This document shows positions 1 through 35,177 of a stretch of DNA of 35,177 nt, one piece after another. The position numbers were made by a program, and so were the translations under genes. This DNA is from Microcoleaceae cyanobacterium (GTDB taxonomy: Bacteria; Cyanobacteriota; Cyanobacteriia; Cyanobacteriales; Microcoleaceae), in assembly GCA_051652765.1 (NCBI GenBank), contig JBOFUV010000055.1:1-35177 (forward strand), given 5' to 3'. The notes under the pieces are model-generated. The model was given only the letters and a program-made list of their open reading frames with translations. It was not told the origin of the DNA and ran no database searches. Each line of letters begins with the position of its first letter. Positions within the stretch are counted from its first letter, which is position 1.

Positions 1-150
1 TCCAAGCCTTCCCCCTTAGAGAGCATTATTAACCCAGAAATTCGCATCGATCTAACCGGTCGAGGACGACCCAGAAGACGGCGGCCTGCAGGCACTCGCT
101 TTGCAGAGATATTTAACACAAGTTTGAACACTGACAACGACACACTTTGA
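1..150 (+). CDS. possible 3' end of a gene entering from the left edge (SKPSPLESIINPEIRIDLTGRGRPRRRRP...DNDTL*)
   Basis: Frame 1 is open from base 1 to TGA at 148-150 and converges on the permease. Family not recognised. Confidence 0.4.
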   Translation, partial: SKPSPLESIINPEIRIDLTGRGRPRRRRPAGTRFAEIFNTSLNTDNDTL

Positions 151-274
151 TTTCAATCTGATTGCAATCTGATTTTAGCCAGAGGTGAAGTCTTGATTCA
201 AGCTCACAATTCTTAATCCGTTCAGGGGCAACACCTCTTCATCCCAATGCACAAACCTTATGTTGCTGTTCAGG

Positions 275-2110
275 CTAAAGAAAATATCGCACAGTTGTGA
301 TAATCCGACTGCCCTTCACTCGCAGAGCATCGCGCAGGAACAGTGCGGTTTGATTGTGGAGTAAATTTTCCCACCAATAGCGGGTTACGACTACAGGAAT
401 AATCACTGTTAAAAACATAGCGCCTTGTTGCATTTCAAAAACTCGAACAAACTCAGCCAAGGGAGCAACCATCGAACGGTAGGGAGAGTCTAGAATAATT
501 AACTCAATATCTGATGCTGCAGTTTGCCATTGTTCTTGTAAAACGTGGCGATCAGTTGTTCCAATATCAACATGAACCGCAACCACCTGATCAGCAATTA
601 AACAAGCATAATCTAAGGCATCAATCGTTCCTTGATGAAGCTGTCCAACCAAGACAATGGCTGGATGATAAGCAAAAGATGAAAGCGATTCTCGTGGCTT
701 TCTCTGCAGCACTTTTCCATTCACTCTCATCTTTTTAGCCACTGTCTCGTAATGGCGACGGATGCCCAGAAACAATCTGACTAACAAAGGAATGGTGACA
801 ACAATTAACCAGGCTCCTTGCCGAAATTTGCTGGTGACAATAACAAGCAACACAACGGCAGTGATGATTGCCCCTAATCCATTCATCACTGCACTCGGTC
901 GCCAGCCTTGACTTCGTTCAACAAACCAATGGCGAACCATTCCTGCTTGAGAGAGGGTAAAGGAAGTAAACACACCAACTGCATAGAGGGGAATCAACGC
1001 ATCGACTCGTCCTCCAAACACAATCACCAGAGCGGCAGCACTTAGACTGAGCAGGCGAATCCCATTGGAATAAACCAGGCGATCGCCCAAGCTTGCCAGT
1101 TGACGAGGCAAATACCCATCCTTGGCAACCAGATGAGCCAAGCGAGGAAAATCAGCAAAACTCGTATTGGCAGCCAGTAAGAGGATCAACAAGGTCACCG
1201 TTTGGAGTAGATAATAAAGCGCTCCATCCCCAAAAATCTGTCGGCCCAAAAGCGATAAAACCGTTTGTTCTTCTGTGGGGACAATGTGGTAAATCTGGGT
1301 CAGGTAGGTAATTCCTAAAAACATGTAGCCCAAAATTGCCGCCATCGCCAGTAAAGTATTGCGAGCGTTTTTCCATTCTGGCGACTTGAAGACCAAAATC
1401 CCATTCGAAATTGCTTCCACTCCAGTCATTGCGGTACAGCCCGCTGCAAAAGCCCTTAAAATCAAGAATGCATTTAAGGTTCCTACGGCTGGAATTGAGC
1501 TAGAAACAGGAACAACTGGCTCCACCAAATGCTTGAACAAACCGACTGCGATCAGTAAAAAAATAGTAGCAATAAAACCATAGGTTGGCAGCAAAAAAAT
1601 CCGTCCTGCCTCTCTCAAACCCCTTAAATTAGCGACCGTTAACAGCAGGATTGCCAACAGACAGAGTTCCACTGTCCAAGGTGATAATCCTGGAACCGCA
1701 GAAGTCAGGGCAGCAATTCCGGCTGAGACGCTAACGGTTACGGTCAGAACATAGTCTACCAACAACGATGCCGCAGCCACTAACCCTGGATAACGCCCTA
1801 GATTCTCATAGGCGACGGTATAGGCTCCTCCCCCACTGGGATAGGCCCGAATCGTTTGACGATAGGAGAGGGTGACAACTCCCAAAAGCAAAACAATTGC
1901 CCCTGAAATTGGCAGAGATAAGCCTAGAACTCCACTTCCTGCCAAAACCAATACCAGTAAAATTTCCTCCGTCGCATAGGCCACCGAGGAAAGAGCATCA
2001 GATGCTAGAATCGCTAGCCCAGCAACATTACTCAACCGTTCGTGACTGTAGGCGCTAGTGGGTAGAGGCTTCCCCAGAAAAAAACGTGAAAACTGATCAA
2101 CTCTCAACAT
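275..2110 (-). CDS. APC-superfamily permease, KimA/YdaO-like (putative K+/H+ symporter)
   Basis: N-terminal GKPL..HERL..LAILASDALSSVAYATEE, GGGAY, LLVDYVLTVTVS and CTAMTGVEAISNG motifs; many TM segments; soluble C-terminal domain (SPYRS, WWENLLHNQTA). Confidence 0.88.
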   Translation of the reverse strand: MLRVDQFSRFFLGKPLPTSAYSHERLSNVAGLAILASDALSSVAYATEEILLVLVLAGSGVLGLSLPISGAIVLLLGVVTLSYRQTIRAYPSGGGAYTVAYENLGRYPGLVAAASLLVDYVLTVTVSVSAGIAALTSAVPGLSPWTVELCLLAILLLTVANLRGLREAGRIFLLPTYGFIATIFLLIAVGLFKHLVEPVVPVSSSIPAVGTLNAFLILRAFAAGCTAMTGVEAISNGILVFKSPEWKNARNTLLAMAAILGYMFLGITYLTQIYHIVPTEEQTVLSLLGRQIFGDGALYYLLQTVTLLILLLAANTSFADFPRLAHLVAKDGYLPRQLASLGDRLVYSNGIRLLSLSAAALVIVFGGRVDALIPLYAVGVFTSFTLSQAGMVRHWFVERSQGWRPSAVMNGLGAIITAVVLLVIVTSKFRQGAWLIVVTIPLLVRLFLGIRRHYETVAKKMRVNGKVLQRKPRESLSSFAYHPAIVLVGQLHQGTIDALDYACLIADQVVAVHVDIGTTDRHVLQEQWQTAASDIELIILDSPYRSMVAPLAEFVRVFEMQQGAMFLTVIIPVVVTRYWWENLLHNQTALFLRDALRVKGSRIITTVRYFL

Positions 2111-2180
2111 TACAAATCAACCCTTACAAACCAAACCCTATAAACCAAACCCTACAAACCAACCCTTATAAACCAAATCT
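2111..2180. repeat. five tandem imperfect 14-bp units (TAYAAACCAAMCCY)
   Basis: tacaaatcaaccct/tacaaaccaaaccc/tataaaccaaaccc/tacaaaccaaccct/tataaaccaaatct; fills the exoD-permease spacer. Confidence 0.9.
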
Positions 2181-2792
2181 GGATTGAATTGAACGGAGTA
2201 AATCAGGAGCAAAGAGATAAATATAAACGGGTAGACCCACAAACAAAGCTGTATTTAATACCATTAGCACATAGCCAACACAGATTAGTAATCCATCTCC
2301 CTCCATCATGGCGACTGCCATCAAGAAAATCGCGATCGCTGGGGGAAAATTGGAGTAGGGAATCGGAATTGGCAACATCAACATAAGAGCCAACCAAGCC
2401 AAACACAACCCATTGATTCGCCACATATAACCGCCTTTTGTCAGGCTAGAGAGACGAGGGCGAGTGATTTTTTCAAAGGAACGGGTGACTCGTCTCAAGC
2501 CACCTAAAAGCTGAGCTGCAAACTTGGAGGAGAACTGGAAATCAGCCACTTTCTTGGGTAACCAGGGTTCACGCCTTCCCAGAGCCATCTGTAGCGATAG
2601 TACAAGACATCCAGATCCCAAAATTGTCGAAAAGCCAGGGGGCATTGGAAACAGAAATGGCAGGGCAAAGAAACCAATCAATAAACAGAACCCGCGTTCA
2701 GAGGTTTCTGTCAGAATATCTCTGAGGGTTAAGGGATGGTGGGCCAACTGTTCTAGCAGTGTTTCTAGGTCTTTAGAGAACTTCAGGTGCAT
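2166..2792 (-). CDS. exoD: ExoD-family exopolysaccharide biosynthesis membrane protein
   Basis: ERGF.LL...ALPFLFPMPPGFS.ILG, QMALGR..PWLP, LPIP..N..PA and EGDGL motifs. Confidence 0.88.
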   Translation of the reverse strand: MHLKFSKDLETLLEQLAHHPLTLRDILTETSERGFCLLIGFFALPFLFPMPPGFSTILGSGCLVLSLQMALGRREPWLPKKVADFQFSSKFAAQLLGGLRRVTRSFEKITRPRLSSLTKGGYMWRINGLCLAWLALMLMLPIPIPYSNFPPAIAIFLMAVAMMEGDGLLICVGYVLMVLNTALFVGLPVYIYLFAPDLLRSIQSRFGL

Positions 2793-2799
2793 AAGGGGC

Positions 2800-3025
2800 T
2801 CAAAAGCAAAAGGTGAAATACAGTGCCGCTGTCACGAGTTGAACAACCATAACAGGAATTCCGTATCGCAAAAAAGTGTTAGAGGGAACGCCTTGATCAT
2901 GTTGCTCAGAAATTTGGCAGCAACAATGTTTGATGATGCACCCGCCAATATTCTATTTCCACCAAGGGTGGCTCCATCCATCATGGCATAAAATAGAAGC
3001 GAAACCTCAAGGGGACACTGGCTAC
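2800..3025 (-). pseudogene. frameshifted 3' remnant of an ArsB/NhaD (SLC13-like) permease
   Basis: LLFYAMMDGATLGGNRILAGASSNIVAA, then after a 1-nt frameshift near 2915 ISEQHDQGVPSNTFLRYGIPVMVVQLVTAALYFTFCF* (TGA at 2802-2800). The 5' part is absent. Confidence 0.8.
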
Positions 3026-3033
3026 TCACGCCT

Positions 3034-3861
3034 CTATTCTGAAGACAGGGATAGATGTCCACAAATTTCTAGTGCAATCATCACTTCATGAATAAACGGT
3101 TTTGCCGTCCCTCGATGTTGCAAATTCCAAGCAGCAGTTAAACCCGGAGTATAACGATCATTTCTCCCTAAGCCAAAGTCATCATAGAGCACAAGCCAAA
3201 GGTGAGCAGAGTAGACACCTGATTCATTTAAACTGAATGATTTTAGCAATAAGTCTGCCCCTTGAATTCCACCCAATGCAGCAAAAAGAGTCATAGAATC
3301 CAAGGGCTTAAAGGTAACTTGTGGAATGGTCAGATTAAGTTGATCGAGTTGAAGACTATTGACTGTAACTTGAGCTTGAAGTTGTCGATAAAACTGAAGT
3401 TCGAGTGCAGAGAACATCAGTTTAAAGGGCTTTGATTTTGTCACTACCTGAGCCAACTCAGTATTACTACCCTGTTGATAGGTTCCACCTTTTCCCTGAA
3501 AAAAGTGCTCAAACAAAGGATGGACAATTTGCCGATTGACCAATGGATTTAGTCCTTCAGTTTTAACTAAAAACTCATAGATTTGACGTTCAAAGGATGT
3601 TAACTGTTTGCCCTGAATTGCTTCGGAGTTGAAATCATCTCCTGTACCATAACCAGGACGGGAGCGTTTGCCAACTTTAATGGCACAATAAACCATCGGT
3701 TCAACTGTAAATTCTGGGTCATGAATTGTCTTGAAATGAGTTCCATCAGGACGACGAATTTGTTGCCATTTCTGCTCATCCCCAAAAGATTTTTGAGCCA
3801 GGTTACTCAGGGTATCTTCTGGCTGAATAGAATAAGCAGTGCTGATTTCAAGTGGTTTCAT
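3034..3861 (-). CDS. LysM domain plus DUF3289-like C-terminal domain protein (likely start ATG 3861; ORF open to 3978)
   Basis: YSIQPEDTLSNLAQKSFGDEQKWQQI is LysM-like. The C-terminal LYDDFGL...AWNLQH..AKPFI resembles DUF3289, recalled rather than searched. Confidence 0.65.
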   Translation of the reverse strand: MKPLEISTAYSIQPEDTLSNLAQKSFGDEQKWQQIRRPDGTHFKTIHDPEFTVEPMVYCAIKVGKRSRPGYGTGDDFNSEAIQGKQLTSFERQIYEFLVKTEGLNPLVNRQIVHPLFEHFFQGKGGTYQQGSNTELAQVVTKSKPFKLMFSALELQFYRQLQAQVTVNSLQLDQLNLTIPQVTFKPLDSMTLFAALGGIQGADLLLKSFSLNESGVYSAHLWLVLYDDFGLGRNDRYTPGLTAAWNLQHRGTAKPFIHEVMIALEICGHLSLSSE

Positions 3862-4042
3862 ATCTTCATCAACTGCAAAATGATTAATTTTTAGGCGAAT
3901 TTTGACTCTCCCACGCCAGGATTTTGGCAAACGACACCTGCAACATCCGGCTCCATACAGATACACTAAGCATAACAATTGAAAATTCTGGCGGAAACTT
4001 GTATGAAAATTATAATCATCTAGCTCAAGGAATCCCCGTAAA

Positions 4043-4411
4043 ATGGCATACTTCTACTCTGTGCGAGGATGGTTGGAGGTTGAACCAGAAAAATTCGAGC
4101 GATTAACGACAGCGGTGGAGTGGATTCAAACTCATCAACCACAAGATTCTGAAAAGGAACTTTATGCCCAAGGATGGTGCTGGCAAAATACATTAATTAA
4201 CTGGCAATGTTACCTCTTTTATGGGGCAGATATGAAAGCTGAGGGATTAATTTTTTTTAGAGAAATGATAGATTGGCTAATCGCAGAGGGGCTCAATCTG
4301 TCTGGATATTTTCATGCTCAGGGAGAAGATGGTTCAAGGAATCAATCTTACAAGATTATTAACGATAGTCTCGAGATTATAAAGCATGAAGATATCATTA
4401 TTTCAACTTAG
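4043..4411 (+). CDS. hypothetical protein, Trp/Tyr-rich, possibly immunity-protein-like
   Basis: 122-aa ATG ORF in otherwise empty space, with YSVRGWLE, YAQGW, NWQCYLFYGAD and GYFHAQGEDG. Confidence 0.65.
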   Translation: MAYFYSVRGWLEVEPEKFERLTTAVEWIQTHQPQDSEKELYAQGWCWQNTLINWQCYLFYGADMKAEGLIFFREMIDWLIAEGLNLSGYFHAQGEDGSRNQSYKIINDSLEIIKHEDIIIST

Positions 4412-4426
4412 AAATATTCTTTTCGC

Positions 4427-5983
4427 TTACTGTTCAAACTGGGGAATTTTCAATAAGATTCCAGCAACCAACCAGTAGTAAACGGCGATTGGATCGGTGT
4501 CTAGGGGATACCAATAGGAATTATAACTAATGAGGAAAATGAAGAACCACAGTACTACTGCATAACTTCTAAGGTTACGGCTACTCAGTTTTCGATAGGA
4601 GCGATACCCTTGGATCACCAGAACAGTCACCACTCCTAAAAAAGCTAACATCCCAAAAGGCCCGATTTCATACAACAGTTTTGGGTAGTAAGTCTCAATT
4701 AATTGAGTTTCTCCTAGAACACGGGCTGCGTTCGTTGCCCGCCCCAAACCATGTCCAAGGAACCCGTCTTGAACTTCAGTAATCCATTCAACTTGCTCAG
4801 TCACAAATTCTGTTGGAGGAGATGCTGTCCAACGGGCAACAAGATTATCGATTCGTTCTAAAATAATGCGAGGAAAAATTGCTAAAAGACTGCCAACAAA
4901 ACTGAAAATTCCTAACCCGATGATTAAGATTCGTCTGGGATAAGAAACTTGACTGACTGCAATCAATAAAACAATAATAATGGTTGGAACAGCCAATAAA
5001 GCAATCCGTTGTCCACAAATAATGGCATTAATAAGCACTAAAGAAAGTGAAAAAATCCCTCCCATACGCCACCGCGAAGTAGGGTCACTAATCGCAGTAG
5101 CCAAGCTGAAAAAAGTGCTAGAAATCAAAAACCAAGACCAATGCCAGGGGGAGACAAATGTGCCCGGAAGGCGAATAAAGTTTTTTAGAGGAAAATACCC
5201 CAACGATCCACCAACAAAGCATTTTCTTTGTAAATTTGCTCGAAGTAACAGATTATCTGGCAACCCAGTATTATCAGGGCAAATCCCCTTAATAACCAAC
5301 CAATACTGAATTAGACCCAAAAGACAACAGATAATTGCCAGGGTAATCTGTAGCCGCCCGAACCAGAAGAGTTGTTTTCGGGTTTGAATTAAATAATATC
5401 CACAAATAATTAAGGGAATATATCCAACCAGAACTTTGAGTCCAAAAATTCCCATCAGAAACGGTTGCTCATCGGCTTCAGCTTGAAGTTGTTGAGTGCC
5501 ATTGACAAATAATAGGGTCAGCAGGGCAATTGTTAGCAGAATACCTAGAGGAATTCTGAGTTGATACGGAATAATAACGGGTAGCTGTTTGCTTGTTAAA
5601 GTTTTGATTAGAGCAATTAAGGACGGAAAGTAAAAAATATCCTTGGCGAGATGAAATGTAAAATGATCATTTCCAATCCAGTATGCAACCGTTCCGGCAA
5701 ACGGGAGATAAATTAAAAATATCCACAACGCGGAAAAAGGATATCGGTAGGATAGCGCCACACTAAAAATAACAATTATTCCAAGCAGGATGTTTAACAG
5801 TGGTAAACCGTTACCAAAAAGGAAAAATGCTACCGCCAGTGCGACGATACTAATAATTCCAAGAAACTTGAGTGGTTTTTTTGCAACCGAGGATGACTCT
5901 AAATCCGGCTCTTCGTTGCTCATGGTTGATTTGAAATCATCCTGGGATTGAGACGTTTGGGGATGTCCCTCAAGATCTGGCAT
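4427..5983 (-). CDS. hpsL: hormogonium polysaccharide biosynthesis protein HpsL-like (Wzy/O-antigen ligase-like membrane protein)
   Basis: ALWIFLIYLPFAGTV, LAKDIFYFP, GLKVLVGYIPL, IRLPGTFVSPWHW, GHGLGRATNAAR, ETYYPKLLYEIG and YYPLD-like YWYPLDTDPIAVYYW. Confidence 0.82.
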   Translation of the reverse strand: MPDLEGHPQTSQSQDDFKSTMSNEEPDLESSSVAKKPLKFLGIISIVALAVAFFLFGNGLPLLNILLGIIVIFSVALSYRYPFSALWIFLIYLPFAGTVAYWIGNDHFTFHLAKDIFYFPSLIALIKTLTSKQLPVIIPYQLRIPLGILLTIALLTLLFVNGTQQLQAEADEQPFLMGIFGLKVLVGYIPLIICGYYLIQTRKQLFWFGRLQITLAIICCLLGLIQYWLVIKGICPDNTGLPDNLLLRANLQRKCFVGGSLGYFPLKNFIRLPGTFVSPWHWSWFLISSTFFSLATAISDPTSRWRMGGIFSLSLVLINAIICGQRIALLAVPTIIIVLLIAVSQVSYPRRILIIGLGIFSFVGSLLAIFPRIILERIDNLVARWTASPPTEFVTEQVEWITEVQDGFLGHGLGRATNAARVLGETQLIETYYPKLLYEIGPFGMLAFLGVVTVLVIQGYRSYRKLSSRNLRSYAVVLWFFIFLISYNSYWYPLDTDPIAVYYWLVAGILLKIPQFEQ

Positions 5984-6009
5984 TAGTACTTTAAAGAATT
6001 GAATAAATG

Positions 6010-6255
6010 CTAGAGATCATGTTCTGAAGATTTTCCCTGGGTTCCGGATATCTGAAATGATTGCTGACTGAACCAGATTGCAAGAATTCTTGTCTGTTGA
6101 TATTCTGAAAGTCGGTGATAGACATGAAGAATTTCTTCATGGGTAGAATCCACAATTAAAGCTGTCAATTCATGAATCGTTGATGCTTTAAGTAGAGCAG
6201 ACTTCAAGGGTTCAAGAGAGGGTTGCGGGTGTACAAGTTCAAGTTGATGAGACAT
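6010..6255 (-). CDS. small hypothetical protein
   Basis: 81-aa ATG ORF co-oriented between the MAPEG gene and hpsL. Confidence 0.6.
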   Translation of the reverse strand: MSHQLELVHPQPSLEPLKSALLKASTIHELTALIVDSTHEEILHVYHRLSEYQQTRILAIWFSQQSFQISGTQGKSSEHDL

Positions 6256-6327
6256 TGAGATGTTTGAGACTTGATTCTAGAAAGGGTCAGAACAAATTAA
6301 CTCCAGCTCCGTTATTGAAATCTTAAT

Positions 6328-6729
6328 CTAGGAAAATTCCAGTTCAAAGAATGGCAATAGAATTCCAATCAGAGATCCAAGAATCAATACCAAACTTGAC
6401 AGAGCTGAAATGGCAAATCCTGGCATCCGTTTCTCAGTTGATTGGTAGTAACCCCAGGCATATAAAATCCGCCCAACAATCCATACAACTCCTAAAATAG
6501 CACCCCAAACTGGACTCACAAATTCAGCAAAAATCCACAATGCAGGAAGAAATAAAATGAATTGCTCAGTTGTATTTTGTTGAACTCGCAACACTCGTTC
6601 AAAGTTTGGCTCGCCTGTCATTTGAGGAGGCATGACTTTGTACTTCATGCGAGCTTGACCCACATTAAAAAGAATCACAAAGTACATGAGCAACGCTGCA
6701 ACGGTGACTAAACTGGGCCAAGGTGACAT
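6328..6729 (-). CDS. MAPEG family membrane protein (microsomal glutathione S-transferase-like)
   Basis: VGQARMKYKV.PP...G.PNFERVLRVQQNTTE, GRILYAWGY and KRMPGF. Confidence 0.92.
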   Translation of the reverse strand: MSPWPSLVTVAALLMYFVILFNVGQARMKYKVMPPQMTGEPNFERVLRVQQNTTEQFILFLPALWIFAEFVSPVWGAILGVVWIVGRILYAWGYYQSTEKRMPGFAISALSSLVLILGSLIGILLPFFELEFS

Positions 6730-6854
6730 AGAAACTCCTCTCTTAGAGCAGATACTTTTCTTATGCTAGCTTGTTTCGTGTTTTAGTCTCCCACAGGCTA
6801 TCACCTGGGTCATTTTTTCTGCTCTACAGTAGCTCCTCTAACATTGCTGCTTGA

Positions 6855-8303
6855 CTAATTCTGCTGCTTGACCAAATCTCCCAAGGTTTTCATCGCCTGC
6901 TGAATTTCACTTGACCAAGGCAGACCACAATTCAGGCGAAAACAATTGCGATACCCTCCCGTGGTCGAGAACATGGAGCCTGGAGCCAGACTGATCCGAT
7001 GTTGATAGGCTGCTTCATAAAGTTTTACGGAATCAAAGTGTTCAGGCAACTCTAGCCACAATACATGACCTCCTTTGGGCCGGGTTACCTTGGTCTCAGC
7101 CGGGAAGTATTCATAAATGGCCTGGGTCATCCGCATGACCTGTTCCTGATACGCTCGTCGCAGATGTCGGAGATGACGGTCGTACCCGCCATTGGCCAGG
7201 AATGCTGCAATCACTAATTGGTTGGGTGTGGCAGTTCCTAGATTGATAAACAGTTTGAGTTGCTCAATGCGGGTTTGATACTGGCCCGCGATCGCCCAGC
7301 CCACCCGCAATCCCGGCGAGAGCGTTTTACTAAAAGACGAACAGTATAAAACTAATCCATTCCGATCAAAGGCTTTGACAGCTTTGGGGCGACTCCCCTG
7401 AAAGCAAAGCTCTCCGTAAATGTCATCCTCAATCAAGGGGGTGTGATGTCTCTCCAGGATTTCAACGAGCTGTTTTTTTCTAGCATCCTCCATGCAACTG
7501 CCCAAGGGATTGCTAAAATTTGTGACTAAAACACAAGCAGCAATTTTGCCCTGTTCCAGAGCATTTTCTAGATGGGTAAGAGACAGTCCTTCCCGAGGAT
7601 AGGTCGGCAGTTCCAGGGCTCTCAAATGCAGAGAAGCTAAGATCTCAAGAATGCCATAGTAAGCAGGTGACTCCAGGGCAACGGTATCTCCAGGTTTAGT
7701 AATGGATTGAAGGGAGAGATAAATCGCTTCATACGTCCCATTCGTAATCAAAATCTCATTGGGAGTAATCGCACACCCCGCATCCATCATTCGTCGGGCA
7801 ATTTCGTGACGCAAGGATTCACAACCAGGGATGGGCGCATAGGAATGGCAGAGTCGAGGATTTTGGCGCAACACTTGTCCCATCAGCCGATTCAGAGCTT
7901 TTAAAGGAAAGAGATCAACTCCCGGAACCGCTGCCCCCAACTTGATAATCTTGGGATCACGCAGCGCCGCATTGATTCGAATGGACAACGCTGTATCGAC
8001 ATCTTGAACTTGTTGGGGCGGAGTTGAAGGAGTGGGTTCCTCTCGATGCAGCAAAGGGAGCGGTTTGACGTAATACCCCGATTGGGGACGGGCCCCAATT
8101 AATCCTCGATCTTCCAAGACCCGATAAGCTTCCAAGACCGTTGAAATGCTGACATTCATCTGTTGGTGCATTTTTCGCACGGAAGGAATGCGATCGCCCG
8201 GTTGTAGAGTTCCTTCCTCAATCAAGCCTTGGACTCGCTGAGCAACTTGTTCGTAGAGATTAACTTTGTCAGGAGACTCTAAGAATTTGACATTCACGTT
8301 CAT
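6855..8303 (-). CDS. MocR/GabR-type GntR regulator (wHTH plus PLP aminotransferase-like domain)
   Basis: LYEQVA..PGDRIPSVRKM..VSISTV..AY HTH; IEDDIY and SSFSKTLSPGLRVGW PLP-lysine motif. Confidence 0.95.
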   Translation of the reverse strand: MNVNVKFLESPDKVNLYEQVAQRVQGLIEEGTLQPGDRIPSVRKMHQQMNVSISTVLEAYRVLEDRGLIGARPQSGYYVKPLPLLHREEPTPSTPPQQVQDVDTALSIRINAALRDPKIIKLGAAVPGVDLFPLKALNRLMGQVLRQNPRLCHSYAPIPGCESLRHEIARRMMDAGCAITPNEILITNGTYEAIYLSLQSITKPGDTVALESPAYYGILEILASLHLRALELPTYPREGLSLTHLENALEQGKIAACVLVTNFSNPLGSCMEDARKKQLVEILERHHTPLIEDDIYGELCFQGSRPKAVKAFDRNGLVLYCSSFSKTLSPGLRVGWAIAGQYQTRIEQLKLFINLGTATPNQLVIAAFLANGGYDRHLRHLRRAYQEQVMRMTQAIYEYFPAETKVTRPKGGHVLWLELPEHFDSVKLYEAAYQHRISLAPGSMFSTTGGYRNCFRLNCGLPWSSEIQQAMKTLGDLVKQQN

Positions 8304-8363
8304 ACACTATTAAGGATTGAGGCTAGCGGCATCCATCAGAAAACATAACTTTAATAGGATTAA

Positions 8364-8406
8364 TAACAGTTTAGCTAAGCCAAATTGTAATGGTAACAGT
8401 TTAGCT
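8364..8406. promoter_or_regulatory. two TAACAGTTTAGCT direct repeats 30 bp apart; candidate MocR operator
   Basis: Exact 13-mers at 8364-8376 and 8394-8406, 60-100 bp upstream of the MocR start. Confidence 0.6.
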
Positions 8407-8564
8407 TGGTTGCATCTGTTTAGCAAGAGTTGAGTCAACGCTGATATCGTGGGATGACCGCTCAGTATTCTTTTTTGCACTTCATACAAGCTGACTATTT
8501 GCTACTACATTGTTGCGGTTTAACTGTCATCCCAGACCCAAGGACTGGCAGTTGGCGCGATCGC

Positions 8565-10049
8565 TCAACCAAACAACTGCATCACCGTTGGCTTGGTTAC
8601 TTTCCCCATGGCGTTACACGGCAATTCTGCAACAATCAAAATTCGGGTTGGTACTTTATAGACCGCCATTTGCTCTTTTGCCCAGCTTCTCAACTGGGTT
8701 AATGTCAAATCCTGTCTGGGTTGCAAGACGAGCGCTGCACAGACTCGCTCCCCCCATTCCAGGTCGTCAACTCCAACCACCGCACAATCTTGAATCGTGG
8801 GATGGGTGCGTAGTACTTCCTCAATTTCCAAGGCCGAAACCTTATACCCGCCTGTTTTGATAATATCTACACTCATCCGGCCCAGAATACGATAGGTATT
8901 ATGTTCGACTACTGCCAGATCGCCGGTACAAAACCAGCCATCGCGAAAAGCTTTTGCCGTTGCTTCTGGGTTTTGCCAATATTCCAGAAACACTCCCGGC
9001 CCTTTAACCTGAATTTCTCCTGGTGTTTCTAAGGTGGCTAGTGCCCCGTTCTCTGTGCATAGCCGCAGCTCAACTTGGGGGAGTGGCTGGCCCACATGGC
9101 CCGCTTGCCGTTGGCCGTGCAGGGGGTTCGACAGTGCCATGCCAATTTCCGTCATGCCATAGCGTTCTAGGAGGAAATGACCACTGATCTGCTGCCATTG
9201 ATCTAATACTTGTACCGGTAAGGCTGCTGATCCAGAAACCATCAGACGCATTTGGGCACAGCCTGCGGATAGAATCTGTTGGCGATCTGGAGCAGCAGTC
9301 TGCCAAGCTGCAATCAGCTTGGCGTAAATTGTGGGCACAGCCATAAATAGGGTCAGGTCACCCTCTGCAATCCGGTTCCAAACGATTTCAGCATCAAACT
9401 TCTGGATCATGTGGCACTCTGCCCCAGCCCATAATGCACAGGTAAGGACGTTGATAATGCCATGAATATGATGCAAAGGGAGGACATGCAAAATGCGATC
9501 GCTCGGAACCCATTCCCAAGCCGTGATCAAGCTTGTCACTTGCGCTTGAATGATCTGATGGGTTGTGACCACACCCTTAGGTTTGCCTGTTGTTCCGCTG
9601 GTGTAGAGAATTAAGGCCCGTCTGCCGATCTCAATCTCTGGCAAGGAACCCACAGATCTAGGGAGAGGTTCTGACGTTAAGCTGAAGCGCAGATGTTTGG
9701 CTTGAGCGATCGGACGGAGGAGAGCCTCAAAATCGGGATGGGCAACAACGATTGTGGCTCCTGACTGAGTAATCACATAGTCTAATTCGGGTTTGGGGTG
9801 AGATATACACAGGGGAACTGCAACTCCCCCCGCCCGCCAAATGCCCCACTGCACGGCAACATACTGAAACCCCGGTGGAATCAGAAAAGCAACCCGCTGT
9901 TCCTGTAGATCTTCGGCATCTCTGAGCAAATGGGTGGCGATTTGCCCGGAAACTCGAAGTAACTCCCGATAAGTAAATACACCTTCAGGACTAGCGATCG
10001 CGGTTCTCTCGTTGTGTGCTTGAGCACGAATAATCAGTGGAAGATTCAC
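8565..10049 (-). CDS. acyl-CoA synthetase, MatB/ACSF3 (malonyl-CoA synthetase)-like
   Basis: YTSGTTGKPKG P-loop, LPLHHIHG, SGSAAL, ERYGMTE and GWFCTGD; GTG start. Confidence 0.9.
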   Translation of the reverse strand: MNLPLIIRAQAHNERTAIASPEGVFTYRELLRVSGQIATHLLRDAEDLQEQRVAFLIPPGFQYVAVQWGIWRAGGVAVPLCISHPKPELDYVITQSGATIVVAHPDFEALLRPIAQAKHLRFSLTSEPLPRSVGSLPEIEIGRRALILYTSGTTGKPKGVVTTHQIIQAQVTSLITAWEWVPSDRILHVLPLHHIHGIINVLTCALWAGAECHMIQKFDAEIVWNRIAEGDLTLFMAVPTIYAKLIAAWQTAAPDRQQILSAGCAQMRLMVSGSAALPVQVLDQWQQISGHFLLERYGMTEIGMALSNPLHGQRQAGHVGQPLPQVELRLCTENGALATLETPGEIQVKGPGVFLEYWQNPEATAKAFRDGWFCTGDLAVVEHNTYRILGRMSVDIIKTGGYKVSALEIEEVLRTHPTIQDCAVVGVDDLEWGERVCAALVLQPRQDLTLTQLRSWAKEQMAVYKVPTRILIVAELPCNAMGKVTKPTVMQLFG

Positions 10050-10172
10050 GGTTCTTGACCCAATTTAAGATTGATTTAGTATCGTCATCGCCAGCATAGA
10101 GCAATCCGGAATGTGTAAACGATAATCCCCTGCTTACCGATATTGAAGCTCAAGTCAATCATTTTAGGACTG

Positions 10173-10320
10173 ATATAGCGATCAGTAACTAGATGTGAGA
10201 AAAACTAGAGCGGGGTTTGGGGACTCAGTCCCTAATCAGGGGGTGAAGGGGGCGTTGCTCCCTGTTCACTCATCATTTAGTAAGATTTCTGTGCTCACAC
10301 TTTAAATCAGGTGTCTATAT
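10173..10320. mobile_element. degenerate MITE-like element, 148 bp
   Basis: Ends ATATAG...CTATAT. Inner TGTGAG (10194) and CTCACA (10294-10299) each lie 21 nt from their end. G-rich hairpin-like core. Confidence 0.65.
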
Positions 10321-10430
10321 GCAGCCAAGTCATAATGATGACGGGTCTGGATCAGTTACTATCTTCGGGTTGATTTTTCAGGTTTCAGATTGATCAATAA
10401 TAGGAGTGTCCTTCAACTTCTTCGGGCTGA

Positions 10431-10685
10431 ATGCAGAAGTATCACGCTCAAATCTATGTTACGCTGCGTCCCTCTGTTCTAGATCCAGCGGGGACAGCCG
10501 TTCGTTCTGGGATTCAACAAATGGGATATCACACCGTAGACCAAGTGCGAATTGGCAAGTACATTGAAGTTGGACTAACGGCAACTGACGAATCCGACGC
10601 TCGCACTCAGCTCGATCGTATCTGCGATCGCCTATTGGCCAATCCTGTGATTGAGACCTATCGGTTTGAACTGACTCCTGCCTGA
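10431..10685 (+). CDS. purS: phosphoribosylformylglycinamidine synthase subunit PurS
   Basis: [18 protein letters not shown] and LLANPVIE. Confidence 0.97.
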
Positions 10686-10710
10686 TGTCCAACTCTTACC
10701 CCTGCCCCCT

Positions 10711-11394
10711 ATGAAATTTGGTGTTGTTGTTTTTCCTGGCTCCAACTGTGATCGCGATGTTGCCTGGGTGACTCAAGGGTTGCTCAATCAACCCACCCGT
10801 ATGGTCTGGCATCAAGACACGGATCTATCTGATCTAGATGTAGTGATTATTCCGGGCGGATTCAGCTATGGGGACTATCTCAGGTGTGGGGCGATCGCCC
10901 GATTTGCGCCTGTGATGAATGCTACGGTTGACCATGCCAACCAAGGGAAATTAGTCTTAGGGATTTGCAATGGATTTCAGATTTTGACAGAAATGGGGTT
11001 ATTGCCAGGAGCCTTGGTGAGGAATCGGGAGCTAAATTTCATCTGCGATCGCGTACCGTTAACCGTTGTGAATCCAAACACTCCTTGGACTACGGCCTAC
11101 GGGAAAGATGAAGTCATTACGTTGCCCATTGCCCACGGGGAAGGCTGTTACTACGCTGAGCCGGAAACGTTGGCTGAGTTAGAACAAAATCACCAAGTGG
11201 TCTTGCGTTACGGTACAACCGCCAGCCCTGGAATCACCGAGAATCCGAATGGCTCCCTCAACACTATTGCCGGAATTTGCAATCGCCAGGGAAACATATT
11301 GGGTCTGATGCCTCACCCCGAACGAGCCTCCGATCCAGCCCTGGGAGCTACAGATGGACTGCGCGTGTTCAAAGGCTTACTCCAAGGAGATTAG
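10711..11394 (+). CDS. purQ: phosphoribosylformylglycinamidine synthase subunit PurQ
   Basis: [31 protein letters not shown] and MPHPER. Confidence 0.98.
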
Positions 11395-11439
11395 AAACCA
11401 ATTTTCGGGAGCCGAGTGCCACCCCAGAATTGATACCAT

Positions 11440-11467
11440 TGAGTCCAAACTAATGAGTCCAAACTAA
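11440..11467. repeat. perfect 14-bp tandem duplication TGAGTCCAAACTAA x2
   Basis: Read directly. Confidence 0.9.
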
Positions 11468-11490
11468 AGTTTGAATCGGCTGTGGAACAG

Positions 11491-11540
11491 ACCCCTCCCA
11501 ATCTTCCCTTGCCTAGGGGAGCTGCTGCAGGCGGTGGGGT
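11491..11540. repeat. short dispersed palindromic repeat of cyanobacterial type
   Basis: ACCCCTCCCAATCTTCCCTTGCCTAGGGGAGCTGCTGCAGGCGGTGGGGT has ACCCC/GGGGT ends and an internal hairpin; resembles intergenic repeats of filamentous cyanobacteria. Confidence 0.55.
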
Positions 11541-11708
11541 GATTTATTTTGATTATTTTTAAACTTGACCTGAGGATAGGCGGGCGCTTTTTGGGGTTCT
11601 CGCGGAAGATCTCTTGCATAGGCAGTGAGGGGTGAGACATATGTCTATTTAGAAGACCGAGCTGGCATGAAATCAAAAAAACGCAATGACACGATGAAGG
11701 AGCCTTTT

Positions 11709-11915
11709 ATGTATCTACGGTATGACGTATTAGAATGTCCTAAGTGTGGAAAGCATGATTTAGTGCAGCGGGGCACAGATTTATATGCTTGTGTCAACTG
11801 TGACTTCAAGAAGGATTTTTCCAAAAAACCTGCCCCCCCAGAACAGCCCAAGGACTCTGTTTTAGATCTGTTGGGACTGCTCGCTGGCGCTTTAGTCCTG
11901 CTTGCACTGCTTTAA
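11709..11915 (+). CDS. small zinc-ribbon protein with C-terminal membrane anchor (68 aa from ATG 11709; ORF open from 11625)
   Basis: CPKC-x13-CVNC, hydrophobic tail LLGLLAGALVLLALL, and AAGGAG 6 nt before ATG 11709. Confidence 0.75.
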   Translation: MYLRYDVLECPKCGKHDLVQRGTDLYACVNCDFKKDFSKKPAPPEQPKDSVLDLLGLLAGALVLLALL

Positions 11916-13234
11916 AGCGGTAAACCGGGCCAGGTTTTCACAACTTGACCGGTGAGTTCTTGCCCTAACCAAGGGGTGTTGCTGGACTGAGATTGTAAGG
12001 TTTGTGCGGATACTGTCCAAGTTCGTTGCGGGTCAAACAGGGTCAACTCGGCAGGTTGACCCGCGACCAAATCCGGCAAAGATGTTCCCAGACATTGAGC
12101 AGGCCGAACACTCAACGCTCGCCAAAGGGTCAAGGCTGACCAGCGTCCAGAAGTGACTAATCCCTGCCAGAGCAAAGGCAGAGCCAACTCTAGCCCGATT
12201 GCCCCAGGGGGAGCATCAGCAAAAGCGACTGTTTTTTCTTCGTAGGTGTGGGGAGTGTGATCGATGGCGATCGCGTCTACAATTCCCGCCTCAACGGCCT
12301 GGATGAGTGCCTTTTGATCGTCTGGATTTCCCAGGGGCGGATCAAGCCGTAGATTGGAGTCGTAAGGGGTATGAGAAAAGCCAGGACAGAGGCAAGAGCT
12401 GTTCCGGTTAAACCCACTCACAGCCTGGGTATTGAGCAGTAAGTGCATCCAAGTTGTACTGGCCGTGATTGGCAGTTGTTGAGCCTTAGCTGCTTGAATC
12501 AGCTCTACGCTCCGGGCCGTCGAAACCCGCATCAGATGAACTGGAGTTCGAGTCGCAGCCACCAGTTCCAGTACAGCAGCTAAGGCGGATGTTTCTGCAT
12601 AAACTGGAATTCCGGGCAGGCCACTTTGAATTGCGTCTTGTCCTTCCCGCATCACACCATTCCCAGTCAAATGGCGATCGCGACATCCTAAGGCAATGGG
12701 TTTGCCGATCGGATGAAGATATTCCAGGGCTCGGCTCAGTAGCATTAAATCTTGCAGGGGTTGACCATCGGCAAACCCAACAATTGGAGTCGCTGCTAAT
12801 TCTCTAAGTTCTGTCATCTGCTTTCCCTGAGCGCCTTGGGTTAAGGCTCCCCAAACTTGAACTTGGCAAGCCTGAACTGGGTTACGGTCGAGTTTCTGGT
12901 GCAGGAGACTGAGCACAGCCGGATCGTCGATGGGGGGATCGGTATCCGGTAAAATCGTAATTCGAGTGAACCCTCCAGCTTGAGCAGCCGCCCTCAACGT
13001 GGCCAAAGTTTCCCGGTTCTCAAATCCAGGTTCCCCGGTGTGGCTGTAGAGATCCACTAACCCAGGGCCAAGTACCCAACCTCGACAATCTCGGGTTAGG
13101 GTTTCTTCTGGCCAGTTTGTCAGGTTGGGCTGAATGGTTTGGAGGATGCCCTCAATGATCAGAACATCGGCGATTTCATCCGTTCCCAGGTGAGGGTTGA
13201 GCACCCGAACCTGTTGTAGCAGTTCACCAGCCAT
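11912..13234 (-). CDS. pyrC: dihydroorotase-like protein (PyrC'-type, probably catalytically inactive)
   Basis: PGLVDLYSHTGEPG, AAQAGGFT, PPLG, DAIAIDHTPH and SSNTPW. The HxH and HxxH metal ligands are degenerate. Confidence 0.9.
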   Translation of the reverse strand: MAGELLQQVRVLNPHLGTDEIADVLIIEGILQTIQPNLTNWPEETLTRDCRGWVLGPGLVDLYSHTGEPGFENRETLATLRAAAQAGGFTRITILPDTDPPIDDPAVLSLLHQKLDRNPVQACQVQVWGALTQGAQGKQMTELRELAATPIVGFADGQPLQDLMLLSRALEYLHPIGKPIALGCRDRHLTGNGVMREGQDAIQSGLPGIPVYAETSALAAVLELVAATRTPVHLMRVSTARSVELIQAAKAQQLPITASTTWMHLLLNTQAVSGFNRNSSCLCPGFSHTPYDSNLRLDPPLGNPDDQKALIQAVEAGIVDAIAIDHTPHTYEEKTVAFADAPPGAIGLELALPLLWQGLVTSGRWSALTLWRALSVRPAQCLGTSLPDLVAGQPAELTLFDPQRTWTVSAQTLQSQSSNTPWLGQELTGQVVKTWPGLPL

Positions 13235-13341
13235 AGGGTCGTTGTATATTCTATCGGTGCTAGCTTTATCGGCGCTCTTAATATCTGCGCTCTTAATGTG
13301 CTTTATGTGCTTTCAGTATGCCGTCAAAGTCTTAAACTGCC

Positions 13342-14700
13342 CTAAAGTGCTCCCGCCGCAGTTTTATCCAGCACGCTATCAGACAAATGAGTAGTAATGT
13401 TAATTGCTTGCAATACGGGCTTACCCGCCAACCCATCTGGATAATCAATCACGGTGACTGCTCCATTTCCCTGCTTGAAGTTCCAGAAGTGCTCTGGGCT
13501 GAGATCGAACAGTTGACACAGAATGGCTTTATTGACCGCATCATGGGCGACGACAAGACCTACCACAGGTTGCAGATCTACCGATTGGATGATCCGCTGC
13601 CATGCGGCGATCGCCCGTTCCCAGACTTGCTGCAGATTTTCCCCCTCTGGCATTTGTACGGTTTCTGGGGCAAGCTTCCACTGTTGCAACAGTCCCGGAT
13701 AAGCTTGATCAATCTCGGCCTCAAATTTCCCTTCCCACAGGCCGTGGCTGATTTCTTTGAGGTCGTCCTCTAGGTGCAGGGTGAGGCTGGGATGATGCTG
13801 GAGGATAATTTCTGCCGTTTCTTTGGGGCGAGCCATCGGGCTACTCCAAGCGAAGTCAAGCTGAATAGGCTGAAGAAATTGAGCCGCTTTTTCGCCTTGT
13901 TTACGCCCATTATCGTTCAACGGCACGTCGATTTGCCCCTGGAACTGCCCTTGCCGATTCCATTCGGTTTCGCCATGACGCACCAATAGTATCCTTGGCC
14001 CTCGATGCTCACTGCGAACAGACGGAAATATTTGGCCCATATGCTGGGTTAAATTCATTGATTCGAGCTGAACAGAAGCAGGTTGGGGAAAGTCTCCAGG
14101 GGTGATCCCAGAAAAATTAAGGATGCTAATCCCGCAGTTGGATTGTTGAATCGACTGATAAAACTGTGGTTGAATTCCCAGGGCGGTAGCCAGTAAGCAC
14201 CGATTAATGCCATTGTGAGCCACAACCAGGATCGTTTGATCAAGGTGCTTGGCCAGAACCTCTAGCCAAAATTTTCGGGCTTGCTCAAATAAAGAAAGAA
14301 TGGGAAAGTGCTTCTGTTCGGTACCGTCCCGCGAAACCACCATGAAGAACTGATCAGGATGTTCATGCCAGCACCGATAATCTTCGGGAAACTGGTCAAT
14401 CACGGCTTGACGCTCCATTCCTTCCCACAAGGGCAAATCGACTTCTAACAAAAGCTCCGTGGATTGCACTGGTGGCTGGTTGCCTAAGCGAGACACAACC
14501 AACTCAGTCGTCTTCTTGGCCCGTTGGAGGGGACTGCAATACACAGCATCAAACCGCAGACTCGCCAAGGTTTCCCCGACTTGATCAGCGTCAGTACAGC
14601 CTTTATCCGTTAAGACTGAAACATCTAAACGGCCTTGAATGCGATGTTGAGCATTGTAGGTACTTTGGCCGTGGCGCACGAGGATAACACGGGTTGTCAT
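13342..14700 (-). CDS. tandem-domain histidine phosphatase (phosphoserine phosphatase/PGM-like)
   Basis: Two RHG motifs (LVRHGQSTYN, LVRHGETEWN), each with SP..RA and VAH. Confidence 0.92.
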   Translation of the reverse strand: MTTRVILVRHGQSTYNAQHRIQGRLDVSVLTDKGCTDADQVGETLASLRFDAVYCSPLQRAKKTTELVVSRLGNQPPVQSTELLLEVDLPLWEGMERQAVIDQFPEDYRCWHEHPDQFFMVVSRDGTEQKHFPILSLFEQARKFWLEVLAKHLDQTILVVAHNGINRCLLATALGIQPQFYQSIQQSNCGISILNFSGITPGDFPQPASVQLESMNLTQHMGQIFPSVRSEHRGPRILLVRHGETEWNRQGQFQGQIDVPLNDNGRKQGEKAAQFLQPIQLDFAWSSPMARPKETAEIILQHHPSLTLHLEDDLKEISHGLWEGKFEAEIDQAYPGLLQQWKLAPETVQMPEGENLQQVWERAIAAWQRIIQSVDLQPVVGLVVAHDAVNKAILCQLFDLSPEHFWNFKQGNGAVTVIDYPDGLAGKPVLQAINITTHLSDSVLDKTAAGAL

Positions 14701-14913
14701 TATTCTGAAAAGTTATCTGAAAAGTGAATTGAAGACATTAAGACATCAAACGTTTGGCAGCCAAACTTAGAAGTTCAACCTTGGCAAATCAGAAAGTACT
14801 GGCTGAATCAAGGAAGTTCAAACCAAGAGAATTGTATCGTGTTTTGGGAAAGCGACTGGAAGATTTACACCGAACTCCAGCAGCCTTTGCCAGAAATATT
14901 AAGATGCTTCACC

Positions 14914-14947
14914 GAAAGTGCCTGATTAGAAAGTGTCTGATTAGAAA
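14914..14947. repeat. 15-bp tandem repeat GAAAGTGYCTGATTA x2+
   Basis: Read directly. Confidence 0.85.
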
Positions 14948-15262
14948 TACAGGCGATCACGTTTTAGGGGGTTCAGGCAGATTTGAAACAAGGTCTCATG
15001 TATAGTCTTAGGCCCATGTATGCTAGATTATTGAGGGATTATACGGACTGGATCTTGATTTTTACTCGGGTTTTTACTAATTTTTACTAAAATTTTTACT
15101 AAAAATTGTGAGATCTGTAAATTGGATTCGGGCTTTTAATCACTTTTAATCAAAGGTTACTCCTGAGGGATGAGCTAAGGACTTAGGTAGAACTGTCCTG
15201 AGGAACGTTCGGCTCTCCCGTAAGGAATTTAACGGTAAACGATTGACACTGAGCAATTAACC

Positions 15263-15496
15263 ATGCATAATCCATCATTGCGTGAGATTCCCGTTCATGA
15301 GCCTGCGGATGTTATTCCTTCAGAGCAGCATTCTTCGTTGCTGGGTTGGTTAAAGTCAACGGGTCGCCTGATTCCACGGGACGTTCAAGAACAAGTGAAT
15401 TATCTCGATGAAGTTGAGGAAATCTCTGAACTGATCGTTGATGAGGCAGCTTTTGATGACGATGATGATGACGATGATGAGGCGTTAGAAGACTAG
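15263..15496 (+). CDS. DUF3134 family small acidic protein
   Basis: NPSLRE.P..EPADVIP..Q.SSLL.WL.STGRLIPR with an Asp-rich tail; lies upstream of mraY. Confidence 0.85.
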   Translation: MHNPSLREIPVHEPADVIPSEQHSSLLGWLKSTGRLIPRDVQEQVNYLDEVEEISELIVDEAAFDDDDDDDDEALED

Positions 15497-15617
15497 GCTA
15501 AGAGCAAATTGTTCCTCTAAATGTGATAAATTGCTGTTGTCCAATTTTTTCTCGCCTGTCAAATATCTCAGTTGAGTTGATTCAGAATCTTGTTCTTCGG
15601 AACTTGGTTTTACAAAG

Positions 15618-16748
15618 TTGAAGTTGGTGTTGAGGATGCGTTCAGAACCTTCTATAGATGGCCTAGTTTCACAAGGCCGCTCATCTAGTCTGTCGGGTCA
15701 AACCCTATTCTTTTGGATGGGTCTGGGCCTGACGATCTGTTCAGTGATGCTGGACTTGATCACCGGACATTTTTTAGACTGGAGAACTTCTCTATTTGTT
15801 CCGTTTGCTTTGAGTACCCTAGTGTCCTCCTTGGTGGGGTATTGGGCTATCCCTCAGCTCGTTCAGATTAAAGCTGGACAATTTATCCGGGAAGATGGCC
15901 CTCAGACCCACCTGAAAAAGGCTGGAACTCCAACCATGGGCGGCATATTTTTTGTGCCGGTCGGGGTCGGGTTTGCGTTGCTGATGTCACAGTTCAGTCC
16001 GAATGTTGTAGCAGTCTGTGCTTTAACTCTGGCCTATGGGTTTATTGGCTGGATGGATGATTGGCAGATTCTAAGACGTAGGTCGAACAAAGGTATTTCT
16101 CCCCGCATGAAGTTAGGGTTGCAAGTTGGATGTGCAGCCCTGTTTTGTCTTTGGGTAGCCTGGAGTCAGCCCGACGGAATCTCGACGGTTTCCTTGCCCT
16201 TTGGCTTGGTTTTATCCTTGGGGTCACTGTTTTGGCCTCTGGCAGCCTTTGTCTTGGTTGCGGAGAGCAACGCAACTAATTTAACTGATGGTGTAGATGG
16301 TCTGATGGGTGGCTTGGGGGCGATCGCCTTTTTAGGGTTAGGGGCTTACCTCAGTTCAACGTCTCCAGAACTTGCGACCTTTTGTGCTTGTATGTCAGGA
16401 GGTTGCTTGGGGTTTGTGAGTCATAACCGGAATCCCGCCAAGGTATTCATGGGTGATACAGGAGCGTTGGCCCTTGGTGGTGGGTTAGCGGCTGTAGCAG
16501 TACTCAGTAATAGCTTTTGGGTATTGCTGATCATCAGTGGAATTTTTCTAGCTGAAACCCTTTCGGTCATCGCTCAGGTGAGTTATTACAAAGTGACAAA
16601 AGGCCCTGATGGGATTGGTAAGCGATTGTTCAAGATGGCACCCTTACATCATCATCTAGAGCTGTCAGGATGGCCAGAGACTCAAGTTGTTGCTTGGTTT
16701 TATGGAATTAATGCCCTGCTGGTTCTGGGCAGTTGGATGATTCACTAG
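15618..16748 (+). CDS. mraY: phospho-N-acetylmuramoyl-pentapeptide transferase (start possibly ATG 15636 or later)
   Basis: GQFIREDGPQTHLKKAGTPTMGG, GWMDD, SNATNLTDGVDGL, VFMGDTG and MAPLHHHLEL. Confidence 0.98.
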   Translation: MKLVLRMRSEPSIDGLVSQGRSSSLSGQTLFFWMGLGLTICSVMLDLITGHFLDWRTSLFVPFALSTLVSSLVGYWAIPQLVQIKAGQFIREDGPQTHLKKAGTPTMGGIFFVPVGVGFALLMSQFSPNVVAVCALTLAYGFIGWMDDWQILRRRSNKGISPRMKLGLQVGCAALFCLWVAWSQPDGISTVSLPFGLVLSLGSLFWPLAAFVLVAESNATNLTDGVDGLMGGLGAIAFLGLGAYLSSTSPELATFCACMSGGCLGFVSHNRNPAKVFMGDTGALALGGGLAAVAVLSNSFWVLLIISGIFLAETLSVIAQVSYYKVTKGPDGIGKRLFKMAPLHHHLELSGWPETQVVAWFYGINALLVLGSWMIH

Positions 16749-16780
16749 GGGTTTTGATCCCATATTTAGTCTTATTTTTA

Positions 16781-16810
16781 ACTTTTAGTAACTTTTAGTA
16801 ACCTTTAGTA
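16781..16810. repeat. 10-bp tandem repeat ACYTTTAGTA x3
   Basis: Read directly. Confidence 0.85.
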
Positions 16811-16821
16811 ATGGCACGGGC

Positions 16822-16850
16822 CGTAGGGGCGAGGTAACCTCGCCCCTACG
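16822..16850. repeat. GTAG-type REP palindrome, probably also a bidirectional terminator
   Basis: CGTAGGGGCGAGG-TAA-CCTCGCCCCTACG, a perfect 13-bp stem between convergent genes. Confidence 0.85.
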
Positions 16851-16886
16851 TGTTTCTATGGCATTTTTGTACGGTCTGTGCGACCC

Positions 16887-17393
16887 CTAAATCATTCGAT
16901 AGATAACAGCCCCATCTCGCTCCCGGTTTCCCACTTGGATCAAGTCTTCTCGTTGCAATTCCGCTAAGATTTGGCGAATCTCTGCGGGGTCACACCCTGT
17001 TTCCAATACACAATCGGCCATAGTCATTTCCCCTTGAGCTTTAGCTAGTTTGAGGAGTTGGATTTTAGTTTGGTCAAGATTAAGTTGAGGAATTTTTGGG
17101 TCTTGGCTTTTTGAGTGTTTTCTAGCTTGACTCACGGCACGGGTATTCTCAACAGCAGTTCCGACACCGTAGAGGAACATCATTCCAGTAAAAAAGTCTT
17201 CATCATCTTCTAGGGAAGGCTCACCTAGATAACACAGGGCTGTGACTCCTAGGAAAATGCTCAATGTTGTGAATAAGGCTTTATAGCGTCCTGTATAGAT
17301 ATAACCAAACAAAGGGCTAAGACCAGTCAACATACCTGTTGCCCATATATTTTTCTGAGCGAGTTGTTGAGTTCTTTCTGAGTTTTGAGTCAT
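16887..17393 (-). CDS. membrane protein with TM2-like N-terminus and C-terminal winged-helix-like domain
   Basis: Hydrophobic N-terminal half (PLFGYIYTGRYK); C-terminal GEMTMADCVLETG...LQREDLI.VGNR..DGAVIYR. Confidence 0.7.
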   Translation of the reverse strand: MTQNSERTQQLAQKNIWATGMLTGLSPLFGYIYTGRYKALFTTLSIFLGVTALCYLGEPSLEDDEDFFTGMMFLYGVGTAVENTRAVSQARKHSKSQDPKIPQLNLDQTKIQLLKLAKAQGEMTMADCVLETGCDPAEIRQILAELQREDLIQVGNRERDGAVIYRMI

Positions 17394-17522
17394 AGGAGCA
17401 GCTCTTCTAAGCTTTATCGGTCTACGGGTTGATCAAGAAGAATTCTTGAATTATGCCTTTCTTAACCATAGCTTGTCTCTTCAGCTTGATCTACCTGATT
17501 TCGGATTCAGATCCCTGAACGT

Positions 17523-17540
17523 TTTACAATCCATTACAAT
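17523..17540 (+). promoter_or_regulatory. HLR1-like (RpaB) direct repeat
   Basis: TTTACAAT-CC-ATTACAAT versus consensus KTTACAWW-N2-KTTACAWW, one mismatch. Confidence 0.45.
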
Positions 17541-17581
17541 AAGCGTTGCAACTTTTTATGGATTCATCGAAGTTATAACTC

Positions 17582-18313
17582 TTGCAGCCTGCTTATTTTC
17601 TGGTTTCCCATGGCAGTCGTGACCCCCAGCCCCAGCTTGCGTTACAACAGTTAGCCAAGCATCTGGAACATCGGATTGTCACTCTTTCCTCTAGAGTTCA
17701 ACGTGTTCCAGTGATTGGGACAGGAACTCTGGAATGTGCTGCCCTTTCACTCAGCCAACAAATTCAAGCCTTTAGCCAATCTATCGCTCCATTCAAGTTA
17801 AACACTGTTAAGATTTTGCCATTGTTCCTATTTCCAGGCGTTCATGTTCAGGAAGATATTCCGACAGAGGTGATTGCTGCTAGTCAAGGGCTTGACGTGG
17901 ATATCAGTCTAGAACTTCTCCCCTACCTCGGCTCTAAAACCGCTCAAATCACTCAAACTTTACAAGCTCAGATGCAGGTTGTGAGTATGGATGCCTGGAT
18001 TCTGATGGGGCATGGCAGTCGTCGCTTGCAAGGGAATCAACCGATGGAACTCCTGGCCACTCAGCTTGCAGCGATCGCCGCCTACTGGTCAATGGCCCCC
18101 AGTTTAGACGCACAAGTTCAGCAGTTAGTTCAGGCTGGGGTGCAAAAAATCGGCATTTTTCCTTATTTCATTTTTTCGGGGGGAATTACCCAGGCAATAC
18201 AACAATCTGTTACTGACTTTGCCCAACAGTTTCCCCAGGTGCAGTTTCATCTGGCAGAGCCGTTAGATCAAAGTGGTGCATTGCTTGATCTGACTTGGGA
18301 AATGTTGCAGTAG
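17582..18313 (+). CDS. cbiX: sirohydrochlorin chelatase, CbiX/SirB family
   Basis: SHGSRDP, PLFLFPGVHVQEDIP, a second GHGSR, and PYFIFSGG; TTG start. Confidence 0.87.
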   Translation: MQPAYFLVSHGSRDPQPQLALQQLAKHLEHRIVTLSSRVQRVPVIGTGTLECAALSLSQQIQAFSQSIAPFKLNTVKILPLFLFPGVHVQEDIPTEVIAASQGLDVDISLELLPYLGSKTAQITQTLQAQMQVVSMDAWILMGHGSRRLQGNQPMELLATQLAAIAAYWSMAPSLDAQVQQLVQAGVQKIGIFPYFIFSGGITQAIQQSVTDFAQQFPQVQFHLAEPLDQSGALLDLTWEMLQ

Positions 18314-18314
18314 C

Positions 18315-19256
18315 TCACCTTAGCAGCGTACCTGCTCCATGTACCTGCTCCATAAAAAATTCCTCTAGGGTTTTCCGAGCCAATTTAATTGAAATTAGCT
18401 GAGCATTCATCGGGTCTAAACTGTTGATCAGGGACTGATAATTACCTGTGACATGACCTTGCCAGAATTCGTGTTCAAATGTCACGTCGGGCATGTGCTG
18501 CTTGAGTTGCTCTGGGTCGCCGCCTTTCCCTCTAATAGCATAGGTTTCAGTCACTCCCAATAATTCATTCAAAGACCCGCTACAAATGAGTTTTCCCTGA
18601 TCTAAAAGAGCCACGCGATCACAAATTTTTTCGACATCCGACAGAACATGACTATTAAAAAATACGGTTTTTTTCTGAGCTTTAAGGGACAAAATAATCT
18701 CTCGAATTTGATACCGCCCAACCGGATCAAGTCCCGACATCGGTTCATCAAGGAAGACAATTTCTGGGTCATTAATCAGCGCTTGAGCCATCCCCACCCG
18801 TTGCACCATTCCTTTAGAATACTGACGAATTTGTTTCTGAATTGCTGTTTTTTTATCCAAACCTACCCAATCCAAAAGATCAGGAATACGTTGTGTTTGA
18901 ATAGATTTAGGAATTTGAAACAGCCCCGCAGAGAACTCTAGAAACTCCCAAGCTGTTAATCTTTGGTAAAAGTAAGGATTCTCAGGCAAGTAACCAATAA
19001 ATTGTTTGACTTGGCGATCGCCGAGAGGTTTTCCCTGAAGTGATCCGGTTCCAGAAGTTGGATGCACAATGCCTAGTAAAACTTTTAATAACGTGGTTTT
19101 CCCCGCCCCATTTCGCCCTAAAAGCCCAAAGGTTTCTCCCTGATTAACCGTTAATGTACAGCCTTTAAGAGGTTCAATGGTTTGAGTCCGCCAAAACCCA
19201 GTTCGGTAGACCTTCCCTAAATTATGGGTTTGAATCACAGGCTGAGATTCAGACAT
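18315..19256 (-). CDS. ABC transporter ATP-binding protein (likely start ATG 19256)
   Basis: Walker A GRNGAGKTT, signature YSKGM, LDEPMSGLD and NSH. Confidence 0.95.
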   Translation of the reverse strand: MSESQPVIQTHNLGKVYRTGFWRTQTIEPLKGCTLTVNQGETFGLLGRNGAGKTTLLKVLLGIVHPTSGTGSLQGKPLGDRQVKQFIGYLPENPYFYQRLTAWEFLEFSAGLFQIPKSIQTQRIPDLLDWVGLDKKTAIQKQIRQYSKGMVQRVGMAQALINDPEIVFLDEPMSGLDPVGRYQIREIILSLKAQKKTVFFNSHVLSDVEKICDRVALLDQGKLICSGSLNELLGVTETYAIRGKGGDPEQLKQHMPDVTFEHEFWQGHVTGNYQSLINSLDPMNAQLISIKLARKTLEEFFMEQVHGAGTLLR

Positions 19257-19257
19257 A

Positions 19258-20586
19258 TTAGTTTGTCCTCCCATCAGGAACAACACTTAACATCTTAACC
19301 ACTTCACGGGCAATAAAATTTGATAAAATTTCTTCTCCCTTGGGATTGTAGTGACAGCAATTATCAATATAAACAGGTTCTTTAATTGCATCAAAAACAT
19401 TAACAGCATTTAAGATATTAACTTGATTGTTTGCCAATTCCTCAAGATGTTCCAACAACAAGGGATAGCCAATTTCAATCCCCTCTTCATAAGGGCTGTC
19501 CTGAATAAATGCAATTTTTCTTTCTTCAGAGCCAAATTCTCGCTTTGTTTTAAAATATTGGTTGGGTTGTAAAACATGCAAATAGGGAATCTGATTCTGA
19601 GATAGTGTTTGATGCATTAACCTTGAAGTTTTCATCCAGTAATTCGCAGCCTGCTGATAAAACTCTCCATCTGGAATATCTGGATCTTGGGGATAGAAAA
19701 AAATCACGCTTTCTGGATTGTCATCAGCAGAGGAATCAGACTTCTCAAATCTCTGCAAATTCTGGCGATATTGCTTAACTAAAGTCTGAACTTTCAAAGC
19801 ATTCATTGCATAACAAGAAGCCAGGTTGCAATCTTTCAATGTTTCCAGAGAATGGCTCAACTGATTTTTATTTTCTTTGATATTTAACAAGGTTTTCAGA
19901 GCTTTTGTCGATAGACTATTATTGGCAAGACTTGTTAACGGTTCAACATGATAAGCACTGGGCATCGTGAAATCAAGGCCGCGTTCACGATTTAAAGTGA
20001 TCAGGGCAACTTCATTAAAACCATCTAGGTTAATCACCAGATCAAATTCTTGACCCACAGACAGCATATAGTTCAGAACCAAGAGTTGCTGGGGCTGTTT
20101 ATACCCTCCAATTGCCAACGGTAAAATCACAATTTCTCTGTTTTGAAGTCCTGGAACTTTCTGAAGTGCTTGCTCTAAAACTTTGTTCTGGATTTCATAA
20201 ATCGCATAGTTAGAGGCAACTGAACCGCCAAGAATTCCAACTATGAATTGATTTGTATTTGTTCTTTTAAAAGGGTAGTCATGAGGCGAAATAAAACCAT
20301 AGTTATTATATTCAAACCCAGGGCGAAAATCCGGGCCAGGTTTCTGTACAAATCCAAAAAAGGGATGCAACCGTTCAACAACAGTTTCTCCGAAGCGAAC
20401 CCCCTCCAGGTTAATGCCTAAATCCTGATAATCTTCTGTTTTTTGACGAGTATAAAACAACTGTTTATGCTTAACAAAATAGAACGCAAGGGAACCGAGT
20501 TCTAGAAAAGCAAATAAGAGAAGAAGGTTAATTACAGCAGTCTGTAAGCCCGACTTTGCTCTCTGAAACCACACTGATTTTTTCAT
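19258..20586 (-). CDS. membrane-anchored divergent SGNH-fold protein
   Basis: N-terminal TM; ILGGSVA (block I), GGYKQPQQL, DGFNE and YIDNCCHYNPKG (block V). Confidence 0.7.
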   Translation of the reverse strand: MKKSVWFQRAKSGLQTAVINLLLLFAFLELGSLAFYFVKHKQLFYTRQKTEDYQDLGINLEGVRFGETVVERLHPFFGFVQKPGPDFRPGFEYNNYGFISPHDYPFKRTNTNQFIVGILGGSVASNYAIYEIQNKVLEQALQKVPGLQNREIVILPLAIGGYKQPQQLLVLNYMLSVGQEFDLVINLDGFNEVALITLNRERGLDFTMPSAYHVEPLTSLANNSLSTKALKTLLNIKENKNQLSHSLETLKDCNLASCYAMNALKVQTLVKQYRQNLQRFEKSDSSADDNPESVIFFYPQDPDIPDGEFYQQAANYWMKTSRLMHQTLSQNQIPYLHVLQPNQYFKTKREFGSEERKIAFIQDSPYEEGIEIGYPLLLEHLEELANNQVNILNAVNVFDAIKEPVYIDNCCHYNPKGEEILSNFIAREVVKMLSVVPDGRTN

Positions 20587-20604
20587 GGCTTAACTCCCCC
20601 CAAT

Positions 20605-21879
20605 CTATTTGTTTGATATATCTTGAGTAGCAACTTTCTGGCAGACCTGATCCGCTAGCAACTCTCCAGCAACTTGATTCCCTGCCACATTCCAATGTCC
20701 TTCACAAGGCAAGGCATTCTCGAATCCATGTAAACATTCTCCCCGTTTTTCTGCTTGTTCAAGCAATGGTTCTGCTAATCGAAAGACTGGAATTCCTTCC
20801 TGCTTTCCAAACTCTGCAATCCGCTGATCTGGGTAAAATAAGTTTTCAATATTATACTCTTCCATAAATTCTTTTCGTTTCTTTGATTTAGGATTCACTT
20901 GATAGGAATCACTGATCGTAACAACCAGAAAGTCTACTCCTTGTGCAGTGACTTCATCTCGCATCAATTTGATTAATCCTTCTGTGACAGCCCAAGCGGT
21001 CTCCCAGTTTTCATCAGGGGGTTCTTTGTAAAAATTAGTATTAATTTCTTCATAATCTTCCTGGTATTGGCGCTGCTTTGCGGTGATTTCTGCCTGTCGA
21101 ATGAGCTGGAGAATACGCGATCGCTCCACTAGTCCTTGAGGCAATCGATCGACTTGGGCAAAGGCATAATAATCCCGTGCTTTTGGTGATAAGTTGCGAA
21201 AGGAATAATCAATCATCCATTCATCAGTTTGATGACTCGTTTGATTGCCGATTTGACTGCCGATTTGACTGCCGATTTGATTGGAGTTGTGAAGGGAAAA
21301 ATAAGGTCGCAAATGATCATGTTCTAGGGGTTTATAATTGTTGCGAATGTCATTGCCGGGATAGAATCCTAGAATCACTAAATCAGGAGAAAATTGCCAG
21401 ACATGATGCCGTAAGGTCATTAATTCTTGAGCAGTTCCATACCCTTGAACCCCAAAGTTTAACACTTCAACGTTCTGTCCTTTCAAAGCTGAACAATTGG
21501 CGAGCAATTTCTCCATCACCGCCGTTGCCGTTTGTTCTTGAGGAACATGCAGGGCTTCAATAAAAGAATCCCCTAAAACTGCGACTCGAAATGTGTTTTC
21601 TGGCTTAATCATTGTTCGTTCGCGATCGCGAAATCCAGCACTATTCATCTGAATTTCTGAGACCAATCCTTCCCCTACCCAGACTGTTTTTGCGTTAGGT
21701 TTAGGAGCCCAACCTCGGTTTGGATCTTTCACGGTGTAGGCCAGGGTTTCTGATTCTGGGTCAGGTGGCGGGGGATAGGAAACGCCAGCCAATCGCAAGC
21801 CTATTTCCCCCACAGCAATTCCGAAGCCTAGACTTCCTAACAGTAACCCTAAATTAGCAACCCAAGGCTTAAATTTCAT
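20605..21879 (-). CDS. membrane-anchored SGNH/GDSL protein (AlgX/AlgJ/SxtL-like)
   Basis: N-terminal TM; NSAGFRD, VLGDSF, NFGVQGYG, GND and EGHWNVAGN. Confidence 0.88.
   Translation of the reverse strand: MKFKPWVANLGLLLGSLGFGIAVGEIGLRLAGVSYPPPPDPESETLAYTVKDPNRGWAPKPNAKTVWVGEGLVSEIQMNSAGFRDRERTMIKPENTFRVAVLGDSFIEALHVPQEQTATAVMEKLLANCSALKGQNVEVLNFGVQGYGTAQELMTLRHHVWQFSPDLVILGFYPGNDIRNNYKPLEHDHLRPYFSLHNSNQIGSQIGSQIGNQTSHQTDEWMIDYSFRNLSPKARDYYAFAQVDRLPQGLVERSRILQLIRQAEITAKQRQYQEDYEEINTNFYKEPPDENWETAWAVTEGLIKLMRDEVTAQGVDFLVVTISDSYQVNPKSKKRKEFMEEYNIENLFYPDQRIAEFGKQEGIPVFRLAEPLLEQAEKRGECLHGFENALPCEGHWNVAGNQVAGELLADQVCQKVATQDISNK
21240..21284. repeat. in-frame 12-bp tandem repeat (NQIG/SQIG) inside the SGNH gene
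   Basis: tttgattgccga/tttgactgccga/tttgactgccga/tttgattgg. Confidence 0.9.
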
Positions 21880-21892
21880 ACGGTTATTTCAA

Positions 21893-23104
21893 TTAAAACT
21901 TTTCCACTATTTCACAAAGTTTTTGGGTAATCAATTCTCCAGCAAATTCGTGTCCCTGGGGGTTCCAATGTCCTCCACAGGGAACAGCATTAGGAAAACC
22001 GTGCAGACAGCTTTGAGTCTGTTCACTATAGCTTTGAAACGGTTTAGCTAGGTCTAGAACTGGAAAATTTTCTTGTTCGCCAACCTGTTTTAATCGTTCA
22101 TTGGAGTAGAACAAGTTGTTAATTTCATAGTCTTTCATAAAGGAGTTGCGAATTTCTGATTTGGGATGAACTTGAATCGGATCACCAATTGTCACGAGGA
22201 GAAACCGAGCCCGGTTTTGTTGAGCTTCCGTGTTCATCTCAGTGATTAATGCCTCAGTAATTTGCCAAGCCTCTTTCCACGCGGCATCCTCGGGTTCTTG
22301 AAAATTTTGAGCATTAAGCTGATTCAAGTGGTCTAAAAGATGACGTTTTCGATTTTCTAATTCTACTTTTCTGATCACTTGCAATAATCTAGAATGATTC
22401 ACCAACCCACTGGGAAGTTTGTCAACGGTTGCAATCCAGTAACGGTCACTTTGTTCACTAGTTAACTCCCGAAATGAATGGTCTAAAACCAGGGTTCCAT
22501 TCTGATCGGTAAAAAATGGGCGATAATGATTGCTTTCTAATATTTTAGAATTATCAATCACATCATTTCCAATAAAAAAAGCCAACACTATAACATCAGG
22601 ATTATAGTTCCAAACTTCTTGTCTTAATGTAATTAACTCTTGGGCTGTGCCATAGCCATCCACACCAAAATTCAGCACTTCTACAGTTTTTCCTTGAACA
22701 TTAGAACAACTTTTCAAGCGAGTTTCAATCACGGATGTGTAGTTTTGGGCCATTGAAACTTGCGAGGCCAATGTAAAGGAATCCCCCAAAACAGCAACTC
22801 GGATTGTATTTTCGGGTTTGGTTTTAGCATAGGGGCGATCGCGCCAGCCATCTTGATTGATTTCCACGTAAGATCGCCCCTCCTGTTCCCACCAGCCCTT
22901 GGCCCCAGGCAGATTTGCCCACCCCCGATCTGGATGGGAGATGGTAAAGAAAGAAGGAGAAAATAGAGCATGGGCTGTTTTAGACTGTTGCGGCAAGCCC
23001 TCTACTCCTCCTAGGCGCAGACCGATCTCGCTGATCAAAACCCCAAAACTTAAACTGCCAAGCACTAAACCAGTGTTGACGGCCCAAATTTTCACTTTGC
23101 TCAT
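21893..23104 (-). CDS. membrane-anchored SGNH/GDSL protein, paralog of the neighbouring gene
   Basis: NQDGWRD, VLGDSF, NFGVDGYG, GND and GGHWNPQGH. Confidence 0.88.
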   Translation of the reverse strand: MSKVKIWAVNTGLVLGSLSFGVLISEIGLRLGGVEGLPQQSKTAHALFSPSFFTISHPDRGWANLPGAKGWWEQEGRSYVEINQDGWRDRPYAKTKPENTIRVAVLGDSFTLASQVSMAQNYTSVIETRLKSCSNVQGKTVEVLNFGVDGYGTAQELITLRQEVWNYNPDVIVLAFFIGNDVIDNSKILESNHYRPFFTDQNGTLVLDHSFRELTSEQSDRYWIATVDKLPSGLVNHSRLLQVIRKVELENRKRHLLDHLNQLNAQNFQEPEDAAWKEAWQITEALITEMNTEAQQNRARFLLVTIGDPIQVHPKSEIRNSFMKDYEINNLFYSNERLKQVGEQENFPVLDLAKPFQSYSEQTQSCLHGFPNAVPCGGHWNPQGHEFAGELITQKLCEIVEKF

Positions 23105-23107
23105 TGA

Positions 23108-23272
23108 CTAGAACAGGGTGTAAATAAATGGCGCAATCACTGAACCTTGACTCAGGACAATCAATGCTCCTAGCAATACTAAAGTAATGATTAGAGGCAA
23201 CAACCAATACTTTTTGCGTTCCTTCATGAACGCCCACAGGTCTTTTAAAAAATCCAATGCTGCGTCAAACAT
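23108..23272 (-). CDS. SxtK-like (DUF5989) small membrane protein, 54 aa, absent from the ORF track
   Basis: Manual translation gives MFDAALDFLKDLWAFMKERKKYWLLPLIITLVLLGALIVLSQGSVIAPFIYTLF*. Its ATG overlaps the upstream TGA (TGATG). Confidence 0.92.
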   Translation of the reverse strand: MFDAALDFLKDLWAFMKERKKYWLLPLIITLVLLGALIVLSQGSVIAPFIYTLF

Positions 23273-23682
23273 CAGAACGGACGCTCCATACTTTCTCGAG
23301 GTCTAGCTTGACTCTCAACCCGGTAGGTTGTGAGGTTGGGACTGAGCTTTCGCCGCATTGCATCAGAACCAAACCAACGTTTGATCAATCCCATGGGAGC
23401 CATCATAGCGTAAAACACAACTCCCAATAGAATCCGAGTGTTGATCCAACCCAAGACAAGCCCCACCCGCATCCAGCCGTGATAAACCGGATCAAGGGTT
23501 TTGGGAATGATTAAGGCCCAAACCACCAGAACTGACCCCACCATCCAGGGCCAAGTTGGGGGAGGCCAATGGCGAAAAATCAACGGGAGTAAAAAACCAA
23601 ACAATCCAGCACAAATTGCCCCAGTGACGAGGCCAAATTCGCGCAATCCTTTTTCATCGAGCTTGGGAATATCGTGGTTCAT
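23272..23682 (-). CDS. SxtJ-family membrane protein
   Basis: LREFGL, WMRVGLVLGWINTRILLGVVFY..MAPMG, D.MRRK and MERPF. Confidence 0.88.
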   Translation of the reverse strand: MNHDIPKLDEKGLREFGLVTGAICAGLFGFLLPLIFRHWPPPTWPWMVGSVLVVWALIIPKTLDPVYHGWMRVGLVLGWINTRILLGVVFYAMMAPMGLIKRWFGSDAMRRKLSPNLTTYRVESQARPRESMERPF

Positions 23683-23716
23683 TGTCAGTTGATCTGTCAG
23701 TTAATCTGTTAGTTAA
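23683..23716. repeat. 12-bp tandem repeat TGTYAGTTRATC, about 3 copies
   Basis: Read directly, abutting the sxtJ-like start codon. Confidence 0.8.
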
Positions 23717-23760
23717 GTAGTAGGAAGTTGGGGAATTAGGGTTCACCATACTCTAATCTG

Positions 23761-25728
23761 TTAATCCAACTCAAATTCATTTTTCCAGGATTCGTCTTTT
23801 TCCCAGGGGGTTTGGTTAGTTTTTGCCAGCAAGTAATTCTCCAACACCAAGTAATCCATCTCCGTTCGCATGAAACAACGGTAGGCATCTTCTGGAGTAC
23901 AAACAATCGGTTCGCCGCGAACGTTGAAGGAGGTGTTCACAATCACCCCACAGCCCGTTTGCTGTTCAAAGTGTTGAATCAGGCTGTGATAGCGGGGATT
24001 GGTTTCCTTGTGAACGGTTTGAATCCGCGCCGAATAATCCACATGGGTAATCGCCGGAATTTCCGAACGGGGGACATTTAGCCTTTCAATCCCGAACAGA
24101 TGTTCTTGTTCCGCTGTCATCGGAATTCGCAAGTCTTGCTTGACAGGAGCCACTAGTAACATGTACGGACTGGCACTGTCCATCTCAAAGTAGTCTGAAA
24201 CCCGTTCTGCTAGAACTGATGGCGCAAACGGACGGAAGGATTCCCGATACTTAATCTTGAGGTTCATCACCGACTGCATCTGGGTGTTGCGGGGGTCGCC
24301 AATAATCGACCGTCCTCCCAAAGCGCGGGGGCCAAACTCCATCCGCCCCTGGAACCAACCAACAACGTGACCTTGGGCCAGAATTTCTGCCAGTTGAGGC
24401 ATCAATTCACTATCCTCAAGGCGAACGTATTCTGCCGCCGCCGAGTCTAAGTAGTCCTGAATTTCGGTATCTGTGAACCGTGGCCCCAGATATCCGCCGC
24501 GCATTTGATCAAGGGGGATTGAAACCGCTGGAATTGTTCGCGGCAAGGTTGCTACGGTGCTTTCTACGGTGCGTTCAGGGTCGATTCTGTCAGTGCTGAT
24601 TGCTGTAGATTGAATCAGCTCTTGTTCTGCCGCTTGAGACAAGCCTTCAATCCGACGCGGGCGATCGCAATATTGATACCAAACTGCCAACGCTGCCCCC
24701 AGGGCACCTCCCGCATCCCCCGCCGCAGGCTGAATCCAAATCTCCTGGAACGGGCCTTCCCGTAAAATGCGGCCATTGGCGACACAGTTCAGGGCAACAC
24801 CACCCGCCATACAGAGGTAATCCACCTTGAGTTCCTGCTGAACACTACGGGCCAACCGCAGGACAACTTCTTCGGTCACGACCTGAATCGAAGCGGCAAT
24901 ATCCATCTCCCGCTGGGTCAGGGAACCTTCGGCTTTCCGAGGTGGGCCGCCAAAGAGTTGATCGAACTTCTGATTTGTCATGGTCAAGCCGATGGCGTAG
25001 TTGAAATATTCCATATTCAACCGGAAGGTGCCATCATCTTTCAGGTCAATGAGATGAGTCAGAATTGTGTCAACGTACTTCGGTTCCCCGTAGGGCGCTA
25101 GGCCCATCAGTTTGTATTCTCCAGAGTTGACCTTGAACCCGGTGTAGTAGGTAAAGGCTGAATACAGCAAACCGAGGGAATGGGGAAAGTCAATTTCCCA
25201 AACAGGGGTTAACGAGTTCCCCTCCCCTAACCAAACTGTAGTAGTGGCCCATTCACCGACCCCATCCAAACACATCACTGCCGCTCGCTCAAATGGGCTG
25301 GGAAAGAAAGCAGAGGCCGCGTGGGACTGATGATGTTCGGTAAACATCAATTTTGGGAGCTTTGACTTTTTCACCCCCAACAGTTGGGATAATTCCCGTT
25401 TTAATACTGTTTTAAGATAAAGCTTTTCCTTCAACCAAATAGGCATGGCTGCCATGAACGAGCGAAATCCCCGTGGCGCGTAGCTGAGATAGGTTTCGAG
25501 CAACCGTTCAAATTTCACCAATGGCTTGTCGTAAAAGACAATGTAATCCAGGTCAAGCAGGGTAATGCCTGCTTCCTGAAAACAGTAGCGAATGGCATTG
25601 GCGGGAAAACGAGCATCATGTTTTTTGCGGGAAAATCGCTCTTCTTGAGCCGCAGCAATAATTGCCCCATCCTGAACCAGAGCAGCAGCACTGTCATGGT
25701 AGTAGGCTGAAATTCCAAGTATATTCAT
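23761..25728 (-). CDS. O-carbamoyltransferase, NodU/CmcH/TobZ family (SxtI-like)
   Basis: HDSAAAL, EERFSRKKH, EHHQSHAASAF, DGVGE, EYKLMGLAPYG, GGVALNC, EFGPRALG, RESFRPFAPS and NTSFN. Confidence 0.96.
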   Translation of the reverse strand: MNILGISAYYHDSAAALVQDGAIIAAAQEERFSRKKHDARFPANAIRYCFQEAGITLLDLDYIVFYDKPLVKFERLLETYLSYAPRGFRSFMAAMPIWLKEKLYLKTVLKRELSQLLGVKKSKLPKLMFTEHHQSHAASAFFPSPFERAAVMCLDGVGEWATTTVWLGEGNSLTPVWEIDFPHSLGLLYSAFTYYTGFKVNSGEYKLMGLAPYGEPKYVDTILTHLIDLKDDGTFRLNMEYFNYAIGLTMTNQKFDQLFGGPPRKAEGSLTQREMDIAASIQVVTEEVVLRLARSVQQELKVDYLCMAGGVALNCVANGRILREGPFQEIWIQPAAGDAGGALGAALAVWYQYCDRPRRIEGLSQAAEQELIQSTAISTDRIDPERTVESTVATLPRTIPAVSIPLDQMRGGYLGPRFTDTEIQDYLDSAAAEYVRLEDSELMPQLAEILAQGHVVGWFQGRMEFGPRALGGRSIIGDPRNTQMQSVMNLKIKYRESFRPFAPSVLAERVSDYFEMDSASPYMLLVAPVKQDLRIPMTAEQEHLFGIERLNVPRSEIPAITHVDYSARIQTVHKETNPRYHSLIQHFEQQTGCGVIVNTSFNVRGEPIVCTPEDAYRCFMRTEMDYLVLENYLLAKTNQTPWEKDESWKNEFELD

Positions 25729-26129
25729 GCACGTCTCCTCACGAAATGCCCAGTCCGCTAGGCGAAATTGTTAAAAATATCTTCAGATTATAACGGAATC
25801 GTTGCAACTACTGCTTTATAAAATGTACACAATCTATTGCAGAGCAACATTTTGATCTGGACTTCCTGCATTTTCTCGGACTGTTGACAGACCCAATTAG
25901 ATGGGCTTTACACCGTAGAGTTAAGGCTTTGCTTGAATGCAAAACGCTCTTGAAGTGTTGCGAGTTTCCTAGCTAAATTTAGTTTTTGCGGCTGAGGACA
26001 TCGCCATAAATCATGCTGTGAATCAGATTTAATCCTGTTTAAAAAGCCCAGAGAGTAACCCGCGTTTTGCTCAAAAGGTTTAGGATACAAGGAAAGACTT
26101 TATTTCTGGCAAGACAACTATATCTATAT

Positions 26130-28955
26130 ATGTTTGCATCCCTATCAGAGCGGCGTATGCACTGGGTTCGGTGGATCTTAACCCTGGGATGGCTGCTCAT
26201 CATTGCATCGTTATTTTATGATCCCTGGACATCAGCCCTCACAGAACCGAATCATCCCTGGAGCCCTTTGCGCTTACCAGATGGCTGCATTAAACTCCAG
26301 GGCAAGTGTTTGGTAGAACAACCCTATCCCCTAGGCACTACTTTATTTTGGGGTGCGGTTGTCCCTTCAGCCATTTTCATCCTGTTGGTCTTGGGTCATG
26401 AGGTGTGGCGGCGTATTTGTCCCCTTTCCTTTCTCTCGCAAATTCCTCGGGCTTTGGGGATACAGCGGCAATTCAAACGGGAAAACCCGACAACAGGAAA
26501 GGTACGCTACGAACTAGCTAAGGTCAAACCTGATTCCTGGTTGGGGAGAAATTATCCCTATGTTCAATTTGGTTGGTTGTTTGTGGGATTGTGCGGGCGG
26601 ATTTTATTTTTTAATGCGGATCGCTGGGTTTTAGCCGGATGGTTGCTGGGTACAATTGCGATCGCGATCGCGGTTGGCTATTTCTATGGCGGCAAATCCT
26701 GGTGTAATTACTTTTGCCCGATGGCTCCAGTACAGCGCATTTACAGTGAGCCGGGGGGGCTCTTCAGCAGTAAGGCCCACATGAGTAACCAACTGATTAC
26801 TCAATCCATGTGCCGAACCGTATTGCCGGATGGGAAAGAGCAAAGTGCCTGTGTGGCTTGTCAAAATCCTTGTATTGATATTGACTCTGAACGATCCTAC
26901 TGGGATGGGTTGAATCAATCGGAAGATGCTTTCCTGCGGTATGGTTATGTGGGTTTAGTGATTGGTTATTTTGTCTATTACTATCTCTATGCTGGGAGTT
27001 GGGATTATTATTTTTCGGGAGCATGGGCGCGAGATCCGGATCAGTTAGCCTCCTTGTTCAGTCCTGGATTGTATTTATTTGGACAAGCGATTAACATCCC
27101 TAAACTCGTTGCTGTTCCGTTAATCTTGGGGGGTTTTACGGCGATCGGCTATTACGTTGGCATCTGGATTGAACAACGGGCCAAAGCTTATAGCCGTCGT
27201 TATCATCCTAATTTGAGTTCAGAAATCATTCGCCATCGGATTTTTGCCCTTTGTACTTTTGGGATTTTTAACTTCTTTTTCATCTTTGGGGGTCGTCCTT
27301 TAATTGGATTACTGCCGTTGTGGGTGCAATATGCCTATGATATGGGCTTAGTCTTGCTGAGTACCCTCTGGATCGACAAAATCTGGCAGCGGAGTCCTGA
27401 CTTGTATTCTCGAGAAAGTTTAGCGAGTCGGTTCCGCAAACAACTGGAGAAATTGCAGCTGAATGTGGCTCAGTTTTTGGAAGGACGTTCCCTCAGCGAT
27501 TTGAACACCCATGAAGTGTATGTCCTGGCCAAGGTTCTACCCGGTTTCACCCGAGAGAAGCGGCACGAGGCTTACAAGGAAGTTGTGCGAGAGGCGCTGG
27601 AACAGGGCTATGTCAACTACTCCAGTAGTTTAGATGTGTTGCTGCAACTCCGCCAAGAATTGGGGATCACCGATGATGAGCATCGGCAAGTCTTGGATGA
27701 GCTAGGAATTGAAGATCCAGAGCTGTTGAATCCTGATCGCCAGCGCAGTTTAGAAAATCAAATTCGCTTGAGTGGATATCGCAAATCCCTGGAACGGCTG
27801 ATGTTACTCCAGAGCAAGCAAGCTGAGAATCCAGCCAATGCTTTTGATATGTTACTGACCGAAAATTCTGCCGAGGTCAGGAATTTGCGTCGCCAATACT
27901 CGATCACTGCCCAAGAAGAAGGCTGGATTCTGAGTGGTCTGTCTCCTGAAGTGGGTAACATCCGTAGGGCGGAATTTTTGCTGTCCCAACTTCCAGATTT
28001 GATCTTTTGCTATCGAGCCTTGAATCAACCAATGCTGAAAGAGCATCGGGCGATGTCAATGCTGCTGCGAGATAGTATTCATCACAAGAAAGAACTGATG
28101 GTGCGAACTATTTTAGAAACCTTGGCCATGCTGAAAAATGATTCTGCTGCCATTCTTTTGGCCCAAGATTTGGGGCGATTGGCCCCGGCAGTCCTCACAG
28201 AGCTATTTGAGACTGAGAATTGGAGCACTCGGATTCATCCAGAAGTGGCGCAATATCTCAATCAACCCCAAGGCCAACAGAGTGTTTGTTCCTTGGATTA
28301 TTCAGCAGAAGAAATCCTGAGCTATCTTGAGCCCTTACTTCAAGATCAAAATCCGCTGATTCAAATGGCCTGCCTCTACCTGACCGCCCAACTCAATCTG
28401 AACAAAAGTCAGGCGATCGCCCGTAATTATCAAAGTACCCAAAGTTCTTCGTTCCTCAAAGAAACGACTGAGAAACTGCTCTCCCTATCCGATGCCCCTC
28501 CTGCCCTAAGCGAGTTTCCCAAGCTAGAGAAGGTCGTTTATTTATTCAATAGCGATTTCTTTCACCGAATGCACAACGAAACCTTAATCACTCTGGCAGA
28601 TCGGGCGGAAATCAGAACCTATGGAATGGGTGATTTCATTACAGAAGCAGGAGATACCTGCCGGGAATTGCTGCTGCTCGTCTCAGGAGAGGCCAAAATT
28701 CACTTTCATCTGCCTAACGGTGAGGTGCGAACCGAAAATCTCCATGCGGGTCAGACCTTGGATGAGTTGGAAGTCTTGGCCCATACGAACTCGCAAAATA
28801 CGATTATTGCCGATAGCGACGTGACTCGAATTTTGGCCGTTCCTGTTGATACTTTTGATGATCTGCTGGAACTCGATCCTGATTTTGCTCGCCGGGTTTT
28901 AGAACTAGAGAGTCGTCAACTTCAGCGATTGATGCGATCGCTGCAAACAACATAG
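26130..28955 (+). CDS. polytopic membrane protein with 4Fe-4S-binding motifs, helical/HEAT-like region and C-terminal cNMP-binding domain (likely start ATG 26130)
   Basis: WRRICPL, WCNYFCPM and CVACQNPC; C-terminal ITEAGDTCRELLLLVSGEA...GQTLDELEVL. Confidence 0.8.
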   Translation: MFASLSERRMHWVRWILTLGWLLIIASLFYDPWTSALTEPNHPWSPLRLPDGCIKLQGKCLVEQPYPLGTTLFWGAVVPSAIFILLVLGHEVWRRICPLSFLSQIPRALGIQRQFKRENPTTGKVRYELAKVKPDSWLGRNYPYVQFGWLFVGLCGRILFFNADRWVLAGWLLGTIAIAIAVGYFYGGKSWCNYFCPMAPVQRIYSEPGGLFSSKAHMSNQLITQSMCRTVLPDGKEQSACVACQNPCIDIDSERSYWDGLNQSEDAFLRYGYVGLVIGYFVYYYLYAGSWDYYFSGAWARDPDQLASLFSPGLYLFGQAINIPKLVAVPLILGGFTAIGYYVGIWIEQRAKAYSRRYHPNLSSEIIRHRIFALCTFGIFNFFFIFGGRPLIGLLPLWVQYAYDMGLVLLSTLWIDKIWQRSPDLYSRESLASRFRKQLEKLQLNVAQFLEGRSLSDLNTHEVYVLAKVLPGFTREKRHEAYKEVVREALEQGYVNYSSSLDVLLQLRQELGITDDEHRQVLDELGIEDPELLNPDRQRSLENQIRLSGYRKSLERLMLLQSKQAENPANAFDMLLTENSAEVRNLRRQYSITAQEEGWILSGLSPEVGNIRRAEFLLSQLPDLIFCYRALNQPMLKEHRAMSMLLRDSIHHKKELMVRTILETLAMLKNDSAAILLAQDLGRLAPAVLTELFETENWSTRIHPEVAQYLNQPQGQQSVCSLDYSAEEILSYLEPLLQDQNPLIQMACLYLTAQLNLNKSQAIARNYQSTQSSSFLKETTEKLLSLSDAPPALSEFPKLEKVVYLFNSDFFHRMHNETLITLADRAEIRTYGMGDFITEAGDTCRELLLLVSGEAKIHFHLPNGEVRTENLHAGQTLDELEVLAHTNSQNTIIADSDVTRILAVPVDTFDDLLELDPDFARRVLELESRQLQRLMRSLQTT

Positions 28956-28989
28956 ACCTTTCAAACTGTATTAGCTCATCAGAAGTTGC

Positions 28990-29409
28990 TCAACAAACCA
29001 GTTGCTGGGCTTCCCGTTCTAGGGCTTTCAGCAACTTCTGATCGCCCTTGGCTTGGGCAACTTGTTGGCGATGTTCTAAAAGCCGACAGACATTCGCCCG
29101 ATGAACTTGAGCAAAATCATCTTGTGCCTCTACAACGCCTGCTTTTACAAGACCTGCAGAAATACTTTTAGCAGAACCTGGGAGTTGAGTCGTTGGCAGA
29201 TTCAGGGCAACTACGTTATTACTCAGGGCAGAAGTCTTGTAATTAATTCCCCGGTATTTCAAAGTCGAATAGGGCTGAGGCACGGGAATATGCCTAGGAT
29301 AGTGAATGTTCCATTCCTGTCCTCGGTACTTACCGCCCAATTCTCCTTCAACAAAATCCACGGGAGAAAATTGAGTCCTGTAACCAATGCCACGATAAGT
29401 GAAATCCAT
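28990..29409 (-). CDS. DUF4278 domain protein with PirA-like C-terminus
   Basis: Three YRG motifs (FTYRGIGY, GKYRGQEW, LKYRGINY); tail HRANVCRLLEHRQQVAQAKGDQKLLKALERE; AAGGAG RBS. Confidence 0.85.
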   Translation of the reverse strand: MDFTYRGIGYRTQFSPVDFVEGELGGKYRGQEWNIHYPRHIPVPQPYSTLKYRGINYKTSALSNNVVALNLPTTQLPGSAKSISAGLVKAGVVEAQDDFAQVHRANVCRLLEHRQQVAQAKGDQKLLKALEREAQQLVC

Positions 29410-29480
29410 TTTAGTTACTCCTTGGTGTAAATATTAGCCTTGAGGTAAGTTGCCTCAAACTCCAAATAAAAATTTAATTC

Positions 29481-29496
29481 TGTATCTATTGTTACA
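29481..29496. promoter_or_regulatory. NtcA binding site
   Basis: TGTA-TCTATTGT-TACA, a perfect TGTA-N8-TACA about 72 bp upstream of the DUF4278 gene. Confidence 0.75.
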
Positions 29497-29512
29497 TTTT
29501 TTTGGATGAATG

Positions 29513-29542
29513 CCAAGAGGTGTCCGACTGGACACCTCTTGG
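29513..29542. other. perfect 13-bp inverted repeat in the divergent promoter region
   Basis: CCAAGAGGTGTCC-GACT-GGACACCTCTTGG. Confidence 0.85.
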
Positions 29543-29703
29543 TTTGAGTGAATTCTGTTTGAAGGTAGATCGCTAGATGGGGCTATGCTTTTCCGATCCT
29601 TAACTTGAGCTTAACTATCTTTTTTCTGATTCCCCCTTGCCAAGTGTGCCTCACAGTCGGACACTGGACTTGGGAGAATATTGGCAGTTGAGAGGTAAGT
29701 CTT

Positions 29704-30993
29704 GTGAAGAATGTACTATCTATAATTCTGGGTGGCGGTGCGGGTACCCGCCTCTATCCTCTAACCAAAATGCGGGCAAAACCTGCGGTTCCATTGGCGG
29801 GCAAGTATCGGTTAATCGACATTCCCATCAGCAATTGTATCAACTCAGAGATTCTCAAGATCTACATTCTGACGCAATTCAACTCAGCCTCCTTAAACCG
29901 TCATATTGCCCGAACTTACAATTTTTCTGGTTTCACGGATGGATTTACGGAAGTTCTGGCTGCCCAACAAACCACTCTGAACCCCAACTGGTTTCAGGGA
30001 ACAGCAGATGCAGTCCGTCAATATCTCTGGCTATTTAAAGAATGGAACGTTGATCACTATCTGATTTTGTCTGGAGACCATCTCTATCGCATGGACTATC
30101 GAGAGTTTGTTCAGCGTCATATCGATACTGATGCTGATATTACCCTGTCTGTTCTGCCGATTGATGAAAAGCGAGCCTCCGACTTTGGTTTGATGAAGAT
30201 TGATCAAGCAGGTCGCATTATTGACTTTAGCGAAAAGCCCAAGGGCGATGCATTGAAGCTCATGCAAGTAGATACAACGACTCTGGGATTAACCCCTGAA
30301 GAAGCCCAGCAAAATCCCTACATTGCGTCCATGGGAATTTATGTGTTCAGAAAAGAGGTTTTGGATCAGCTCCTGACTGAAAGTGATAGCCAAACTGATT
30401 TTGGGAAGGAAATTATTCCAAACGCAGCCAAGAGTCATAACATTCAAGCTTATCTGTTCAAGGATTATTGGGAAGACATTGGAACGATTGAAGCTTTTTA
30501 TGATGCCAACTTGGCACTGACCCGGCAGCCAACTCCACCGTTTAGTTTCTATGATGAGCAGGCCCCAATCTATACTCGCTCCCGTTACTTGCCCCCTTCT
30601 AAGTTGCTGGATTGTCACATTACAGAATCCATCATTGCCGAGGGTTCCATCCTCAAAAAATGTCGGATTGATCACTCGGTGCTGGGTTTGCGCTCCAGAA
30701 TAGAAAATGATAGTTTGATTGAAGACAGTCTAATTATGGGGGCTGATTTCTACGAGCCCTTTGCTGAACGCCAGTCCAGCCTGGAAGGTGCGAAGGTTCC
30801 AATTGGAATTGGAACAAATACAACGATTCGACGAGCCATTGTGGATAAAAATGCTCGGATTGGTCGTAATGTCAAAATTGTCAACAAAGAGAACATTGAG
30901 CAAGCAGATCGAGATGAGTTGGGCTTCTACATTCGCAGCGGAATTATTGTCATCGTCAAGAACGCGACGATTCCAGATGGAACGGTGATATAG
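29704..30993 (+). CDS. glgC: glucose-1-phosphate adenylyltransferase
   Basis: [49 protein letters not shown] and YWEDIGT; GTG start. Confidence 0.99.
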
Positions 30994-31042
30994 CGATCTC
31001 AATCATTGGTGAAATGGGGTGAACTAGAAGAACGAGCCAGCC

Positions 31043-31519
31043 ATGACAGCATTGATCGTGATGATTGGCCTTCCTGGGAGTGGGAAGTCTTTCCTAGCGA
31101 GTCAATTAGTGAGTCAAATTTATCCCCATTACTGCTTGATCTCAACGGATGGCATTCGGGTAAAGCTTTTTGGAGACGAAGCCATTCAAGGCTCTTGGTT
31201 GAAAATTTGGCAGCAGGTTCACGCTCAGTTGCAGCAAAGTGTTCTCCAAGTTCCCGGAGCAATCTACGATGCGACCAATGTGCAACGCCGCCAGCGCCGC
31301 GAGGTGATCACCTGTGCCAGAACCCTGGGCTTTAGGCGAATCATCGGAGTTTGGCTCAATACTCCCCTGGATCTCTGTCTAGAACGGAATCAACAGCGTG
31401 ATCGCCAGGTTCCTGAGGAGATCATCTTCCGAATGCATCGGCAATTGATTGGAGCTTTACCCTCCCTTGCAGAAGACTTCGACAGTTTAGTGATTCTCCA
31501 ACCCACCAGACGCAGTTGA
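31043..31519 (+). CDS. AAA_33 family predicted P-loop kinase
   Basis: GLPGSGKS, ISTDGIR, YDATN and CLERNQQRDRQVP. Confidence 0.87.
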   Translation: MTALIVMIGLPGSGKSFLASQLVSQIYPHYCLISTDGIRVKLFGDEAIQGSWLKIWQQVHAQLQQSVLQVPGAIYDATNVQRRQRREVITCARTLGFRRIIGVWLNTPLDLCLERNQQRDRQVPEEIIFRMHRQLIGALPSLAEDFDSLVILQPTRRS

Positions 31520-31650
31520 CCCATGAACTCTAAACCGGGCAAAATCAGTACGGGAATTGCGATCGCTCCTGAGCAAGAACCGAACTCAAACCTATTCTCA
31601 ACCTCTGATAAGCTAGAGAAAAAATACTATAAAAATATATTAGGGAACTG

Positions 31651-32676
31651 ATGGCTGCAACAGACTACAAAGATTATTATGCAATTCTGGGGTTGACGAA
31701 AAGCGCGAGTGCTGAGGAACTGAAAAAAGCCTACCGTAGATTAGCCCGTAAGTATCACCCTGACATGAATCCAGGCGATAAAAAAGCTGAATCCCGTTTC
31801 AAAGAAGTGAATGAAGCCTACGAAGTGTTGTCCGACCCTGAAAACCGCAAAAAGTACGATCAGTTTGGTCAGTATTGGAATCAAGTCGGTGATAGTGGAG
31901 GTTGGCCAGGGGGAACAACGGGAGCAACAGGAACAACAGGAACAACAGGAACAACAGTAGATTTTGGTGGATTTGATTTCAGCCAGTTTAATAGCTTTGA
32001 TGAGTTTATCAACACCCTCCTCGGTCGGGCTGCTGCCGCCAACCCTGGAACAGGCCAAAGCTACACCTATCGCACGAGCACCGGGCGATCGCCCTTTAGT
32101 GGGTACGAGGACTTTCCTGGTGGATTTAATCCTCGCGCAAAAGCAATCCCTCGTGATGTTGAAGCCACCATCATCCTAACCCTGGGTGAAGCCTTTCATG
32201 GAACGAAAAAACAGCTTGGTTCAGGGGAGGTGACAATTCCCGCCGGAGTTAAATCAGGCAGCAAAATTCGGATTCGGGGTCAGGGACAAGTTGATCCCAT
32301 GACCCAACAGATGGGGGATTTGTATCTAAAAGTTGAAGTTCAGCCCCACTCCTTCTTCCAATTTGAGGGAGACAACTTAGTCTGTGAAGTCCCCATCACC
32401 CCGGATGAACTCGTTTTGGGCGGATCGATTGAAGTGCCAACCCCCGATGGCTCAGTTACCCTGAATATTCCGACTGGAATGCGTTCCGGACAATCCCTCA
32501 GGCTCAGGGGCAAAGGTTGGCCGCAACCCAAAGGCGGAGGACGAACCGATCAACTGGTGCGGATCGTTGTTGTTGCCCCGAAACCCCTCAGTGCCCTTGA
32601 ACAGGAATGCTATGAAAAACTAAAAGCCAACCGCACCTTTGATCCTCGCACTGCCCTACAACGGATTAAACTCTAA
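31651..32676 (+). CDS. class II DnaJ/CbpA-like co-chaperone
   Basis: J domain with HPD, G/F-rich linker and DnaJ C-terminal domain; no Cys-rich zinc finger. Confidence 0.93.
31912..31956 (+). repeat. in-frame 9-bp repeat (GTT/GAT) x5 in the DnaJ linker
   Basis: ggaacaacg ggagcaaca ggaacaaca ggaacaaca ggaacaaca. Confidence 0.9.
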
Positions 32677-32818
32677 GGTTCAGTTTGGTCAACCCGTTAG
32701 TCTATTAGCCTATTTTGTGAACTCGAATTTTGGGGGAAATTAGGGATTGCAGGTTGATTGTGGATTGATCTTAAAGTGTCCCAGCCCAAGAAAGGCGCAA
32801 GAAAATATGAGGATATGT

Positions 32819-32937
32819 TAAGTCAATCAACAGAATTAAACTTAAGATGCGTAGGATGGGTTAGCACAGCGTAACCCATGTGGGCGTTGGGTTCTATGCT
32901 TCAACCCAACCTACAAATCATTGGATGGAGCTACTTA
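32819..32937. mobile_element. MITE-like element (TAAGT...ACTTA) containing an inverted REP pair at 32851-32914
   Basis: GTAGGATGGGTTAGCACAGCGTAACCCAT ... GTTGGGTTCTATGCTTCAACCCAACCTAC: two hairpins bounded by GTAG and CTAC. Confidence 0.7.
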
Positions 32938-32942
32938 GAGCC

Positions 32943-35177
32943 ATGGATGAACTGCTTAGTCAAGCCTATTACGATTTGATCTATACCCTGCTAACCCAGC
33001 CCAGACCTCAAGTCCCCTCAATTCTTAAGGCCCAGGCTCCTGTTGTTGATGACGGATTTTTAGCAACATTGCAGCAAACGGCAACTACACTCGCTGAGCG
33101 TGGTTGCCCAGAAGATGCCGAGTTTTTAACCCACTTGGCCCAGCAATTACAACAGCTTGGAGGATTGGAGAGTTACCTAACACAAGTTGCCCCCTCCCTA
33201 ACCCTCGATTCTCAACCCGCGAATTCTCAACCCGCGAATCCTCAGCCTGCAAATTCTCAGATGCATGTTGAAACAAAGCCTGCCGTAGCGTCAGACTCCG
33301 AACAACAAGCAGAAGCCGAAAAACTGTTCCAACAAGGTCTGCAACAATTTCAAACCAATCACTACACGGCTGCATTTCAAGCTTGGCAACAGGCTCTCTT
33401 GCTTTACCGAGAGATCAACGATGTCAAAGGCGAAATTCACTGTCTGAGTAAGCTCGGCAGTCTCTATCAATCCCTCGGTCAATATCAACAGGCAATTTCC
33501 TGTCATCAGCAATCCTTTGTCTTAGCTCGCAAAGCTCAATATTCCAGAGGAGAGGTCGATGCTCTCAATAGTTTGGGTCTAGTGTGGGATGCCATCGGTC
33601 AGTACAAACAGGCGATCGCAACTTATCAACAAGCCCTAGCCACGACCCAACCGATTCAGTACCGGGTCGCTGAGGCCAATATATTCAGCAACCTGGGGAA
33701 AATTTACGCGGCTCAAGGCCAGATGGATGGAGCAATTCAGTCCTATCAACAGGCGCTAGCGATCGCCCAAGCCATTCAATATCGCTATGGAGAAATCAAC
33801 TTCCACAGTAATCTGGGCAATCTCTACACCATAGTCGGACAAACCGATCAAGCCATTGCCGCCCTCAATCAAGGATTGGATCTGGCCCAAGCCTTGAATT
33901 ATCCCCTCTGGCAGATGCACTTACTGGCCTACCTGGGGAAAGCCTATCAAGTCCAAGGGAAATTCCCTGAAGCGATCGCCACCCTGGAACAGTCCCTCGG
34001 CCTTGCCCGTGACCAAAACGCCCAATCCACTGAAGCCAATGTTTTAAGTGACCTAGCCAAGACTTATCAGGCTCAAGGAAACCTGGATCTAGCCCTTGAC
34101 ACCTATCAACAGGCCCTCGCCCTGAAGCAAAGTTTGCAGGATCGAGAGGGAGAAATCAGCATTCTCAATACCATCGGTCAGATTGATCAAGGGCAACACC
34201 GGTCTGAAACCGCCATTCACAGCTTTCGCACTAGTTTAAACCGGGCAACCCCAACCCTCCAGCCCTGGGAATATTATCGGGCCGGACGGGGTTTGGGGGA
34301 GTTGGGAGAGGCCACAGACAATCCTGAACTCGTGCTTCAAGGCTATGGGGCCGCCTTGGAAGCCCTAGCCGAAATTGACACCGCTAGCCTTCCCCTGGAG
34401 CGACGCTCAGAATTTCAGACGGAATTTACCAATCTAGTTTCAAGACTAGTTCAGACCAACATCCAGCTTCAGCGCCATGAGCAGGCTCTAGAGCAGATTG
34501 AATTCTGGCGGAGTCAGCAGCAAGTGATGGCCTATGCCGGACAACTTCTCCCTCCCCAGGATGAAACGCTGCGATCGCAGCTCACCCTCTACCAGCAGTT
34601 GCATCAGCAAATTCAAGTCCTGATTGCTCGACGGCAGTCAGACGTGATCAAACATCTGGCAACGGTGGGGGTGCGGATCAATAGTCCCGCAACTCAACAA
34701 GCGGAAACAGCGATTCTGAATGCCCTCAACACAGAACGCCAAAAAATTTGGCAGACTATTCGAGAGCGAGATCCCGTTTTGGCGGCGCAACTACGGCCAG
34801 TGCCAATCCAGTTCCCAGAGCTTCAAGCTCTGGTTAAAACACCCAATACTGCCCTGTTGAATTTCTATACCGCGACCGAGCAGACCTATCTGTTTATCCT
34901 GCGCTCCGATCAGCTTCACTGCTTGACCTGTTCTTCAGATGATGGCCAACCGTTACACGTCTGGTTTCAGAAAAACTGGCTAGAACCCATGGTTAAAACA
35001 CCTCTAAGCTGGCGAGATCAGCTCCCTGATTTGCTGGCAGAATTAGCACAGCGTCTTCAGCTTGAGGGCTGGGTCAGTGAACACTTAACCGAAATTCAGG
35101 ACTTAGTGATCGTTCCTGATCATATTTTGGGCTATGTCCCGTTTGCTGCCTTGCCTTTCACTGAGCCCGAGTCTGAG
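32943..35177 (+). CDS. TPR-repeat plus CHAT-domain protein, truncated by the window edge and absent from the ORF track
   Basis: ATG 32943 MDELLSQAYYDLI...; AEKLFQQGLQQ..AAFQAWQQAL; repeated GE..L..LG..Y..LGQYQQAI TPRs; ends in frame with LVIVPDHILGYVPFAALP, the start of a CHAT domain. Confidence 0.9.
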   Translation, partial: MDELLSQAYYDLIYTLLTQPRPQVPSILKAQAPVVDDGFLATLQQTATTLAERGCPEDAEFLTHLAQQLQQLGGLESYLTQVAPSLTLDSQPANSQPANPQPANSQMHVETKPAVASDSEQQAEAEKLFQQGLQQFQTNHYTAAFQAWQQALLLYREINDVKGEIHCLSKLGSLYQSLGQYQQAISCHQQSFVLARKAQYSRGEVDALNSLGLVWDAIGQYKQAIATYQQALATTQPIQYRVAEANIFSNLGKIYAAQGQMDGAIQSYQQALAIAQAIQYRYGEINFHSNLGNLYTIVGQTDQAIAALNQGLDLAQALNYPLWQMHLLAYLGKAYQVQGKFPEAIATLEQSLGLARDQNAQSTEANVLSDLAKTYQAQGNLDLALDTYQQALALKQSLQDREGEISILNTIGQIDQGQHRSETAIHSFRTSLNRATPTLQPWEYYRAGRGLGELGEATDNPELVLQGYGAALEALAEIDTASLPLERRSEFQTEFTNLVSRLVQTNIQLQRHEQALEQIEFWRSQQQVMAYAGQLLPPQDETLRSQLTLYQQLHQQIQVLIARRQSDVIKHLATVGVRINSPATQQAETAILNALNTERQKIWQTIRERDPVLAAQLRPVPIQFPELQALVKTPNTALLNFYTATEQTYLFILRSDQLHCLTCSSDDGQPLHVWFQKNWLEPMVKTPLSWRDQLPDLLAELAQRLQLEGWVSEHLTEIQDLVIVPDHILGYVPFAALPFTEPESE
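33207..33260 (+). repeat. in-frame 15-bp repeat (NSQPA) in the TPR-CHAT linker
   Basis: DSQPA NSQPA NPQPA NSQ. Confidence 0.85.

Follow-up and report, generated by a model that had tools for sequence, protein, structure and literature searches.

The DltX microprotein of Staphylococcus aureus reportedly ends in the hexapeptide FIYNEF. An FXYXXF motif is described at the ends of both DltX and MBOATs, wherein the Tyr residue is acylated and donates its group to SGNH partners; the PatA protein of N. gonorrhoeae is one such case, ending in FIYANF (PMC12148441). Tyrosine acyl shuttles are presented there as demonstrated so far only in systems that acylate wall polymers by way of an MBOAT or AT3 protein (PMC12148441). 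A second described system is the saxitoxin cluster, in which the genes sxtI-sxtJ-sxtK-sxtL encode a carbamoyltransferase, SxtJ (405 bp), SxtK (165 bp) and a GDSL-type SxtL (~1.28 kb), and SxtJ and SxtK are entered as ‘unknown’ (PMC2679770).

We have analysed a 35,177-nt stretch of DNA from a Microcoleaceae cyanobacterium (contig JBOFUV010000055.1), hereafter called the window, which holds the same set of genes as sxtIJKL in the same sizes, and whose proteins match Pfam SxtJ and DUF5989, as in sxt clusters. Because SxtK lies between a carbamoyltransferase and SGNH enzymes, and bears the Tyr motif of an acyl shuttle, it likely carries carbamoyl outward. We regard a DltX-like, MBOAT-free shuttle, in which Tyr-51 of SxtK would pass a carbamoyl group to an SGNH serine, as plausible though not quite probable. 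A literature search, with most subscription journals lying outside its reach, returned no description of a carbamoyl shuttle, of DUF5989, of a link between SxtK and DltX, of a carbamoyltransferase acting with an SGNH protein and a microprotein, or of carbamoyl-tyrosine.

Results

Organisation of the locus

The genes form a tightly packed operon on the − strand, which runs from the carbamoyltransferase through SxtJ and SxtK to three SGNH proteins with N-terminal anchors and, lastly, an ABC ATPase. The 655-aa carbamoyltransferase is of the NodU/TobZ type (23761..25728; Pfam Carbam_trans_N, E 1.3e-124, and Carbam_trans_C, E 1.4e-77), and is presumed to be cytoplasmic because it has no TM segment. 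It is followed by a small SxtJ-family membrane protein of 136 aa with three predicted helices and a basic C-terminal tail (23272..23682; Pfam SxtJ, E 1.7e-14), and then by the 54-aa SxtK/DUF5989 microprotein (23108..23272; 165 bp). Downstream lie SGNH protein 1 (21893..23104; 403 aa; Pfam Lipase_GDSL, E 7e-07), SGNH protein 2 (20605..21879; 424 aa; Pfam Lipase_GDSL_2, E 5.9e-05) and SGNH protein 3 (19258..20586; 442 aa), a divergent paralogue without a Pfam match that was assigned using an iterated HMM. Each of the three has an N-terminal TM anchor, and they match generic GDSL Pfam models or none. The ABC-transporter ATPase (18315..19286; Pfam ABC_tran, E 2.3e-31) completes the series, its 5′ end overlapping the 3′ end of the SGNH 3 gene.

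The stop codon of SxtJ overlaps the start codon of SxtK by 1 nt (TGATG), and the SxtK stop is separated from the SGNH 1 start by 3 nt. The reading frames of SxtJ, SxtK and SGNH 1 are translationally coupled. The ABC ATPase is possibly an operon member that stands outside the conserved core; a relative of it occurs in only 5 of the 80 DUF5989 loci compared here, and no permease gene was found adjoining it. A promoter and terminator scan of positions 17300..26300 gave counts like those from shuffled sequence, and was thus uninformative.

No MBOAT gene was found in the operon or elsewhere in the window. The single MBOAT of the genome is encoded on a separate contig and has a tail of its own. Among five other DUF5989-positive genome assemblies, which may be incomplete, no MBOAT was found in four.

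SxtK and its C-terminal tyrosine

Translation of positions 23108..23272 (− strand) gives MFDAALDFLKDLWAFMKERKKYWLLPLIITLVLLGALIVLSQGSVIAPFIYTLF, which matches Pfam DUF5989 (PF19451) with an E value of 4e-27 and a score of 94.5 bits, against a cut-off of 27; the family match was confirmed on the genome. Residues 7-54 align to profile positions 2-49 of 49, so the match runs through the last position. The protein comprises an amphipathic N-terminus, an RKK patch, one TM helix, a GS hinge and the free C-terminus APFIYTLF-COOH. The terminal hexapeptide F49-I-Y51-T-L-F54, a candidate carbamoyl-accepting shuttle motif, is encoded by 23111..23128 on the − strand, with Tyr-51 at 23120..23122 (TAC), Phe-54 at 23111..23113 and the TAG stop at 23108..23110. 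Translation and profile match together confirm what the original prediction had described, namely a 54-aa single-TM peptide with a basic patch before the TM helix and a C-terminal FIYTLF.

Five Lys or Arg residues precede the hydrophobic stretch (K10, K17, R19, K20 and K21) and none lie beyond it. Across all 80 related loci, the K+R count on the N-side has a mean of 4.6 and a minimum of 3, and on the C-side it is 0. By the positive-inside rule this charge distribution predicts an N-in/C-out orientation, and the earlier claim that the tail faces the periplasm agrees with this prediction in 80/80 loci. Candidate natural fusions that would fix the topology of SxtK were rejected, the long DUF5989 proteins and frames being mis-called upstream starts or antisense frames. 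A 150-aa protein, P0218, may be an SxtJ-SxtK read-through.

The DUF5989 family numbers 3506 representatives at 50% clustering, and its invariant positions are K21, W23, P26, P48 and Y51. Invariance of the Tyr had been named beforehand as a test of the proposed function, and the residue was retained in every sample. It is present in 269/269 database homologues, of which 249 finish exactly at the hexapeptide and 20 have extra residues beyond it, and in all 151 sequences of a set formed by the query and the 150 representatives listed. It is also found in 17/17 of the lowest-scoring true members (HMM search of 301 genomes, plus a second Nitrospira copy ending PAIYSIF), as well as in 80/80 genomic loci, a count that is partly circular because the motif was in one of the two scan patterns. 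In a 63-sequence set, A47, P48, F49, Y51 and F54 are all invariant.

Endings of this kind are rare. Just one of the 4133 ATG-to-stop ORFs of at least 100 aa in the same genome ends in [FY]xYxxF, against 0.31 expected from composition, and that one is the single MBOAT of the genome, ending LPYIYFDF. The composition-based chance of such an ending is about 7e-5 per ORF. FIYTLF is not a chance ending. The C-termini of outer-membrane proteins that are read by PDZ sensors have the pattern Y-x-F; an outer-membrane-protein beta-signal or PDZ ligand was considered for SxtK and rejected, since the spacing is Y-x-x-F. The same mismatch stands against the reading of the tail as a recognition peptide.

Homology between SxtK and DltX was then sought by several routes. 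Pfam DltX (PF12459) was matched by 0/63 DUF5989 members at E values of up to 10, in a search where HMMER filters drop most matches above about E 0.1, and the DltX profile had no match in the genome of the window. The DUF5989 profile searched against the PDB retrieved no DltX chain and gave chance TM matches only, with E values of 0.16 or worse. SxtK and the tail of the MBOAT from its own genome gave nothing by BLASTP (E 33) or hhalign (probability 0.7%), and a protein-atlas look-alike search with SxtK yielded no usable match. Of the DltX-type motif that had been proposed, the pattern itself survives, as FIYTLF fits FXYXXF and its Tyr is invariant; homology to DltX or MBOAT tails is undetectable. 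The likeness between SxtK and DltX is one of hexapeptide and architecture.

The carbamoyltransferase, SxtJ and SGNH partners

About 10,000 DUF5989-matching stretches are estimated in one-genome-per-species data. The DUF5989 module was present in 115/301 genomes sampled from one phylum and in 10/81 genomes of a cyanobacterial sample, and it occurs in ecologically dominant groups, including Pelagibacteraceae, Prochlorococcus/Synechococcus, Trichodesmium and Nitrospira. Among the 80 DUF5989 loci, SxtJ is found at 76 and a carbamoyltransferase (C) at 74, and the order in which these genes accompany SxtJ (J) and SxtK (K) is permuted between loci as CJK, JKC or CKJ. Orphan DUF5989 copies, with no carbamoyltransferase or SxtJ nearby, were seen on a viral contig (none within 6 kb) and in one bacterial genome.

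The AlphaFold model of SxtJ (pLDDT 89.8) has helices at residues 10-36, 44-58 and 60-103. Only W70 and P96 are near-invariant, and no conserved catalytic-type residue (His, Ser or Asp in the membrane) was found. The tail is basic and of cytoplasmic type, with R102, G105, D107 and Y120 conserved.

A specific SGNH subfamily adjoins SxtK in at least 49 of the 80 loci (47 by HMM and 2 by Pfam), and no SGNH gene is adjacent at 31 of them. When five genomes of the latter kind were considered, four had strong subfamily members elsewhere in the genome; one genome without an adjacent SGNH gene, searched whole, gave weak matches only (31 bits). In the 81 cyanobacterial genomes, subfamily members scoring at least 130 bits occur in 7/10 DUF5989-positive and 0/71 negative genomes, the best negative reaching 77.5 bits. 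In two more of the positive cyanobacteria a weaker member is encoded close to SxtK, at distances of 0.35 kb and 2.4 kb, and one has a generic SGNH paralogue only. For 70 SGNH partners, the N-terminal hydrophobic anchor is present in 69, as are Ser109 and His379, with Gly150 in 62 and Asn180 in 60. We infer an outward orientation because the N-termini are K-rich. The SGNH proteins had been put forward at the outset as the partners of SxtK, and this is borne out insofar as the module is tied to a dedicated, membrane-anchored subfamily that keeps its Ser and His, albeit one that is absent next door in the 31 loci above.

In its AlphaFold model (pLDDT 95.6), SGNH 1 consists of a helix at residues 2-31 followed by the SGNH core, and its PDB matches are SGNH esterases, CgnD being the best. 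DltD and PatB are absent among the 50 best structural rows, which excludes neither. SGNH 2 is a paralogue with 47% identity to SGNH 1 and scores 435 bits against the family profile; SGNH 3 scores 299 bits and has GGS in place of GDS, with the His kept. Pfam ALGX, the AlgX acetyltransferase domain, is matched by 13/70 subfamily members (best E 4.4e-11) and by none of the three in the window. The SGNH family profile matches AlgX, AlgJ and PatB1 chains in the PDB with E values from 1.4e-8 to 2.7e-5, and these matches cover just the half that contains the His block. A single-sequence PDB search using the C-terminal third of SGNH 1 gave nothing relevant.

Discussion

The data raise the possibility, which we hold tentatively, of a widespread MBOAT-free relay across the membrane, wherein the carbamoyltransferase would load an SxtK held by SxtJ, and SGNH enzymes would place the carbamoyl group on surface glycans or other acceptors outside. 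In such a relay the carbamoyltransferase would make the carbamoyl group and Tyr-51 of SxtK would be its likely acceptor. SxtK would keep its amphipathic N-terminal helix and its RKK patch on the cytoplasmic side, close to the carbamoyltransferase and to the basic SxtJ tail, whereas its GS hinge and 10-residue tail would lie at the outer face. The three-helix SxtJ could serve as the membrane scaffold, in place of the MBOAT of the Dlt, Pat and Alg systems. Aryl carbamates are known to carbamoylate serine hydrolases. A Tyr-O-carbamate would here be the activated intermediate, which the SGNH Ser would attack, passing the group on to an acceptor hydroxyl. The final acceptor might be a surface polymer or another extracytoplasmic molecule, carbamoylated by the outward-facing SGNH proteins. 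There are two options for crossing the membrane: the tail may reach back inwards along a groove at the SxtJ-SxtK interface, or it may be loaded in the cytoplasm and then translocated.

Several observations count against the shuttle. The module has no counterpart of the tunnel through which an MBOAT delivers the donor to the tyrosine, and because such a tunnel is lacking and SxtJ keeps only W70 and P96, the shuttle leaves the membrane-crossing step without explanation. The SGNH link is not universal (31/80 loci have no such neighbour) and there are orphan DUF5989 copies. Among solved structures, the fold closest to SGNH 1 belongs to the hydrolase CgnD, not to DltD or PatB. Enzymes that form a carbamoyl-serine typically turn over slowly, as is the case with carbamate inhibitors, so a shuttle transferase would have to beat slow decarbamoylation. 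The original prediction of SxtK as a carbamoyl carrier is therefore supported in part: what it foresaw at the sequence level holds, and set against this are the absence of DltX homology, of an MBOAT-like conduit and, at many loci, of an SGNH neighbour.

An alternative that we consider rather unlikely is that SxtJ and SxtK together act as a membrane tether or assembly factor. The carbamoyltransferase would then modify a lipid-linked or membrane-bound cytoplasmic substrate directly, the SxtK tail would serve packing or stability, and the SGNH proteins would work separately, perhaps with the esterase or decarbamoylase activity that has been proposed for SxtL in the literature. Carbamoyltransferases of the NodU/TobZ family do act directly on substrate hydroxyl groups, and the linkage of carbamoyltransferase, SxtJ and SxtK is strict even in the 31/80 loci without an SGNH neighbour. 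The conserved residues of the basic SxtJ tail, an SxtK amphipathic helix and RKK patch that are conserved as well as the tail, and the hydrolase fold closest to SGNH 1 are likewise what a tether would lead one to expect. However, a tether has no need of an invariant Tyr placed across the membrane, four residues from a free C-terminus, and conservation in SxtK is highest in the tail, where five positions are invariant across 63 sequences. Nor does a tether account for a dedicated SGNH subfamily that co-occurs with DUF5989 even when unlinked, or for a gap of only 3 nt between the SxtK stop and the SGNH 1 start.

It is improbable that the likeness of the motif is coincidental, with DUF5989 acting as a conserved subunit in some unrelated process at the membrane, for instance the export of a carbamoylated product with the ABC ATPase. 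A six-residue pattern is too short for alignment statistics, and among tens of thousands of families some conserved C-termini will match FxYxxF at random, given the per-ORF chance stated above; an ABC ATPase does end the operon. Against this, the coincidence must span a single-pass microprotein, a C-out tail, and a preceding Pro and GS hinge like those of the MBOAT in the same genome, along with an enzyme that activates the donor inside the cell and, on the outer side, anchored SGNH proteins that show AlgX-like features, and the ABC ATPase is present in just 5/80 loci. Least probable of all is a role for the tail as a recognition peptide, through which the SGNH enzymes (or a protease of the PDZ or tail-specific type) would be activated, inhibited or positioned while the Tyr is never loaded, as a free, hydrophobic and invariant C-terminus of predicted periplasmic location might suggest, and as orphan copies such as that on the viral contig, acting solo on a host enzyme, would fit; this would leave the obligate pairing with a carbamoyl-activating enzyme (74/80 loci) without a reason, and the same motif in MBOATs and DltX is a known covalent carrier (PMC12148441).

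If the carbamoyl shuttle is true, the tyrosine-shuttle principle would reach carbamoyl chemistry and an MBOAT-less membrane machine, giving a third export route for an activated acyl-type group beside the MBOAT and AT3 systems. The SxtJ/SxtK gene pair of thousands of bacterial genomes would gain a function, and SxtJ, SxtK and their GDSL partner would acquire roles that have been ‘unknown’ or merely guessed since the sxt descriptions of 2008-2009; DUF5989 and SxtJ would become directly testable proteins. The shuttle would further point to a surface modification that has gone unrecognised in genomes of the SAR11 type, of picocyanobacteria and of Nitrospira, and such hidden surface carbamoylation would matter for phage adsorption, for grazing and for polymer chemistry.

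Comparison with known systems

Unlike the saxitoxin clusters, the window has no further sxt-type biosynthetic genes that we could find, and the module occurs in many non-toxic lineages, among them Pelagibacteraceae, Nitrospira, Bacteroidota-type genomes and picocyanobacteria. No SxtL-named protein appears among the best 120 relatives of SGNH 2. In structure, SGNH 1 is matched best by CgnD of the crocagin pathway (PDB 8a2n; VIA Z 22.7, rmsd 3.2, 242 residues; next entry Z 17.1), which is absent from the 48 PDB matches of the SGNH family profile at the sequence level. The crocagin cluster resembles the window in encoding a carbamoyltransferase, CgnI, and SxtJ- or SxtK-like genes are not mentioned in the portion of the crocagin-pathway text that was searched (PMC10070186). 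In contrast to SGNH 1, CgnD is a soluble dimer and is described as a very slow leader peptidase.

The MBOAT-SGNH pairs (PatA/PatB, AlgI/AlgJ/AlgX) have a terminal motif of the same kind, as seen when the MBOAT ending LPYIYFDF is set beside the APFIYTLF of SxtK from the same genome; in both proteins a Pro and a GS hinge precede the motif. Unlike PatA and AlgI, SxtK bears its tail on a free-standing 54-aa protein, not on an acyltransferase, and the donor is not an acyl-CoA. The likeness to PatB, AlgJ and AlgX lies in the SGNH partners of the module, some of which match the AlgX domain, and in the matches of their family profile to AlgX, AlgJ and PatB1.

Compared with the Dlt system, the SxtK module has no MBOAT and no carrier protein, and a three-helix SxtJ is its second membrane partner. 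Its donor enzyme, a carbamoyltransferase, depends on ATP and carbamoyl phosphate, and the group carried would be a carbamoyl, not an aminoacyl ester. In contrast to DltX, it is found in Gram-negative phyla and cyanobacteria. DltX, which works with DltB and DltD, is nevertheless like SxtK a microprotein with one TM segment, an invariant Tyr and a C-terminal F-x-Y-x-x-F on the extracytoplasmic side, a side that is predicted in the case of SxtK (PMC12148441). The Dlt system also shares with the module the activation of its donor in the cytoplasm, presumed in the case of the module, and an SGNH-fold final transferase held on an N-terminal TM anchor (PMC12148441).

The C-terminal tail of SxtK and its tyrosine

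The SxtK gene (23108..23272, minus strand) translates as MFDAALDFLKDLWAFMKERKKYWLLPLIITLVLLGALIVLSQGSVIAPFIYTLF followed by a TAG stop, and the 54-residue product matches Pfam DUF5989 with an E-value of 4e-27, the alignment extending to the very end of the profile, which has 49 positions. Five Lys/Arg residues lie ahead of the single hydrophobic stretch and none behind it. The original prediction had described the peptide correctly in all details readable from the sequence. The close relatives of SxtK are named Planktothrix, Microcoleaceae, Trichodesmium and other filamentous cyanobacteria, and the DUF5989 family comprises 3506 representatives with E ≤ 0.001 at 50% clustering. Weak matches to Pfam DUF5976 (best E-value 0.0013), over the N-terminal W-x-F...RKK region, were seen for 12 of 63 DUF5989 members in alignment A1; judging by this likeness, DUF5976 may be a related microprotein family.

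The original prediction had proposed invariance of Tyr-51 across DUF5989 as a check, and the residue proved to be retained in every sequence of four samples. Among 269 database proteins (119 close homologues and 150 representatives), 249 terminate in F/L-[IVN]-Y-[TSA]-[LIV]-F/P, and the other 20 (P0131, P0141, P0143, P0149, P0156 and 15 others) continue past this motif with unrelated residues. These extensions resemble read-through caused by sequencing errors, a different genetic code or wrongly called stops; were any of the extended proteins genuine, a free C-terminus would not be obligatory. For the query plus the 150 representatives, K21, W23, P26, P48 and Y51 are found in 151/151 sequences and F54 in 146. 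SxtK also ends in APF[IV]Y[TSA][LI]F at all of the 80 best genomic loci analysed, a count that is partly circular because the motif was itself part of one of the two patterns used for the scan. A less motif-dependent sample came from an HMM search for DUF5989 in 301 genomes of another phylum, which gave clearly bimodal scores (≥ 60 or ≤ 22 bits) and placed 115 genomes above the cut-off. Its 16 weakest true members, taken together with a divergent second Nitrospira copy, all have Tyr four residues from the end (17/17). Sixteen of these end in x-x-Y-x-x-F, while the last reads FIYAILLE, contains an in-frame TGA and, on its sequence, is probably broken. The second Nitrospira copy (genome G005, contig C10:67779-67913, 54 bits) ends in PAIYSIF, and the same genome has an MBOAT gene (C1:335828-336418) approximately 5.5 kb from its main carbamoyltransferase-SxtJ-SxtK-SGNH locus, L018.

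Operon context and predicted topology

SxtK is encoded within a minus-strand operon. Its genes specify a 655-aa carbamoyltransferase with Carbam_trans_N and Carbam_trans_C domains (23761..25728), SxtJ (23272..23682; 136 aa), SxtK itself, three SGNH proteins, SGNH 1 (21893..23104; 403 aa), SGNH 2 (20605..21879; 424 aa) and SGNH 3 (19258..20586; 442 aa), and, possibly as the last member, an ABC ATPase (18315..19286; 323 aa). The SxtJ stop and SxtK start codons share one base (TGATG), and three bases separate the SxtK stop from the SGNH 1 start. The ATPase is DrrA/NodI-like, and the start of its gene overlaps the SGNH 3 end. It has no permease gene as a neighbour; what follows is CbiX, on the opposite strand. 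No saxitoxin-type biosynthetic genes occur elsewhere in the window, which also encodes a WecA/MraY-type glycosyl-phosphate transferase (15618..16748, plus strand) and an ExoD exopolysaccharide protein (2166..2792, minus strand).

The charge asymmetry of SxtK, with at least three Lys/Arg on the N side and none on the C side, recurs in 80/80 of the best loci. By the positive-inside rule, the N-terminus is therefore predicted to be cytoplasmic and a tail of some 10–12 residues to lie at the outer face, in line with the periplasmic orientation put forward originally. SGNH 1–3 each have an N-terminal transmembrane helix preceded by a K-rich N-terminus, so outward-facing catalytic domains are predicted. 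Members of the carbamoyltransferase family (TobZ/NodU) consume ATP and carbamoyl phosphate, and because the protein encoded here belongs to this family and has no transmembrane segment, it should be cytoplasmic. For all three components, the topology is a prediction from sequence.

Conservation is much weaker in SxtJ than in SxtK: W70 and P96 alone come close to invariance, and L77, R102, G105, D107 and Y120 are found in at least 80% of 73 sequences. In the SxtJ model (pLDDT 89.8), three helices are accompanied by a basic tail that is disordered, and nothing resembles an MBOAT-like catalytic histidine. We read the protein as a scaffold.

The SGNH partners

In an alignment of 70 SGNH partners, Ser109 and His379 are each present in 69 sequences, Gly150 in 62 and Asn180 in 60, and an N-terminal hydrophobic anchor is found in 69. 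SGNH 3 has no Pfam match and was recruited by iterated HMM, scoring 299 bits against the family profile. The AlphaFold model of SGNH 1 (pLDDT 95.6) comprises a helix at residues 2–31, a small beta unit and an SGNH core interrupted by a long helical insert. Its structural matches (Foldseek, VIA-align) are SGNH esterases, the best being CgnD (8a2n) with a Z-score of 22.7, compared to 17.1 for the next entry; no match between the SGNH subfamily and CgnD was seen at sequence level. According to the accessible portion of the crocagin paper, CgnD is a puzzlingly slow peptidase from a pathway that also encodes a carbamoyltransferase, CgnI (PMC10070186). The Pfam domain ALGX (AlgX acetyltransferase) is matched by 13 of the 70 members and by none of the three SGNH proteins of the window. 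The family profile itself matches AlgX, AlgJ and B. cereus PatB1 chains (E-values 1.4e-8 to 2.7e-5) over the half containing the His block. Together, the ALGX and profile matches indicate some affinity to MBOAT-partner transferases; evidence that the SGNH partners are transferases rather than hydrolases is thin.

Just past the membrane anchor, many SGNH partners have an E-x-G-x-R motif (E26 in 38/70, G28 in 35/70, R30 in 34/70; first 35 residues of alignment A2), which is a candidate site of contact on the outer side of the membrane; paralogues of the P0006 type have S and Y instead. The window's own genome has three more SGNH-subfamily paralogues, at C71:62534-64908 and C133:58798-59796 (162, 138 and 84 bits), one of which has an in-frame TAG.

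A proposed carbamoyl relay

The best-supported reading is a four-step carbamoyl relay. The carbamoyltransferase would make an activated carbamoyl group, Tyr-51 of SxtK would be turned into an aryl carbamate, the SGNH serine would in turn be carbamoylated, and the group would then pass to an acceptor hydroxyl outside the cytoplasm. That hydroxyl probably belongs to a glycan, since the module has glycosyltransferases, sugar-nucleotide dehydratases and polysaccharide export genes as neighbours in several other genomes. The glycosyl-phosphate transferase and the ExoD protein encoded in the window likewise hint at such an acceptor. The weak point of the relay is the unexplained step by which a cytoplasmic enzyme reaches a Tyr predicted to lie across the membrane. 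The tail might fold back into the bilayer beside SxtJ and SxtK, and it is long enough to do so, as the eight residues from the GS hinge to the Tyr would span roughly 28 Å when extended; alternatively, it might be loaded prior to translocation. There is also a chemical reservation, as carbamoyl-serine enzymes usually turn over slowly.

Linkage across genomes and alternative readings

A scan of genome contigs, with one genome per species, put the number of matching stretches at an estimated 10,000 or so. The 80 best loci span Cyanobacteria, Nitrospira, Pelagibacteraceae and other Alpha-, Beta- and Gammaproteobacteria, Desulfobacterota, Bacteroidota-type lineages and Gemmatimonadota. SxtJ is present at 76 of the 80 and the carbamoyltransferase (C) at 74, some loci being cut by contig ends, and the gene orders CJK, JKC and CKJ are all seen. 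The iterated HMM found an SGNH partner at 47 loci, and Pfam searches of 111 neighbours at the remaining 33 added two more (L022 and L047), giving at least 49/80. Neighbours at the other 31 are mostly housekeeping or glycan-synthesis genes, or family-less ORFs. When the whole genomes of five loci lacking an adjacent SGNH gene were searched, four had strong family members elsewhere (225 bits; 141, 130 and 78 bits; 128 and 115 bits; 82 bits) and the fifth had weak matches only (31 bits).

As a phylogenetic-profile control, DUF5989 and the SGNH alignment were both searched against one sample of 81 cyanobacterial genomes. DUF5989 is present in ten genomes from eight genera. Full-length SGNH matches of at least 130 bits occur in seven of these ten (5/8 genera) and in 0/71 negative genomes (best score 77.5 bits), which is a strong association and not a formal test, as related genomes are not independent. 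In two further positive genomes, SxtK lies 0.35 kb and 2.4 kb away from a weaker SGNH member, and one positive genome has a generic SGNH paralogue only. What the negative genomes have is another paralogue, about 320 aa long, whose match is confined to the first half of the profile.

A different arrangement would fit the 31 loci where no SGNH gene is adjacent: SxtJ and SxtK would tether the carbamoyltransferase to the membrane, and the SGNH proteins would be independent esterases. It would also suit the proposal for sxtL in the sxt cluster literature, where, in the text accessible to us, sxtL is a GDSL-type candidate decarbamoylase and sxtJ and sxtK are of unknown function (PMC2679770). We consider this arrangement possible but doubtful; it leaves an invariant tyrosine across the membrane unexplained.

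It is less likely still that the resemblance of the tail to a shuttle motif is coincidental. Within the window's genome, one of 4133 ATG-to-stop ORFs of at least 100 aa ends in [FY]xYxxF, where 0.31 are expected from composition, and this ORF is the genome's only MBOAT, an AlgI-type protein of 490 aa (contig C140, locus L082 1096..2568, plus strand) ending …SPEGSLPYIYFDF. Six residues are too few for statistics to exclude chance, but coincidence would need to cover the whole architecture. In the MBOAT, as in SxtK, GS precedes the motif by a few residues.

Two orphan DUF5989 copies were seen. One, L113 on an IMG/VR viral contig (5998..6150, plus strand; 50 aa), ends in APFIYTLF and is surrounded by small genes of phage type; neither a carbamoyltransferase nor SxtJ is encoded within 6 kb in either direction. 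The other, L110 in genome G117 (about 2877..3029, plus strand), ends in APFIYALF between two FtsX/MacB-like permease genes on the opposite strand, with neither partner in the 4 kb examined. That the tail is a non-covalent recognition peptide would fit such copies, and is the least probable of these alternatives.

Comparison with known tyrosine shuttles

The original prediction knew of no description of the carrier idea, and our literature search, mostly outside subscription journals, found no description of it. The search returned nothing on DUF5989, on an acyl shuttle with carbamoyl or on SxtK with DltX, and nothing relevant on a carbamoyltransferase/SGNH/microprotein link or carbamoyl-tyrosine.

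As set out in the accessible part of a paper on known shuttles (PMC12148441), DltB loads D-Ala on the invariant Tyr of a C-terminal FXYXXF in the microprotein DltX, which then donates to a DltD serine. In other MBOATs this hexapeptide sits on two additional helices; PatA acetylates its own hexapeptide Tyr, and an acetylated FIYANF peptide serves PatB as donor (PMC12148441). No homology test that we ran supports SxtK as a DltX homologue; that assignment was rejected and the protein is therefore filed as DUF5989. The window's module differs from Dlt and Pat in its donor enzyme, a carbamoyltransferase, and in the absence of an MBOAT from the operon, and it differs from Dlt in having no carrier protein. 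For five other DUF5989 carriers, no MBOAT was found in four. What the module shares with Dlt and Pat is part of their logic only: the donor is activated inside, a single-pass element ends in a Tyr tail, and an SGNH protein is anchored outside. By this analogy, SxtK may work like DltX.
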